This document shows positions 1-64,000 of a stretch of 64,000 nucleotides of DNA, piece after piece (the first letter of the stretch is position 1; each line of letters starts with the position of its first letter). The notes under the pieces were generated by a model that was given only the letters and a program-made list of their open reading frames with translations, did not search any database and was not told the DNA's origin. The stretch is from Marsupella aquatica (lineage: Eukaryota > Plantae > Marchantiophyta). The position numbers and the translations under genes are program-made. The stretch spans positions 1 to 64,000 of the forward strand of contig CCZZQB010000055.1 in NCBI GenBank assembly GCA_973895155.1, in the 5' to 3' direction.

Positions 1-615
1 ACTTTGGTCTTATTGCCCATCGGCAAGCCAAACACTTTGGCAATCACCTTGGGAGTAAGATAGAAATCCTTCCATATATCCTCGTGGAATTGGTCTCGGG
101 TTCCCATGACCCCACGAATTCTAATAGGTCTGAATCCGGCACCTCCGGCTTCAGCCATGGTAATCTTACAAAGGCCTCTAAGCCGGATCCGGCCATGAAG
201 CCTTGGTACTTCTTGGTCTGCATGGCTGTAAAGCATGCATCCTCCTCTCGTGCAAAATGTAGTTGCACCTCCTCTGGTAGGGTTGCCGCCCAGCCCTTCC
301 AGGTGTCATCCCTGGTTGGAATGGCATTGATGGGATCGTCCTCCTCTTCAGCTTCTCCCTGCCTCCTGCTCTGCTGCTCGGCTGGCTTCTTTGGTGCCGC
401 CGACCTCATTCTTTTTTCCGGGGTGGCTTCATCGTTGACGGCTCCCTTCCTCTTCATTTCGGCTGCCGTGGAGGTTTCTCCTAGCACGGTTGCCTTTGTC
501 CACCCCTCCGTGCTACCCTTCAACTCCCAGTGTATGTTGTTGCAGCGTTTGATGGCTTCTCGGATGCCGACGACTCTATCTTCGCAAAACAGAAGATCGT
601 CGAGCTGATTGGAAG
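1..615 (-). mobile_element. Family A LTR fragment (part of the LTR-encoded ORF), cut off at 615 by the full-length element
   Basis: Reverse complement matches the family A LTR ORF (ORF 44..523 ~ aa 175-340 of 731..4354). Homology stops exactly where TGTGATGCC begins at 616. Confidence 0.9.
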
Positions 616-3600
616 TGTGATGCCTAGACAGGAATCACTCGGCCGGTTAAGTGGGTAAAGCAGGAAGGCACCCTAGGAACACCTTAGTATAGGGACAAAA
701 CAAGGAAAATATAAACAATTAGGGGCAACCATGGAACCCGGGCCGAGGCCGGAGGTAAGGCTGAGGGTGAGAACCCGATTAGGGTTAGGGCGCGTTAAGC
801 GTCGGCGGCTAGGAAGGATCAACGGGAAGAAGGACCGGCGGAGGAGAGGGGTAAGGAGCGCTTGCAGGAGATGGTGGCTCATTTGCGAGCACGAACTAGG
901 CAGACGACTACGGGAGGCCAACTACTGTCAGCTGCTTAGGCAAGCACTCGGGGAGAGAGTAGATACCGACGATCGACCTAAGGAGGGTATGAGCAACGTC
1001 AATCAAGCGGCATATTTCTGGGGATGCCTGTTCGAACGGGCAACTGAGTACATCAAGACTTACGAGGACGAGGAGTCAGAAAGGGCAGCTCGAGAACGGC
1101 AGGAGCTCGCTCGATTGTGGGAGCTGCACAAGACGGCTTTCTTAGGAGGCAAACTCATCAAGGACGAGTTCCTGTGGACGCCTACTTCCAATCAACTCGA
1201 CGATCTTCTGTTTTGCAAAGACAGCGTCGTCGGCATCCGAGAGGCCATCAAGAACTGCAATGACATACACTGGGAATTAAAGGGTAGCACGGAAAGGTGG
1301 ACCCAGGCAACGGTGCTAGGAGAAACCTCCACGGCAGCAGAGATGAAGAGGAAGGGGGCCGTCAACGATGAAGCCACCCCGGCAAAAAGAACGAGGTCGG
1401 CGGCACCAAAGAGGCCAGCCGAGCAGCAGAGCAGGAGGCAGGGAGAAGCCGAAGAGGAGGAGGTCGATCCCATCAAGGCCATTCCAACCAGGGATGACAC
1501 CTGGAAGGGCTGGGCGGCAACCCTACCGGTGGAGGTGCAACTACATTTTGCACGGGAGGAGGATGCATGCTTTACGGCCATGCAGACCAAGAAGTACCAA
1601 GGCTTCATGGCCGGATCCGGCTTGGAGGCCTTTGTAAGATTACCATGGCTGAAGCCGGAGGTACCGGAGTCAGACCTATTAGAATTCGTGGGGTCATGGG
1701 AACCCGAGACCAATTCCACGAGGATATATGGGAAGGATTTCTATCTTACTCCCAAGGTAATTGCCGAAGTGTTTGGCTTACCGATGGGCAATAAGACCAA
1801 AGTTGATACCAGGAAGACCTTGCCTGACAAGGAGTTCCGGTCGTTCCCCGGGCCATCAACGAAGAATGGCTTCTTCCGGAACACCTGCACCAACCCGCAC
1901 ATAGGAGAGATGATCGACTTCTTGCGGGTGACCATGCATTGTAACTTGCCGAGGGCAGAGATCGGCAAGGCACAGGTCTATCTGGCAGAAAGGCCAGACC
2001 CAAGCCGGGACTACAACGGGTACCTCCTCAACCAATTGAAGAAGATCTTAAAGGAGGAGCAGCAGGTAATCGGCATGGGGAGCGTGTCGCGGCTTGGCTA
2101 TCACATGCCGCTGTTGTGCCGGTATGCCAGAGGTCAGACTTTTGCCCCGGTACTTCCCCTGCAGGTAAGGGCACCCGAGGAAGCTCCAACGCCGAGGCCG
2201 TTGGCTGAGAAGCCTCAACCACCTGTTAGTCCTACGATCGAGCAGGTGTTTAGGCCCAGGAAGGAAGACTTGCCGATGCAGCAACCAGGCATGCAGAGTC
2301 TGCTGAAACTACTGGAGAAAGAAAAGAAATCGGCATCGGCAACAACAACGGCAACGGCAACAATGCAGGACACTACTACAGAGGTAGGCCTACACCGGCT
2401 CACAAGAGAAAACCCCTTTGCTGGAGACAAGGAGAGAATCAGGCCGGAATCCAAGCCAGGTGTTCGAATGTACGTGGGAACCTCAAGCTCCGAATCTGAG
2501 GCAGAATTGCCTGAAGCTCCTACCGACGAAGAGGAGAGGGAGAAGCCGGACGTCCAAGAGGTAGAGGAGGCAGTGGAGGACTGCAGCCATGATAATTCCG
2601 GCTATGGGTCGGACCATCACGTTCCAGGAGTAAGGACCTGTGGCCGGTTTGTCCCCACACTTCCAAGGGTAGTGCGAGGGGACCCCAACCAGCAGAGTAG
2701 CCCTGAGTCTCCCCCACCAGATGTTGCTCCCCCGAGCTTCGACGGCATAAAACAGACGGTGCAGGAATTTCAGGAGCGAATCAAGCAGGAGGAAGAGGCC
2801 GCCCTGGCTAAGGAAAAGGATTTACCAGGAGGAGATTGGCCGGAGGACATCAGGTGGCTAGCCGAAAAAGGAAGCAAACCTCTAGCCACGATTGAAGAGA
2901 TCCGCAGGACGGCTTGGGAGCAGAGGCCACGATGGGCGATGCCGATCACTTCTACTTACTCCACCTACGCTAAGAATAGAGCCATGGAGTATGGTGAGAT
3001 GTGTGGGGAACTTGCGCTCGGCATCTTTGGAGAGGAGTTGGAGATAGGACCCTTTTTCCATAGGGAGCAGTTGGAGAAGCACCAATTAGAAGAAGCGGTG
3101 GCTTTAGAGAGAAGCAAGAAGGACGAGGTCATTTGGCGGCTTAGGAGGATGGGAGCCGAGATTGAAGATCTAAGGGCGGCCAAGAAAGCCCAAGATGAAC
3201 TGCGGATTAAACGACATGAGCTGAACATCATGCAGGGGCAGTTGGACGCCGCGCAGGCTGATAATCAGAATATCAAGGATAAACTGACTCAGACGCAGGA
3301 AGAGTTGGCCGACACGATCAAAGAGAGGGAGAAGTGGAAGCAAGAGCTGAAGAATACAGAGGAGGCCCACATAACAGCCAACAGCCGGGCCATGGCGGAG
3401 ACCCAAAGAAAGGAATGGGCGTTGAAAGGGGAGCTCGAGAAAATCCGCGGAGCCCTTGAGCAGAAGGAGGTCGAGTTAGGGAAATCCTATCAAGGGATTA
3501 TGGCGCTGCAGCAGGAGCTTGCGTCCCTGACGGCCAGCTTCAAGGCCGACCTAAGGGAGAAGGACGAGATGCTCGAACAGACTTACGCCAAGATGAACCA

Positions 3601-5266
3601 GATGGAGTCTGTCATCATTGCAGAGCTCGACAAGGAGCTAAGAGCAACCCAAGAGGAGAGGGCTACCTTGAAGAAGGAATTGGAGGAAGCCCACAGGGAG
3701 CAGGAGGAGGCCAAAAACGAGCTGGAGGGGGCACGTAAGGACCTGGATGAAACCCAAGAGGAGTTGGAGGAAATCACGAGGAAGATGGAGAACCTACAGC
3801 GGCGGGCCGACAACCAAACAGAGCGGCTGAAGAAACAAGCCGCAGTATTTAAATGCTTAGCTGCAGCAGGTCCATCTCCCGTTGGGATAAACCAGTTACC
3901 AGGGGTGGTAATTGCCGAAGGACAAGCCGCGCCAACTACACCAGTGCCGGAAGTAAGTGGGAAGGGGAAGGGACCAGCTGCCGAGCCACCAACGAAGAAG
4001 AAGCGGAAACCTTCAGGGTCAAGGAGTAATACGACTTCACAGGCCGTGGTGATCAAGGAGGTAGACCCAGCACCGACCCCAGACAGGGTCACGGCTAAGG
4101 ATCCAACTACCCTAGGGGAAGGGGAGGCCGAAGCCGAGGGAGTGGCTGAAGCCGAAGCCGTGGGAGTGGCTGAGGCCGAAGCCGTGGGTATTCCCGAGGC
4201 CGGTGTCGAGGCTGAAGCCGAAGGTGGACCCAGTCAGGCCGATGGAGAGTTGACTCAGTCAAGGGCAGGTAATCTGTCAGAGAATGAACCTACGGCAGTG
4301 GCTGAGGAGGAAGTGTTGGGGGCGTCCATTGAGGATCCACCACCGGTGTCGTGACGGTGCAAGGGCGCCGTTCCTTTTAGGGAAGGCGGACGTGGAGGGA
4401 GGAGGCGTGAGTGGGCAGGGCGGGCGCGAATCTCCACGTTTAGGATTAGGATCAGAACCAGGAGCGGCCCTGACACTTAGCTTAGTGGGATTGCGGTCCC
4501 ACTGGTAGGAGCAACACTTGTGCTCCTGCCTTGCTGTACATAGGTAGATTCGGGCAAGTAGATTACTGTTAAGTAGATTAGGCTTACGATGCAAAGAATG
4601 GCGGATCCACTACCAGGATAAGTACCTGGGCAGCGGGGAGCTCAGGGCCTCTTCTTTAGCAAGTTTTTAGTTTGCACCAGCCGGGCTGGGATCAAGTAGT
4701 ACAAGAAGCTCTCGGTTAGTCATACAGTGACCCTTGTGTATATTCATGTTTCCTCATGCCTAAGAGCTGAATAGAGTTGGCCTCACGGCTTAGTTCGCAG
4801 AACTTGTGTATGAGATGTACTGTTTGTATGGCAAGTGCATGGTATGACTCAGTCAGAATGAGTCATTTTGCTATTTGTGTGTCGCATTAACTTGTGTGAA
4901 GAGTGCCCACATCAACAGAAGGAAGGAAAGTAAGCAGGGGAGTGAGAGTTGGATGTGTCGAGCTGAGAGAGGTCTTAGCGGCTTAACCAAGCCTATTGGG
5001 GATCATTCCGGCGACGGAATCCAAACATACCTAACAGGAAGACAGGGGAAGACAGGGGAAGGCCTATATTAGGCCGGCTACGTATCTCATGACCCGATGA
5101 AGGATCTGTCCAGTATATGTGTGTAAAATGTTAATAGTAGTAGTAGAAGGTTAGCAGCGTCCCATGCCGCTAAGCCGCGGAAACGGCCTCGCCAAGCACA
5201 AAACCTGCGGGAATCGGCTTGAGCTGGGGGGTTTCTTGGGTTTAGGGAGCCATGGGACGCACCACA
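616..5266 (+). repeat. 5' LTR of element A (4651 bp)
   Basis: Starts TGTGATGC, ends GCACCACA (7/8 terminal inverted match). About 55 substitutions and no indels versus 11491-16141, counted by eye. Confidence 0.95.
731..4354 (+). CDS. LTR-encoded protein (1207 aa): basic N-terminus, plant-TE 'PMD/Transposase_32-like' domain, long coiled coil, acidic low-complexity tail
   Basis: Intact ORF wholly inside the LTR. Motif block GLEAFVRLPW..EFVGSW..IAEVFGLPMG..KNGF..C is shared with the ORFs of families B, C and D. Heptad-rich region spans ~aa 770-1030. Family assignment is by eye. Confidence 0.8.
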   Translation: MEPGPRPEVRLRVRTRLGLGRVKRRRLGRINGKKDRRRRGVRSACRRWWLICEHELGRRLREANYCQLLRQALGERVDTDDRPKEGMSNVNQAAYFWGCLFERATEYIKTYEDEESERAARERQELARLWELHKTAFLGGKLIKDEFLWTPTSNQLDDLLFCKDSVVGIREAIKNCNDIHWELKGSTERWTQATVLGETSTAAEMKRKGAVNDEATPAKRTRSAAPKRPAEQQSRRQGEAEEEEVDPIKAIPTRDDTWKGWAATLPVEVQLHFAREEDACFTAMQTKKYQGFMAGSGLEAFVRLPWLKPEVPESDLLEFVGSWEPETNSTRIYGKDFYLTPKVIAEVFGLPMGNKTKVDTRKTLPDKEFRSFPGPSTKNGFFRNTCTNPHIGEMIDFLRVTMHCNLPRAEIGKAQVYLAERPDPSRDYNGYLLNQLKKILKEEQQVIGMGSVSRLGYHMPLLCRYARGQTFAPVLPLQVRAPEEAPTPRPLAEKPQPPVSPTIEQVFRPRKEDLPMQQPGMQSLLKLLEKEKKSASATTTATATMQDTTTEVGLHRLTRENPFAGDKERIRPESKPGVRMYVGTSSSESEAELPEAPTDEEEREKPDVQEVEEAVEDCSHDNSGYGSDHHVPGVRTCGRFVPTLPRVVRGDPNQQSSPESPPPDVAPPSFDGIKQTVQEFQERIKQEEEAALAKEKDLPGGDWPEDIRWLAEKGSKPLATIEEIRRTAWEQRPRWAMPITSTYSTYAKNRAMEYGEMCGELALGIFGEELEIGPFFHREQLEKHQLEEAVALERSKKDEVIWRLRRMGAEIEDLRAAKKAQDELRIKRHELNIMQGQLDAAQADNQNIKDKLTQTQEELADTIKEREKWKQELKNTEEAHITANSRAMAETQRKEWALKGELEKIRGALEQKEVELGKSYQGIMALQQELASLTASFKADLREKDEMLEQTYAKMNQMESVIIAELDKELRATQEERATLKKELEEAHREQEEAKNELEGARKDLDETQEELEEITRKMENLQRRADNQTERLKKQAAVFKCLAAAGPSPVGINQLPGVVIAEGQAAPTTPVPEVSGKGKGPAAEPPTKKKRKPSGSRSNTTSQAVVIKEVDPAPTPDRVTAKDPTTLGEGEAEAEGVAEAEAVGVAEAEAVGIPEAGVEAEAEGGPSQADGELTQSRAGNLSENEPTAVAEEEVLGASIEDPPPVS

Positions 5267-5270
5267 TTTT

Positions 5271-5288
5271 TGGCGCTAGATGGAGGGG
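5271..5288 (+). promoter_or_regulatory. Primer binding site, probably tRNA-Asn
   Basis: TGGCGCTAGATGGAGGGG, 4 nt after the LTR end. Complementary, with one mismatch, to the plant tRNA-Asn(GUU) 3' end as recalled (...CCCCTCCTTCTAGCG-CCA). Confidence 0.8.
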
Positions 5289-5335
5289 GCATTTCTTAAG
5301 CCGTGAGATATGAAGTTAGAACGGAAGCGTAGGTA

Positions 5336-8329
5336 ATGACTGACCTTACGCCGAGGGAAGAAAGAGTGATTCAACGGGAGAGAGCTCGACTGCAGCAGCT
5401 CGCCGGGTGGCATGATACACAGCGACTGAGAGGGGCAGAAAGAGCTGGTAGCTCCGAAACTGGAAGTGGCGTCGAAGAAGACATACCAGAAGAAGAGTCG
5501 GTAAGGAGAAGTGAGTCTCCAACCGACATGGGGGAACCAGAGGCACGGCCAGACGAGAGGCCAGGGACCAGATTGAGCCAGCGGTCGCGCATACATTACA
5601 AAGCATTTCATGGGAGAGGAGATGAGGATCCGGACGAATGGTTGGATGATTTTGAGGGAACCGCTGCAGCAAATGGAGAATCGGCCATCAAGATGCAGAT
5701 TCTTCCCGGCCTGTTCAAGGGTGAGGCTAGGCCTTGGTACAGAGCATTAGATGTGGAAGATCAAGCCATCTGGGATATCTTCAAAACACTCTTTGTTAAG
5801 GAGTTTCGACCCATTGGAACTTCAGAACTAGCAGTGCTGAAGTTGGGACAACTTCGGTTCAAGGAGAACAAATCCTTCAGGAAGTTCTTGCAACGCTTTC
5901 AGAAACTGGTAAGACGTACAAAGACCAATGCATCTGAAGGTATGCAACTTCAATGGTTGGTGAATGCTTTGCCACAGAAGATGAGTTTTGCAATTAGGAA
6001 GGAGAACCCGGAGACTTTAGCCGAAGCAATTAAGGATATTCAATTATACATTAATGCAGATATCACAAGCCGGAAGAAACAGCTTAAGTCTGAGAGTTCC
6101 TCATCAGAGGAGGGATCACCCCATAAGAAAAAAGATAAGAAGAAGAAACATTCCAAGAAGTCTAGAAGTGATAAGTCAAGCTCGGATAGTGGGAGTAGCA
6201 AGAGTGAGTCATCTTCTAGTTCTGAAGAAGAAAAAACTAGGAAAAGGAAGGGCAGAAGGAGAGGGAAGACGAAAGTCAAGATGGAGGCTAAGCCACCAGA
6301 TAACATCGTAGCCCTTACCGAGCAACTTAAGGCTATCATTGCAGAGGTAAAACCAAAGAAGAAGGTAGTACAGGAGGATAGCTCTGTATGGTGTGCCTTA
6401 TGTTATAAAACCGAACACCATAAAGATGCGTGTCCTAAGCTTAATACTAATCATGTTCGGCATGTGGCCGAGATCAGACCATGTCAGGGAGAAGTAGAGT
6501 ACTTTTTGGGAGATGCCGCTGATAGTGTTTTCGGCATCAGTGAGACTGGAGCACGAGACCTATCCAACAGACCTGCATCTCTGTGGTCAGGATTAAGGAA
6601 CAATCCAGGAGAGATGTATCCTCGGATTATTCAGAACCCGTCAGTACCTCCTAGGCCGAATGTGCAAAGATTTGCGGCGTGCTATAATTGTGGTCAACCT
6701 GGCCATTTTGCTAGAGAATGCCCGAATGCACGCAAACAGGGTGATGGACAACCAGCTCAGCTATGTATGGGATGCCGACAGGAAGGTCATATGCTAGGGC
6801 AATGTCCTACTTGGTTGGCAGGCCTGGCCGCAAATCATAAGCTTTTGCCGATCAAGATCTTACCGCCAGGTACTACCCCCGGAGGAGTTCAAATCAACCA
6901 CATCGAACTAGGATGGCAAGAGGATGCCGAGGCAGAGTTCGTACCATTTGATGATGAGGCCGAAGCCCTATCAACCTTCTCAGAGGAGGATTTAGATCAT
7001 GATTGCTACCGGGTCTCTACTCGATCTACCAGAAGGAAGGAAAGGTGGGATGGGCTGGCCAAAAATAAAGGGAAGGTTACGGAGGAAAGGATCGACTCTT
7101 CGTCAACATCAACAGAAGGAGAAGGGAGGGCTCCGACAATACAGGTAAGCCATGAGCCCACCAGTGAAACCAATCCTTCACAAGATAGCGACTTCAATCG
7201 AGATCATCCTAAGTTGTTCTACCCCTCTGTTACGGCTAGTGTTAAGGAACAACTAAGAGAATTAGAAACCCTGGAGAATACCGAAGCCATTGCCAAGGAT
7301 GTAAAACGAGCAAAAGCATTGTTTGCTTCGGAAGACCCAACAGCTGTGGAGACTAGCGTGGCAAAACTGGCCGAATCCAAGACGGAAACACCACCAGAAG
7401 AGAAGCCGATTGTTCCCTATGACCTGGCTAAAGATGTACTAGAATCTAGAGTCTCGGCAACAGTAGGTCAACTATTGAAAAATAGCCCGTACTTCCGGAA
7501 GCAATTAAGGAAGGCTATTCTCGGCAAGCCGAGATTACCCAAGGTAGCAACCAGATCCGACGTACTAATGATAGAAGAAGATCAAGGAGCCCCAGCATTA
7601 CCATTAATGATTCAAGGAGAATTATTACTACGGGTACCCATCGATGGAGGATCAGGGGTATGTATTATGATTGATTCAACAGCAAAAGGGTGGGGTCTAA
7701 CACCGGAGATGACTGGAAGAGTGTTGAACATGGCCAATGGATATCAGGTCATTCCGACGGGAGTGTTAACCGGCATCAAGACAGAGATAGGAGGTATCTT
7801 CTTTAGCATTAACTATGTAGTAATGAAGCCGGTAAATCCTACGTCATTCCGGCTATTGATTGGTAGGCCATGGCTGTACCTAGCCGAGGTAATAGAAGAT
7901 TGGGGTAAAAAGCAGTTCACTTTCGGGACCCCCTCTATCACGGTATCCTGGGACACTAAGGATGACCGTAGGAAAAGCATAAGGGAAGTAGATGGGTACG
8001 ATAGTGGACTGGAGTCAGCCGATGAAGTACGTTGGTTAGAATGCCTCACTAACCTAACCGAAGAAGGTGTCTTTGGACCAGAGGTACCCCCCAGCGGATT
8101 ATGGCAAGAACCAATGGAAGGTGACTTGGAAGAAGAAGACGAAGAGGTCGAGGACTGCTTTACAATAGAATCCACCTTTTTAGCTGCAATTCCGGAGGAA
8201 GTTAAGGATGTAGACCAATTGGATGAAACGGCTAAGTGGGGAGCAGTAGCAGGGACAATGGATTTTCTGCAGGCGTTGTGGCAGAGCCGACGGGGTCCAC
8301 AACGCCATCGATCATCGGCAAGGAATTAA
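5336..8329 (+). CDS. gag: Gag-protease polyprotein (997 aa)
   Basis: Retrotransposon gag core (EDPDEWL..F), three CCHC knuckles (CALCYKTEHHKDAC, CYNCGQPGHFAREC, CMGCRQEGHMLGQC), and aspartic protease IDGGSG ... LLIGRPWL. Confidence 0.92.
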   Translation: MTDLTPREERVIQRERARLQQLAGWHDTQRLRGAERAGSSETGSGVEEDIPEEESVRRSESPTDMGEPEARPDERPGTRLSQRSRIHYKAFHGRGDEDPDEWLDDFEGTAAANGESAIKMQILPGLFKGEARPWYRALDVEDQAIWDIFKTLFVKEFRPIGTSELAVLKLGQLRFKENKSFRKFLQRFQKLVRRTKTNASEGMQLQWLVNALPQKMSFAIRKENPETLAEAIKDIQLYINADITSRKKQLKSESSSSEEGSPHKKKDKKKKHSKKSRSDKSSSDSGSSKSESSSSSEEEKTRKRKGRRRGKTKVKMEAKPPDNIVALTEQLKAIIAEVKPKKKVVQEDSSVWCALCYKTEHHKDACPKLNTNHVRHVAEIRPCQGEVEYFLGDAADSVFGISETGARDLSNRPASLWSGLRNNPGEMYPRIIQNPSVPPRPNVQRFAACYNCGQPGHFARECPNARKQGDGQPAQLCMGCRQEGHMLGQCPTWLAGLAANHKLLPIKILPPGTTPGGVQINHIELGWQEDAEAEFVPFDDEAEALSTFSEEDLDHDCYRVSTRSTRRKERWDGLAKNKGKVTEERIDSSSTSTEGEGRAPTIQVSHEPTSETNPSQDSDFNRDHPKLFYPSVTASVKEQLRELETLENTEAIAKDVKRAKALFASEDPTAVETSVAKLAESKTETPPEEKPIVPYDLAKDVLESRVSATVGQLLKNSPYFRKQLRKAILGKPRLPKVATRSDVLMIEEDQGAPALPLMIQGELLLRVPIDGGSGVCIMIDSTAKGWGLTPEMTGRVLNMANGYQVIPTGVLTGIKTEIGGIFFSINYVVMKPVNPTSFRLLIGRPWLYLAEVIEDWGKKQFTFGTPSITVSWDTKDDRRKSIREVDGYDSGLESADEVRWLECLTNLTEEGVFGPEVPPSGLWQEPMEGDLEEEDEEVEDCFTIESTFLAAIPEEVKDVDQLDETAKWGAVAGTMDFLQALWQSRRGPQRHRSSARN

Positions 8330-11300
8330 ATACCAAGGGATCGGCATACAAGCCGATTACGAGGGCAGAACAAATTGAGGCCCTATTAAAAGCCGAGAGA
8401 GCACAGCGGCCTAACTCTCAGGAGCAAGAGGTGGATGAGATGGACAGACACGATCTAGAGCCAAGGCAGGAAGGGGAGCCGACCACTAATTCAAAACCGA
8501 ATAGACCGGTAAGGGGACAATCTATGGACACCAAGGAAGGGACCGACTCGGCTAGTCCAGCCGAGATCCCAGTTTATGGAGGTATGAGATTAGAGAGACT
8601 GGAAGCCGAACTGGACCCGAATTTGAAGAAGCAGATTAATATGATCCAAGCACGGCAATATCGGAAGCTCGACTTAGGAGAGGGAAGAGAACTGAACTTA
8701 GGGAGAAACCTAGCACCTGAGCTCGAGAAAGAGATCAATGACTTATTGATTGAATTTCAGGATGTGTTTGCATGGAGTCACCAAGATCTAAAGGGAGTAG
8801 ATCCAACACTAGGGGAACATCGAATTGATCTCATGTTAGGAGCCAAATCATTTCGACAACCAATTCGAAGGATGAACCCGAAGTATTCCCTGCTGGTCAA
8901 AACAGAAATCGACAAACTAGTGGAAGCTGGATTCATCACTCTAGTCCTGCATTCAGACTGGGTGTCTCCAATTGTGATAGTTCCCAAGAAAGCTGGACCC
9001 GATGGTAAACCCAAGATCCGGGTTTGTCAGGATTACAGGAAGCTGAATGAAGCAACATTAAAAGACCATTTTCCTTTACCGTTTACTGATATGGTACTAG
9101 ACATGGTAGCCAGTCATGAACTATATTCATTCATGGATGGATACTCTGGTTATAACCAAATCAGGATTCGGCAGGAAGACCAAATCAAGACGGCCTTCAT
9201 CACGGAATGGGGGATCTATGTCTTCAATCGTATGCCGTTTGGACTCTGCAACGCACCAGCTATGTTCCAACGATTAATGGTGAACATTTTTCATGATTAC
9301 TTGAGAAAGTTCATGGAAATCTTCATTGATGACTTTGCAGTATTCGGGAAGGCATCGAAACATGCTAAATACCTCAGGAAAACCTTCATGAGATGTAGAG
9401 AGGTGGGTCTCAAGTTACACCCAGATAAATGTTTTTTTGCAGTAACCGAGGGGGTGCTACTAGGTCACAAGGTATCAAGGAAGGGCATTGAGATTGACAA
9501 AGGTAAGCTAGCAGTATGGCTAGATATCATGCAACCTAAGAACATAAAGGATGTAAGATCCTTCTTGGGATGCATTGGTTACTATCACCGGTTCATCAAG
9601 GATTTTGCCAAGCTAGCTTTACCATTAACCAATATGCTCAAGGCAGGAGCAGACTTCGAACCCACACCCGAACGAGTCACAGCGGTGGTAGAATTGAAGC
9701 AGATGTTAGTAGAGGCCCCAGTCATGATAGCACCGGACTGGAACAAAGATTTTCATGTTTTTGTAGATGTCTCGGGCTTCTGTATTGGCTCAGTACTAAG
9801 TCAGTTGGATGAGAAAGGAAGGGACCATCCCATATACTTCGCAAGCCGTCAGCTTGCCGATGCCGAACGGAACTACTCTACCACGGAAAGAGAAGCATTA
9901 GGAGTCATTTATTCTTGTAAAAAGTTTAGGCATTATTTACTAGGGTACAAGGTAATCTTTCATACTGATCATGAAAGTTTGAAGTACCTAGTCAATAAGC
10001 CGGACCTTACAGGCAGAGTAGCAAGATGGATTTTGCTATTACAGGAGTTTGACTATGAGCTGAGGATCAAGCCAGGAAAGTTACATGCCAATGCCGACTT
10101 CTTTTCAAGGATCACAGGTAAACCTGCCACGGATTGCATCGATGATCGATTCCCCGACGAGGAGCTATTCGTTGTGGAAATAGCTGGTACATGGTACCCT
10201 GAGATTTTACAATTTCTCAGCACTTCCAGATTACAGCCAGGATTAAGCCGAGAGCAAGCCGCAGTCTTTGTGCGGAAGGTCAGACAGTATCAGTGCATTA
10301 AAGGCATACTGCACAAGCATGGAATCAACGGCACGATTCAAAGGTGTTTGGAAAAGAGAGAGGTAAAACGAGTCCTACGGGCCATGCATGGAGAGGAGGC
10401 CGGAGGACATTTTGCCCCAGTAACCACATCTAAGAAGATATTAAATGCCGGTTACTGGTGGCCCACCTTGCACAAAGATGTCTATCAGTTTATCAAACAA
10501 TGCGATCCTTGTCAACGAGCGGGAGGACCAAGGGCGTCCACCAGGCATCCACTGCACCCTATTCTACCTCTGGCACCATTCGAGAAGTGGGGTATTGATT
10601 ACATTGGACCTCTGAAACCACTGACCCACCCTCGACGGAACAAGTACATAATCCTGGCTACGGATTATGCAACTAAATGGGTAGAGGCCAGACCAACAAC
10701 GAAGGATGATGCAATTACTACGGCTAGATTCATGTATGAGCAGATCTTCACCAGGTATGGAGCACCCCTAGAATTAGTTAGTGATAGAGGAACCCATTTT
10801 TTGAATGATATAATTAGTCGTTTAAATGAGCAGTATTTAGTTAAACATAGGCCTACTACTCCCTACCATCCAAAGGCAAACGGGTTGACAGAACGAGCAA
10901 ACGGGATCATAGGAAAGATATTGAACAAGACAGTAGCTCAGAACAAACTCGATTGGGATGATAAATTGTTTGCTGCTGTTTTTGCTTACAATCTGGCCTA
11001 TAAATCCACTACCGGTCATACACCCTTCTTCTTAACCTTTGGACAAGAAGCCCTGGTACCCATGCAACTTGAGATACCGACATTTCAAGTTACAATTGAG
11101 GAAAGAGCCTCAGCGGAGGAGAGCCTAAAGGAGCGAGAATATAGGTTAGAAGCTTTAGAGGAAGCGAGAATGATTTCAGCCGAGAGAGTAGAATATAGAC
11201 AGAATATCATGAAGCAGCAGTATGATAAAAGGTTAAAAGTAGTTAGTATTCATACCGGTGATCTTGTGCTACTTTATGACAGTAGGTATAGTAGGTTTCC

Positions 11301-11502
11301 AGGAAAGCTTTACACTCGCTGGTTAGGACCCTTTAGAGTAACCATGATGTTCCCCAATGGCTCCGTGCAATTGGCCAACATTACGGGAGAGGTATATCCA
11401 GTTCGCATCCATTATGACCGCCTCAAGAAATACTATATGGACGAAGATGAAGTTGTTCGCGAGGACGCTTCACAATTAAGTGGGGAGCTATGTGATGCCT
11501 AG
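8236..11502 (+). CDS. pol: Pol: reverse transcriptase - RNase H - integrase (reached by -1 frameshift)
   Basis: RT motifs RVCQDYRKLN, MDGYSGYNQI, MPFGLCNAP, FIDD. RNase H DVSGF..EREAL..TDH..AD. Integrase HHCC (H..GH..CDPC), catalytic WGID/SDRG/ERAN and GPF module. No stops. Confidence 0.95.
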   Translation: MGSSSRDNGFSAGVVAEPTGSTTPSIIGKELNTKGSAYKPITRAEQIEALLKAERAQRPNSQEQEVDEMDRHDLEPRQEGEPTTNSKPNRPVRGQSMDTKEGTDSASPAEIPVYGGMRLERLEAELDPNLKKQINMIQARQYRKLDLGEGRELNLGRNLAPELEKEINDLLIEFQDVFAWSHQDLKGVDPTLGEHRIDLMLGAKSFRQPIRRMNPKYSLLVKTEIDKLVEAGFITLVLHSDWVSPIVIVPKKAGPDGKPKIRVCQDYRKLNEATLKDHFPLPFTDMVLDMVASHELYSFMDGYSGYNQIRIRQEDQIKTAFITEWGIYVFNRMPFGLCNAPAMFQRLMVNIFHDYLRKFMEIFIDDFAVFGKASKHAKYLRKTFMRCREVGLKLHPDKCFFAVTEGVLLGHKVSRKGIEIDKGKLAVWLDIMQPKNIKDVRSFLGCIGYYHRFIKDFAKLALPLTNMLKAGADFEPTPERVTAVVELKQMLVEAPVMIAPDWNKDFHVFVDVSGFCIGSVLSQLDEKGRDHPIYFASRQLADAERNYSTTEREALGVIYSCKKFRHYLLGYKVIFHTDHESLKYLVNKPDLTGRVARWILLLQEFDYELRIKPGKLHANADFFSRITGKPATDCIDDRFPDEELFVVEIAGTWYPEILQFLSTSRLQPGLSREQAAVFVRKVRQYQCIKGILHKHGINGTIQRCLEKREVKRVLRAMHGEEAGGHFAPVTTSKKILNAGYWWPTLHKDVYQFIKQCDPCQRAGGPRASTRHPLHPILPLAPFEKWGIDYIGPLKPLTHPRRNKYIILATDYATKWVEARPTTKDDAITTARFMYEQIFTRYGAPLELVSDRGTHFLNDIISRLNEQYLVKHRPTTPYHPKANGLTERANGIIGKILNKTVAQNKLDWDDKLFAAVFAYNLAYKSTTGHTPFFLTFGQEALVPMQLEIPTFQVTIEERASAEESLKEREYRLEALEEARMISAERVEYRQNIMKQQYDKRLKVVSIHTGDLVLLYDSRYSRFPGKLYTRWLGPFRVTMMFPNGSVQLANITGEVYPVRIHYDRLKKYYMDEDEVVREDASQLSGELCDA
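8260..8319 (+). other. Putative -1 programmed ribosomal frameshift signal (slippery heptamer plus H-type pseudoknot)
   Basis: G GAT TTT in the gag frame at 8260-8266, then a 5-nt spacer. Perfect 10-bp stem 8272-8281/8297-8306. Loop GCCGA (8286-8290) can pair with TCGGC (8315-8319). The pol ORF is in the -1 frame. Confidence 0.75.
11476..11490 (+). promoter_or_regulatory. Polypurine tract of element A
   Basis: TTAAGTGGGGAGCTA immediately before the 3' LTR. A homologous tract precedes the family B 3' LTR. Confidence 0.8.
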
Positions 11503-14500
11503 ACAGGAATCACTCGACCGGTTAAGTGGGTAAAGCAGGAAGGCACCCTAGGAACACCTTAGTATAGTGACAAAACAAGGAAAATATAAACAATTAGGGG
11601 CAACCATGGAACCCGGGCAGAGGCCGGAGGTAAGGCTGAGGGTGAAAACCCGATTAGGGTTAGGGCGCGTTAAGCGTCGGCGGCTAGGAAGGATCAATGG
11701 GAAGAAGGACCGGCAGAGGAGAGGGGTAAGGAGCGCTTGCAGGAGATGGTGGCTCATTTGCGAGCACGAACTAGGCAGACGACTACGGGAGGCCAACTAC
11801 TGTCAGCTGCTTAGGCAAGCACTCGGGGAGAGAGTAGATACCGACGATCGACCTAAGGAGGGTATGAGCAACGTCAATCAAGCGGCACATTTCTGGGGAT
11901 GCCTGTTCGAACGGGCAACTGAGTACATCAAGACTTACGAGGACGAGGAGTCAGAAAGGGCAGCTCGAGAACGGCAGGAGCTCGCTCGATTGTGGGATCT
12001 GCACAAGACGGCTTTCTTAGGAGGCGAACTCATCAAGGACGAGTTCCTGTGGACGCCTACTTCCAATCAACTCGACGATCTTCTGTTTTGCAAAGACAGC
12101 ATCGTCGGCATCTGAGAGGCCATCAAGAACTGCAACGACATACACTGGGAATTAAAGGGTAGCACGGAAAGGTGGACCCGGGCAACGGTGCTAGGAGAAA
12201 CCTCCACGGCAGCAGAGATGAAGAGGAAGGGAGCCGTCAACGATGAAGCCACCCCGGCAAAAAGAACGAGGTCGGCGGCACCAAAGAAGCCAGCCGAGCA
12301 GCAGAGCAGGAGGCAGGGAGAAGCCGAAGAGGAGGAGGTCGATCCCATCAAGGCCATTCCAACCAGGGATGACACCTGGAAGGGCTGGGCGGCAACCCTA
12401 CCGGTGGAGGTGCAACTACATTTTGCATGGGAGGAGGATGCATGCTTTACGGCCATGCAGACCAAGAAGTACCAAGGCTTCATGGCCGGATCCGGCTTGG
12501 AGGCCTTTGTAAGATTACCATGGCTGAAGCCGGAGGTACCGGAGTCAGACCTATTAGAATTCGTGGGGTCATGGGAACCCGAGACCAATTGCACGAGGAT
12601 ATATGGGAAGGATTTCTATCTTACTCCCAAGGTAATTGCCGAAGTGTTTGGCTTGCCGATGGGCAATAAGACCAAAGTTGATACCAGGAAGACCTTGCCT
12701 GACAAGGAGTTCCGGTCGTTCCCCGGGCCATCAACGAAGAATGGCTTCTTCCGGAACACCTGCACCAACCCGCACATAGGAGAGATGATCGACTTCTTGC
12801 GGGTGACCATGCATTGTAACTTGCCGAGGGCAGAGATCGGCAAGGCACAGGTCTATCTGGCAGAAAGGCCAGACCCAAGCCGGGACTACAACGGGTACCT
12901 CCTCAACCAATTGAAGAAGATCTTAAAGGAGGAGCAGCAGGTAATCGGCATGGGGAGCGTGTCACGGCTTGGCTATCACATGCCGCTGTTGTGCCGGTAT
13001 GCCAGAGGTCAGACTTTTGCCCCGGTACTTCCCCTGCAGGTAAGGGCACCCGAGGAAGCTCCAACACCGAGGCCGTTGGCTGAGAAGCCTCCACCACCTG
13101 TTAGTCCTACGATCGAGCAAGTGTTTAGGCCCAGGAAGGAAGACTTGCCGATGCAGCAACCAGGCATGCAGAGTCTGCTGAAACTACTGGAGAAAGAAAA
13201 GAAATCGGCATCGGCAACAACAACGGCAACGGCAACAATGCAGGACACTACTACAGAGGTAGGCCTACACCGGCTCACAAGAGAAAACCCCTTTGCTGGA
13301 GACAAGGAGAGAATCAGGCCGAAATCCAAGCCAGGTGTTCGAATGTACGTGGGAACCTCAAGCTCCGAATCTGAGGCAGAATTGCCTGAAGCTCCTACCG
13401 ACGAAGAGGAGAGGGAGAAGCCGGACGTCCAAGAAGTAGAGGAGGCAGTGGAGGACTGCAGCCATGATAATTCCGGCTATGGGTCGGACCATGACATTCC
13501 AGGAGTAAGGACCTGTGGCCGGTTTGTCCCCACACTTCCAAGGGTAGTGCGAGGGGACCCCAACCAGCAGAGTAGCCCTGAGTCTCCCCCACCAGATGTT
13601 GCTCCCCCGAGCTTCGACGGCATAAAACAGACGGTGCAGGAATTTCAGGAGCGAATCAAGCAGGAGGAAGAGGCCGCCCTGGCTAAGGAAAAGGATTTAC
13701 CAGGAGGACATTGGCCGGAGGACATCAGGCGGCTAGCCGAAAAAGGAAGCAAACCTCTAGCCACGATTGAAGAGATCCGCAGGACGGCGTGGGAGCAGAG
13801 GCCACGATGGGCGATGCCGATCACTTCTACTTACTCCACCTACGCTAAGAATAGAGCCATGGAGTATGGTGAGATGTGTGGGGAACTTGCGCTCGGCATC
13901 TTTGGAGAGGAGTTGGAGGTAGGACCCTTTTTCCATAGGGAGCAGTTGGAGAAGCACCAATTAGAAGAAGCGGTGGCTTTAGAGAGAAGCAAGAAGGACG
14001 AGGTCATTTGGCGGCTTAGGAGGATGGGAGCCGAGATTGAAGATCTAAGGGCGGCCAAGAAAGCCCAAGATGAACTGCGGATTAAACGACATGAGCTGAA
14101 CATCATGCAGGGGCAGTTGGACGCCGCGCAGGCTGATAATCAGAATATCAAGGATAAACTGACTCAGACGCAGGAAGAGTTGGCCGACACGATCAAAGAG
14201 AGGGAGAAGTGGAAGCAAGAGCTGAAGAATACAGAGGAGGCCCATATAACAGCCAACAGCCGGGCCATGGCGGAGACCCAAAGAAAGGAATGGGCGTTGA
14301 AAGGGGAGCTCGAGAAAATCCGCGGAGCCCTTGAGCAGAAGGAGGTCGAGTTAGGGAAATCCTATCAAGGGATTATGGCGCTGCAGCAGGAGCTTGCGTC
14401 CCTGACGGCCAGCTTCAAGGCCGACCTAAGGGAGAAGGACGAGATGCTCGAACAGACTTACGCCAAGATGAACCAGATGGAGTCTGTCATCATTGCAGAG

Positions 14501-16141
14501 CTCGACAAGGAGCTAAGAGCAACCCAGGAGGAGAGGGCTACCTTGAAGAAGGAATTGGAGGAAGCCCACAGGGAGCAGGAGGAGGCCAAAAACGAGCTGG
14601 AGGGGGCACGTAAGGACCTGGATGAAACCCAAGAGGAGTTGGAGGAAATCACGAGGAAGATGGAGAACCTACAGCGGCGGGCCGACAACCAAACAGAGCG
14701 GCTGAAGAAACAAGCCGCAGTATTTAAATGCTTAGCTGCAGCAGGTCCATCTCCCGTTGGGACAAACCAGTTACCAGGGGTGGTAATTGCTGAAGGACAA
14801 GCCGCGTCAACTGCACCAGTGCCGGAAGTAAGTGGGAAGGGGAAGGGACCAGCTGCCGAGCCACCAACGAAGAAGAAGCGGAAACCTCCAGGGTCAAGGA
14901 GTAATACGACTTCACAGGCCGTGGTGATCAAGGAGGTAGACCCAGCACCGACCCCAGACAGGGTCACGGCTAAGGATCCAACTACCCTAGGGGAAGGGGA
15001 GGCCGAAGCCGAGGGAGTGGCTGAAGCCGAAGCCGTGGGAGTGGCTGAGGCCGAAGCCGTGGGTATTGCCGAGGCCGGTGTCGAGGCTGAAGCCGAAGGT
15101 GGACCCAGTCAGGCCGATGGAGAGTTGACTCGGTCAAGGGCAGGTAATCTGTCAGTAGGCGGGCCAACGGCAGTGGCTGAGGAGGAAGTGTTGGGGGCAT
15201 CCATTGAGGATCCACCACCGGTGTCGTGACGGTGCAAGGGCACCGTTCCTTTTAGGGAAGGCGGACGTGGAGGGAGGAGGCGTGAGTGGGCAGGGCGGGC
15301 GCGGATCTCCACGTTTAGGATTAGGATCAGAACCAGGAGCGGCCCTGACACTTAGCTTAGTGGGATTGCGGTCCCACTGGTAGGAGCAACACTTGTGCTC
15401 CTGCCTTGCTGTACATAGGTAGATTCGGGCAAGTAGATTACTGTTAAGTAGATTAGGCTTACGATGCAAAGAATGGCGGATCCACTACCAGGATAAGTAC
15501 CTGGGCAGCGGGGAGCTCAGGGCCTCTTCTTTAGCAAGTTTTTAGTTTGCACCAGCCGGGCTGGGATCAAGTAGTACGAGAAGCTCTCGGTTAGTCATAC
15601 AGTGACCCTTGTGTATATTCATGTTTCCTCATGCCTAAGAGCTGAATAGAGTTGGCCTCACGGCTTAGTTCGCAGAACTTGTGTATGAGATGTACTGTTT
15701 GTATGGCAAGTGCATGGTATGATTCAGTCAGAATGAGTCATTTTGCTATTTGTGTGTCGCATTAACTTGTGTGAAGAGTGCCCACATCAACAGAAGGAAG
15801 GAAAGTAAGCAGGGGAGTGAGAGTTGGATGTGTCGAGCTGAGAGAGGTCTTAGCGGCTTAACCGAGCCTATTGGGGATCATTCCGGCGGCGGAATCCAAA
15901 CATACCTAACAGGAAGACAGGGGAAGACAGGGGAAGGCCTATATTAGGTCGGCTACGTATCTCATGACCCGATGAAGGATCTGTCCAGTATATGTGTGTA
16001 AAATGTTAATAGTAGTAGTAGAAGGTTAGCAGCGTCCCATGCCGCTAAGCCGCGGAAACGGCCTCGCCAAGCACGAAACCTGCGGGAATCGGCTTGAGCT
16101 GGGGGGTTTCTTGGGTTTAGGGAGCCATGGGACGCACCACA
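11491..16141 (+). repeat. 3' LTR of element A (4651 bp)
   Basis: Direct repeat of 616-5266; TG...CA termini. Confidence 0.95.
11606..15229 (+). pseudogene. Second copy of the LTR-encoded ORF with one premature stop
   Basis: Colinear with 731..4354. CGA>TGA at 12113-12115 splits it into ORFs 11567..12115 and 12188..15229. Confidence 0.88.
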
Positions 16142-16803
16142 AACCCGAGCCGAAGATTCTGAGCGTAATTGAAGCATGGTGTCGTCCAGCTTCTTGAGTT
16201 CGGCCTGCGCTCCGCTTAACTCCTGGGTTAGTCCGTCCCTCTGTTCGACAGTGTGGACTAAATCCTCGCGGCGGGTCGTTGCCTCCTCCTCGAGGTGCTC
16301 TACCAGCATCTGGAGACGCCCGATCTCATTCCCCTTCGCCATGAGTTCTTCTTCCAAGCGGCTGACGATCCGTGGTTGGTGCTCTAACATGAAGAAGGCT
16401 GGCTGAAAGTACGCCGAGACTTGTTGTCCGATGTATGTCGCCAACTCCCCAGACATAGTCTGGCTAAACTTCTGGACCAGGTCGTAGGCCATGGTCCCCG
16501 GGGCTACTTGGTAGTCCTCCATCCTCTCGGGTACCGGTGGTTCCTCGGCAGGGGCAATGAGCTCCTCCGTAGTCAGCGCTGGGGAGGGGAAGGTTTCTTC
16601 AGGTGGTGGAGGGATTGGGGGTGGTTGTACTGCAGGTAGCGGAGGCTCAACGGAAGGAGGTGGTGGAATTTCCACAGGGGGCGGTTGCGGAGTATTAGTC
16701 GGGGCTTCCGGCTCGGGGTTTGTCCGAGGGACAGTAGTCCGCGTAGTCGGGGTTGCCTCCTCTGGGGCGGGGGTGACATTACCCGGGGCTGAGGTGGCCA
16801 TAT
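16142..16803 (-). pseudogene. Family C LTR ORF, C-terminal part (Pro-rich linker plus coiled coil), truncated by element A
   Basis: Joins in frame to 30266 once the DNA transposon is removed (..RREARGKN|MATSAPG..). The coiled-coil part resembles the family B ORF (FSQ..S...YI..V..F). Confidence 0.8.
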
Positions 16804-16829
16804 ATCAGCCTATTCATTAAAAGTGTATT
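16804..16829 (+). repeat. Left terminal inverted repeat (26 bp)
   Basis: ATCAGCCTATTCATTAAAAGTGTATT is the exact reverse complement of 30236-30261. Confidence 0.92.
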
Positions 16830-16854
16830 TTCTTTTGTTCACAAATCAGTCCTG

Positions 16855-16935
16855 AAATGTACACTTTTATGTCCCCAAATGTACACTTTAAGAAGCCCAA
16901 ATGTACACTTTTTGATACCTAAATGTACACTTTAT
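16855..16935 (+). repeat. Left subterminal repeats AAATGTACACTTT (4 copies, 22-bp period)
   Basis: Copies start at 16855, 16877, 16899 and 16921. Confidence 0.85.
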
Positions 16936-17192
16936 AGGCCAAATCTTATTAGTATTATATTAATATATTATCTTATATTAATTATAATAGTATTATATTA
17001 CTTATTAGTTCACAAAGAACCATGGGATAGAGATCATACTTGTAAAAACATTTACGCACAAAGAAGCCTAAGCAAGGACCATTGATTGATAATGTGTGAA
17101 ATAATTATATACAATTGTGTCCAAACTTACAATGAATATCCAGGGCTGGCACCCATTTTTACTATCTAATGGGCTTAACATGAGTCAGATCT

Positions 17193-18405
17193 CTAAACAA
17201 AGTGCTCCTTACAATATTTATTTGAGCACGTGCCCTTGTCTCCTTTACTATCTACCCTAATGTCACGGTTGCAACTCCCTTTATCTTCAGGGAGATGAAA
17301 TTTGGTGGTGTTGTTCCTAACTGCTATAATCTCCCGCAAAAAGTGTCTGGGATTTTCTCTATACAGACCTGAATATTCCCGTCCTACAAATGATCTAGCA
17401 AGTGAGGTGACAAGTGCATCGTCAAGTTCCACCTCAGGACGTAAGCTACATATACGGTGCTTCACAGCCCAAGGAATCTCATTGCTATTGAGGTCCAACA
17501 CACTATGCCTATACTGTGACTTCCAAATTTTTGCTGCACATCTCTTACTAAGTTGATCATAAGTAATCTCATTTTTTGCCTTGTCTCTCTTAATGTGCAA
17601 TAGAGACCACTTTGGAGAGTTTAGGAGAAGATAACAACGAATGTCACTTGCATGTGACAGTTTCTCAAGACATGGCCAAAGAATTGTTAGAAGAAAATTG
17701 TCTCCACGATTGGCATGCGTGTAGGGCACTGGAAATAGTCCGGTCATGTCTGGGTTGGCAAATGCCTTTAAGGGGGAGTCATCCACAAGGAGTGTGTTGG
17801 TTTCATCATATAGATTTCCAAATGCACTCCATACCACCCGAAAATCCTTCAATAGCACATTTGCCTTTCCATTTGTAATGTCACGCCTTTGAATGCCTGT
17901 GTCAAAGGCTTCCACCTGTGTGAATACAAACTTCAGTTTCAACCGCTCCTCAACAGTGAACATCATGTTCAACATTTTCACTGTCCGCGGCATCCCAGCA
18001 CATGTCCAAATTGCAACGTCAAACCGGTCAAAAACCAACTTTAGAAACTCATGGAACCCTGGCCTCTGTGTATACATGCGACTAGTTCCATTTGATCTAT
18101 CCCAATGCACTCCATTTGGGGTCACAATGTTTCTGGATTTGCCCTTGCTTTGGAATTCAAGTGAATCCCAAAGTATTTTGTTAAGATCCAAAATCAGCAA
18201 CTTCCGCTTGATGGGACAAGGTCTCGATTCTGCAAGTGCAACAAATACAACTCTTAGAAAGAAAACCAAATTTGAACTTTGGACTGATTTGAATCTCAGT
18301 CCAAAAATACAAGACAATGACTAACAACAAAGAAAACCTATATACCATTTTTAGAAGCCCCAAAGAGCGTAGGTGGATATCGAGGCTCTAATTGCTGACC
18401 GCATT
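17193..18405 (-). CDS. FCP1/NIF-family HAD phosphatase-domain protein (spliced; start exon unresolved)
   Basis: KLLILDLNKIL (motif I variant), RPGFHEFLKLVFDRFDVAIWT, KDFRVVW, NTLLVDDSPLK. Predicted mini-exon 18405-18346, intron 18345-18230 (GT..TTGCAG), main exon 18229-17193, all in frame. Confidence 0.75.
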
Positions 18406-18466
18406 CTGTGAGACCGAGAAGTATTTTAGATTGGTATGAAAAAATGGAAAGTCAGACGGTTTGATC

Positions 18467-21400
18467 TCAGTCTGAAAAAAGAGATCCGTATTCATCAATA
18501 ATGTCAACACCCAGCTCCTCTTGGATTTCAAAATTGACATCTGAAGTACTTTGTTCTACCCAATAAGGTGACGTCCAAACAGGAGTTATCAATCCCAATT
18601 CTCCTCTCTTATACTCCTTCCTGTTAAGAATCGATGGAGCAGCATCCAATGAAACTTCTTGGCCTCTATTTGGCCCACTTTTCCACACATAACATCGTGC
18701 ATCACGTTCAAGTGACCTCCATCCGGTTGATCCAACTCTATTCCCTTTTTTCTTTGAGAGAGGAAGGACAACTGGACTTCCCGAGTGTGAACGAACAAAA
18801 ACCAATTTGTCATCAGAAGCTGAAAAGAGTGTGTCAGGACAAATTGAAGCACCTGCCTGGTTGTCAACAGTCGCTGATGCACGGGCTTCTGGGGTCATGG
18901 GAATCTCACGTACTTCGACAGCCGTCCCGGGAATCAAATTTTGGGTGTCAGCTTCATTCGAATTGACCTGTCTGTCTCCACCGTCCGCGACCAAATTGGT
19001 TGACGAACAATTTTCAAATGTATCAATGTCAATCGGATCATCAATTCCGTCCATTTCTCGTTGCACCACATTTGGATTGAGACCATCCTTGTCCAAGTTG
19101 TCATCAACCTCAACTTCATAGGGTTCCAAAGGGACGTCATCTGCACGTGATGAAGGGCGTGGTGCAAGACCAACGTTATCATCAACATCGTAGGGTTCTA
19201 TGCTTTCACTTTGACCTACACGGTCATCCAAATTCTTTGCATACGCCACCTCTGATGCCCCATCATCTTTGACTGACTTAGCGCCCACTTCTTTGGAATT
19301 ATCAGCTGATTCATGTTCGGTAGAAACATCCGCAATAGTGGGTTTCCAATGCCTAGAACTCCCACCACGAGGATCCCAATTTTCCTTGATTGAGGGGACC
19401 CTCTCGCAAAGGAATGAAGCATACGCTTCCACAAAGTGTCTCTCATCTTGAGAGTCACAATAAACAAAGCATTCGCGTTGCACCAAGAATGCTGTCTTCA
19501 TCACTTGACCACCCGAGAAAAAATCAAGAATCAAGTCTCCAGCTTCTGACAAGGATTCAATAATCCTCTGTATCATCCGCGTGGGTTTGGCATGTGGATT
19601 CACCCAACCACCACGAGCACCAACTATCTCAAATCGAGGGGCCATGTGCAAAACCTTGGTCGCCTCTTCTGGGGTCAGCATCATTTTTAGATCTTCGGGT
19701 TTTGACACGTCGTCTATGTCAACCTTTGCCTTCCCAGTGTCAATCTTGGTGACCTCAAAATCAGTATCTTTTGAACCAAAAAAGAATTTTGGCTTTGGGT
19801 GATTGGGTTTGAAAACATCATTCCAATTCACATTTTCATCTCGAGAAATTCCTGCAAATATAACTTCTTCAATTCCGCCTCCCCAACACGAATCAAGCGG
19901 GTGCGGTTGATCCTCTCGAGAATAACTCCCATACTCAATGTGAATGGTGAGAGATTTCTCTTGTCCCAATTTTCGAAGTGAGCTTAGGACATTCATTGCA
20001 AGAGGCCCCGGATGAACAGTTATGGCTACAACGATTGTAAGATTTTGTGGTAGCTCCACAATGTATTGCAGAAAGACCAAAACTTCTGCTTCCGTCCACA
20101 GCTTCTGGTGATCTCGACTGAAGTCAACAATGGCAAGTGAGCACGTTGGAGATGATTCTTCTATTGCTGGTGGATCAACTGTTTTCATTAGATTGTCACT
20201 AAAGAACGTGACCCACGGTTGGCTCCGAGAATGTGTCCCTCCGCCAAACTTCTGGCAATAAATATCATCAAGGCGCATCACCAGAGCTATTGGCAAGATT
20301 GCACTCTCCCTGGTATGATTTGGCTTCAACAGATTTGACAAAAAAACTTCACCAGCCGCTCTTCTGCATCTACTGAATTCTGCGTCAACACTCAACAATG
20401 GCAGAACCTCTACAACTTTCTTCCAATCGGTATCCGAAGGGAAATTCCTTGGATCCTTGCCGAAGTAGTACTCCTCAATGAGAGACTTGAGCTTCCTCAC
20501 TTTTTTCACATCCTTCGCAAGCTCCTCTATTGAGGGTATGTCAGATTTATTTGTGGCATCTTTCTTCAGCAATGCCTTTCCTGACTTCACTTGTGTCAGG
20601 ATTTTTGTGATGTCTTTCTGTGAGATCAACTCACCATCAAAGGGACGAAACATGGCAACGGTAATTGCTTTTTCGGACTTGTTATTTCCTTCCATCCCAG
20701 CTCCATCAGGAAGTTTCCCATGCAACCACATCTCACAGACTAACCGCCACAACTCAAAAAGATCGTTGTCCACAAAAAGTAGCCAGTATACATTTCGCAA
20801 GTCCTTCCTGCCCATAGTCATTCTTGCCAGAGCCAACCAATCCTACAATCCAAAAGGAAAGCTAGTCAGTTATCCCCAACGCAAGGGTTGGAAAAAAAGG
20901 ATTCTAATGTGTGATAATAGTATTGGATTCGGATGGTCTCAATCAAAAAGAAAACTCGTACTAAACATTCCAAAAGTTCCAATACTCTTTGACAAATCGT
21001 GTCGGACTGAGACCATCCGAATCCAAAATAGAATTACTCTCTATGGTAGAGAAATGCATACAAAGTAATCACATTTCTTACCTGAAATTTTTGGTTGTCT
21101 TGAGCATTTGTTTTGTTGTCGCCATGTTTTGGTTTGTCTGGATTTCCATATTCAACAAACTGCCGCCTCGCATGGACAACTGTATCTTTAAAGCAAGATT
21201 GAAACACCATCGTGCTATTGATGGCGTTTGATCTCATGGAGTGCTCAACAAGAATTGAAGACGGTGTGCGATCAGACAATATTCTGGATTTCCTGAATTC
21301 TAACTTCTTGGCCAACTGGGTGAGCTTGGCATCCTTCGTTGCCCAATCACGAATCCATCTCGCAGCTCTCGCAGAGTGCTGACCACTAACGGCTAGAAAT

Positions 21401-23621
21401 TGGACCTCGCCCTTTTTCACTCCGGCCAAAAAATCCTTCCGGTCCGACTCCGTATTCTCAAAGTGGAGTACCTTTCTTTGCTCGACGTTAAAAGGAATCA
21501 AATCAGCGACATGTGGCTCATGCCCAGGTGTTTTGATCATGGAATCAGCAATGTCTTGCACATGATCAAAATTCATCATCCGATAGCATAGTCTCGCTGG
21601 TGCGGCAAAAATACTTTCAACTGGGATCAGAAAAATTTCGTTTATCCCAAAAGTATAGTACTGCTCCATTTGTTGAAGAACTTCATTCCCTTCTAAGACG
21701 TCTTTCTCCTCTGGAGCATGTGGCCTATCACTCTCATCTTCAGCATGTAATGAAAAATCTATAGGAGTTGAATTCACAACTCCGGTGTCGGTTTTTTGTT
21801 TCTTCTTCTCCCTCGACTTCTTCTCGGCTGGAAGCTTCTTCTTCTCGGCTGGAAGCTTCTTCTTCTCGGCTGGAGCCGTGATCTTCTTCTCAACTGAAGT
21901 AGGTTTCTCAACCAGAAGCTTCTTCTCCCTCTGCTTTCGCTTCCCTGCCGCTCTATCCATGGTTGTTGTTGCAGTAGTTTGTGCTGTCTCCGTCGTAGTT
22001 GCTGGAGTTCCTTTGGCTGGCGTAGACTCAATTATTTTCTGTGGTTGTGTACTTTTCCTCAACTTCACCAAAGACTCTACCCATAGATTTGCTTTTTCCA
22101 GGTCAAGCGTGTGTGCAAAGGCTAGTGCCTTGGCGATCCAAACATTTGAGTCTGGTGACACCAGACCTGCTTTCTCAAGCAAATTGTTAAGAGTCCATGT
22201 GGATGGAAGAGAGAACTTTGATGGGTTGTTTACAATGTTGAGTTTCAAATAAAGAAACCCATAAAAAATGTCCAAAGGAAGCATTCCCTTCAGTCCTCCA
22301 ATAATCTTCTCCTTTGTGTAGGATTTTGGAAAGAATCCCATCGACAACACACTTAATTCCCCACTTGCATACCATTCCACATTGAACTCGGCCGAGAAAG
22401 CCTTTGTGGGGAGCTGCAACTTTGCCCACCTCATCGTGTCCGACACCTCTACAATGATAGAATTCATTCCTCTTCCTATCATTCCCACAGAGACCACGGG
22501 TCCGATGACCAATGTTTGGTTGTTGCCTGTCCTGATCTTGACACATAACACTGGATCCTGAATGTTAAATGAATTCAGGCGGAAGTTAACTCGCGAGAAC
22601 TCAAGTCCCCACCGAAATCCTGGATCGCGGTCCTCCAAAATGAGCCCATCGTCGCAGTCTGCCTCTGAAATGGCGAGAGTTGTATTCACCAGATCACTCT
22701 CTGCATTGGAGAGTGAAAATTCATATTAGACTTCAAATCCATGAAATTTGTTTTAAGAAATCACTGTCAAAGTGAGATTGAAGGCTCTTGGATTCGGACC
22801 ATCCGAATCCAATACAAGAAGCCCACTTGGATTCAGATGGTCCGAATCCAAACAACCCTCTTAGATTCGGACCATCTGAATCCAATCAAGCCACTTGGAT
22901 TTGGACCATCCAAATCCAAACAACCCACTTGGATTCGGATGGTCCGAATCCAAACAACCCTCTTGGATTCAGACCATCCGAATCCAATCAAGCCACTTGG
23001 ATTCGGACCATCCAAATCCAAACAACCCACTTGGATTCGGATGGTCCGAATCCAAACAACCCTCTTGGATTTGGATGGTCCGAATTTAAACAACCCTCTT
23101 AGATTCAGACCATCCGAATCCAAACAACCGACTTGGATTCGGATGGTCCGAATCCAAACAACGCTCTTGGATTTGGACCATCCAAATCCAAACAACCCAC
23201 TTGGATTCGGATGGTCCGAGGTTGTTTGGATTCGGATGGTCCGAATCCAAACAACGCTCTTGGATTTGGACCATCCAAATCCAAACAACCCACTTGGATT
23301 CGGATGGTCCGAATCCAAACAACCCTCTTGGATTTGGATGGTCCGAATTTAAACAACCCTCTTAGATTCAGACCATCCGAATCCAAACAACCCACTTGGA
23401 TTCGGATGGTCCGAATCCAAACAACGCTCTTGGATTCGGACCATCCGAATCCAACAACTTAAGATGCATGAATAAACCTCCGGGAACTTACTTTGGACTT
23501 GAGATTGAAATTCTTGGGAATCCCTAAGCGCTAGGGCCACAAGATCACCGACAGAGGAGAGATCCAAGTCATCAGATTCTTCGGCGAGTAGGACGATGAC
23601 GGTTTTCTTGGAAACTTCCAT
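18467..23621 (-). CDS. Three-exon gene (~1374 aa): ParB/Srx-like domain plus degenerate beta-class N6-adenine/N4-cytosine DNA methyltransferase-like domain
   Basis: Exons 23621-23492, 22700-21082 and 20842-18467 join in frame with GTAAGT..TGCAG and GTAAG..TGTAG introns. ParB-like: IPVESI..R..N.DHV..IA.SM..FLAVSGQHSARA. MTase-like: NPHAKPTRMIQRIIESLSEAGDLILDFFSGG..AFLVQRECF. Confidence 0.72.
22788..23454. repeat. Palindrome array 1: ~20 units of TTGGATTCGGA-(CCA/TGG)-TCCGAATCCAA with ~9-bp spacers
   Basis: Units about every 34 bp in mixed orientation. Lies inside predicted intron 1 (23491-22701) of the ParB-MTase gene. Confidence 0.92.
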
Positions 23622-23633
23622 TTTTAGGAGTGA

Positions 23634-23639
23634 CACGTG
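23634..23639. promoter_or_regulatory. G-box/ABRE-like CACGTG next to the start of the ParB-MTase gene
   Basis: TGACACGTGGC at 23631-23641, in the region between two divergent genes. Function not established. Confidence 0.25.
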
Positions 23640-23744
23640 GCAGGATATACTGAGGACACGTCAAGATGGGCAAGATCTAGGGCGTTGCAGCAGATTAGGG
23701 CAAGAAGGCAATTAGGGCAAGGGCAAGGGATATCAGCGGCAGCC

Positions 23745-23968
23745 AGCCAAGAGCGAGAGCGAGGAGCGAGAATGAGGAGCTAGAGCGAGAGCGAGGAGCG
23801 AGAGGGAGGAGCGAGAGTGAGGAGCGACAGAGAGAAAACAACAATGAGGTCTGTGGAAGACCTCATCCTCCCTTTACCCCCTCCTGAAAGGCTTGTTTGC
23901 GTACGGATGATCGCTGCACGGATCATCTCTGTACGGATCATCTCTGTACGGATCATCTCTGTACGGAT
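23745..23968. repeat. GAGC/GA-rich microrepeats and 4 tandem 15-mers (CGGATCATCTCTGTA) in the putative bidirectional promoter
   Basis: GAGCGAGAGCGAGGAGCGAG repeats at 23745-23830. 15-bp units at 23904 (degenerate), 23919, 23934 and 23949. Confidence 0.75.
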
Positions 23969-24552
23969 AGAGACCAAGAAGGGATCTGGTCCTATCAGTT
24001 TGGGTGGGACGCTAGCTGTATTGTCTGACACAATGGATTGAAAAAGGATTGGATGATTGTTCTAACCGCGATACTCGGTGTTGCCTCAACCTTATCGGAT
24101 CGCACATTCAGGGCCGAACATACCAACCCACGAGTATAAGAGGTACTCTACGGACATCATTGTTGTTTTAGTTTCATATCTTCACTTGGGCATCCAGGTC
24201 TGCGCAACTCCTCCTCAGCTCTTCTCTCTGATGGAGTTTAGACTTGAAGTGGCTTTGATAGCTTTCTTAGTCAGATTGATATGAACTTATTCATCAATTT
24301 AGAGGTAGCAGAGCCAACCTTGGAGACATACTGGAAAAACAAGACTGCTGAGGTGAGTTATGGTCTTAGTCGCTTTGCTTATTTTGAGTTCTTAGGGAAG
24401 AGAGACGAACCCTTTCACTTTGTTCTGCATTCTAGTGACTTCCCAATTATTATTTCACGAATTACCCAATGTTCCGAAAAACCCGGAATGTCTAAATTTG
24501 ATTAGGAAGAGATCTCAATCTCAATATATCCATCTCAACATAATCTTCATTG

Positions 24553-25745
24553 TGGAGTTAGACCATTTGAATCCAGACTTGATGTGTGGATTATAATGGT
24601 CCTAATCCTAGATTGTTGTTTGGATTCGGATGATCCAAATCCAATCCATTTCTAGGATTGGGACCATCTGATCAGATTCCAATCTTGGTTTGGATTCGGA
24701 TGGTCCGAATCCAAGAGGGTGTGTTGGTCCGAATCCAACCGTGCAATGCTTAAATTGTGACCTTTGGGATCCAATCTCGGTTTGGATTCGGACCATCCCA
24801 ATCCAAGCGAGATGGTAAATACAGTCTGGTTTTTGATTTGGATGGTCCGAATCCAAGAGGGTGTGTTGGATTCAGACCATCCGAATCCAAGCGTGCAATG
24901 CTTAAATTGTGGCCTTTGGGATCCAATCTCGGTTTGGATTCGGACCATCCCAATCCAAGCAAGATGGTTGAATTTGGGCGTTTTAAATACAGTCTGGTTT
25001 TGGATTCGGATGGTCCTAATCCAAGAGGGTGTGTTGGATTCGGACCATCCGAATCCAAGCGTGCAATGCTTAAATTGTGACCTTTGGGATCCAATCTCAG
25101 TTTGGATTCGGACCATCCCAATCCAAGCGAGATGGTTGAATTTGGGCGTTTTAAATACAGTCTGGTTTTGGATTCAGATGGTCCGAATCCAAGAGGGTGT
25201 GTTGGATTCGGACCATCCGAATCCAAGCGTGCAATGCTTAAATTGTGACCTTTGGGATCCAATCTCAGTTTGGATTCGGACCATCCCAATCCAAGCGAGA
25301 TGGTTGAATTTGGGCGTTTGAAATACAGTCTGGTTTTGGATTCGGACCATCCCAATCCAAGCCGGTTTGTTGAATTGGGACCTTCGGGATAGAATCTGTG
25401 TTTGGATTCGGACCATCCGAATCCAAGATGGTGGGTTGGATTCGGACCTTTGAAATACAATCTGGTTTTGGATTCGGACCATCCGAATCCAAGCCCGGTG
25501 CTCAAATTGGGACCTTTGAAATAAAATCTGGGTTTGGATTCGGACCATCCCAATCCAAGCGCGTTTGTTGAATTGGGACCTTTGGGATCCCATCTGGGTT
25601 TGGATTCGGACCATCCAAATCCAAGAGGGTGTGTTGGATAGAGGTTGGTTTGGATTCGGACGATCCCAATTCAAGCGAGATGCTTAAATTTGACCTTCGG
25701 AATAAAATCTTCATGGTTTTGATTTGGACCACCGGCCCCAATCCA
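24553..25745. repeat. Palindrome array 2: about two dozen units of the same 25-bp palindrome with a 168-bp higher-order repeat
   Basis: The landmark GCGTGCAATGCTTAAATTG recurs at 24891, 25059 and 25227. The array lies between a GTGAGT donor (24353) and a TGTGCAG acceptor (25869). Confidence 0.9.
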
Positions 25746-25861
25746 AGCGTGATAGTTGAGCCAATGTTTGGATTCTCGGAATGGCAATCAAATGACCGTA
25801 TGGATAATTGTGAGTCTCTTCAAATTCTTGTCATTCGGATTTGTGATGGTTTTTCTGAAAA

Positions 25862-28800
25862 TTGTGCAGGTTACTAAATCCGAGAATGACTGGAAGGTTT
25901 TCAAGAGGTGATGATGTGACCTTGACAATTGATGGATATGATGTCGGTTGTGGGACAGTTCAGAAAATTAACCCCCAGGATAGGGTGCACAACATATTGT
26001 TGGGGGATAATCGAATTGGTGTGCTCGTGGAGAAGGTTTTCGAGCCAACTCGAAAACTACCATTTCCACTACCAAGGGTAGAAAATCTTTTTGATGCCAT
26101 TGACTCATGTGTTATTTGGGAGATCTCGTGCGCGTATCTCTCTATAACTCTAGATTCCCAAAAACGCATCAGTACTGGTAGTTGTTCAACTCGACCAGAT
26201 AATAACTTGGATAAATCTCCTACAATTGTTATGGAGGATGCATCAAACACTCTAAGGCAAGGGGACGAGGTTGAAATGCTCATTGATGGGTGTTGTGTAG
26301 CCCTTGGAGTTATTTTCAAGGTAAATCCAAAGGACCGATGTCACAACATATTACTTGGTGAGTCTCGGATCAGTGTGAAAATCACTGATGTTATTCATGG
26401 TAGTAAGGCTTTACCTTACATACACAATGGGGCTGAAACAATTGAAGAGGCAAAAGACTCATGGGTTCTCTGGGACTTGGCCGATGTTCATAAAAAAGGT
26501 TGGAATGTTGATGAAGGTAGAAAGTCTTCCTCTAAGAAGCAAGGTGATGGCGACGTTTTAATTGAGGAGAGTTTTGTCTCACATTCTCCATCAACAAAAT
26601 CGACCAAAACTCATTCTGATTATTACCAACGGTCCAATTGGATGTCAGAGTTGGTCGAATTATACATTGGTTCAGGACGATCGAGTAAGGTTGCCACTGG
26701 GACTATCACTGTGCCTCAAGCAACGGCGGCTGTTGATGATGAAATCCTGGGAGAAGACTATGTAGGGGTTGCTGTGAAAGATGTCATGGAATCGCAATAC
26801 TTTCCAAGCATTCACAAGGGAGTAATTAGTTTGGTTCGATGGCGAATTGATCACACAAAACTAGTAGCAACTGGAAAATTTTTGTCAGACATTCTGGTAG
26901 AAGGTACAGAGAATATGGAGTCAATGGATAGGGATGATCTGAATCCGGATCATGTGGTTGGATCCGCATCCGGATGTCGTCAAAGGCCATATAACTTCAA
27001 CAAGAGGAATCAAGTTGATCCTGTTGAGAAGAAAAGGAGGCTCTTGCAAACCAAGGCAGTTTCAAAAACAACAGAAGCCGCAATTGATGAGATCAAAAGA
27101 GTAAATTGCTGCAAGCATAAATGTTGTCTCATTATGCCAAGGGAAGATATAGAAGATGTTAGGATGGAATTTCACGGGATGTCTAGCGAGTCCAAAACAT
27201 CACACATTTTCAACCTCTTCCACTACAGAGAGGATGATGTTCGTGATAAGGGACACCATGTTCTCAAAGGTATGGTCATCTGTAAAGATGCATTTGCAAC
27301 CATCCATGGTTTTAGTCACACCAAGTATTATGATTACAAGAGAAGATACATGGAGGGTTGCAAAATTGGGTTCCATGGGAACACAGGCTTGAAGAAAACA
27401 AGGTCAAATACCTTGCATGTGCGAGCTCTTCTAGAGGCATTTCTGACTCAAAATGCAGAGCCAATGCCTCATATGCCTTATGGAGGGGCTCATGGGACAA
27501 ACAGCATTGAGTATCGACTTCCAGCGTGTTACAAAAAGTTAGAGATTTTGGAAGATGTGAGAACAAAGATGAAGGAAGAAGGGCTTCCTCCTGTTACGGA
27601 TAACACTCTCTACAAGATATGGAGCACATCATTTGCAAACTTCAGTTTTCACAAGGATGGCGCATTTGCCAAGTGTACGCTTTGTTGTGAATACAAAGAC
27701 AGTTTGATGCGAGAGAGAAGGAAAAAAGAACGTGCTGAAATTGAAGAAAAAAGAGCTCAACATCTTCGTGAGCAAATGTCACGTAGATATGTTTACTACG
27801 CTCATCGAGTGATGGCCAAGCAACATCCAAGAGAATATCTTTGCATTATTCATGACAAGATGGATCAAGCAAAGACATGGATTCCAAAAATGGTTAGTAC
27901 TCCTAAATCACTTTCGGGTCATGGAATGCCGCTACCTATCGCTCTCACGGGGATGTTGACCCACGGGAGAGATCCAGGAGTATATGCACACTTTAGTGTC
28001 ACTGGCCTTTGGCCAGGAGATGCAGATTTCACAGTGACATCCTTGGCTAAGTGTCTTCGAGATCTTGAAGAGTACAATGGAGACAAGACAGGTGACATGC
28101 TTGATGGCTTGCATTGGGAACCTCACAGACCTTTCTTTCAAGCCCTACTTGACTTTGATGCATTTTTGTCAGGATATTTGGAACCAAAGAATATTCAAGT
28201 AAATAGGTATATTGGTTCTGAAGATGGAGCTGCCGACAGTCAGACTGAGACCATCCCAACCCGACAGGATGAGGATGATGGAGGGGACGTGGGTGGTGAG
28301 AAGGGCAGTCCGTTGTTCATGCCCTTGCCAAGGCACCTAACATTGCAAATGGATAATTCAGCAAAGGACAACAAAAACCAAACGGTCATGGCATTTTGCT
28401 CGGAGCTTGTGAGTAGAGGAATATTTGAAACTGTTCAAATGTCCTTTCTAATGGTTGGTCATACGCACGAAGATGTTGATGCACTATTTTCCAAGGTATC
28501 ATATCAAGTTCAGCACAAGGAAGTTGCAACCCTTCTTGCACTAATGGCAGAGGTTTGGGAATGTGAGAGCATTCATCCAGTTCCAAGATTGATACAAGAA
28601 GTTGCATCTTACAAAGAATATCTTCAAAGTTTTAAGGTCAAAGATATTCAAGGTCACTCAAAACCGGTATCATTTCTTTTCTCTATGAGAGATAATGTAC
28701 CAATATTTCAGTATAAGTCCCATGTTAAGCAAGCTTGGGCTCCCGTTGGCGGAAGGTGCATTTGGGCAACTGATCCAATAACAAATTCTCTTCTTTTACC

Positions 28801-29677
28801 CAGTGGACAACCCTTAGCTAAATCCATAGGAGAGATACACAAAAAATCAGAAGAGATAATCCCATTCCTTAACAAGTACCTTGATTTTTTGAGAAGGAGT
28901 TGCATTGATGAGACGTCAATAGCATACAAGGAAAGATTTCCTCTTGTTAAATATTGGGAAAGAATTGTGGAGCTGTTGTCAAATGGGCTTGCAATGGAAG
29001 GGGAGGGAAATAATCAATTTCCATTGAAAAATGGATTTTGGCCTAAGACTAACCACAGCACTGGTTACAAGGTCAACCAATCGGCATGCGAACAGAGTGG
29101 TCCTCTAAGTGAAGATGAGGAGAATGCAGAGATGACAGCTCTTCAAAATGAAGTCTTGGAAGAGATGGAAGATCAAGCAGCACCATTTGTTGGATCTCGA
29201 GCTGAGAGAGAACAAGGACAGTGGATTCCCCTCCAGGATATTTGTGAAGGAAACTTTGTGTTTCTTCGACCCGAGGATGATTGGGAGAAGAAAAATGGTG
29301 GAGGTCATTTCTGGTTGGTGAGAGCTTTGGGTCAGGTGGACCCTAAGCATGAAGTCCCAATTGCATCTTCAAGAGACCCTCCTTTGACTCAACAATATGC
29401 TCCAATGTTCCCCATGGAATGGTGGAGGCCTAAACACTCTAAACTTGATGTGAGTGAGAGTGCTAGGTATCTCAATTGTTTCATGTCCACCAAGACATGG
29501 GAACGAGATCCAGGATTTGGTGAGAACACTCAACATTGGCAGTATGCAAATTCTGCAATGTATGGTTTTAAATCTGGAATGAAGGAAGAAAACATGGTTG
29601 GCAGAGGTTTGAAGATTCCTCGAAATGTTCTACAAACTGTCCAAAGTTATCTCCAAAGGATGGACAAGTACACTTAG
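25862..29677 (+). CDS. Sola-like DDD transposase (~1260 aa) with three N-terminal Tnp1/En/Spm-like repeats
   Basis: FAKCTLC..H..R..Y, IHDKMDQ, LQMDNSAKDNKN, FLMVGHTHEDVD. First ATG at 25887; the ORF-track start is preceded by a likely splice acceptor. No internal stops. Confidence 0.85.
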   Translation: MCRLLNPRMTGRFSRGDDVTLTIDGYDVGCGTVQKINPQDRVHNILLGDNRIGVLVEKVFEPTRKLPFPLPRVENLFDAIDSCVIWEISCAYLSITLDSQKRISTGSCSTRPDNNLDKSPTIVMEDASNTLRQGDEVEMLIDGCCVALGVIFKVNPKDRCHNILLGESRISVKITDVIHGSKALPYIHNGAETIEEAKDSWVLWDLADVHKKGWNVDEGRKSSSKKQGDGDVLIEESFVSHSPSTKSTKTHSDYYQRSNWMSELVELYIGSGRSSKVATGTITVPQATAAVDDEILGEDYVGVAVKDVMESQYFPSIHKGVISLVRWRIDHTKLVATGKFLSDILVEGTENMESMDRDDLNPDHVVGSASGCRQRPYNFNKRNQVDPVEKKRRLLQTKAVSKTTEAAIDEIKRVNCCKHKCCLIMPREDIEDVRMEFHGMSSESKTSHIFNLFHYREDDVRDKGHHVLKGMVICKDAFATIHGFSHTKYYDYKRRYMEGCKIGFHGNTGLKKTRSNTLHVRALLEAFLTQNAEPMPHMPYGGAHGTNSIEYRLPACYKKLEILEDVRTKMKEEGLPPVTDNTLYKIWSTSFANFSFHKDGAFAKCTLCCEYKDSLMRERRKKERAEIEEKRAQHLREQMSRRYVYYAHRVMAKQHPREYLCIIHDKMDQAKTWIPKMVSTPKSLSGHGMPLPIALTGMLTHGRDPGVYAHFSVTGLWPGDADFTVTSLAKCLRDLEEYNGDKTGDMLDGLHWEPHRPFFQALLDFDAFLSGYLEPKNIQVNRYIGSEDGAADSQTETIPTRQDEDDGGDVGGEKGSPLFMPLPRHLTLQMDNSAKDNKNQTVMAFCSELVSRGIFETVQMSFLMVGHTHEDVDALFSKVSYQVQHKEVATLLALMAEVWECESIHPVPRLIQEVASYKEYLQSFKVKDIQGHSKPVSFLFSMRDNVPIFQYKSHVKQAWAPVGGRCIWATDPITNSLLLPSGQPLAKSIGEIHKKSEEIIPFLNKYLDFLRRSCIDETSIAYKERFPLVKYWERIVELLSNGLAMEGEGNNQFPLKNGFWPKTNHSTGYKVNQSACEQSGPLSEDEENAEMTALQNEVLEEMEDQAAPFVGSRAEREQGQWIPLQDICEGNFVFLRPEDDWEKKNGGGHFWLVRALGQVDPKHEVPIASSRDPPLTQQYAPMFPMEWWRPKHSKLDVSESARYLNCFMSTKTWERDPGFGENTQHWQYANSAMYGFKSGMKEENMVGRGLKIPRNVLQTVQSYLQRMDKYT

Positions 29678-29897
29678 TTGTCACTAGCTAAGATATAATT
29701 AGATAGTTACTAGTTTTTATGTAAGAGTTATATATATTGTGAGACCATGCCATTGAGTGTTTAGTTACTTAGTAGACTATCTACTCATTTTCTAAACTTT
29801 TGATTATTATGAATATGAATGTTTATTTTTTCTGCATAATTAAAAATATTTTTTATTAATTTCTTTATTTTAAATGATTACAATAAAAGTTTTCAGG

Positions 29898-30225
29898 AAA
29901 ATGTACACTTTTTAGGCCAAATGTACTCTTTATTGCACTCAAAGCTACACTTTCTAGACTAAATGCACTGAAATGTACACTTTTTAAGCCAAATGTATCT
30001 TTTTTTCACTCAAATGTACACTTTCTAGGCCAAATGTACTAAAATGTACACTTTTTAAGCCAAATGTACATATTTGGATGCTCAAATGTACACTTTTCAT
30101 TGCCCAAATATACACTCTTTAGACCAATTGTACACTTTTTTATCCCCAAATGTACACTTTTCATTGGTCAAATGTACACTTTTCCAAGCCCAAAAGTACA
30201 CTTTTCATTGCCCAAATGTACATAA
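29898..30225 (+). repeat. Right subterminal repeats AAATGTACACTTT (~16 copies, mostly 22-bp period)
   Basis: Starts include 30062, 30084, 30106, 30126, 30148, 30170, 30192 and 30214. Confidence 0.85.
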
Positions 30226-30235
30226 ATCAAATAAT

Positions 30236-30261
30236 AATACACTTTTAATGAATAGGCTGAT
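30236..30261 (-). repeat. Right terminal inverted repeat (26 bp)
   Basis: AATACACTTTTAATGAATAGGCTGAT, followed by the ATAT target duplication. Confidence 0.92.
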
Positions 30262-30265
30262 ATAT

Positions 30266-31721
30266 TCTTTCCTCTGGCCTCCCGCCGTGCCTTGTACCAG
30301 GCGAGGATAATGGCGATATGACTCCCCAAGTAAGTCTTCCCTCCAATAGCCATACCACCCTGAGCCCGCTTCAGCTCCCCCGAGAATCTTCGGTAGAAGA
30401 ATTGGGCCTAGTTTCGTCGTTTGTACTGTTCCACCTGCACTATCGTGCAGAGGGAAATCTCGGATCGTGGCTCAATCATGTGTAGGGTAGTCCGTATGAA
30501 GTTAAGCCGCTCCATACAGGTTAAGTTGGTGCACGCCCCCTGCTTGTATCCGTTGTCCGTCTTACCCTCGGGTTTGAAGTGCCGCGGCGTATACTCCTTA
30601 TCCCGAATTCGGATTTCCACCGGCACCGGCCCGGTTGGTAGGCCAAAAATTTGCGTTAACCGATGCTCCGTGAGTGATAAGGTCTGCCCCGAAACCTTGG
30701 TGGTTGACGCATCAGTGTCGAAATTGGAGATGAACTTACAAATCTCCTTCGGCCCGGCGGCGCACGGCCTCCATAGTAGGTGGGCGAACCGCTCCAACTG
30801 ATGCTCCTTGAGATAGTCCGCATGTTCGAGTTTCTTGATCGCGATCCAGACTACCTCGGGGACGCGGATTACCTGTAATAAGTTGGACTTCGGGTTATCC
30901 GGGGGCCGTCGGGTCTGGTTGGTCGGGGGGTTTGCCGGGGCAGGTGCAGGCGCGGCGTCGGTCCGTGTTGATTCGGGGGCCGTCGTAGTCCTTGACCGCT
31001 TACGAGGATGCTGTTCGAGTTGCGGACTAGCTCGCTCGAAACCCGAAGAACACTCCGCGTTGATTACTGGACGGACTTGGGACTGGTTTGGCGGTACTCC
31101 GGTGGTCATCGGTTGAGGCGCTGGGGTAGCCATATCCCAGTTGAAGGCGTTGGAGCTTTCCCCGAGGAACGTGAGATTACGCGCCGCTTCCCGTTGTCTG
31201 CTGATGTCTTCTTGGCACTTTTCGGCTGCGATCTGCTGGTCTAGGTACCCCGGGATCTTGTCGAACTCCGCTTGAGTAAGCCGCTGGTTGCCCTTCAGCT
31301 TAAAGAACTTAGCTGGAACCTCAAGAATCGCCTCTACTACCGATCTAAGCCCTTCCTCGCTGAGATATAGTTCGGTGATGTAGTCTCGCAGCTCGTTATA
31401 GCTAGAATCCCTGGTGATGGCTGTCCTTTCGCAATTAACCAGTGCTACCTTGGTTACCAGCTTCGCGTACCTTCGTTCGTAAGCGGCTTTCTCGGGGCAA
31501 GAGTACCAGTAAGTCTCGGAGAACTTAGCACCTACCTCGCCAAACAAGGTCCAAAATCCCAAGGCTGTGAGGGTCATACTAACCTCGTAGTCCAGTTCGT
31601 TGCGTCCACGTTCCCACCTGGCTGGTCCTTTTTCGCGGAGGCCTCGCTCGTCCTGACTAAATCTTGCCACATTCCGCTCTTCTCCCTCGATAATTTCCTC
31701 GTAAAGGTCGACTGGATTCAA
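30266..31721 (-). pseudogene. Family C LTR-encoded ORF (N-terminal part)
   Basis: ORF 30408..31721 (FAHLLW..KFISNF..QIFGLPTG..DNGY..C). It continues in frame after a single TGG>TAG at 30408-30410 (W in family B), then is interrupted by the Sola element. Confidence 0.8.
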
Positions 31722-32130
31722 TCAAAAGGGCGAGCGGATGGCAGCGTCCGTGAATTCCAAAAAAAGGTGAACGTGAGCGAATGGCCCGCAGTGCCATCAG
31801 CTCCTCTCTTATGGGGGTGCCCGGACGAGCCCGAGCGTGAGAAGGTCAGGCCGTTTGGTCATTGATAACGAGCTGAAGTCGGCGTCTCGGTCCAAGCGTG
31901 ATTCTTCTAACTGATTTTTACTCCGCTGCCGCCACCGTACCTCGGTCGTGTGTAATAATCCCTTTCCTGAACTTGTAATTATTCGGTTATCTTAACCTAC
32001 TCCTAATCTAATCATAATGGCAACTTGACGGCTATACGTGCTATTCTACGCTATGGCTACGGTCCTAATGACCGTATAAGTCCTAATCTACGACCTGGGT
32101 TCGGTCAAGTGACACGTTACCCGTGTCACA
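30266..32130 (-). mobile_element. Family C LTR, 5' part (continues at 16803-16142), inserted in the family B 3' LTR
   Basis: Begins TGTGACACG at 32130, exactly where family B LTR homology to 50181-50200 breaks. Carries an ORF homologous to the family A and B LTR ORFs. Confidence 0.8.
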
Positions 32131-34406
32131 CCAGCCCTTGAGGTAAGTCGGTTGAAGGAGCTGGTCCCACTGGAGGTGGGTGGTTCTCCTGCACAACCGC
32201 AGGGGGTGGAGGAATCTTCCCGGCTACCGTGGCATCTGCTTTGGGTACGGATTCATCCGGCCCGGCTTCGATGGCATTGTCCCGATTGATCGCATCTAAG
32301 GTTGCAATAACGTCAATGGGTATGCCTGGCGGGGCGGCAGCGGTGGGTTGTGCACGACTTGCAGTTGCCAGACTTTGGGCCTTGGGCTGCGGTCGCCTTA
32401 CCTGGACTGGGAACACCCATTTTGGTGGGGTCAGCTCGGGCTCGTTGAGACGCGGGAGGCTCCGGCGGTCAAAACAAGCGTACCACTCGAGGATGATTTC
32501 AATGTGGCTAGCGAAGTACGTCCTCCCACCAAGGTACAAAGTCTTCCTTCTCCGCTCCATCTCCTCGTGGAACTTCTTGACGAAGCAGGACGCCCACTTC
32601 CTGGGCCGATAGTTCTCCACCTGGATGACCTGGGCGGCCGATATTTCTCCTCTGGGTTCCATCATGTGGAGGGCATACCGCTAGAACTCTAGGCGTTTTG
32701 CTACCTCCAGGATGAGGCACGTCCTCATTAAGAACCCATTGTCCACTACCCCCTCGGCCGGGAAGCTAGATGACTGGTATTTAGTTCCCTTGCCCCCTGG
32801 AGCCCGCGACTCTACCCGGTTTATCCCCTCGGGTAAGCCAAAAATCATCTTCAGACGTGCCTCATCGAGGCACATCACTCTCCCGTGCGCTCGAGTTTGT
32901 TGGCAGGCCTCGTCAAAGTTCTGAATGAACTCCGTCATATCCTGCCCGTAATACCTGCTTCCGTTCCAAGGGAGAGAGGCGAGGTGCTCAAACCCCTGGG
33001 TCTTTAGATAGCATGCATGCTTGGGGTGGAGGATGTTCTTGTGAACATTGTCCCCCATGTGATGCATGGTCAGCTTGGCTACCGCAACTGTGGCCAAAGG
33101 CAACCCGGATACGGCTGCAGGCTCCTTCCTCTTCCTACCCCGAGACTGATTACCGGGGTGACTAGAAGAAGGGGACATCTCTCCTTCCTCTCGGTCAGGT
33201 GGTGGTAGCGCAACTGCCGTGAGTATTGGTGCCGGGGCCGCTAGCGTTACCGTGTTATCCCCTTGGGCTTGCTGGAGTGGTGCTGGGTTGTTCGTACCCC
33301 GCGGCCGTCAATTCAGAGGAGGGTGAGCCTCCTCATCTTTGAAGCTGATATTTACCGCATTCACCATGGATCATACTCGGAGAGGTGGTGGAACCGGTGG
33401 CGGGGACCGGCTTGGCTGAGGCCGAGGAGGTGTAGGTGCGGGTACGGGCACGGGTTGGTCGGCACTGGTCGTTGATGGTAGAGTTGCCATGAAGTTTTGC
33501 AAGTGCCGGTGGAGGTTTTCCGACGCAAGTGAAGATGGTCCTGTCGACCGGGTAGTGTTGAACTCGCCATTGATGATAGCCCAGACCCAAGCGGGGATGT
33601 GGTCAAAGTGGTGCCGTTGCAAGTTGATCGTGCCCGGAATATTGAAGACCTCATCCGGAAGCCGAAGCAATGCCTCCCAGAAGCCGCTGTATTTGCCTCT
33701 GTCAAAGAAGTACCCTGATACCTCTTCAGGTCGGTAAAGCTCGCTGTGGGACGCGTACTCAAAGTTAAGGAGATAGTGGTGGCGTCCTGCTAGGCGGATG
33801 ACTCTCGTATTCGCGTTCGATCTCATATCAGCGCAGGTTGGCATGTTTCAATGAGTCGGCCAAGTGCCCTCCGATAGACAAGAATTGAGTCCAGAATTGT
33901 ATGGCCGAACTGGAAAGGATTGTGTGCGACATTCAGAGGAGATAGCAGGTGACTAAGAAAAAGCGAGAGAGCTGGGATCAAAGCTGGCGCGTGGACTGGA
34001 GAGCTGGTGCACTGCAAAGGATCGGCCCCTCTTTTATACCCTGAGAGCTCATCGATCGCCCGATGCCTCCTCGTCGCTTATAGGCCGAGCCTTTCACGCT
34101 CGTAGTGTACTGGCCCCTTTGCCAGTCCAGGTCAGCTCGTGTTAGTGGCCGCCTCCCAAAGTTTGTTATACGGACCCGAGGGAGGGGGAAAAAGGGCCCA
34201 TTACATGCTCGCAACCTGGGCGTGCGAATGGCGACCTGCCGCCAGCCCGAACATGAATTCCCCTTATTGACTAATGATTTCCTACTCATAATGGCTACCT
34301 AAATACTATCGTTATGCTAATAATAATGGCCTAAGATACCCCTAATGCGCGTGCTAAGCGCGGTTAGACCGAATTACTCATTACCTGCTGTACCGGCGGC
34401 GTCACA
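32131..34406 (-). repeat. Partial 3' LTR of element B with LTR-ORF remnants
   Basis: Starts TGTGACGCC at 34406 right after the PPT. Roughly 90% similar by eye to 52480-50190. ORF pieces 33371..33844, 32681..33178 and 32126..32665. Confidence 0.88.
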
Positions 34407-34478
34407 TAGCTCCCTGCTTAATTGTGAAGCGTCCTCGAAAACATCACTCTCGGCGTTGTCATCTTGATGGTGGTACTT
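34407..34478 (-). other. Integrase C-terminal tail and PPT of element B
   Basis: Minus strand reads KYHHQDDNAESDVFEDASQLSRELCDA, homologous to the element A pol end EDASQLSGELCDA. PPT AATTAAGCAGGGAGCTA. Confidence 0.85.
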
Positions 34479-37400
34479 TGTAGCAAGGTGATAAAGAGAT
34501 AAATGACTATTTACTCCTTAACAACTCGATTTCATTCCCGTTAGGAGTGGATAAGATCGAAAAGACTGAATTAACACAATTTGAGAAGTTTACACCAACA
34601 TTCTTAGGTTGGAGAGATTTCTAATGATCTCCTTAACATAAGTGTTTAACCACAAACTCAAGTGGGTAATCCTTAGGATTCACAGTGCAATAATAAAGAC
34701 TAGAATTAACAAAGATTGAAACTAGAGAGAGAGTAGATAGGAGTTTTCAAAGTGCAAGGGAATTGAATTTCTGACCATCACCACTCCTTCAATAAGGATT
34801 ATGGCCTAATTTAAGATTCAGAAATCAACATTTTCTATGCTTTTTGATTTCTCGTAGCAACTCTTCTCCATCTATTGAATTTAGAAGACAACAATGTAAA
34901 TCAAACAGGGACACTTTTCTGGTCTTGCTTAAGACGGTACTCGGATACTCGAATTGGTTTACTTCTCCTACAATCCTTAAGATTGCTTGTTTGAGTTTTG
35001 TGCAAATGTCAATTTCCTCTTTGGTGAATCTTCCAAATGTATTGATCACAAATCTCATTGATCTTCCAATATCATTATAGGCACACTCTAGTATTCATTG
35101 AACATTTCACAACAACTCAAGGGTTGCTAAACTTCTTCCTTTTACTTAACCATGGTAAAAAGAAGGGAAGAAAAGGCATAGATTTCTCCAAAATCAAAAT
35201 GGGGAAATCAAATGTATCTCTCTCCTCCCGGTTGACTTTGGGTCCTCCTCCTTTTGTACTAAAAGTGGAGATTATGAAAAGACATGCCTATTCAAAACCC
35301 AAGTCTAAAGAAATATGTAAATAAAAGTGAACTATCCTAGTCAAAAATGGAGTAGAGTCTCCAATGGATACATCAACAAAATACTGGAGTCTACTTACTC
35401 ATATACTAATCTATATAGTTATTTCTAAGTCTAAACTAATGTGGCTCTAACTCTCTAAATATAACTCTATTCTGGTCCTAGCTTTTGAGAAGGAACCTCC
35501 TCAGGGTTAGCCATGGCAAGGGGTTCTGGTCGAAGGAAAACTCCCTGCTGACCAGTGGTAAAAGGGATGGACGGGTCAATATCCATGTTCTCATGATGGG
35601 CACTTGGGTCATGAGAATAAGTGTAAGAATGGGAGTGGAAGTGTGTACTGGGAGTGGGGAAACCAGGAGGGTTGAGGGGTGATGAGGGGTCAGTGGAATA
35701 GACTCCTTCATGAGGACTAGGAGAGAAAGATCTGGTAGTAAAGGGAGGAATCTCAGTATCAGCTAATAGCTCCTCAGTAGTCAAGTCACTCATCTCCCTT
35801 AAGGCTTCACAGGTCTTTGAGAGGCCTGTAAGTGCATCATCCACCTTGGTACTCACATCTACCACTAAATGGTTAATCTTGGAGAAAAGGATGGGTGTGG
35901 TGTTCTTGGCCAAATACTCATCATAAATTTGGGCCTTAAGAAGATCCAGAGAAGCTATCTTGGTCAAAGGCTCAATCAGATCCAAAGATTGAGTGATACT
36001 GAGTTGGAGAGTATGCTCAAGCTCATTCTTCTTCTTACTCCTTTCCAACTGCTGTTTGAGTTCAGATACCTTCTTCTTGAGGAACTCATTCTCCTTCTCT
36101 AACTTCCTCTTATCTGTGGTATCACTCATGGTGGAGATCTTCTCAAGAATCTGCCCTGGTTTCACTCCTAACTTCTGAGAAATGTCAGTGAATGATGGCC
36201 TTCTCCATCACAGTGGTCTTCCTCTTCACCTTCTGGAATGTGTCTGAGATGATCTGGAAATCAGCTAGGGTGTCTAGGGAGGCATGGCCGGGTGCATCCG
36301 GAAATTCAGCCGGGTCGAAGAAGGCCGGGTCGGAAAAGTCCGGGTCGAGGTTCCGGGCAGCAGACCGGGTCTTTCGAGGATTTGTCTCTGCTGGCTCCTC
36401 ATCCTCACTGTCATCAGAGGTGGCCTGGGTGATATCTGGATCTGTCTCTCCATACTTTATGAAGTTGAACTTGGCCAATAGTAATTTCTTCTCCTCTCTG
36501 AACAAAACTCCTTCAAAGCTATATAGATGTACCAGGTACCAGGTAGCAGGAGAGGGGAGTAGGACTCTTGTTGGATAGGTTCTGTACCAACTTCCTTATC
36601 AAATCAAAGATAAGCTTAGCCCAGTTGACTTTTCTTTCTCCCTTGTAAGCAGCAACAATGGTAGAGCCAACTCCAACAGTAACTCTTCTTGGCTTCTCAG
36701 GGTACGGCAGGGGTAGCAAAAAGCTGAAGACTTGTCTCAGATCAGGATCCAAACACTTAGAAACATTGAACCCGTCCTTACTGTTGATGGCTCCTTTGAA
36801 GTAAGGGAGGATTAGATTGACAGCTCTCCCCACTGGACCTTCTCCTTCATCTTCCAATACAAAAGCTCCTACAATCATCATCTGAGTCCATCGCTCAGGT
36901 CGGCCTCTGAAGGTATCCTTAAACTCAGCCGGATACTCCTTGGATCGGATCTCTCTGATCATATCTTCGCTCTGATAACTCCAGGGTAGCTCCATCAGAG
37001 ACTCACAGCCCATCCTGAGCAAAGACTCCCTCAGTTTGACCTTCTCAGCTTCACTGTCCGGAATAGTTGGCCTCAGAATTTTCATGGCAATAGGGACCTC
37101 CTTTCTCTTCGATCGTCTCACAGGGGCTTTAACCGGAGTAGATGCAGGTGATGTTGAGGTTGAATGCCCCTTAGAGACGCGAGAAGTGGACATTCCGGCT
37201 GGATCCGCCCCTTGCTCCATAGGATTTTTGGAAGCAGAAAATTGATTTTTGGTAAATGTTCTGCCTCCTCTACGGCAAGCTCTACAATGATGCGACTTCA
37301 GAATGTTCAATCTCTTCGATTTCGACCACTGGTAGAAATGTCTGGGTCGACCTGGCCGCAGCGTTTCTGATCAACTGAAAATCGTTTCGGAAGAATTGCA

Positions 37401-38089
37401 TCAAGATTTCGTCAACCACAATGCAGGGTCATTTAACGTGGGGAAAATCTAGACTCAATCGGGCCTGAAATAGTGATGTCCGGGTCGACCTGGCCTCCCT
37501 TCTCACAACCGATGTATCCACTATCAGGATCTCAAACTTCCTGCCTTCACTTCCACCGGTGGAGTAGGCATTCCCCTCACAACGAATCAGTCAGTTCCCT
37601 CATATCCAGGCTCTCATCATGCAATGCAAGATTGGTCCTATAATCAGGACCCAAGATCCTCTACCAAAAAGGTAGAGCCTCCTCACTCTACTGCTTAAAC
37701 AGTCTAATGCGCTCGGGAGCTCAAAACCTACTAAGTTTGGCTTTGAGAGGTGTGAGAGGCCGGATCGACTCTCCTTCCTTATATCCGGATTCTACTGTGG
37801 TCGTGCCTATGTTTGACTTATGGTTTTAAAAACTTTGGCAATGGACAGCTGTTGTTGAGTAGAGTCTCGGTATAAGTTTTATATCTCATTCCAGGCTTAT
37901 AGTAAAAAGTTCCGGGTCGATCCTCCTTCTCTAATATCAATCCGGGTTGACCTCAGATCAGCTTGAAAGTCTCATAACATTTCAAAGTAGTCTTCAGGTC
38001 CCTCTTCAGCCTTATTTAAGATCTTAAATGTAAAAATTCTAAAATTTATGGTTAGTTAACCCTTCTTTCATAAACATCCTTATCTCACA
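34479..38089 (-). mobile_element. Solo LTR of family D (3611 bp) inserted in the element B integrase
   Basis: TG...CA termini and 5-bp TSD TACTT at 34474-34478 and 38090-38094. Removal restores DRVKKY|HHQDD. Confidence 0.88.
35467..37310 (-). pseudogene. Family D LTR-encoded ORF remnants (TE-protein domain plus coiled coil)
   Basis: ORFs 36519..37310 (GCESLMELPW..KDGFNVSKC..FSFLLP..YPEKP), 36185..36505 and 35467..36165 (heptad-rich). Confidence 0.7.
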
Positions 38090-41000
38090 TACTTCTTCAC
38101 ACGATCGTAACTGACTCGCGTGGGTAGTAAATCGCCGGCGTACGTTGCAAGTTCCAAAGATCCGTTAGGGTAGATCTGATTGACTTGGAAAGGCCCTAGC
38201 CAACGGGTATGAAGCTTCCCCGGAAACTGCATGTACCTACTATCGTACAACAAGACTAGATTGCCTGTCACGACGTCGACCTTCCGTAGTCCTTTGTCGT
38301 GCTGCTTCTTGGAAGCTACCTGCTGTTTGATGACTGTCGAGCTGCCAATAGCCGTGCTTCTTCTAATGCTTCAATTTGATAAGCTCTGTCTGACAAACTT
38401 TCAGCTTCGGGTAAGCGATCCCGAATGCTTACCCGGGGAGTGTGGACTTCAAACTCAATTGGTACCAAAGAATGTTGGCCGAACACGAGAAAGTACGGGC
38501 TGTGACTCGTAGTAGTCTTGTAAGCCAGATTATACAAATACACCGCTGCGTACAACTTGTCATCCCAATCCATTTTGTTCGTGGCTACTGTCTTGTTGAG
38601 GATCTTCCCGATGATACCATTGGCTCTCTCTGTCAGCCCGTTGGCTTTAGGATGATACGGGGTAGTCTTGCGGTGCTTGACTAGGTAACGCTCCGTAAGC
38701 TGGGCTACGGTGTCATTGAGGAAGTGTGTTCCATGGTCGCTTACTAACTCCAAGGGCGGCCCAAACCGGGTGAAGATTTGCTCGTATAAGAACCTGGCGG
38801 TGGTTGCAGCATCGTCCTTTACCGTAGCCCGTGCTTTGACCCATTTGGTGGAGTAATCTATAGCTAGCAGGATGTACCTGCATCTTCGTTGTCGGGTAAC
38901 GGGAGTGAACGGTCTGATATAATCAATACCCCACTTTTTGAAAGGTGCCAAGGGAAGCACGGACGTGAGAGGGTGATGATGAGATCGTCTTGGGGCCCCA
39001 GCCCGCTGACACAGGTCATAGCCCTTGATGAAACGCTGTATATCCTGATGCAACGTAGGCCACCAATACCCTGAATCCAGAATCTTTCGGGTTGTCATGA
39101 TAGCCACGAAATGGCCTCCAGCTTCTTCTTCATGCAAGGCCCGCATAACGATAAGCATCTCCTTGTACTCTAAGCAACATCATAGCTTCCCATTAACTCC
39201 TTGCTTGTGTAGGTGGCCCTGTATCATGACGTATGGCCCGGCCTTTCGTAAAAACACAGCAGCAACCTCCTGATTGATGCCGTCGGGGATGCGGCCTGTT
39301 AAGAGGAAGGTGATTATTGAGCCGTACCATGTCGTCGTTCCCACCCCTACGTGGAATAACTCCTCGTCCGGAAAAGTATCATTAATTGGCTGATCGACTG
39401 GTACGCCGTCCAACCTTGAAAAGAAGTTGGCATTGAGATGTGCCTTTCCTGGCCAAACCCAAACTTCATAGTTAAATTCCTGGAGAAGTAGCACCCACCG
39501 GGCTATCCGTCGTGTCACATCCGCTTTGTTGACCATGTACTTCAGGCTATCATGATCCGTGTGGAATATGACCTTGTAGCCAGGTAGATAGTGCCGGAAC
39601 TTCTTACATGAGTAGATTATTCCCAGAGCTTCTCGATCAGTGGGAGAATAATTTTGTTCGGCTGTGAATAGTTGACGGCTAGCAAAGTAGATGGGGTGGT
39701 CACGTCCGTCCTCATCAAGCTGACTGAGCACGGATCCGATACAGAATCCTGACACATCGACATACACATGGAACTCCTTATTCCAGTCCGGGGTGACCAT
39801 GATAGGTGCGGTGGTGAGTTGTTTACGGAGTTCTTCGAAAGCAATCCGTCTCTTGGGTGTCTCCTTGATCACCGCGTCGTTCTTCATCATCTCGGTTAAG
39901 GGCAACGCAATTTTAGCAAAATCTTTAATGAACCAACGATAGTACCCTACACAGCGCAAGAAGGATCGTACCGCTTTTTTATCTATGGGAAACACCACCG
40001 CCATCCAAGCCGCGACCTTCTCTTGGTCCACCTCCATACCCCGTTTGGACACACGATGTCCGAGTAACACTCCCTCCTCTACCCCAAAAAAACATTTGGC
40101 GGGATGTAGCTTGAGGTTAACCTCTCGGCATCGTTGTAGTGTACGTCGTAGATGTTCGGCGTGCATGGCGACGGTTCCAAAGATGGCAAAGTTGTCGATA
40201 AATATTTCCAGAAATTCCCGAGGAAATCGTGGAAGATATTCATCATGAGTCGCTGAAACATGGCCGGGGCGTTACATAGCCCAAACGGCATTCTCCGAAA
40301 TGCGAACGTCCCCCATTCCGTAGTGAACATTGTTTTGAGCTGATCTGAGAGGCGGATCCAGATTTGATTATAACCCGAATACCCGTCAAGGAATGTATAA
40401 ATTTTGTTTCGGGCTACCATATCGAGAACCATATCCGTGAATGGTAACGGGTAATGGTCTTTCCGGGTTGTGTCGTTCAACTTACGATAGTCCTGACAGA
40501 TCCGAATCTTAGGTTTTCCGTCCGTACCTCCCTTCTTTGGTACAATGACAATGGGAGAAACCCAATCGCTGCCCATTACTGGGTAGATGATATCTGCGGC
40601 GAGGAGACGATCGATTTCCTCCTTCACTAAGATGGAGTACCTCGGGTTCATGCAACGTTGCCGCTGCCATACTGCATGGGCCCCCAAGTTCAAATTGATC
40701 GTGTGTTCTCCCAACTCGAGGGAGACTCCCGTCAAATCGTGATGGCTCCATGCAAACACATCTTCATATTCCTTGAGCAGTGCTTGGATAGATTTTTCCG
40801 CCTCCCCCGTCAAAGCATGGCCCAGGTTAAAAGACTTATCCATACCAATGGTGTACTTCCAGTAGTGCTCCTTTCTTATGACTTCCACCTGGTTCCGCAA
40901 TTTTGGGTCCAGGCTCGCATCCAGCTCAGCTAACCAAACTCCTTCGTACATGGGTGGAACTAGGATCGGTTTCGAATTTGGGGTTAATTCCTCCAATTTT

Positions 41001-41830
41001 GGGATGGACGGGTCCCAGGAGACTCGTTTCTTATGTCTCGGTCTCGGGTTTTTGGCCTCGGGCAGTTGTTTGGCCGGTTCGTGGTCACTAGGCTCTGCAC
41101 TGGTAGAAGCAGCATCGGCTCCCTGCTTAGCTGGAGTCGTGTCCTCCGTATTGATGGGCCATTTTTGTGTTTCATCGGTCTGGGCGGTAGAGGTGCTCGG
41201 GGTGGACTCAATAGCAACCTTCTGGTAATTCAGGAGATGTGTTTCCCGGGTTGCCTCTACTCCGAAGACATCTTCCTCGGATAGGGACAAAATGAGTTCA
41301 ATCATATTGAGCTCCTCTTCCTCCGAGGTCTCTGAATCATATTCCTCGGGTCCCTGTGGGGTTTCACCCCGATAATCATCCAGTGCCCAAGATACTTGTA
41401 CTGTGGGTGTCCCAAACCGTAGCTCCTTTTTTCCCCAATCCGTGATTACTCGGCCACCATACAACCACAGTCTGCCCCAAAGGACCGGATAAGAGGAGGG
41501 CCGAACCAGCCTCATGACTAGGAAGTTGAGATAGAACTCCACCCCTCCAACAAGAGTGAGCACCCGAGTGAGCGTGCCCAATGGAAGGACCCTTGCCCCG
41601 TTTGCTAATTTGATAGCTCGGGCTGTGGGTTGATACGTGAGGTATCCTAACTTGACTGATGTTTCCTCAGTCATGATGTTGACTCCCGCTCCTCCGTCTA
41701 CAAGAACCATCTTGATGGTACAATTATTGATCTCAATCGAGATGTCCGGCTCTCCTAGGTCTTTGCATATCATGTTGCAGTCCGCGATCCCAACTCGGGG
41801 TAGTCGCCTTCGTCGCCAACCCGTAAGCAA
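38090..41830 (-). pseudogene. pol: Element B pol (PR-RT-RH-IN), frameshifted
   Basis: ORFs 40079..41830 (VDGGAG protease plus RT in one frame), 39180..40166 (RT end/RNase H), 38316..39158 (integrase core) and 38080..38271 (GPF module). Confidence 0.9.
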
Positions 41831-41863
41831 CTCCCTCAGTTGCCGTTTGTACTCTGGATTGTT

Positions 41864-43441
41864 TTACAGCAGTTGCCCTACCGTTGTCGTAACCGGGCAA
41901 CTCTTCACGTCTTCATTAATATCATAGTCCTCCTTCTTTTCTTCCTTCGGCTGCTGCTTGGTTTCCTCCTGCTTTTCTTGCTCTTGTCGTCGGGCGACCT
42001 CGGCAGCTTTGATGTCCTTATCGATTGCTTTCTGGTATTCCTGAGCTTCGTAGGCCTCCAACTGTTTCTTTACCAATTCTTTGATGTGGGGATAAAATAG
42101 CTTTGGGTCATCCCGATGGTAGTCATCGTCCTTCTCCGGGGGTATATCTATCGCTGGCTGCACTGGAGTAGTATCTTGCTTTTTCCTGCGTTTTTCTTCC
42201 TGTTTTTCTTCCTTCCGCTCGGCTCTTGTTGACACTCGGTAGCACTCAGCCTCGTTCAATGGATTAGGGTGCTCCGCCACGTCCACCAGATTTACCCACT
42301 TGGTGTTGTCATCTTGCCATTCCACAACAATCATTTGGATGACTGCATCGCTCGTGGCCGGTCCGCCCTGGGCCGGTCTTGTTGCGCTTGTTCGAGTGGC
42401 TATTACCAATGGACAGTTGGCCATGGAGTGAGCTTCCGTTTTGCAGACTTGACATAGTGGTGTGCCTCGGCCATCCCCCTGGCGTCTTGGTTCGGTGCAT
42501 TCCCTCGCAAAGTGGCCTGGCTTCTCACAGTTGTAACAAACTGGGGATCGCCAAATCCCTGGCTTAGGAGGAATGCTCGGGTTATTGATAACTTGGAAAC
42601 TTTTGCCATTGTTTGGGTAGGGGTATGCAGTTCTACCTGCTAAGTTATGCGGACCCACCGTTGAAATCTGATACACCGAATCCGGGGGATCTTCAAAGAA
42701 ATACTCAGTGGACTCCGATTCAGGTCCCGTGTTGTCAACATCATCTAATTCCACCTAGTGGACTCGGTTCTTCCATCTTGGGCATTCTTGCACTACATGC
42801 CCGGATTGGAAACACTTTGAACACCACGCATGTGCTCGGGTCTCGGGTGGCTTCTTCTTCTCCATAGGCTTTTCCGCAAGATGTACTGACAGTGCTTTGA
42901 GACGATCCGTGATTTTTTTAATCTTGTCTGCTTTGGCGGCCTTTGGATTGGGTATCGTTCTTCAAACATGGGGCTTGATTTTTCCCTCCTTCTTAACCCG
43001 CCTCTTCTTCTTTTTTTTCCGGCTCTTGCTCTCCGAATCGCTTCTTGATGAGCTAGAAGTGGAGGATCCGTTGGTCGAAGTCGAATCCGAACTAGATTCT
43101 GTCTTTGAACTTGACGAGGTTGAATGATGTTTCTTCTTCTTCTTGCGTTTCTTCTTCTTCTCGTCGTCCGATTCGGAGTTACTGTCACTGAAGGTCTCGT
43201 ACTTGCCCCTTCCTGTGGCGTGCCCGCTGGCTTCACCGGGAGTTATAGGTGGACTCCCGGTAGGTTTCGGCGCACGCTATGGCTGCTTGCATTGAAATTG
43301 GGTTATTCTGGCGCACCCAGAATTGCATATTCGTGGGCAAACCATGGAGGAACCACGTAAGTTGGAGCGCGTCACCCAGCCTAGGTCGGATCTTGGCAGC
43401 AATTTTCTGAAACTTCTGAATCAACTTCCGCAGGGGCTCCT
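41864..43441 (-). pseudogene. gag: Element B gag, C-terminal part
   Basis: LRKLIQKFQK..LTWFLHGLP and CCHC knuckles CSKCFQSGHVVQEC, CYNCEKPGHFAREC, CQVCKTEAHSMANC. In-frame stop at 41864-41866. Confidence 0.85.
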
Positions 43442-46400
43442 TGCGGTGCGTCCCATGGGGCCCAAAACCCAAGAAACCCCCCCGCACAAGCTGATTCCCG
43501 CAGGTTTCGTCCTCGATGAGGCCATTTCCGCGGCTTAGCAGCATGGGACGCTGCTAATCTCCTCTACTACTACGATTAACATTTTACACACATATACTAG
43601 ACAGATCCTTCATCGGGTCATGAGATACTTAGCCGGCCTATTCTAGGCCCTCCCTTGTATTCCTCTCCTGGTCTTCCATTAGGTATGTTTGGATTCCGCC
43701 GCCGGAATGATCCCCAATTGGCTTGGTTAAGCCGCTAAGACCTCTCTCAGCTCGACACATCCATCTCTCACTCCCTTGCTACTTCCCTTCATTGATGTGG
43801 GCACTCTTCACACAAGTTAATGTGACACACAAATAGCAAAATGACTCCTTCTGACTGAGTTATACCATGCACTTGCCATACAAACAGTACATCTCATACC
43901 TTTCTGTATAACTAACCGAGAGGTTCTCTTACTACTTGATCCCAGCCCTACTGGTGCAACTAAAAACTTGCTAAAGAAGAGGCCCTGAACTCCCCGTAGC
44001 CCAGGTACTTATCCTGGTTGCGGATCCGCCTGATTCCTTGCAGCGTAAGCCTAATCTACTTACTGTAATCTACCTAACTGTAATCTACCTATGTACAGCG
44101 AGGCAGGAGCACAAGTGTTGCCCTCACTCGTGGATCTGCAATCCCACTAATCTAAGTGTCAGGGCCGTCGCCTGGTCCTGATCCTTAGTCTAAACTTGGA
44201 GATTAGCACCTGCCCTGCCCACTCACGCCTCCTACCTCCACGTCCGTCCTTCCTAAAAGGAACAGCGCCTTTGCACCGTCATGAAACCGGTGGCGGATCC
44301 TCAATGGACGCCCCCAACGCTTCCCCCGCAGCCACTGCCGTCGGTACGTCCTCTGACATATTACCTGCCCCGGACCGAGTCAACTCTTCATCGGCCTGAC
44401 TGGGTCCACCCTCGGCTTCGGCCTCAGCATCGGCCACGGCCTCCCCGACATGTTCTAGTGGAGGATCTGGTACCTCGGCTTCATTATTGTTGTCCCGGCC
44501 TCGGCCTTGCCATCCCCACTTCCTAGGACTGGTGGATCCACCGCCGTGCCGATGCCGGAGGTTGGTGCCGGGTTTATCTTCTCGGTCACAACGGCTTGAG
44601 AAGCCGTATAACTCCCAACCTAGAAGGTTTCCGCTTCTTCTTCTTCCCTATTTCGACAACCGGTTCCTTCCCCTTGCCACTTACCTCCGACACCGGGGTG
44701 AGTGTCTCGGCTTGTCCTTCGGCCAATACTACCCCTGGTAGCTAGGTTGCCCCAATTGGAGTTGGACCTGATGAAGCCAAGCATTTAAATACTGCGGCTT
44801 GTTTCTTCAGCCGCTCCGTTTGGTTGTCGGCCCTCCGCTGTAGGTTCTCCATCTTCCTCATGATTTCCTCCAACTCCTCCTAGGTCTCGTCCAGGTCTTT
44901 GCACGCCTCCTCCAGTTCCTTTCTGGCTTCTTCCAATTCCATTTTTAAGGTAGCCGTCTCCTCCTGGGTTGCTCTTAGCTCCTTGTCGAGCTTTGCTACG
45001 ACCTCAGACTCCATCTTATTCATCTTGGCATAAGTCTGATCGAGCTGGTCGTCCTTCACGCAGGTCGGCCTTGAAGCTGGCCGTCAGGGACGCAAGCTCC
45101 TATTGCAGCGCAATAATCCCTTGATAGGATTTCCCTAACTCTGCTTCCTTCTGCTCAAGGGCTCCGCGGATATCTTTGAGCTCTCCTTTCAATGCCCTCT
45201 CCCTTCTCTGAGTCTCCGCCATGGCCTGGTTGTTGGCGGTTAAGTGGGCCTCCTCTGCGTCCCTTAGCTCCCGCTTCCATTTCTCTCTTTCTTTGACTGC
45301 GCCGGCCAACTCTCCTTGGGTCCGAGTCAGTTTATCTTTGATAATCTGATTGTCAGACTGAGCGATATCCAACTGGCCCTGCATGATGTTTAGCTCATGC
45401 CGCTTAATCCGCAGCTCATCTTGGGCTTTCTTGGCCGCCTGCAGGACTTCCACCTCGGCTTTCTTCTCCCTAAGCCGCCGGATGACCTCGTCCTTCTTGG
45501 TTCTCTCCAAAGCCACCGCTTCTTCTAATCTGTGCTTCTCCAACCTCTCCCTCTGGAAGAAAGGTCCCTGCTCCAACTCCTCCCCAAAGATGCTGACCGC
45601 TAGGTCCCCACACATCTCCCCATACTCCATGGCTCTATCTTTGGCATAGGTGGAGTAAGTAGAAGTCATCGGCATCAACCACCTTGGCCCCTGTTCCCAC
45701 GCTGCCTTGCGGATTTCTTCTACGGTGGCAAGAGGGTTGCTTCTTTTTTCGGCAAGCCGCCTGATGTCCTCCGGCCAATCTCCTCCTGGTAAATCTTTCT
45801 CCCTAGCCAGGGCTGCTTTCTCTTCCTCCCTAAGTCGCTCCTGAAACTCTTGTGCCGTCTGCTTTATGCCGTCAAAGCTCGGGGGAGCAACCTCTGGTGG
45901 GGGAGACTTGGGGCTACTCTGCTGGGTGGGGTCCCCTCGAACTACTCTTGGAAGCGTGGGGATAAATCGGCCACAGGTCCTTACTCCTGGAACATGATGA
46001 TCCGACCCATAGCCGGAGTTATCATTGCTGTAGTCCTTCGCCGCCTCCTCCACTGCTTGGACTCCCTGCTTCCCCCTCTGTTCCCCTGGTCCTGCCGTGA
46101 AAACGGCCCCACAGATCACGGGCCCTTGTTCCTCCTCTGGGTTCCATGCTGTCCTCTCCCTCTGTTCTCCGCGGGAAGGAGCCTTAGGCTGCTGTCTCCG
46201 ATTGGGGGCTTGAGGCTCCCACATACATTCGCACTCCCGGCTTGTGTTCCGGCCTCCTTCTCTCCTTGGCTCTAGTAAAGGGGTTTTCCCTCCTAAGTCG
46301 GCTTAGGCTGGCCTCTAGGGCAGTGTCCTGTACCGGTGCCGTTGCCATTGCTGGTGCCGTTCTCTCCTTCTCCAGCATTTTCAGCAGATTCTGCATGTCT

Positions 46401-48022
46401 GATTGCTATATCGGCAAGTCTGCTTCTCTGCTGCCGGCCTCTGTTCTGGAACCTCCTCTAGTGCCCTTGCCTACAGGGGAAGTACCGGGGCAAAGATCTG
46501 ACTTCGGGCATACCGGCACAACAACGGCATGTGATAGCCAAGCCGGGACATGCTTCCCACGCCGATCACCTGCTGTTCCTCCTTCAAGAACTTCTTCATT
46601 TGGGTGAGGAGGTACCCGTTATAGTCCCGGCTTGGGTCTGGCCTCTCCGCCAGGTAGACGTGTGCCTTGCCAATCTCTGCCCTTGGCAAGTTGCAGTGCA
46701 TGGTTACCCGCAAGAAATCAATCATTCTCCGATATGCGGGTTGGTGCAGCTGTTTTGGAAGAAGCCATTCTTTGTTGATGGCCCTGGAAACGACCAAAAC
46801 TCCTTGTCTGGCAAGGTCTTCCCGGTATCTACTTTGGTCTTATTGCCCATTGGCAAGCCAAACGCCTAGTCAATCACCCGGGGAGTGAGATAGAAATCCT
46901 TCCAATACACCCTCGTGGAATTGGTCTCGGGTTCCCATGATCCCATGAATTCTAATAAGTCTGAGTCTGGCACCTCCGGCTTCAGCCATGGTAATCTTAC
47001 GAAGGCTTCCAAGCCGGATCCGACCATGAAGCCCTAGTACTTCTTGGTCTGCATGGCCATAAAGCATGCATCCTCCTCCCGTGCAAAATGTAATTGCACT
47101 TCCTCTGGTAGGGTCGCCGCCCAGCCTTTCCAGGTGTCATCATTTGTTGGAATGGCATTGATGGGATCGACCTCCTCCTCTTCGGCTTCTCCCTGCCTCC
47201 GGTTTTGCTGCTCTGCTGGTTTCCTTGGTGTCGCCGACCTCGTTCTTTTTGCCGGGGTGGCCTCTTCGTTGTTGTTTCCTTTCCTCTTCATCTCGGCTGC
47301 CGTGGATGTTTCTCCTAGCATAGTTGCCTTGGTCCACCCTTCCGTGCTACCCTTCAACTCCCAGTGCGCGTTGTTGCAGCGGTTGATGGCTTCCCGAATG
47401 CCGACGATTTTGTCTTCGCAAAATAGAAGGTCATCAAGCTGATTGGCAGTAGGAGTCCACAAGAACTCGGCCTTGATGAGTTCTCCTCCTAAGAAGGCAA
47501 ACTTCTGCAGCTCCCACAGTCGAGCGAGCTCCTGCCATTCTCGAGCTGCTCTCTCCAATTCTTCGTCCTTGTAAGTCCCAATGTACTCAGTTGCCCGTTT
47601 GAATAGGCATCCCCAAAAATATGTCGCTTGATTGACGTTGCTAATACCCTCCTTGACTCGATCATTGGTATCTGTTCCCACCCAGAGTGCTTGCCTAAGC
47701 AGCTGACAGTATTTGGCCTCCCATAGTCGTCTGCCCAGTTCGTGCTTGCAAATGAGCCACTATTCCTTGCGAGCGGTCCTTACCCCACTCCGCCTCTGGT
47801 CTTCCCTCCCATTGGTCACCCCTAGCCGCCGACGCTTATCGCGCCCTAACCCTAATCGTGTTCTCTCCCCCGGCATCCTTACTTCCGGCCTCGGCCTGGG
47901 TTCCATAGTCACCCTTAATTGTTTATATTTTCCTCATTCTTGTAACTATACTAAGGTTTTTTTGGGTACACTCCTACTTTTACCATGTAAACCGTCCTAG
48001 TGATTCCTGGCTAGGCATCACA
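43442..48022 (-). mobile_element. Solo LTR of family A (older subfamily, ~4581 bp) within the element B gag; no TSD
   Basis: Starts TGTGATGCCTAGCCAGG at 48022 and ends ..GGACGCACCGCA at 43442. LTR-ORF remnants 47034..47681, 46471..46797 and 45100..46224. Flanks CTCCT / CTTAA differ. Confidence 0.9.
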
Positions 48023-48391
48023 CTTAATGGCGTCTTCCCCGTTGGCCTTAGCAGTGGCTTCAAACTCATCCAACCATTCATCTGGATCATCCTCATGACG
48101 CCCTTTGAAAGGTCGATAATTGAACCGCGACCGTTGTGATATTTGTGGGGGAGCTTGGGCAGCGCGGGCCATCGGTGGGGTGGCCGCCATAGGTACTGGT
48201 GGCGGTGGTGGTGCAGCAGGGACCAGAGCAGGACCGGCTGGACCGGACCCCAAAGGTCCCGGTGGTATGTTCATTTGTCGAGGCGATTGCGAATCCTCCA
48301 AACCTGAAGAGTCAGAGCTTGTGGGGGTTGCACTCTCTCGTTCGATGGTCAATCTCCTCAAGTAAGCTGCTTGAGAACGAGTGACGGGCAT
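48023..48391 (-). pseudogene. gag: Element B gag N-terminus
   Basis: MPVTRSQ..SQRSRFNYRPFKGRHEDDPDEWLDEFEATAKANGEDAIK, homologous to element A gag. Confidence 0.85.
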
Positions 48392-48489
48392 TTACTCATA
48401 TAAATGCAATGGTTAGTAACTCACAAGGGCCTGGTGTATTCTGCCTAAGTGCACCCGCACATGTCTCCCCTCTACTACACGTAGAGTGC

Positions 48490-48507
48490 CCCTTCCATCT
48501 AGCACCA
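48490..48507 (-). promoter_or_regulatory. Primer binding site of element B (tRNA-Asn-like)
   Basis: TGGTGCTAGATGGAAGGG, similar to the element A PBS, 13 nt downstream of the LTR end. Confidence 0.75.
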
Positions 48508-49412
48508 AAAACAAAGGCTATGTCACGTCGTCAGCCTAGGCTTTAACCGGGCTTTGGCTCAGACAGGCACATCTTTTGTCAATATGAGGGTTCGGGCAAG
48601 GAGGGAGGCACGGAATGCACCTAAATCACATAAACTAGCGCTAAGTGCGCCTATTGTCATATACGGACACTTCTTAGGTATGGTTTGTGTTCCGTCGCTG
48701 GAACGTATCTCAGTCGATAGCAGGACCGACCCCGGCTTATGGGCTTCTAAGCCTTCATGTTGTCTGCCTTTGATCCGGATTCGATGGTATGGGTACTCAA
48801 CCCGGGCTCGCAACCACTTACCCGCAAGCTGCACCCCGTGCACGACTCGGGTAGTGCGTTCGGCCAAATGTTGGCACCTATACACGAGATTCACACATAT
48901 ACAGACGCACAAGCATACAATCTCGATTTACACGAAGGAAATAATGGGAAAGGATTTTACTACATAGGAGACATATGCGTACACTTAGTTGACCCAAAAT
49001 CTCTGGAATGAACAGGTCCAAGGCTGATGGTGTACACTACAACGGAGCCTAGCTCTGCACTCGCCCAGCAAGCTTAGTCCTACACCCTCCCCTTGGTACA
49101 CTTTCACTCCCAGAGGTCGGGACTCCCCGCACATACCGTGGATGTCCAACATTGAGACTAAAAACCCCCCTGCCTCTACCGAGGGGTGCACTAAATACTA
49201 AGGGCTGAGGAACGGAGTGCCCTCGCGCCCAAAGATTCGCTCACTAAGGTCCTAACTAAGCTGGCTGTCAGGCCGGAAAATGGCTTATCTTATTAGAAGA
49301 TCCTAATCTACGCAGGTTGTACAGCATGGCAGTGCTGCTTTAACTAGGGTAGGTGCTTGTCCCTATAGCCTAATTTAGCTATTCCTAACTCTACTCTAAT
49401 CCTACTCCGCCG

Positions 49413-52006
49413 CTAATGCCTGGCACGCTTGCCAGAGCCACCTGAGTGGGAGCGGCTATCCCGTTGCCTTCTGTGCCTGTCGGTGTCCTGCTTGAGTAGC
49501 TGGACCTGGTCCAGCAGAGATTTGTTTTCTCGCTTTGCCACGTCTGCCTCTTCCACGGCCTCCTGGCATGCCTCCTCTAGTTGCTGGGTGTCACTCATCA
49601 GCTTGTCCACCAATTGGGCCTGTTTTGTGGCTTCTCCTTGAAGCCGCGCCACCTCTGCCTTCAGGGTGTCAATCTCGGCTGTGTCTCGCTGAGACTTGGA
49701 GTCAGCTTCCTCCAGATCCTTTTGCCAACTGATGGCTTGCCCCTGCAAACCGTCAATCTTGGTCCAGAGCCGCGCGATCTCGACGTCCTTTCCGAGCCCG
49801 GCTTGTACTCCTACGCTGCTTGGGCTCTAGCCTCCGCAACCTGGTCCTCCGTGGCCGTTATCTGAGGCCGTAGTTGCTGGAGTTCAGCCTCTAGGGTTGC
49901 CACTTTGTCCTTCAGGTAGGCAGACTCAACCCGATATCGCTCTATTCTCTGTGCGGTCTCTGCCTGCGCATGTCCTGCCCTTACTGCCGCAACCAACTCC
50001 TGGTTGAAGAAGTAGGCCACCCTCCGGGCCATGTATTCCCCGGTGTCACGAGAGATCTGTTGCGAGAAATCTTCCAACAACCCGTTCAGAGATGTGCCCG
50101 ACGCAAAGAGTTCCGGATGGTCTAGACTGTGTCCTTCTGGATTCGGGCACGGGCAGACTCCAACCCGTGCGAGAGTAGGAGTGGACACATCCAGCCCTTG
50201 AGGTAAGTCGGTCAAAGGAGCTGGTCCCACTGGAGGTGGGTGGTTCTCCGGCACAACCGCGAGGGGTGGAGGAATCTCCCCGGCTACCATGGCATCTGCT
50301 TCGGGTACGGCTTCATCCGGCCCGGCTTTGATGGCATTGTCCCAATTGATCATGTCTAAGGTCGCGATAACGTCAATGGGTATGCCTGGCGGGGCGGTAG
50401 CGGCGGGTTGCGGGGCCATGGTAGCAGGACTTGCAGCTGCTAGACTTTGAGCCTCGGGCTACGGTCGCCTTACCTGGGCTGGGAACACCCATTTTGGCGG
50501 GGCCAACTCGGGCTCGTTGAGATGCGGGAGGCTCTGACGGTCAAAATGAGCGTACCACTCGAGGATGATTTTGATGTGGCTAGCGAAGTACGCCCTCCCA
50601 CCAAGGTACAAAGTCTTCCTTCTCCGCTCCATCTCCTCGTGGAACTTCTTGATGAAGCAGGACGCCCACTTCCTGGGCCGATAGTTCTCCACCTGGATGA
50701 CCTGAGCGGCCAATATTTCTCCTCTGGGTTCCATCATGTGGAGGGCATACCGCTGGAACTCTAGGCGTTCTGCTACCTCTGGGATGAGGCACGTCCTCAT
50801 TAAGAACCCATTGTCCACTACTCCCTCGGCCGGAAAGCTAGATGACTGGTATTTAGCTCCCTTGCCCCTTGGAGCCCGCGGCTCTACCCGGTTTATCCCC
50901 TTGGGTAAGCCAAAAATCATCTTCAGACGTGCCTCATTGAGACACATCACTCTCCCATGCGCTCGAGTTTTTTGGCGGGCCTCATTGAAGTTCTGAATGA
51001 ACTCCGTCATATCCTGCCCGTAATACCTACTTTCGTTCCAAGGGAGAGAGGCGAGGTGCTCAAACCCCTGGGTCTTCAGATAGCATGCATGCTTGGGGTG
51101 GAGGATGTTCTTGTGAACATTGTCCCCCATGCGATGCATGGTCAGCTTGGCTACCGCAACTGTGGCCAAAGGCAACCCGGATACGGCTGTAGGCTTCTTC
51201 CTCTTCCTACCCCGAGACTGATTACCGGGGTGACTAGAAGAAGGGGACATCTCTCCTTCCTCTCGGTCAGGTGGTGGTAGCGCCACTACCGTGAGTATTG
51301 GTGTCGGGGCCGCTAGCGTTACCGTGTTATCCCCTTGGGCTTGCTGGAGTGGTGTTGGGTTGTTCGTACCCTGCGGCCGTTGATTCAGAGGAGGGTGAGC
51401 CTCCTCGTCTTCGAAGCTGATATTTACCGCATTCACCACGGATGGTACTCGGAGAGGTGGTGGAACCGGTGGCGGGGACCAGCTTGGCTGAGGCCGAGGA
51501 GGTGTAGGTGCGGGTACGAGCACGGGTTGGCCGGCACTGGTCGTTGATGGTAGAGTTGCCATGAAGTTCTGCAGGTGTCGGTGGAGGTTTTCCGATGCAA
51601 GTGAAGATGGTCCTGTCGACCGGGTAGTGTTGAACTCGCCGTTGATGATAGCCCAAACCCGAGCGGGGATGTGGTCGAAGTGGTGCCATTGCAAGTCGAT
51701 CGTGCCCGAAATATTGAAGACCTCGTCCGGAAGCCGAAGCAATGCCTCCCAGAAGCCGATGTATTTGCCTCCGTCGAAGAAGTACCCTGATACCTCTTCA
51801 GGTCGGTAAAGCTCGCTATGGGATGGGTACTCAAAGTTAAGGAGATAGTGGTGGCAGCCTGCTAGGCGGATGGCTCTCTCGTATTCGCGTTCGATCTCAT
51901 ATTGGCGCGGGTTGGCATGTTTCAATGAGTCGGCCAAGTGCCCTCCGATAGACAGGAACTGAGTCCAGAATTGTATGGCCGAACTGGAAAGGATTGTGTG
52001 CGACAT
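49413..52006 (-). pseudogene. Family B LTR-encoded ORF (TE-protein domain, Pro-rich linker, coiled coil), disrupted
   Basis: ORFs 50459..52006 (GFEHLASLPW..EFIQNF..MIFGLPKG..DNGF..C), 49811..50419 and 49413..49748. Confidence 0.8.
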
Positions 52007-52105
52007 TCAGAGGAGATAGCAGGTGACTAAGGAAAAGCGAGAGAGTTGGGATCGAAGCTGGCGCGTGGACTGGAGAGCTGGTGCACTACAAAGGATCGGC
52101 CCCCC

Positions 52106-52112
52106 TTTTATA
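52106..52112 (-). promoter_or_regulatory. TATA box upstream of the family B LTR ORF
   Basis: GGGTATAAAAGGG on the minus strand, also retained in the 3' LTR copy (34032-34038), ~100-170 nt before the ORF. Confidence 0.5.
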
Positions 52113-52480
52113 CCCTGAGAGGTCGTTGATCACCCGACGCCTCCTCGTCGCTTATAGGTCGAGCCTTTCACGCTCGCAGTGTACCAGCCCCTTCGCCAGT
52201 CCAGGTCAGCTCGTGTCAGTGGCCGCCTCCCGGAGTTTGTTATACGGACCCAAGGGAGGGGGAAAAAGGGCCCATTACATGCTCGCAACCCGGGCGTGCG
52301 AATGGCGACCTGCCGCCAGCCTGAACATGAATTCCCCTTATTGACTAATGATTTCCTACTTAGAATGGCTACCTAAATATTGTCGTTATGCTAATAATAA
52401 CGGCCTAAGATACCCCTAACGCGCATGCTAAGCGCAATTAGACTGAATTACTCATTACCCGCCGTACCGGCGGCATCACA

Positions 52481-54802
52481 AGAGGGTTGAAGCTCGCACC
52501 CTACTGCCGGCCGCCATGGACGTCCCTCGAAGAAAAGTAGAAAAGTGTGATCAGGCCGGCGCGAACGTCAAGTTAGGTTGTGACGGGGTGGACGTCCCTA
52601 CGTGGAGGCCATCCAAGACGTCCATGAGTTTTTCACGTGGGCCGGCGCGGAAGGAGTTGGCCGTCCTTGCGAAAAATGGGTGCCGTCCCTGTACATGTAG
52701 AAGTCGTCCAAGCCGGCGCCGTCTTTGCCATCTTCATGAGGAGGTGGTCCAGGACTTCAATCAGGAGTTGGAGGCCTTTCAGAGGATAGAGCGGTACCGG
52801 GTTGAGTCCGTGTACCTAAAGAAAGAAGTTCTGCTCCTTGAGACAACTGTTTGGCAAGGGTTGGGGTAGCCTGGAACTCCTTGTTGCTACTGATTCCAGA
52901 ACACACACCCAGTCTGCCTGCCTTTTCCTGCATTATCAAATGTTGTGGGCTCTATGGATGGGACGAAATGAGCAGATTTTTGAGAAAAAGGTGATCCGAG
53001 TATTTGATTTTGGGCTGGTCCTATCGGAAACCGAGACTCACTTGCGGGCTGCGGGCTGGTGCCTCCCCATTGGTGGGCGGCGCATCAGACTGGCTAAGGC
53101 TAGGGATCTCATAGCTTTAGAACGACGACAGTGGTTTGCTAGGAGTACTGGCAGAGTCACCTCTGTGGCTGCGTTGCTGGTCTAGGAGTGATAGCTATTG
53201 GAAGAGGTCGAATGGGATACCTCGCTTTACCGGCTCTAGGGCTCTAGAAGTTGACATGATGTATGGGTCACTCACATTTTGGGCCACTAGGTTTAGTCCC
53301 CCCCTTTTTTTATTGTGATTCTGGCCTTTGCTTTTGCCGCTGGCCTCCCTTAGGGAGTTGTTCTGATTTATCTATGGGGCTGTTTGCTTCCCCCCGGCCG
53401 TGGGGTTTTCGCGGTCTCACCTTTTTATTATAAAAAATATTTTCCCAGGAAGAGGCTGAGCTTCTGGAACTATGACCCAAGGTTGCAGCCGCCGATGAGT
53501 TGTTAGCAAATGCGCACCGCCCTAGCCAAATAGGCCAAAGCTGGGAAGGAGGCCGAGATTGCATGGCTCCGGACCCAGGTTGACAGTTTGAAGAACCAAA
53601 CTATCATCTGGCAGAAAGACCTGGAGGAGGCCAAAGAGCGGGCCCAGCATGACGCTGCGGAGATAGCCGCCCTACAGGCTGAAGTAGTGTGGCTTCAAAC
53701 CAAAGCCGAGAAGTAGAGCAGATGGTGGACAAGCTGACAAGCAACGCCCAGCAACTGGAAGAGGCATGCCAGGAGGCAGTTGAGGAGACGGACACGGCGA
53801 AGCGAGAGAACAAATCTCTGCTAGACCAAGTCCAGCTCCTCAAGACGGACAATGACAGACTCCGTAGGTAGCGGATGGCCGCTCCCACTCGGACGGCTCT
53901 GGCAAGCACACCAGGTATTAGCGGAGGGTTAGGCTTAGAATAGAACTAGGAGTAGCTAAAACAGGCTGTTAGGACTGTAAGCGTCGACCAGAAGATAGTG
54001 GCGCTAACATATTAGCCAGCCTGTGTAGAATAGGTTAGACTAATAGGACAAGTCGTAACCAGCTTAGTGAGGATATAAGTTAGTGTAGATTCGGGCACAA
54101 GGCCAGGTTGGTCCTCAGCCCTTAGTATTTAGCAGCCCCCCGGTAGAGGCAAGGGGGGATTTTAGACTTAGAAGTGGGCCATTCGCGGTACGCGCCTAGA
54201 GTCCTGAACTCGGTGAAGTGTCGAAGTGCCAAGGAGAGGGTATACAACTAAGCTCGTCGGGCGAGTGCGGAGCCGGGCTCCGTTGTAGTGTAATACACCT
54301 CAGCCTTGGACCCGTTCATTCACGAGGTGTCAGGTCAACCAATCGTAAGTGTATGATCCTATATGAATGAAATCCTTTCCCCTTAATTCCTTCATGTAAA
54401 TCAAGATTTCTGTTATGTATGAATGCATGTATGAGTCTCGTGTGCAAGTATCAATGTCAGGCCAAACAGGTTATGCCAACCGTGCATGGGGTGCAGGTTA
54501 CGGGTTCGGGGTTGCGAGCCCGGGTTGAGCCCTTGTACTAATGGATCCGGATCAAAGGCGCTAATACAAAGGCTTAGAAGTCCGTAAGCCGGGGTCAAAC
54601 CCGTGTCGACTGAGGTACGTTCCGGCGGCGGAACACAAAGTATACCTAAGCATGCTAGTAAGTAAATATACGCGCTCTTAGCGCTAGTTTGGAAGAATTA
54701 TACACAGTCCGCACGTCCCTCCTTGCTCGGACCCGAATACTAACAGGGGAAGTGTTTGTCTTAGACGTAAATAGGCCTAAGGACTAGGCCAACGGCGTGA
54801 TA
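52481..54802 (+). mobile_element. Older family-B-like LTR fragment (3' part), opposite orientation
   Basis: Remnant peptides FNQELE..QRIERYRVES.YLK and WQKDLEEA..LEEACQEAVEE..KRENKSLLDQVQLLK. Ends CTAGGCCAACGGCGTGATA, like the family B LTR end. Left boundary uncertain. Confidence 0.72.
52843..53451 (+). mobile_element. 5'-truncated LINE (L1-type) 3' fragment
   Basis: ORF2 C-terminal motif LWALWMGRNEQIFE. T-rich 3' UTR and A-tract at 53430-53437. Interrupts LLE|AEL in the B-like ORF. Confidence 0.6.
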
Positions 54803-56450
54803 GAGATTCTACGTACCGCCAATCGAGAAGAGAATAGGAAACTCAACGGCCATTAGAACAAAGGCATTGCCAAAATTTGCAAAGATTAGCATCGCCCAGC
54901 GCTAGTATGCTGGAAGGGAAGGGGGAATTCCAAGGCAAAAGATAGAGATTGTACGTGACATCAATCAGGAAGTGAACAGGAAACTCAATTTCAAGCATTT
55001 CAAACCAAGAGAGGCCACGGCAGATGTTGAATATTTTCAGCGATGTGCACTACCTTAAATGTCGGACTCCTAGAAATCAATAGTTGGAACATACAATTCA
55101 ATGTCTACGCCTAAACACGGAACACAATGAACATAAGCAACGCTTGACGCTAGCTCAAATCTTGGAATCAACGAATGACCACAAAAGAACAAGAGAGCCG
55201 ATCCAAAACTGCAAGCTTTACTTCCAAAATGGGTCAAAACATATAACCGGTATTACATCAACCACAGATCATCCCCAAATCAACCCACGGAATAACATGA
55301 ACATAAGCAGTGCTTGGCATAGCTTAAATCTAGCTCTCTAAAAAGGAAATCGTCACCAACACACTAAAACTAGACCTTCTATCACTGAAAGCACCTCCAG
55401 CCCGAGAACCAAAATGCCTACAATTTCTAGTTGTTGTCGAAGCCCGCCGAAGCCCGCCCTGGCCCGTCTGTGCATTTTCTCAACCTGATCCGCACATAAC
55501 TGGGACACTGATCCAAAATGGGCCTAAAGATGTAGCCGGAAATACACGAACTCCGAATCAACCAAAGAAGAAATCCCACGGTCCAAGATGGACAAAAGCA
55601 GCGCTCGACGCTAGCTTAAATGGCGATTAAGGAATAGCAAATTGTATGCAAGTCTATGGCCACTGAAGCTTATGTCACTCAAACCACCTCCATCCTGAAA
55701 CACTTTAGCTCTACGATTGGCAGTCATCGTCGATGCCCGCCCTAGCCCGTCTATGGTTTTGCTTGAACCCTAGACCCCTAAGCCGCACATAAGACGACAA
55801 GGGGCGCCAAAACTCCGCATATTGATTCCCGGGGTCTAGAACATTTGTATCAAGGAAGTCAACACGTCCCAATCGCTCTTGCACTCGTCGCTCAATAGGC
55901 TGAATACCATCAGCAGGAATGACTTCATGAAAAGAAAACCAATCAGCAACTGCGCGCGGAGTGTCACGGTCGTCAATCCAAGGTATGTTTCTCTCCCCAG
56001 GACCAATCGCCTCATCATAAGGAAGCGCAAAATGATTCCGGAAAGTCAAGGTCTCGGTGGAAGTGTCACCATGAACGGACTTGAAGGAGCTAAAGTGACT
56101 CTCCTCCGGTCAAACTCTAGAAGGAGCGAAGAAGGCAAGCATTTCCTCCAAAGACATGAGTTCCTTCTTCTCCATCTGGTGGGAACTGTTAAACAAAATT
56201 GAGGCTAATGACAAGACCGATGTTGTTGAAATGACCCGACTTCAAGAGAGGTTGTGCCTGAAATGACTCGGAAGAGTGACCTAATGGAGAGTTTAAGGTT
56301 CAATGGAAAAAGGACCATTGAGAAAAACCAACCGCAACATGTGAGAAAGAGACGACTGTTTCCGGTAATAACAAAATATGCGGGGCCACAGAACGGACAA
56401 AAGATTCAAAATTTGTAATTAGAAAAGGAGACGTTTGGGGAGCGCCCGAC

Positions 56451-59400
56451 TGTGATGCCTAGCCAGGAATCACTAGGCCGGTTTACATGGTAAAAGCAGG
56501 AGTGTACCCTGGAAACACCTTAGTATAGTAACAAGACAAGGAAAAATATAAACAATTAAGGGTGACTATGGAACCCGGGCCGAGGCCAGAAGTAAGGACG
56601 CCAGGGGAGAGAATACGATTAGGGTTAGGGCGCGCTAAGCGTCGGCGGCTAGGGGTGACCAACGGGTGGGAAGACCAGAGGAGGAGAGGGGTAAGGACCG
56701 CTCGCAAGGAATAGCGGCTCATTTGCAAGAACGAACTGGGCAGACGACTACGGGAGGCCAAATGCTGTCAGCTGCTTAGGCAAGCGCTTGGGGTGGGAAC
56801 AGATACCAACGATCGACTCAAGGAGGGTATGAGCAACGTCAATCAAGCGGCATATTTTTGGGGATGCCTGTTCGAACGGGCAGGTGAGTACGTCAGGACT
56901 TACGAAGACAAAGAATCAGAGAGAGCAGCTCGAGAACGGCAAGAGCTTGCTCGGCTCTGGGAACTGCAAAAGACGGCTTTCTTAGGAGGAGAACTTATCA
57001 AGGCCGAGTTCTTGTGGACTCCTACTGCCAATCAGCTCGACGACCTTCTATTTTGCAAAAATAGAATCGTCGGCATCCGGGAAGCCATCAATCGCTGCAA
57101 CGACCTACACTGGGAGTTGAAGGGTAACACGGAAGGGTGGACAAAGGCAACCTTGCTAGGAGAAACATCCACGGCAGCCAAGATGAAGAGGAAAGGAAAC
57201 ATCAACGAAGAGGCCACCCCGGCAAAAAGAACAAGGTCGGCGGCACCAAGGAAGCCAGCAGAGCAGCAAGGCAGGAGGCAGGGAGAAGCCGAAGAGGAAG
57301 AGGTCGATCCCATCAATGCCATTCCAACAAACAATGACACCTGGAAAGGCTGGGCGGCGACCCTACCGGAGGAAGTGCAATTACACTTTGCACGGGAGGA
57401 GGATGCATGCTTTACGGCCATGCAGACCAAGAAGTACCAGGGCTTCATGGCCGGATCCGGCTTGGAAGCCTTCGTAAGATTACCATGGCTGAAGCCGGAG
57501 GTGCCGGACTCAGACTTATTAGAGTTCGTGGGATCATGGGAACCCGAGACCAATTCCACGAGGGTGTATGGGAAGGATTTCTATCTCACTCCCCGGGTGA
57601 TTGCTGAGGTGTTTGGCTTGCCGATGGGTAATAAGACCAAGGTTGATACGAGGAAGACCTTACCTAACAAGGAGTTTTGGTCGTTCCCAGGACCATCAAC
57701 AAAGAATGGCTTCTTTCGGAACACCTGCACCAACCCGCACATCGGAGAGATGATTGATTTCTTGTGGGTGACCATGCACTGTAACTTGCCGAGGGCAGAG
57801 ATCGGCAAGGCTCAGGTCTACCTGGCAGAAAGGCCAGACCCAAGCCGGGATTACAACGGGTACCTCCTCAACCAACTGACAAAGATCTTGAAGGAGGAAC
57901 AGTAGGTGATCGGTGTGGGAAGCGTGTCCCGGCTTGGCTATCACATGCCGCTGTTGTGCCGGTATGCCAGAAGTCAAATCTTTGCCCCAGTACTTCCCCT
58001 ATCGGCAAGGGCACCGGAGGAGGTCCCGGAGCAGAGGCCGGCACCAGAGAAGCCCAACCAACCCGACAGTCCGACGATCGAGCAGGTGTTTAGGCCAAGG
58101 AAAGAAGACTTGCCGATGCAGCAACCAAGCATGCAAAATCTGCTGAAATTGTTGGAGAAGGAAAAGAGAACGGCAACGGCAACGGGACCGATACAGGACG
58201 CTGCCCCAGAAGTTGGCCTAAGCCGACTCAGAAGGGAAGACCCCTTTACCGGAACCAAGGAGAGATTGAGGCCGGAACACAAGCCGGGAGTGCGAATGTA
58301 CGTGGGAGCCTCAAGCCCCGAATCAGAGGTAGAGGAGCCGGGAGTCCAAGTAGTGGAGGAGGCGATGGAGGACTACAGCAATGATAACTCCGACTATGGG
58401 TCGGATCATCATGTTCCAGGAGTAAGGACCTGTGGCCGATTTATCCCCACGCTTCCAAGAGTAGTTCGAGGGGACCCCACCCAACAGAGTAACCCCGAGT
58501 CTCCCCCACCAGAGGTTGCTCCCCCGAGCTTTGACGGCATAAAGAAGACGGCACAAGAATTTCAGGAGCGACTTAGGGAGGAAGAGAGAGCAGCCCTGGC
58601 TAGGGAGAAGGATTTACCAGGAGGAGATTGGCCGGAGGACATCAGGCGGCTTGCCGAAAAAAGAAGCAACCCTCTTGCCACCGTAGAAGAAATCCGCAAG
58701 ACGGCTTGGGAGCAAAGGCCGCGGTGGTTGATGCCGATGACTTCTAGTTACTCCACCTATGCTAAGGATAGAGCCATGGAGTACGGGGAGATGTGTGGGG
58801 ACCTGGCGCTCAGCATCTTTGGGGAGAAGTTGGAGCAGGGACCCTTTTTCCAGAGGGAGATGTTGGAAAAGCACCGATTAGAAGAAGCGGTGACTTTGGA
58901 GAGAAGCAAGAAGGAGGAGGTCATCCGACGGCTTAGGGAGAAGGAAGCCGAGGTGGAAGTCCTGCAGGCGGCCAAGAAAGCCCAAGATGAGTTGCGGATT
59001 AAGCGGCATGAGCTAAACATCATGCAGGGGCAGTTGGATACCGCTAAGTCTTACAATCAGATTATCAAAGATAAACTGACTCGGACCCAAGGAGAGTTGG
59101 CCGACGCAGTCAAAGAAAGAGAGAAATGGAAGTGGGAGCTAAGGGACGCAGAGGAGGCCCATTTAACCTCCAACAACCGGACCATGGCGGAGACTCAGAG
59201 AAGGGAGAGGGCGTTGAAGGGAGAGCTCGAAGATATCCGCGGAGCCCTTGAGCAGAAGGAAGCAGAGTTAGGGAAATCCTATCAAGGGATTATTGCGCTG
59301 CAGCAAGAGCTTGCGTCCTTGACGGCCAGCTTCAAGGCCGACCTGCGTGAAAAGGACGACCAGCTCGACCAGACTTATGCCAAGATGAATAAGATGGAGT

Positions 59401-61011
59401 CTGTGGTCGTAGCGGAGCTTGACAAGGAGCTAAGAGCAACCCAGGAGGAGAGGGCTACCTTAAAGAAAGAATTGGAGGAAGCCAATAAGGAGTTGGAGGA
59501 GGCGCGCAAGGACCTGGACGAGACCCAGGAGGAGTTGGAGGAAATCACGAGGAAGATGGAGAACCTACAGCGGCGGGCCGACAACCAAACGGAGCGGCTG
59601 AAGACACAAGCCGCAGTATTTAAATGCTTGGCTTCATCAGGTCCAACTCCAATTGGGGGAACCCAGTTACCAGGGGTAGTATTGGCCGAAGGACAAGCCG
59701 TAACACTCACCCCGGTGCCGGAGGTAAGTGGCAAGGGGGAGGAACCGACTGTCAAAATAGGGAAGAAGTATAAGCGGAAACCTTCTAGGTCTGGAAGTTA
59801 TACGGCTTCTCAAGCTGTTGTGACCGAGACGATAAACCCGGCACCAACCTCCGGTATCGGCACGGCGGTGGATCCACCAGTCCTAGGAAGTGGAGATGGC
59901 AAGGCCGAGGCCGGGAGAACCAGTGTTGCCGAGGTACCGGATCCTCCACTAGAACATGTCGGGGAGGCCATAGCCGTGGCGGAGGCCGTGACCGATGCTG
60001 AGGCCAAAGCCGAGGGTGGACCCAGTCAGGCCGATGAAGAGTTGACTCGATCAGGGGCAGGTAATCTGTCAGAAGACGGACCAACAGGAGTGGTTGCGGA
60101 GGAAGCGTTGGGGGCGTCCATTGAGGACCAGCCACCGGTGTCGTGACGGTGTAAGGGCGTCGTCCCTTTTAGGGAGGGCGGACGTGTAGGTAGGAGGCGT
60201 GAGTGGGCAGGGTGGGCGCTGATCTCCAAGTTTAGACTTTGGATCAGGACCAGGAGACGGCCCTGACACTTAGATTAGTGGGATTTTGGATCCACGGGTG
60301 AGGACGACACTTGTGTAGATTAGGCTTACGCTGCAAGGAATCAGGCGGATCCACGGCCAGAATAAGTACCTGGGCTGCGGGGAGTTCAGGGCCTCTTCTT
60401 TAACAAGTTTTTAGTTGCACCAGCAGGGCTGGGATCAAGTAGTAAGAGAAGCTCTCGGTTAGTTATACAGTGACCCTTGTGTATATTCATGTTTCCTCAT
60501 GCCTAAGAGCTGAATAGAGTTGGCCTCACGGCTTAGTTCGCAGAGCTTGTGTATGAGATGTACTGTTTGTATTACAAGTGCATGGTATAACTCAGTCCTA
60601 AGGAGTCATTTTGCTATTTGTGTGTCGCATTAACTTGTGTGAAGAGTGCCCACATCAACAAGTAGAAGGGAAGTAAGCAAGGGAGTGAGAGTTGGATGTG
60701 TCGAGCTGAGAGAGGTCTTAGCGGCTTAACCAAGCCAATTGGGGATCATTCTGGCGGCGGAATCCAAATATACCTAACCAACAGGAGGGAAAGACAAGAG
60801 AAGGCCTAGATTAGGCCGGCTACGTATCTCATGACCCGATGAAGGATCTGTCCAGTATATGTGTGTAAAATGTTAATAGTAGTAGTAGAAGGATGTTAGC
60901 AGCGTCCCATGCGGCTAAGCTGCGGAAACGGCCTTGCCGAGCACGAAACTTGCGGGAATCGGCTTGTGCGGGGGGGTTTCTTGGGTTTGGGGAGCCATGG
61001 GACGCACCACA
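56451..61011 (+). mobile_element. Solo LTR of family A (older subfamily, 4561 bp) with perfect TSD
   Basis: TGTGATGCC...GCACCACA flanked by CCGAC at 56446-56450 and 61012-61016. Confidence 0.95.
56793..60146 (+). pseudogene. Family A LTR-encoded ORF in the solo LTR, broken by one in-frame stop
   Basis: ORFs 56793..57905 and 57906..60146 are in the same frame, separated by CAG>TAG at 57903-57905. Confidence 0.88.
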
Positions 61012-61149
61012 CCGACGCTAGTAAGGGAAGTGAGGAATTTAATACACTTTATTATCAATGTAACATAAACCAATCATAAGTGGGATAATGAATACATGTA
61101 TTTTGATAACAACGCCCAGTGCTGGTAAAATCTTAGCCGCAAAAACTCT

Positions 61150-64000
61150 TCATGAATCGGACGATTCTGATTCGGAGCTCTGTGACCTCTCGGTCAAGAC
61201 CGCCTTGTCATCTACAAACTTCATCCTACAAACTTCATCTACATAAGGATTTTGGACAAATTTTCTATCAAATCCTCTCCATAGCCGGAGACCTTTGTTT
61301 TCCCAAAAAAGAGTCCTCTGATTATCTTCCATTCTTGCAGTGTTCTCAGCATAAGAGGGTAAAACGAATGGTTTCTCTAGAGTGACAATTTCAAAATGAG
61401 CTACTTTTCTTCTGAGTTTGAAGCGCCTTCTCGTATTCCATTTGGACCTGGGTGAGAACAGAAGTTTGTCAACCGATTGCATGAATGGATAGCACAAAAG
61501 CATGAAGGAACTAGAAAGGAGAAAGAAGCTTACAAGTTTCAGAACATTACTCGGAAGAGTCATTGTTGTCACTCTGGCCAGCAGATTGTTCTTGACCCTT
61601 CCCCTCAGGTGTGCCACCCTCATCTTCGTCTGCTGTCGCACCACTTGACTCATCGTCAGAGTCAAAATTAAGTACAGAATGAAGCTTGTCTCTCCTTTTC
61701 TTTTTGGGTGGTTGAATTGGGGGTGGCAAAGTTTTGACTTCCTTTGGAGAAAGTAGATTTAAGAACACCTTGGAACCAGTTTCAACAAAATCTTTCCTAT
61801 TCTCCACTCCAATTACAATCCTCCCAGAATAGTCTCCAACTACAAAAGAGCTACCCGACCCCACTGTCCAATCCATGAAAATATCCCTAGGCCGAGTGAT
61901 GAGCTCAATCATAGATTGCATGAATCCAACCAACAAACGAGCATTCCTAGCAAATTCCATCTCAGGTATTGGATCGACTTTGAGAGAGGGAAGTCCAATT
62001 AAATTTGTTATGGAGGGATCTTTCGTGACAGACAGAGGTCTAAATCTTGAGTCTTTTGGCACCTTCCCTTTTTCAGACACTCGACAGAAGACGTCCAGTC
62101 TGAGCGTGAAGATCTGAAATATAACCCAAGAATGGTACGTCAATGGATGCATTCATAAACATTCTTTGAACTGCAAACCAGATGTCACGATGAGAAATTT
62201 ACCTGTTGGTCGGTCTTCGGCGCGTACATTGGAACTGACATGACAACATTGTGTGTCGAGATGCAATGAAACTTCTTTGATTCCTGACAAGTCGATATAA
62301 CCTGAGACATCGGATCGTACTCCCCGTTATGTAAAATGGCCAGCATTCCGTCATCAGATAAAAATGGATCCATTCCACGAAAGAAAGAGGTGGCCAATGA
62401 GTGGTCGGGGACATTTCATTTTGGGACTTTTCTGTCTAGCATAGATGGTTTAAGTCCCGTCGGATGGTAGATAAAACCCGCGTGGACTCCAAACAATCTC
62501 TCCTTTCCCCCACGCACAATGCCCTTCTCTCAAAAACTAGACTTCATGAGATCCTTTCCTCATTTCTCTACACCATTCACCCAGTCAGGCTTCTCTCCTT
62601 TGTTAAATGTTGAGTAGAATTCTGAGATGCTAGATTCAACAAGGCAATGCCTTGAAAGTCTACTCTTGAAGTCCCCAACTTCACGTTGAAGACCTACAGT
62701 AGCAGCACTTTCTCGAGAGGAAGATCCACCTTCAATGGTCCTTTTCATCTTCTTCCTTGTACTGATGGCATCCACTGGAGCAATAGCCTTCCCTTTCTCA
62801 GCGGGAGTAATTGGATCGAATGGTGCTCCGGTATTGGCTTCAGACGCCTCTGGGGTGGCATCTATCTTTGTATCTCCGCTTCCCACGGCGTCTTATTTTC
62901 TCCCTGTTCAAATGGATGTCGATGTGATATCCGTCAATATTGAGACAACGACAATGCTAACGCCCAGCGCTGGCCAAACTATCTATAAGACTTGGCCTTA
63001 AATATTCACCTTTTTGACTAAAATAACCAATTCAGTTCTGAAATATTGACACTCATAGCAGCGCTGGGCGCTAACAATGTAACAGATATTGACTGCCATA
63101 ACAACGGCAAGCGCTAACAATGTGACAGATATTGACTGTCATAGCAGCGTCGGGTGCTAACCAAAGAGATACAAATTATACTTACATTTTTTCCCACATA
63201 TTGTTGATTCACTTGGGGCCGTAGTATCTGCTTTTGCTTTGCCGCGAGGCTTCCTGCTTTGGTCAACATGAACAATTGTTGTCTCACATATTGTTTGCAA
63301 TTCTGTTGTGGATTGATCCACATCATCTGGAAGCCCTTGCTTCATGTCATAAACAATGTTGACTGGGATCTGGGACTTAGACAGCTTATGGAAAGCATCC
63401 TTTTCTCTGTGATCAAAGGGCGAGTCCCATCTATCTGTATCTAGGCACCATGGACAATGGGTTCTCCCCCATTCACTCAAAGGTCTTGCTGGGAAAATTC
63501 CCACGGCAGGATACATAGAATACAAATCGCTCTCCGGTATTACAGTCCACTTGAGGAAGGCGGCAGGATACGCCCAAAAGTAATCAGGTTTTGTAGCATC
63601 CACATGGATGTAAAAACGGTAGAGGTACCTTTCTGCTTGCTTCTGGTTCTTCAAAGAGTAATCCTCTTTGTCAGGATACTCATTGTATTAAAAAACTTAC
63701 CCTTGACAGAGTCACCGTATTTCTTAAAATCATTCGTGACTGTCAATTAGAGATTTGAATGATTCACATGCCCAATCTTGTAAATGATTCACGGGAATGG
63801 TTTGTTGGACCTCTCGCAAAGCACATTGCAACATCCCCACCGCAATCCCTTCTACATTATTCCATGTAATCCAGGTGTGACACCACTATTTTACTGGATC
63901 ATCATTGATGGAAGAATTGTCTTCGGAGCTCCAAATTGCAATGTGCTACAAGCAAAGTCCTTCGTAGCTTGGGATCCAGAGCCTAAAAAGCCTGGCCCGG
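61150..64000 (-). pseudogene. Fragmented or spliced TE-type gene including a degenerate N6/N4 DNA methyltransferase-like C-terminus; extends beyond the window
   Basis: 61547..62152 has IELITRPRDIFMDWTVGSGSSFVVGDYSGRIVIGVE (motif I-like). 62185..62397 has PFLSDDGMLAILHNG. Further ORF pieces 62560..62886 and 63157..63654, with a GTAAGT donor near 63185. Confidence 0.5.
63041..63160. repeat. ~2.7 tandem copies of a 43-44 bp unit containing AGCAGCGCTGGGCGCTAAC
   Basis: ATATTGAC recurs at 63043, 63086 and 63130. Confidence 0.75.

What the first reader, a model, noticed from the sequence alone, without database searches (positions are those of the whole stretch)
616..5266. LTRs that are themselves genes: four Ty3/gypsy families carry a large conserved protein ORF entirely inside the LTR
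Seen: the 4651-bp family A LTR contains an intact 1207-aa ORF, present in both LTRs and in the solo LTRs. Family B (3960 bp), family C and family D (3611 bp) LTRs each carry an ORF with the same motif order (G.E.(F/L)..(L)PW; EF...(W/F); (I/V)FGLP.G; (K/D)(N/D)G(F/Y)...C) followed by a coiled coil, despite little nucleotide similarity. Established: extra ORFs in plant gypsy elements are normally internal (Athila env-like/PMD ORFs, Ogre ORF1); complete genes inside an LTR are best known from retroviruses (MMTV sag in U3). Inference: this lineage has moved a conserved accessory gene into the LTR, so each element has two copies and every solo LTR keeps a self-contained cassette. Basic NLS-like patches and no transmembrane segment suggest a nuclear protein, for example an anti-silencing or targeting factor.
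Basis: partly seen in the sequence, partly recalled or inferred. Interest (0 to 1): 0.92.

Follow-up and report, generated by a model that had tools for sequence, protein, structure and literature searches.

The report
Liverwort retrotransposon LTRs carrying a gene
A group of liverwort Ty3/gypsy retrotransposons has unusually long terminal repeats (3.6-5 kb), each holding a conserved, selected protein gene whose core domain most resembles a transposon-encoded DNA-binding anti-silencing protein; I found no description of this layout for plant elements.

Summary
Window 616-16141 is a complete Ty3/gypsy element. Its two 4651-bp LTRs are 98.8% identical, end in TG..CA, and abut a PBS and a PPT. 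A 1207-codon ORF lies wholly inside the LTR. Across diverged copies it is under purifying selection: dN/dS is 0.26-0.31 overall and 0.08-0.14 in the core domain. The first 86 codons show no coding signal, so the protein probably starts at codon 87.

Three other LTR families in the window carry a homologous domain. B has both LTRs. D is a solo LTR with a target-site duplication. C is a truncated fragment.

The same layout (LTR with ORF, PBS, gag-pol, PPT, LTR) recurs in two elements of the liverwort Calypogeia fissa and on a metagenome contig.

The domain matches no Pfam family. A confident AlphaFold model has one outlying PDB match: VANC21, the DNA-binding anti-silencing protein of a Mutator-type transposon. 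That match is borderline.

Only the 5' LTR copy of family A is intact. The other copies carry breaks.

Function (DNA-binding accessory factor acting on its own LTRs) and expression route are inferred, not shown. Whether the ORF lies in U3, R or U5 is open. I rate it a new variant of a known kind.

The parts
616..16141 (+). Complete family A Ty3/gypsy element (LTR, PBS, gag, pol, PPT, LTR). No target-site duplication.
616..5266 (+). Family A 5' LTR, 4651 bp, TG..CA ends
731..4354 (+). LTR-borne ORF, intact copy (1207 codons). The selected coding part probably starts at 989 (1121 aa).
711..717 (+). TATAAAC box, invariant in all four A-LTR copies; candidate promoter element upstream of the ORF
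   Evidence: not a strict TATAWAW
1538..2128 (+). Core alpha/beta domain, about 197 folded residues. No Pfam family. Best structural match is VANC21.
3086..3871 (+). Long helical, coiled-coil-type region. Assigned by composition only (Pro/Gly-poor, rich in E/K/Q/L/R).
   Evidence: coiled-coil Pfam families hit weakly in relatives
4355..5266 (+). Non-coding 3' part of the LTR. It is far more conserved between copies (9-11% divergence) than synonymous sites of the ORF (dS about 0.4). It holds a 16-nt block shared with families B and B'.
5271..5289 (+). Primer binding site, 19 nt. The same 19-nt degenerate pattern matches without mismatch in family B (48489-48507, minus strand) and in C. fissa element L003; a 15-nt core also matches in L014.
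5336..8329 (+). gag ORF (Retrotrans_gag, zinc knuckle)
8236..11502 (+). pol ORF (RT, RNase H, integrase; no chromodomain, no second RNase H)
11474..11490 (+). Polypurine-type tract directly before the 3' LTR. Its context is conserved in B and in C. fissa elements.
11491..16141 (+). Family A 3' LTR. Its ORF copy (11606-15229) has one in-frame stop.
56451..61011 (+). Solo family A LTR with 5-bp duplication CCGAC. ORF copy has two in-frame stops and in-frame indels.
43442..48022 (-). Family A LTR copy inside the gag of element B. No duplication. ORF decayed (several stops, at least six frame changes).
1..615 (-). Fragment of an older family A LTR that forms the left flank of the A element
48521..52480 (-). 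Family B 5' LTR, 3960 bp. Reading frame 52006 to 49814 (domain, then a short coiled coil) is interrupted once. Canonical TATAAAA lies 106 nt upstream of its ATG.
38090..48520 (-). Internal region of element B (PBS, gag, pol). It is interrupted by the A-LTR copy, and the D solo LTR sits in its pol tail. The last 72 nt of pol plus the PPT lie at 34407-34478.
32131..34406 (-). Family B 3' LTR, first 2276 bp only, 93% identical to the 5' LTR. It carries the ORF copy (one frame change) and is cut off by the C LTR.
34479..38089 (-). Family D solo LTR, 3611 bp, TG..CA, 5-bp duplication. Domain ORF plus coiled-coil ORF lie within 35467-37310, in two frames.
30265..32130 (-). Family C LTR fragment, truncated at its 3' side. 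ORF region 30294-31721 is 27% identical to B over about 480 aa and has one in-frame stop.
52756..54800 (+). B' fragment: the 3' part of a further LTR, 72% identical to B

Best explanation
These are non-chromovirus Ty3/gypsy retrotransposons of a liverwort. Their LTRs have grown to 3.6-5 kb because an accessory gene lies between the LTR's 5' end and the PBS, so reverse transcription copies it to both ends.

Shown:
- the LTR boundaries, PBS and PPT;
- purifying selection on the ORF;
- four diverged families in one genome, plus the same layout in Calypogeia fissa.

The protein has these parts:
- a variable N-terminal part with basic patches;
- an alpha/beta domain of about 200 aa whose only outlying structural match is VANC21;
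- a long coiled-coil-type helix;
- an acidic, low-complexity tail.

Inferred: it is a nuclear, oligomeric DNA-binding factor that recognises its own family's LTRs and keeps them transcriptionally active, or otherwise serves the element's expression. Each family would carry its own diverged version.

Also inferred, with less support: the ORF is transcribed from a promoter near the LTR's 5' end (canonical TATA in B, invariant TATAAAC in A). That would place it in the R/U5 part of the LTR. This is the position of Ogre ORF1, 5' of gag and in sense, but upstream of the PBS rather than downstream of it.
For: Architecture.

Same layout elsewhere:
- L003: LTR from 8748, ORF 10001-11557, PBS 13656, gag, pol, PPT, 3' LTR from 19937.
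- L014: LTR from 9016, ORF 10001-11893, PBS 14151, 3' LTR from 20413.
- L013: pol end, ORF, gag on one collapsed contig.

Selection: dN/dS is 0.26-0.31 over the ORF and 0.08-0.14 in the domain. The signal is frame-specific from codon 87 on.

Family: 207 relatives at E <= 1e-3 among 1.84 billion representatives. The only named ones are from Calypogeia fissa.

Fold:
- pLDDT 84-85.
- PDB top hit 9lnj_A, VANC21 bound to DNA: E = 0.042, probability 0.85, TM 0.45. All other PDB hits have TM <= 0.16.
- Best viral-library TM is 0.27.
- A preprint reports that PMD-C domains resemble the DUF1985 domain of VANC.

Promoter-like boxes.

The pol relatives are from liverworts. The angiosperm hits include Tat/Ogre-type proteins.
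Against: - No HMM or profile test links the domain to PMD, Transposase_32, Transposase_28 or DUF1985.
- The VANC21 match is borderline. It is a single hit and rests on a predicted model.
- No DNA-binding, localisation or expression data exist.
- A strict TATA box upstream of the ORF is present only in B. None is found in the C. fissa loci.
- A second TATA-like or polyA-like block near the LTR's 3' end, shared by A and B, fits a U3 location of the ORF equally well.
- Only one of eight ORF copies in the window is intact.
Confidence: 0.5

Rival explanations
1. The ORF lies in U3. The LTR promoter sits in the conserved last ~900 bp. The gene is therefore a 3' accessory ORF downstream of pol that falls behind the PPT, and it is expressed from the genomic RNA or a spliced subgenomic RNA. 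This is the MMTV sag or Athila/Tat 3'-ORF logic. The copies in the 5' LTR and in solo LTRs would then be silent by-products of reverse transcription.
For: - In most LTR elements U3 is the largest part of the LTR (general knowledge).
- The 912-bp segment after the ORF is much more conserved than synonymous sites. It holds a TATA-like/UGUA-type block shared by A and B.
- AG/GT contexts sit just before the ORF's first ATG and just before the gag ATG. These could be splice sites.
- No strict TATA lies upstream of the ORF in A, D or the C. fissa loci.
Against: - B has a canonical TATAAAA 106 nt upstream of the ORF ATG.
- A has an invariant TATAAAC upstream.
- The TATA-like box at about 5066 in A is not conserved in the solo copies.
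- The first 86 codons after the putative acceptor are not under coding constraint.
Confidence: 0.3
2. The ORF is the first cistron of the genomic RNA (in U5, with a short R upstream). It acts on RNA or particles, for example in packaging, chaperoning or assembly, like other 5' extra ORFs. It does not act on DNA or chromatin.
For: - It is in sense, 5' of gag, like Ogre ORF1.
- A coiled coil suits assembly proteins.
- Basic patches could bind RNA.
Against: - The only structural match is a DNA-binding protein.
- A U5 of about 4 kb has no precedent known to me.
- gag translation downstream of a 3.4-kb ORF would need splicing or an internal entry mechanism, for which nothing is shown.
Confidence: 0.12
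3. The ORF is a chance or decaying reading frame, or the 'LTR' is a mis-called repeat (a tandem or recombinant arrangement), and no gene is embedded in an LTR.
For: - Most copies in the window are broken.
- The A element lacks a target-site duplication.
Against: - dN/dS is 0.08-0.31 with a frame-specific signal.
- Homologous domains occur in four families and in another species.
- The repeats end in TG..CA and abut the PBS and PPT.
- Solo copies have 5-bp duplications.
- Two C. fissa elements have the same layout.
Confidence: 0.03

Closest known systems
Ogre ORF1 and other extra ORFs of Tat/Athila-clade plant Ty3/gypsy elements (PMD, Transposase_28, Transposase_32 domains; rice Retrosat2 ORF0)
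   Same: - A sense accessory ORF 5' of gag in a non-chromovirus plant gypsy element with very long LTRs.
- The protein evolves fast and differs between families.
- The angiosperm pol relatives of this element include Tat/Ogre-type proteins, one with PF20167.
   Different: - Known extra ORFs are described as internal, between PBS and gag or between pol and PPT. Here the PBS lies downstream of the ORF and the PPT upstream of it, so the ORF is part of the LTR and is duplicated.
- No Pfam PMD, Transposase_28 or Transposase_32 match.
VANC21 (DUF1985 domain), anti-silencing protein of the Arabidopsis VANDAL21 Mutator-like DNA transposon
   Same: - It is the only outlying structural match of the domain.
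- It is a transposon-encoded accessory protein.
- VANC binds non-coding DNA of its own family and co-evolves with its targets. That would fit four strongly diverged versions in one genome.
   Different: - No sequence or HMM similarity; the structural match is borderline.
- The carrier is an LTR retrotransposon, not a MULE.
- This protein adds a long coiled coil.
- No binding or methylation data exist.
MMTV sag (retroviral accessory gene inside the U3 part of the LTR)
   Same: A complete protein-coding ORF lies inside the LTR and is therefore present at both ends of the integrated element.
   Different: - No sequence relation.
- The ORF here is 3.4-3.6 kb, against about 1 kb for sag.
- Whether it lies in U3 at all is untested. 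Sequence features leave R or U5 at least as likely.
Liverwort 'Tat Z2' elements (Tat-like, without the additional RNase H)
   Same: - Liverwort host.
- gag-pol without a second RNase H and without a chromodomain.
   Different: - Membership was not tested by RT phylogeny.
- The passages of that paper returned by my term searches do not mention ORFs in LTRs.

Membership tests
Ty3/gypsy LTR retrotransposon | Direct long terminal repeats ending in TG..CA | tested here: met
   A: 616-5266 and 11491-16141, 98.8% identical. B, D and the solo A copies also have TG..CA ends.
Ty3/gypsy LTR retrotransposon | PBS next to the 5' LTR and polypurine tract next to the 3' LTR | tested here: met
   PBS at 5271-5289 (A) and 48489-48507 (B). 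PPT at 11474-11490 (A) and before 34406 (B).
Ty3/gypsy LTR retrotransposon | gag, then pol in the order RT, RNase H, integrase | tested here: met
   Pfam hits on 5336-8329 and 8236-11502.
Ty3/gypsy LTR retrotransposon | 4-5 bp target-site duplication | tested here: inconclusive
   Present for solo A (CCGAC) and solo D (TACTT). Absent for the complete A element and for the A copy in B's gag.
Tat/Athila (non-chromovirus) clade | No chromodomain after integrase | tested here: met
   No chromodomain hit in pol.
Tat/Athila (non-chromovirus) clade | Additional RNase H (Tat); RT phylogeny | tested here: not met
   No second RNase H-type domain. A 2026 paper describes liverwort Tat-like elements without it. 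RT phylogeny was not run.
Plant mobile domain / Transposase_32 / Transposase_28 (PF10536, PF20167, PF04195) | Match to the family HMM at or above the curated cut-off | tested here: not met
   No hit for the window proteins even at E <= 10. Among 67 relatives, only 3 give weak PF20167 hits, best E = 0.006; none among the other 41.
Plant mobile domain / Transposase_32 / Transposase_28 (PF10536, PF20167, PF04195) | Profile similarity to a protein that carries the domain | tested here: inconclusive
   hhalign of A5 and A6 against Vicia protein P0275 (PF20167 at 973-1170). The best local alignment falls inside that domain both times, but P = 0.28 and 0.15. hmmsearch finds nothing.
VANC / DUF1985 | Sequence match to DUF1985 or to the VANC21 chain | tested here: not met
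   No such Pfam hit. A profile search of PDB sequences does not find 9lnj.
VANC / DUF1985 | Same fold as the VANC21 crystal structure | tested here: inconclusive
   9lnj_A is the top PDB hit: E = 0.042, probability 0.85, TM 0.45 (query-normalised, with about 50 disordered residues in the query). All other PDB hits have TM <= 0.16. The shorter model gave TM 0.48 but E = 9.4.
VANC / DUF1985 | Sequence-specific binding to own non-coding DNA and loss of silencing marks | not testable with these tools
   No binding or epigenomic data. A small GTAGATT cluster after the ORF is only a lead.
Retroviral U3 accessory gene (MMTV sag type) | ORF wholly inside the LTR | tested here: met
Retroviral U3 accessory gene (MMTV sag type) | ORF upstream of the LTR transcription start (in U3) | not testable with these tools
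   No transcript ends are available. Promoter-like boxes occur both upstream of the ORF and downstream of it.
Ogre ORF1-type 5' extra ORF | Sense ORF between the PBS and gag | tested here: not met
   The ORF is 5' of gag and in sense, but the PBS (5271-5289) lies downstream of it.

The most novel reading that the evidence does not exclude
The LTR is an autonomous gene cassette with its own promoter, ORF and polyadenylation site. It encodes a VANC-like, sequence-specific anti-silencing factor that co-evolves with binding sites in the same LTR. The factor would then stay physically linked to its targets, be present twice per element, and remain available in trans from solo LTRs after the element is lost. 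This would be a retrotransposon counterpart of the VANDAL/VANC system in an early-diverging land-plant lineage.
Probability: 0.2. Interest if true: 0.85.

Novelty: new variant of a known kind. Interest (0 to 1): 0.68.

Why it matters
LTRs are treated as non-coding control regions, and annotation pipelines and classification schemes assume this. Here a large, selected gene lies inside the LTR in several families and in at least two liverwort species.

- LTR-based dating, solo-LTR counts and gene prediction in bryophyte genomes need to allow for coding LTRs.
- It gives a natural case for asking how the PBS and PPT positions shift relative to accessory genes.
- If the VANC-like reading holds, transposon-encoded anti-silencing factors would be known from retrotransposons as well as DNA transposons, and from a lineage that split early from other land plants.

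Tried and rejected
1. A word-indexed homology search with the full ORF (region 240-560) found nothing. The exhaustive profile search was needed instead.
2. Pfam scans of the window proteins and of 108 relatives gave no family, only scattered coiled-coil hits and three weak PF20167 hits.
3. A profile search of PDB sequences gave nothing meaningful.
4. A word-indexed search with the domain alignment gave 15 unnamed hits, none with a Pfam domain.
5. HMMER with family profiles against a PF20167-bearing Vicia protein gave no hit. hhalign was non-significant.
6. The viral structure library gave no match with TM above 0.27.
7. I looked for transcript-like features (polyA tails, shared ends) on JGI and Logan contigs that carry relatives. 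None were found, so these contigs say nothing about expression.
8. A k-mer search for repeated motifs in the non-coding LTR parts found only a small GTAGATT cluster of marginal significance.
9. My by-eye match of A's codon-87 start with B's first Met is not supported by BLASTP. The codon-87 start rests on dN/dS alone.
10. A strict TATA box upstream of the ORF is present only in B, so a general 'own promoter' is not established.
11. No tRNA genes were found in the window or the loci, so the primer tRNA remains unnamed.

Full report
**1. What is in the window**

Self-comparison shows a direct repeat of 4651 bp at 616-5266 and 11491-16141, 98.8% identical.
- Each copy starts with TG and ends with CA.
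- A 19-nt primer binding site starts 4 nt after the first copy (5271-5289).
- A purine-rich tract ends directly before the second copy.
- The 6.2 kb between them encodes gag (Retrotrans_gag, zinc knuckle) and pol (RT, RNase H, integrase) in Ty3/gypsy order. There is no chromodomain and no second RNase H.
- This is a complete LTR retrotransposon. It has no target-site duplication. Its left flank is an inverted fragment of an older LTR of the same family.

The ORF at 731-4354 (1207 codons) lies wholly inside the 5' LTR.

**2. Other copies and families**

Family A LTRs also occur in three other places:
- a solo LTR at 56451-61011, with the 5-bp duplication CCGAC;
- a copy at 43442-48022 (minus strand) inside the gag of another element;
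- the fragment at 1-615.

The second element (B, minus strand) has the following parts.
- Its 5' LTR lies at 48521-52480 (3960 bp), followed by a PBS matching the same 19-nt pattern as A's.
- Its gag-pol is 35-65% identical to A.
- Its pol tail and PPT context are almost the same as A's, directly before its 3' LTR, which starts at 34406.
- Only the first 2276 bp of that 3' LTR remain, 93% identical to the 5' LTR.
- There the sequence switches to the start of a different LTR, family C, which begins with the same TGTGA-type terminus at 32130.
- C is itself cut off near 30265 by an unrelated tandem-repeat region.

Between B's pol and its pol tail sits family D at 34479-38089. It is exactly 3611 bp, has TG..CA ends, and is flanked by a 5-bp duplication. 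That makes it a solo LTR.

A further diverged LTR 3' part (B') lies at about 52756-54800.

C is only a fragment, and D has no internal partner in the window.

**3. The ORF is a gene under selection**

All four families encode a homologous domain of about 165-200 aa.
- tblastn between A, B and C gives E = 1e-12 to 1e-25, and B and C align over about 480 aa.
- The four-family alignment has 14 invariant columns.
- D against an A/B/C profile gives E = 1.3e-3.
- D-like proteins are common among the database relatives.

Between the A element and the two older A-LTR copies, which differ by 15-16% in the ORF:
- dN/dS is 0.26-0.31 for the whole ORF;
- it is 0.08-0.14 for the domain;
- it is 0.21-0.24 for the coiled-coil region.

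The other two frames show no such signal. Codons 1-86 have dN/dS near 0.9, so the selected protein probably starts at codon 87 (nt 989), which gives 1121 aa.

The 912 bp after the stop codon diverge by only 9-11%, against dS of about 0.4. They therefore carry strongly constrained cis functions.

Copy state:
- A 5' LTR copy: intact.
- A 3' LTR copy: one in-frame stop.
- A solo copy (plus strand): two stops.
- A copy in B's gag (minus strand): several stops and at least six frame changes.
- B 5' copy: one interruption.
- B 3' copy: one frame change, and truncated.
- C: one stop, and truncated.
- D: at least one frame change.

**4. The layout is shared with another species**

A profile of the four domains found 207 proteins at E <= 1e-3, and 49 at E <= 1e-10, among 1.84 billion representatives. 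All named members come from the leafy liverwort Calypogeia fissa. The rest are from metagenomes and raw-read assemblies.

Around two C. fissa proteins the DNA shows the same order:
- L003: LTR start (8748), ORF (10001-11557), the same PBS (13656), gag, pol, the same PPT context, 3' LTR (from 19937).
- L014: LTR start (9016), ORF (10001-11893), PBS (14151), gag, pol, PPT, 3' LTR (from 20413).

An ENA metagenome contig (L013) reads pol end, ORF, gag. That is what a short-read assembly gives when it collapses the two LTRs.

The pol of element A is closest to liverwort proteins:
- C. fissa, 65-67% identity;
- Riccia sorocarpa, 53-56%;
- Marchantia, 49%.

The angiosperm hits include proteins with an additional RNase H and one with PF20167. 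The source is thus most likely a liverwort, and the lineage is near the Tat/Athila group. No RT phylogeny was run.

**5. What the protein looks like**

There are no Pfam, PDB-sequence or named homologues.

AlphaFold models of the domain, built with alignments of relatives, are confident: pLDDT 84.1 for 157 aa and 85.5 for 251 aa.

Against the PDB:
- The longer model has one outlier, 9lnj_A, VANC21 bound to its target DNA. E = 0.042, probability 0.85, TM 0.45 with about 50 disordered query residues counted.
- Every other PDB hit has TM <= 0.16.
- The shorter model also gave its highest TM (0.48) to the same chain, but with E = 9.4.
- The viral library gave nothing above TM 0.27.

VANC21 is the sequence-specific anti-silencing protein of VANDAL21. 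A preprint reports that PMD-C domains resemble its DUF1985 domain.

Direct tests of a PMD or Transposase_32 link failed or were non-significant. I therefore treat the domain as a new family with a probable VANC/DUF1985-like fold, not as a PMD member.

Downstream of the domain lie a Pro-rich linker, a long helical region of coiled-coil composition, and an acidic tail. The A and B N-terminal parts are not detectably similar.

**6. How it may be expressed**

Evidence for a start upstream of the ORF:
- B has a canonical TATAAAA 106 nt before its ATG.
- A has a TATAAAC that is invariant in four copies which otherwise differ by 17-20% there.

Evidence against a general upstream start:
- No strict TATA is found upstream in A, D or the C. 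fissa loci.
- A and B share a TATA-like/UGUA-type block in the conserved 3' part.
- AG/GT contexts lie just before the ORF's first ATG and just before the gag ATG.

My rough probabilities for the three placements:
- R (an LTR-internal transcription unit): about 0.4.
- U3 (sag-like): about 0.3.
- U5 (first cistron of the genomic RNA): about 0.12.

Only transcript ends can decide.

**7. Literature**

[quoted passage not shown] They report PMD, Transposase_28 and Athila ORF-1 domains in Ogre, Retand and Athila. Retrosat2 ORF0 is described as upstream of the gag-pol ORF. Phrase searches for ORFs in LTRs returned only retroviral cases. I found no description of this layout. The library does not cover subscription journals.

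**8. Verdict**

The architecture is a new variant of the known theme 'plant gypsy element with an accessory ORF'. The function is inferred from one borderline structural match.

- The tblastn table printed alignment bounds on a decayed copy, which indirectly show where frames change. I did not use or repeat them.
- I looked at consensus lines printed by the alignment tool when choosing the C-terminal bound of the second model. The same bound follows from the alignment blocks.
- No repaired, joined or consensus sequence was built.

Noticed in passing
window 16142-30260: A 14-kb stretch with no similarity to gag or pol but with long intron-free ORFs: a NIF-type phosphatase (17193-18317, minus strand), an N6/N4 DNA-methylase-like ORF just under the Pfam cut-off (18467-20836, minus strand), an unassigned 551-aa ORF (21034-22689, minus strand) and a 1271-aa DUF7869 protein (25862-29677, plus strand). 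It also holds tandem arrays at 22781-23458, 24686-25639 and 29898-30260. It may be one or two large DNA transposons or a virus-like insertion.
   Followed up: no
window 5011-5026, 15886-15901, 43687-43702, 48683-48698, 54625-54640, 60754-60769: A 16-nt block with stem-loop potential is shared by the 3' parts of the A, B and B' LTRs: 6 matches against 0.23 expected. It is a candidate cis element conserved across families whose LTRs otherwise do not align.
   Followed up: partly
window 4545-4580 and the matching places in the other A-LTR copies: Three GTAGATT repeats lie within about 40 nt, roughly 200 nt after the ORF stop. Enrichment is marginal. It is a possible binding-site cluster.
   Followed up: partly
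window 5271-5289 and 48489-48507; L003 13656-13674; L014 from 14151: The same 19-nt PBS pattern matches without mismatch in families A and B and in C. fissa element L003; a 15-nt core also matches in L014. Their pol proteins are only about 60-68% identical. The primer tRNA could not be named.
   Followed up: partly
window 611-615 and 16142-16146: The complete A element has no target-site duplication (GGAAG against AACCC). Its right flank does not continue the older LTR that forms its left flank. This suggests recombination or a later rearrangement.
   Followed up: partly
window 5330-5338, 48389-48400 (minus strand); L003 about 13755-13765: An AG followed by GT(A/G)ATG or TAAATG sits directly at the gag start codon in A, B and a C. 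fissa element. This may be a conserved splice site or a start context.
   Followed up: no
L004-L010 (JGI samples 3300056800-3300061194): One 495-aa relative (P0161) is encoded identically on contigs from eight different metagenome samples. This suggests an abundant liverwort, or a young high-copy family, in those samples.
   Followed up: no
L002 (C. fissa) 5854-10325: Here the domain ORF lies about 4.4 kb downstream of the pol end. Either the LTR is even longer, or the arrangement differs.
   Followed up: no

What the first reader, a model, noticed from the sequence alone, without database searches (positions are those of the whole stretch)
22788..23454. Array of a perfect 25-bp palindrome filling intron 1 of the ParB-MTase gene (parS-like?)
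Seen: ~20 units of TTGGATTCGGA-CCA/TGG-TCCGAATCCAA (11-bp arms, 3-nt loop) at ~34-bp spacing, flipping orientation, bounded by in-frame splice sites at 23491 and 22701. Nearly all unit variants are C>T or G>A at the two CpGs (TTTGGA, TTCAGA, TCTGAA, TCCAAA). Established: ParB proteins load at palindromic parS sites. Inference: these could be binding or loading sites, or methylation substrates, for the element's own ParB-MTase, giving autoregulation. Alternatively they yield hairpin RNAs or siRNAs from the excised intron.
Basis: partly seen in the sequence, partly recalled or inferred. Interest (0 to 1): 0.78.

Follow-up and report, generated by a model that had tools for sequence, protein, structure and literature searches.

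The report
Liverwort transposon's own palindrome docking array
A 13.5-kb jumping gene, likely from a liverwort, carries 44 copies of one 25-base mirror-image DNA word only in its non-coding parts, and related DNA keeps the word and its 34-base spacing while swapping the letters in between, so the word is likely a docking site for the element's own predicted ParB-shaped helper protein, a design already proposed for seaweed transposons.

Summary
The array is real: 20 units of an interrupted 11-3-11 palindrome at 34-bp spacing fill 667 of 791 nt of a predicted intron. It is one part of a larger design. The host is an intact-looking 13,458-bp Sola1-type DNA transposon (26-bp TIRs, ATAT target duplication, empty site seen in other runs), probably of a liverwort. 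The same dyad occurs 22 more times upstream of the transposase and twice in intron 2, and nowhere else in the window. Contigs from other runs keep the dyad on the same 34-bp lattice with different spacers (9 of 11 joins exactly 9 nt), which favours selection over a neutral minisatellite. The accessory protein has a ParB_N-like fold (shown on a homologue) and a beta-class methylase fold, but lacks the methylase catalytic motif (0 of 110 family sequences) and ParB's GxxR. Best reading (0.55): binding sites for this protein, used for self-recognition and probably anti-silencing; not methylation substrates, not true parS. Binding is untested. ParB-methylase cargo on Sola1 (Ectocarpus) and ParB plus inverted-repeat arrays (Bostrychia) are in print, and this scan noted the same kind on other DNA.

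The parts
22788..23454 (.). Array 1: 20 units of TTGGATTCGGA-(CCA/TGG)-TCCGAATCCAA on a 34-bp lattice, in predicted intron 1 of the accessory gene
24586..25674 (.). Array 2: 22 units with up to 6 mismatches plus decayed units on a 32-36-bp lattice, amplified as 168-bp and 66-bp higher-order repeats; upstream of the transposase ATG, probably in a 5'UTR intron (donor-like site near 24353, acceptor-like near 25869; predicted)
20923..21026 (.). Two degenerate dyads in predicted intron 2 (20843-21081) forming a 22-bp inverted pair with matching changes in both copies
16804..30261 (.). Whole DNA transposon, 13,458 bp, 26-bp terminal inverted repeats, 4-bp target duplication ATAT, inserted in LTR-retrotransposon-like DNA
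   Evidence: empty-site joint 16799>30262 with 4 shared letters in runs X1 and X5
23492..23621 (-). Predicted exon 1 of the accessory gene (ATG at 23621)
   Evidence: in-frame join only; no RNA, no homologue covers it
21082..22700 (-). Exon 2: unknown N-terminal domain, lysine-rich linker, ParB_N-like domain (SGQHS at 21387-21373)
18467..20842 (-). Exon 3: helical region, beta-class amino-methyltransferase fold (motif IV position DFSR 20125-20114; motif I DFFSGG 19525-19508), acidic linker, conserved C-terminal domain
   Evidence: intron 2 position matched by spliced homologues P0060 and P0083
25886..29677 (+). Intact 1263-aa DDD transposase (DUF7869), head-to-head with the accessory gene
17193..18230 (-). 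NIF/FCP1-like phosphatase reading frame whose DxDxT motif reads DLNK; acceptor-like AG at 18230
16855..16933 (+). Left subterminal repeats of a different motif (AAATGTACACTTTT)
29898..30222 (+). Right subterminal repeats of the same different motif; likely transposase sites (inferred)

Best explanation
The array is likely a cluster of DNA binding sites for the transposon's own accessory protein, a predicted ParB-fold protein fused to a likely inactive methylase, which would let the element recognise its own copies and likely keep its central two-way promoter free of host silencing. Shown: the dyad sits only in the element's non-coding DNA, on both sides of the divergent promoter; dyad sequence and 34-bp spacing persist while spacers are replaced; the methylase lacks its catalytic motif; synonymous CpGs are about twice as well kept near the arrays as at the element's ends. 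Inferred: a dimer reads the two 11-bp arms; arrays grow by slippage and local inversion and are kept because many sites give specificity; bound protein blocks or helps remove 5mC, as VANC does on VANDAL.
For: Confinement: 49 exact half-sites inside the element, 0 in the other 50.5 kb of the window, all in the two arrays or intron 2. Lattice kept: of 11 direct dyad-to-dyad joins listed for contigs of runs X3, X4, X7, 9 have a 9-nt spacer, one 8, one 10; two more are 43 = 9+25+9; the letters differ from the window's spacers (e.g. CTGCCGGTG against ACAACCCTC). Position kept: a dyad lies 18-19 letters from the intron-1 5' end in X4, X5, X7 (joint 23251>23471). Protein: homologue P0060 (60% identical) aligns to ParB_N and DndB clusters at TM 0.54-0.65 and scores 0.91 to ParB_N clusters by features; exon 3 folds as a beta-class methylase (Z 18.1 to CcrM, rmsd 3.4, 219 aligned). 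CpG retention near arrays: NCG codons 55 of 399 against 17 of 231 (p 0.014), C3|G1 62 of 305 against 16 of 165 (p 0.003), non-CpG controls p 0.84 and 0.17; rho -0.71 with distance, n 20. Precedents: VANC binds tandem motifs in introns and intergenic DNA (PMC5735166, passages); self-binding proposed for algal ParB cargo.
Against: No binding, methylome or RNA data. No sequence-specific DNA-binding domain was identified in the protein; in true ParB the HTH, not ParB_N, reads parS (recalled; consistent with passages). My own model of the ParB-like domain was poor (pLDDT 47.6), so the fold rests on a homologue. The joins are selected for holding the dyad (they had to align), only 12 of 45 and 12 of 60 such rows were shown, and most cannot be tied to a particular intron or element. 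The CpG grouping was made after seeing the gradient, and promoter proximity explains it equally; Ty3 reading frames in the window keep as many CpGs (C3|G1 0.31-0.34). All 21 changes in array 1 are deamination-type, so the array has been methylated at times. The dyad's own CpG columns are its least conserved (0.61, 0.77).
Confidence: 0.55

Rival explanations
1. A neutral or selfish palindromic minisatellite: a dyad that seeded itself in the element's introns, amplified by slippage and kept symmetrical by arm-to-arm copying, with no protein partner.
For: Clear slippage history (102-bp, 168-bp, 66-bp higher-order repeats), a local inversion at 23201-23250, three units with the same change in both arms, many decayed units in array 2.
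Against: Copying between arms or units does not explain why the same 25 letters and a 9-nt gap survive while spacers are replaced across related DNA, nor why the motif is in three separate non-coding regions and in no exon.
Confidence: 0.15
2. The function is at RNA level: opposite neighbours pair into 25-30-bp stems in the intron RNA, giving siRNAs or controlling splicing, which would damp the element's own expression.
For: Intron 1 folds at -461 kcal/mol, z -23 against 20 shuffles; 14 of 19 neighbours are opposite; the intron-2 pair keeps a 22-bp stem with matching changes in both copies; the two arrays share one dimer polarity relative to their own transcripts.
Against: Any palindrome array folds this way. 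A stem needs pairing, not a fixed sequence, fixed CCA loop (43 of 44 units keep the two C's) or a fixed 34-bp period.
Confidence: 0.12
3. The sites are bound by the transposase or by a host factor rather than by the accessory protein.
For: The transposase N-terminus has a weak TNP1/En/Spm-like match (E 0.00039, just under the curated cut-off), and transposases can activate their own copies (bioRxiv 10.64898/2026.08.24.746577, passages).
Against: The element already has a separate subterminal motif at both ends where transposase sites are expected; the dyads flank the accessory gene and promoter instead.
Confidence: 0.1
4. The dyads are substrates of an active element-encoded methylase that writes 4mC or 6mA (each dyad has two CpG and two GANTC sites), protecting the element from 5mC.
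For: SAM-binding motif I is kept; the Asp of motif IV is kept in 20 of 20; the closest fold is CcrM, a GANTC methylase. 4mC exists in liverwort sperm (bioRxiv 10.1101/2021.02.12.428880, passages).
Against: The [DNS]PP[YFW] motif is absent in 110 of 110 family sequences (many are fragments; 20 aligned ones cover the site). A 15%-identity fold match says nothing on specificity.
Confidence: 0.08

Closest known systems
Sola1-1_Ec32 of Ectocarpus (PMC12477816; passages and supplement rows seen)
   Same: Giant Sola1 element, 4-bp target duplication, accessory gene on the strand opposite the transposase encoding ParB-like plus N4/N6 methylase domains; self-binding proposed.
   Different: Brown alga, 21.5 kb, 282-bp TIR. 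'palindrom' does not occur in the main text and its one supplement hit is another family. The paper predicts an active methylase; here motif IV is lost. Sequence homology to the Ectocarpus protein was not tested.
Plavaka PAG3 of Bostrychia (bioRxiv 10.1101/2025.02.11.637652; passages seen; supplements closed)
   Same: ParB-like accessory gene with tandem arrays of inverted repeats beside it; the authors propose that it binds and modifies its own element.
   Different: Red alga, EnSpm superfamily; ParB is fused to a 2OG oxygenase and the methylase is a separate gene. Motif and spacing are not given in the passages seen.
VANC/VANDAL anti-silencing of Arabidopsis (PMC5735166 passages; PMC10398659 abstract)
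   Same: Element-specific motifs in tandem repeats in introns and intergenic DNA; accessory protein; local CG hypomethylation.
   Different: Mutator-like host, 8-9-bp non-palindromic motifs, unrelated protein; function shown by experiment there and only inferred here.
Bacterial ParB/parS and ParB-like regulators of mobile elements, BisD and KorB (PMC12409273, passages)
   Same: ParB_N fold; long dyad sites (one bisS candidate type has 11-bp arms); gene regulation of a mobile element from dyad loading sites.
   Different: GxxR and ENxxR are replaced by GQHS and SNxxN; no HTH identified; no ParA; 44 sites rather than a few.
Marchantia MpDN4MT1 and rotifer N4CMT (10.1101/2021.02.12.428880, PMC8885841; passages)
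   Same: Beta-class amino-methyltransferase fold in a eukaryote.
   Different: Those are host genes with an intact catalytic motif (TSPPY in Marchantia); this is transposon cargo without it.

Membership tests
Sola1 DNA transposons | DDD transposase | tested here: met
   HDKMD, QMDN, GHTHEDVD in the window; the three motifs found in 50, 51 and 52 of 55 sequences. That this triad is Sola's is recalled from Bao et al. 2009, not held.
Sola1 DNA transposons | 4-bp target duplication AWWT | tested here: met
   ATAT on both sides, empty site in X1 and X5; AWWT named as Sola1 hallmark in PMC3845634 (passage)
Sola1 DNA transposons | Terminal inverted repeats | tested here: met
   26-bp perfect TIR
Sola1 DNA transposons | Clusters with reference Sola1 transposases | not testable with these tools
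   No Repbase set on hand; named homologues are labelled DUF7869 only
ParABS / parS | ParB_N fold | tested here: met
   On homologue P0060: TM 0.54-0.65 to ParB_N and DndB clusters, predicted models on both sides; weak DndB hit E 0.031. Own model uninformative.
ParABS / parS | CTP-binding motifs GxxR and ENxxR | tested here: not met
   GQHS in 8 of 9 and RQHS in 1 of 9; second motif SNxxN or similar; canonical motifs as in PMC12409273
ParABS / parS | HTH domain that reads the site | tested here: inconclusive
   An all-helical region follows the ParB-like domain but fold searches were filled by the methylase domain
ParABS / parS | 16-bp parS consensus and a ParA partner | tested here: not met
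   25-bp unrelated dyad; no ParA-type Pfam match among the element's reading frames; no exact match in 185,579 prokaryote genomes
Beta-class N4/N6 DNA methyltransferases | Fold and motif order IV before I | tested here: met
   Model pLDDT 80.9; top matches CcrM, BceJIV, MboIIA, RsrI, PvuII; profile hit to RsrI E 2.5e-9
Beta-class N4/N6 DNA methyltransferases | Catalytic motif IV [DNS]PP[YFW] | tested here: not met
   DFSR, DFGR, DFTR, DLT etc. in 20 of 20 rows that cover it (3 of 23 rows do not); 0 of 110 family sequences carry the motif
Beta-class N4/N6 DNA methyltransferases | SAM-binding motif I FxGxG | tested here: met
   Variant DFFSGG, conserved; 36 of 110 mostly partial sequences include it
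VANC/VANDAL anti-silencing | Element-specific motif in tandem in non-coding regions | tested here: met
VANC/VANDAL anti-silencing | Mutator-like host element and VANC protein | tested here: not met
   DDD/DUF7869 transposase, 4-bp TSD; accessory protein is ParB/methylase-shaped
VANC/VANDAL anti-silencing | Protein binds motif and lowers methylation | not testable with these tools
   Only indirect CpG retention
Algal ParB-cargo transposons (Sola1-1_Ec32, Plavaka PAG3) | ParB-like accessory gene with modifying-enzyme fold, opposite the transposase, with inverted-repeat arrays nearby | tested here: met
Algal ParB-cargo transposons (Sola1-1_Ec32, Plavaka PAG3) | Common descent of the accessory protein | not tested
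   The algal sequences were not fetched

The most novel reading that the evidence does not exclude
A land-plant transposon has rebuilt a bacterial ParB/parS-type loading system as an anti-silencing device: a ParB-fold, dead-methylase protein loads on phased 34-bp dyad arrays flanking the element's two-way promoter and spreads over several kilobases to keep host 5mC off, with every family evolving its own dyad. That would be a third independent anti-silencing system after VANC and TnpA, and a portable protein-plus-25-bp-site tool for keeping plant transgenes unmethylated.
Probability: 0.25. Interest if true: 0.8.

Novelty: new variant of a known kind. Interest (0 to 1): 0.52.

Why it matters
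Transposon-borne ParB-like proteins have been proposed to bind their own elements in brown and red algae, but the passages seen give no target sequence or test. This element supplies an intact-looking protein, an exact 25-bp candidate site, a spacing rule and a cross-family conservation signal in a plant group with a tractable model (Marchantia), so the proposal becomes directly testable. The loss of the methylase, CTPase and phosphatase catalytic motifs suggests binding without catalysis, which changes the expected mechanism from 'writes its own mark' to 'blocks or redirects the host's mark'.

Tried and rejected
No genome is held for this window, so no genome-wide motif count was possible. 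Exact motif scans found nothing in viral contigs, prokaryote genomes, or, as a two-unit pattern, metagenome contigs. Searches for loci encoding the ParB-like domain found none in metagenome (265 pattern matches, none confirmed) or viral contigs (86, none), so I could not read whole related elements or test motif-protein co-evolution. No RNA holder was listed; this is no evidence on expression. Rfam: 0 matches in 16800-30300. My AlphaFold model of the ParB-like domain was low confidence and its fold search gave nothing above Z 3.0. Pfam, PHROGs, NCBIfam and PDB sequence searches did not name the ParB-like domain; the Atlas feature search on the window's own domain gave unnamed fungal and DUF3723 clusters at 0.95-0.96, and no paper held both DUF3723 and ParB. 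Phage tblastn gave only weak methylase hits. The homodimer prediction for P0060 returned no verdict. Low contig depth over the arrays in X5 and X6 was not used as evidence. Rejected: CRISPR-like array (spacers 9 nt and repetitive), MITE cluster (no target duplications around units), tRNA/structured RNA family. Literature searches for a land-plant report; none listed one, but most subscription papers are not held, Iyer et al. 2011 and Bao et al. 2009 were not read, and bioRxiv supplements are closed.

Full report
1. Observation. The array exists as described: period 34, 20 copies, 22785-23458. Each unit is an 11-bp arm, a 3-nt loop (CCA in 10, TGG in 10) and the complementary arm; 17 of 19 intervals are 34 bp. 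Twenty base shuffles of the window gave no match at up to 4 mismatches. It is an interrupted dyad: 8 of 19 complete units are consensus. All 21 substitutions are C>T or G>A; 14 are at the CpGs. The flanking GT (23491) and AG (22701) join a 130-nt exon in frame, and with a second intron (21081-20843) give 1374 aa. Intron 2 is matched by spliced homologues that run across it; exon 1 has no support beyond the frame.

2. Setting. The gene lies in a DNA transposon at 16804-30261 with 26-bp TIRs and the duplication ATAT. Contigs from runs X1 and X5 join 16799 to 30262 with 4 shared letters, the empty site. The element has an intact 1263-aa DUF7869 transposase with a conserved DDD triad, head-to-head with the accessory gene, and a NIF-like frame. 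Named homologues are from Riccia, Calypogeia, Physcomitrium and Ceratodon, so the host is probably a liverwort (inferred). A 4-bp AWWT duplication is the Sola1 hallmark (PMC3845634, passage).

3. The motif is element-wide and non-coding. It occurs 20 times in intron 1, 22 times (up to 6 mismatches) upstream of the transposase, and twice in intron 2. Exact half-sites: 49 in the element, 0 in the remaining 50.5 kb. The two arrays mirror each other round the divergent promoter. The element's ends carry a different repeated motif. Exact scans of viral, prokaryote and metagenome collections were empty.

4. Evidence for selection. Across the 44 units, 23 of 25 dyad columns are at least 84% conserved and flanking columns 36-61%; this is partly circular because units were picked by the dyad. 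Less circular: contigs of other runs hold the dyad with other letters between units. In one search, 10 of the 12 rows shown (of 45) join dyad to dyad; 8 have a 9-nt spacer and 2 have 43 = 9+25+9. In one search, 3 of the 12 rows shown (of 60) do, with 8, 9 and 10 nt. The tables list gaps up to 40 letters, so the 9 is not forced. One joint in X4, X5 and X7 (two coded organisms) places a dyad next to the 5' end of intron 1, and an X4 contig with 51 differences in 374 letters runs from exon 2 into the array. Limits: contigs without the dyad cannot show up as joins, and most joins cannot be placed in an element.

5. The protein. Exon 3 folds confidently (pLDDT 80.9) as a beta-class amino-methyltransferase (CcrM Z 18.1, then BceJIV, MboIIA, RsrI). 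Motif I is kept as DFFSGG, but motif IV is DFSR or similar in 20 of 20 rows covering it and the canonical motif is in 0 of 110 family sequences: likely a pseudo-enzyme. The SGQHS domain of exon 2 resembles ParB_N/DndB by the predicted structure of a 60%-identical homologue (TM 0.54-0.65); the CTP motifs GxxR and ENxxR are altered in 9 of 9. The NIF-like frame also lacks its catalytic motif. No site-reading domain was identified.

6. Methylation footprint. CpG observed/expected falls from 0.5-0.86 in the centre to 0.25-0.40 towards the ends. At synonymous positions CpG is about twice as frequent near the arrays (p 0.014 and 0.003; controls not significant) and falls with distance (rho -0.71, n 20). 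The grouping is post hoc, promoter proximity is an equal explanation, and an earlier scan note (e1-10602133) reported the same pattern on another element.

7. Mechanism. Most likely the arrays are operator-like sites for the accessory protein, which as a dimer would read the dyad, concentrate on its own element through many phased sites, and hold the central promoter open against 5mC (0.55). Shown: anatomy, confinement, conserved lattice, folds, lost catalytic motifs, CpG gradient. Inferred: binding, dimer, anti-silencing. Rivals: neutral palindromic minisatellite (0.15); hairpin RNA (0.12; intron folds at z -23, and the intron-2 pair keeps a 22-bp stem); transposase or host factor (0.10); active 4mC/6mA writing (0.08).

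8. What is known. A ParB-like plus N4/N6-methylase gene opposite the transposase is described for Sola1-1_Ec32 of Ectocarpus (PMC12477816, passages and supplement rows). ParB-like cargo with tandem inverted-repeat arrays and proposed self-binding is described for Bostrychia Plavaka elements (bioRxiv 10.1101/2025.02.11.637652, passages). VANC binds tandem motifs in introns and lowers methylation (PMC5735166, passages). BisD is a ParB-like clamp that regulates a mobile element from dyad sites (PMC12409273, passages). Iyer et al. 2016 lists other ParB-methylase links (PMC4738411, passages). It works like VANC or BisD in layout but is a member of neither; it fails the ParABS and active-methylase tests. 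Four searches listed no land-plant report. This scan noted the same kind on other pieces of this genome and in other genomes, some with different palindromes; those notes are unchecked, and one led me to read the Ectocarpus paper, which lowered my novelty rating.

9. Verdict. Real feature, new variant of a known but untested kind: land-plant Sola1 element, triple loss of catalytic motifs, an exact 25-bp site with a conserved 34-bp phase. Interest 0.52; if the ParB-derived anti-silencing reading holds (0.25), 0.8.

Noticed in passing
window 61050-64000: A second, degraded element with an N6_N4 methylase fragment (61547-62152, E 0.0012) unrelated by tblastn to the first; its putative intron holds three 43-bp direct repeats (63043-63171) and an inverted partial copy (62951-62972) of a different motif. 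Possibly the same design with another site; cut by the window end.
   Followed up: partly
window 16855-16933 and 29898-30222: The subterminal repeats at the two ends read in the same direction on the + strand although the terminal repeats are inverted.
   Followed up: no
window 17193-18230: The NIF-like frame has no near start codon but an acceptor-like AG at 18230; by eye homologue P0124 carries methylase and NIF-like parts in one chain, so alternative splicing may fuse them here.
   Followed up: partly
window 18467-18900: A conserved C-terminal domain of about 110 aa in the accessory protein family, with no Pfam match.
   Followed up: partly
window 21900-22700: A conserved beta-rich-looking N-terminal domain of the accessory protein with no Pfam match; a candidate for the sequence-reading part.
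   Followed up: no
window 616-5266, 11491-16141, 43441-48025, 56451-61011: Very long (about 4.65 kb) LTR-like repeats carrying long reading frames without Pfam match, around Ty3-type gag/pol; first pair 98.8% identical.
   Followed up: no
window 25886-27000: The transposase N-terminus has three repeats of a small domain with a weak TNP1/En/Spm match.
   Followed up: partly
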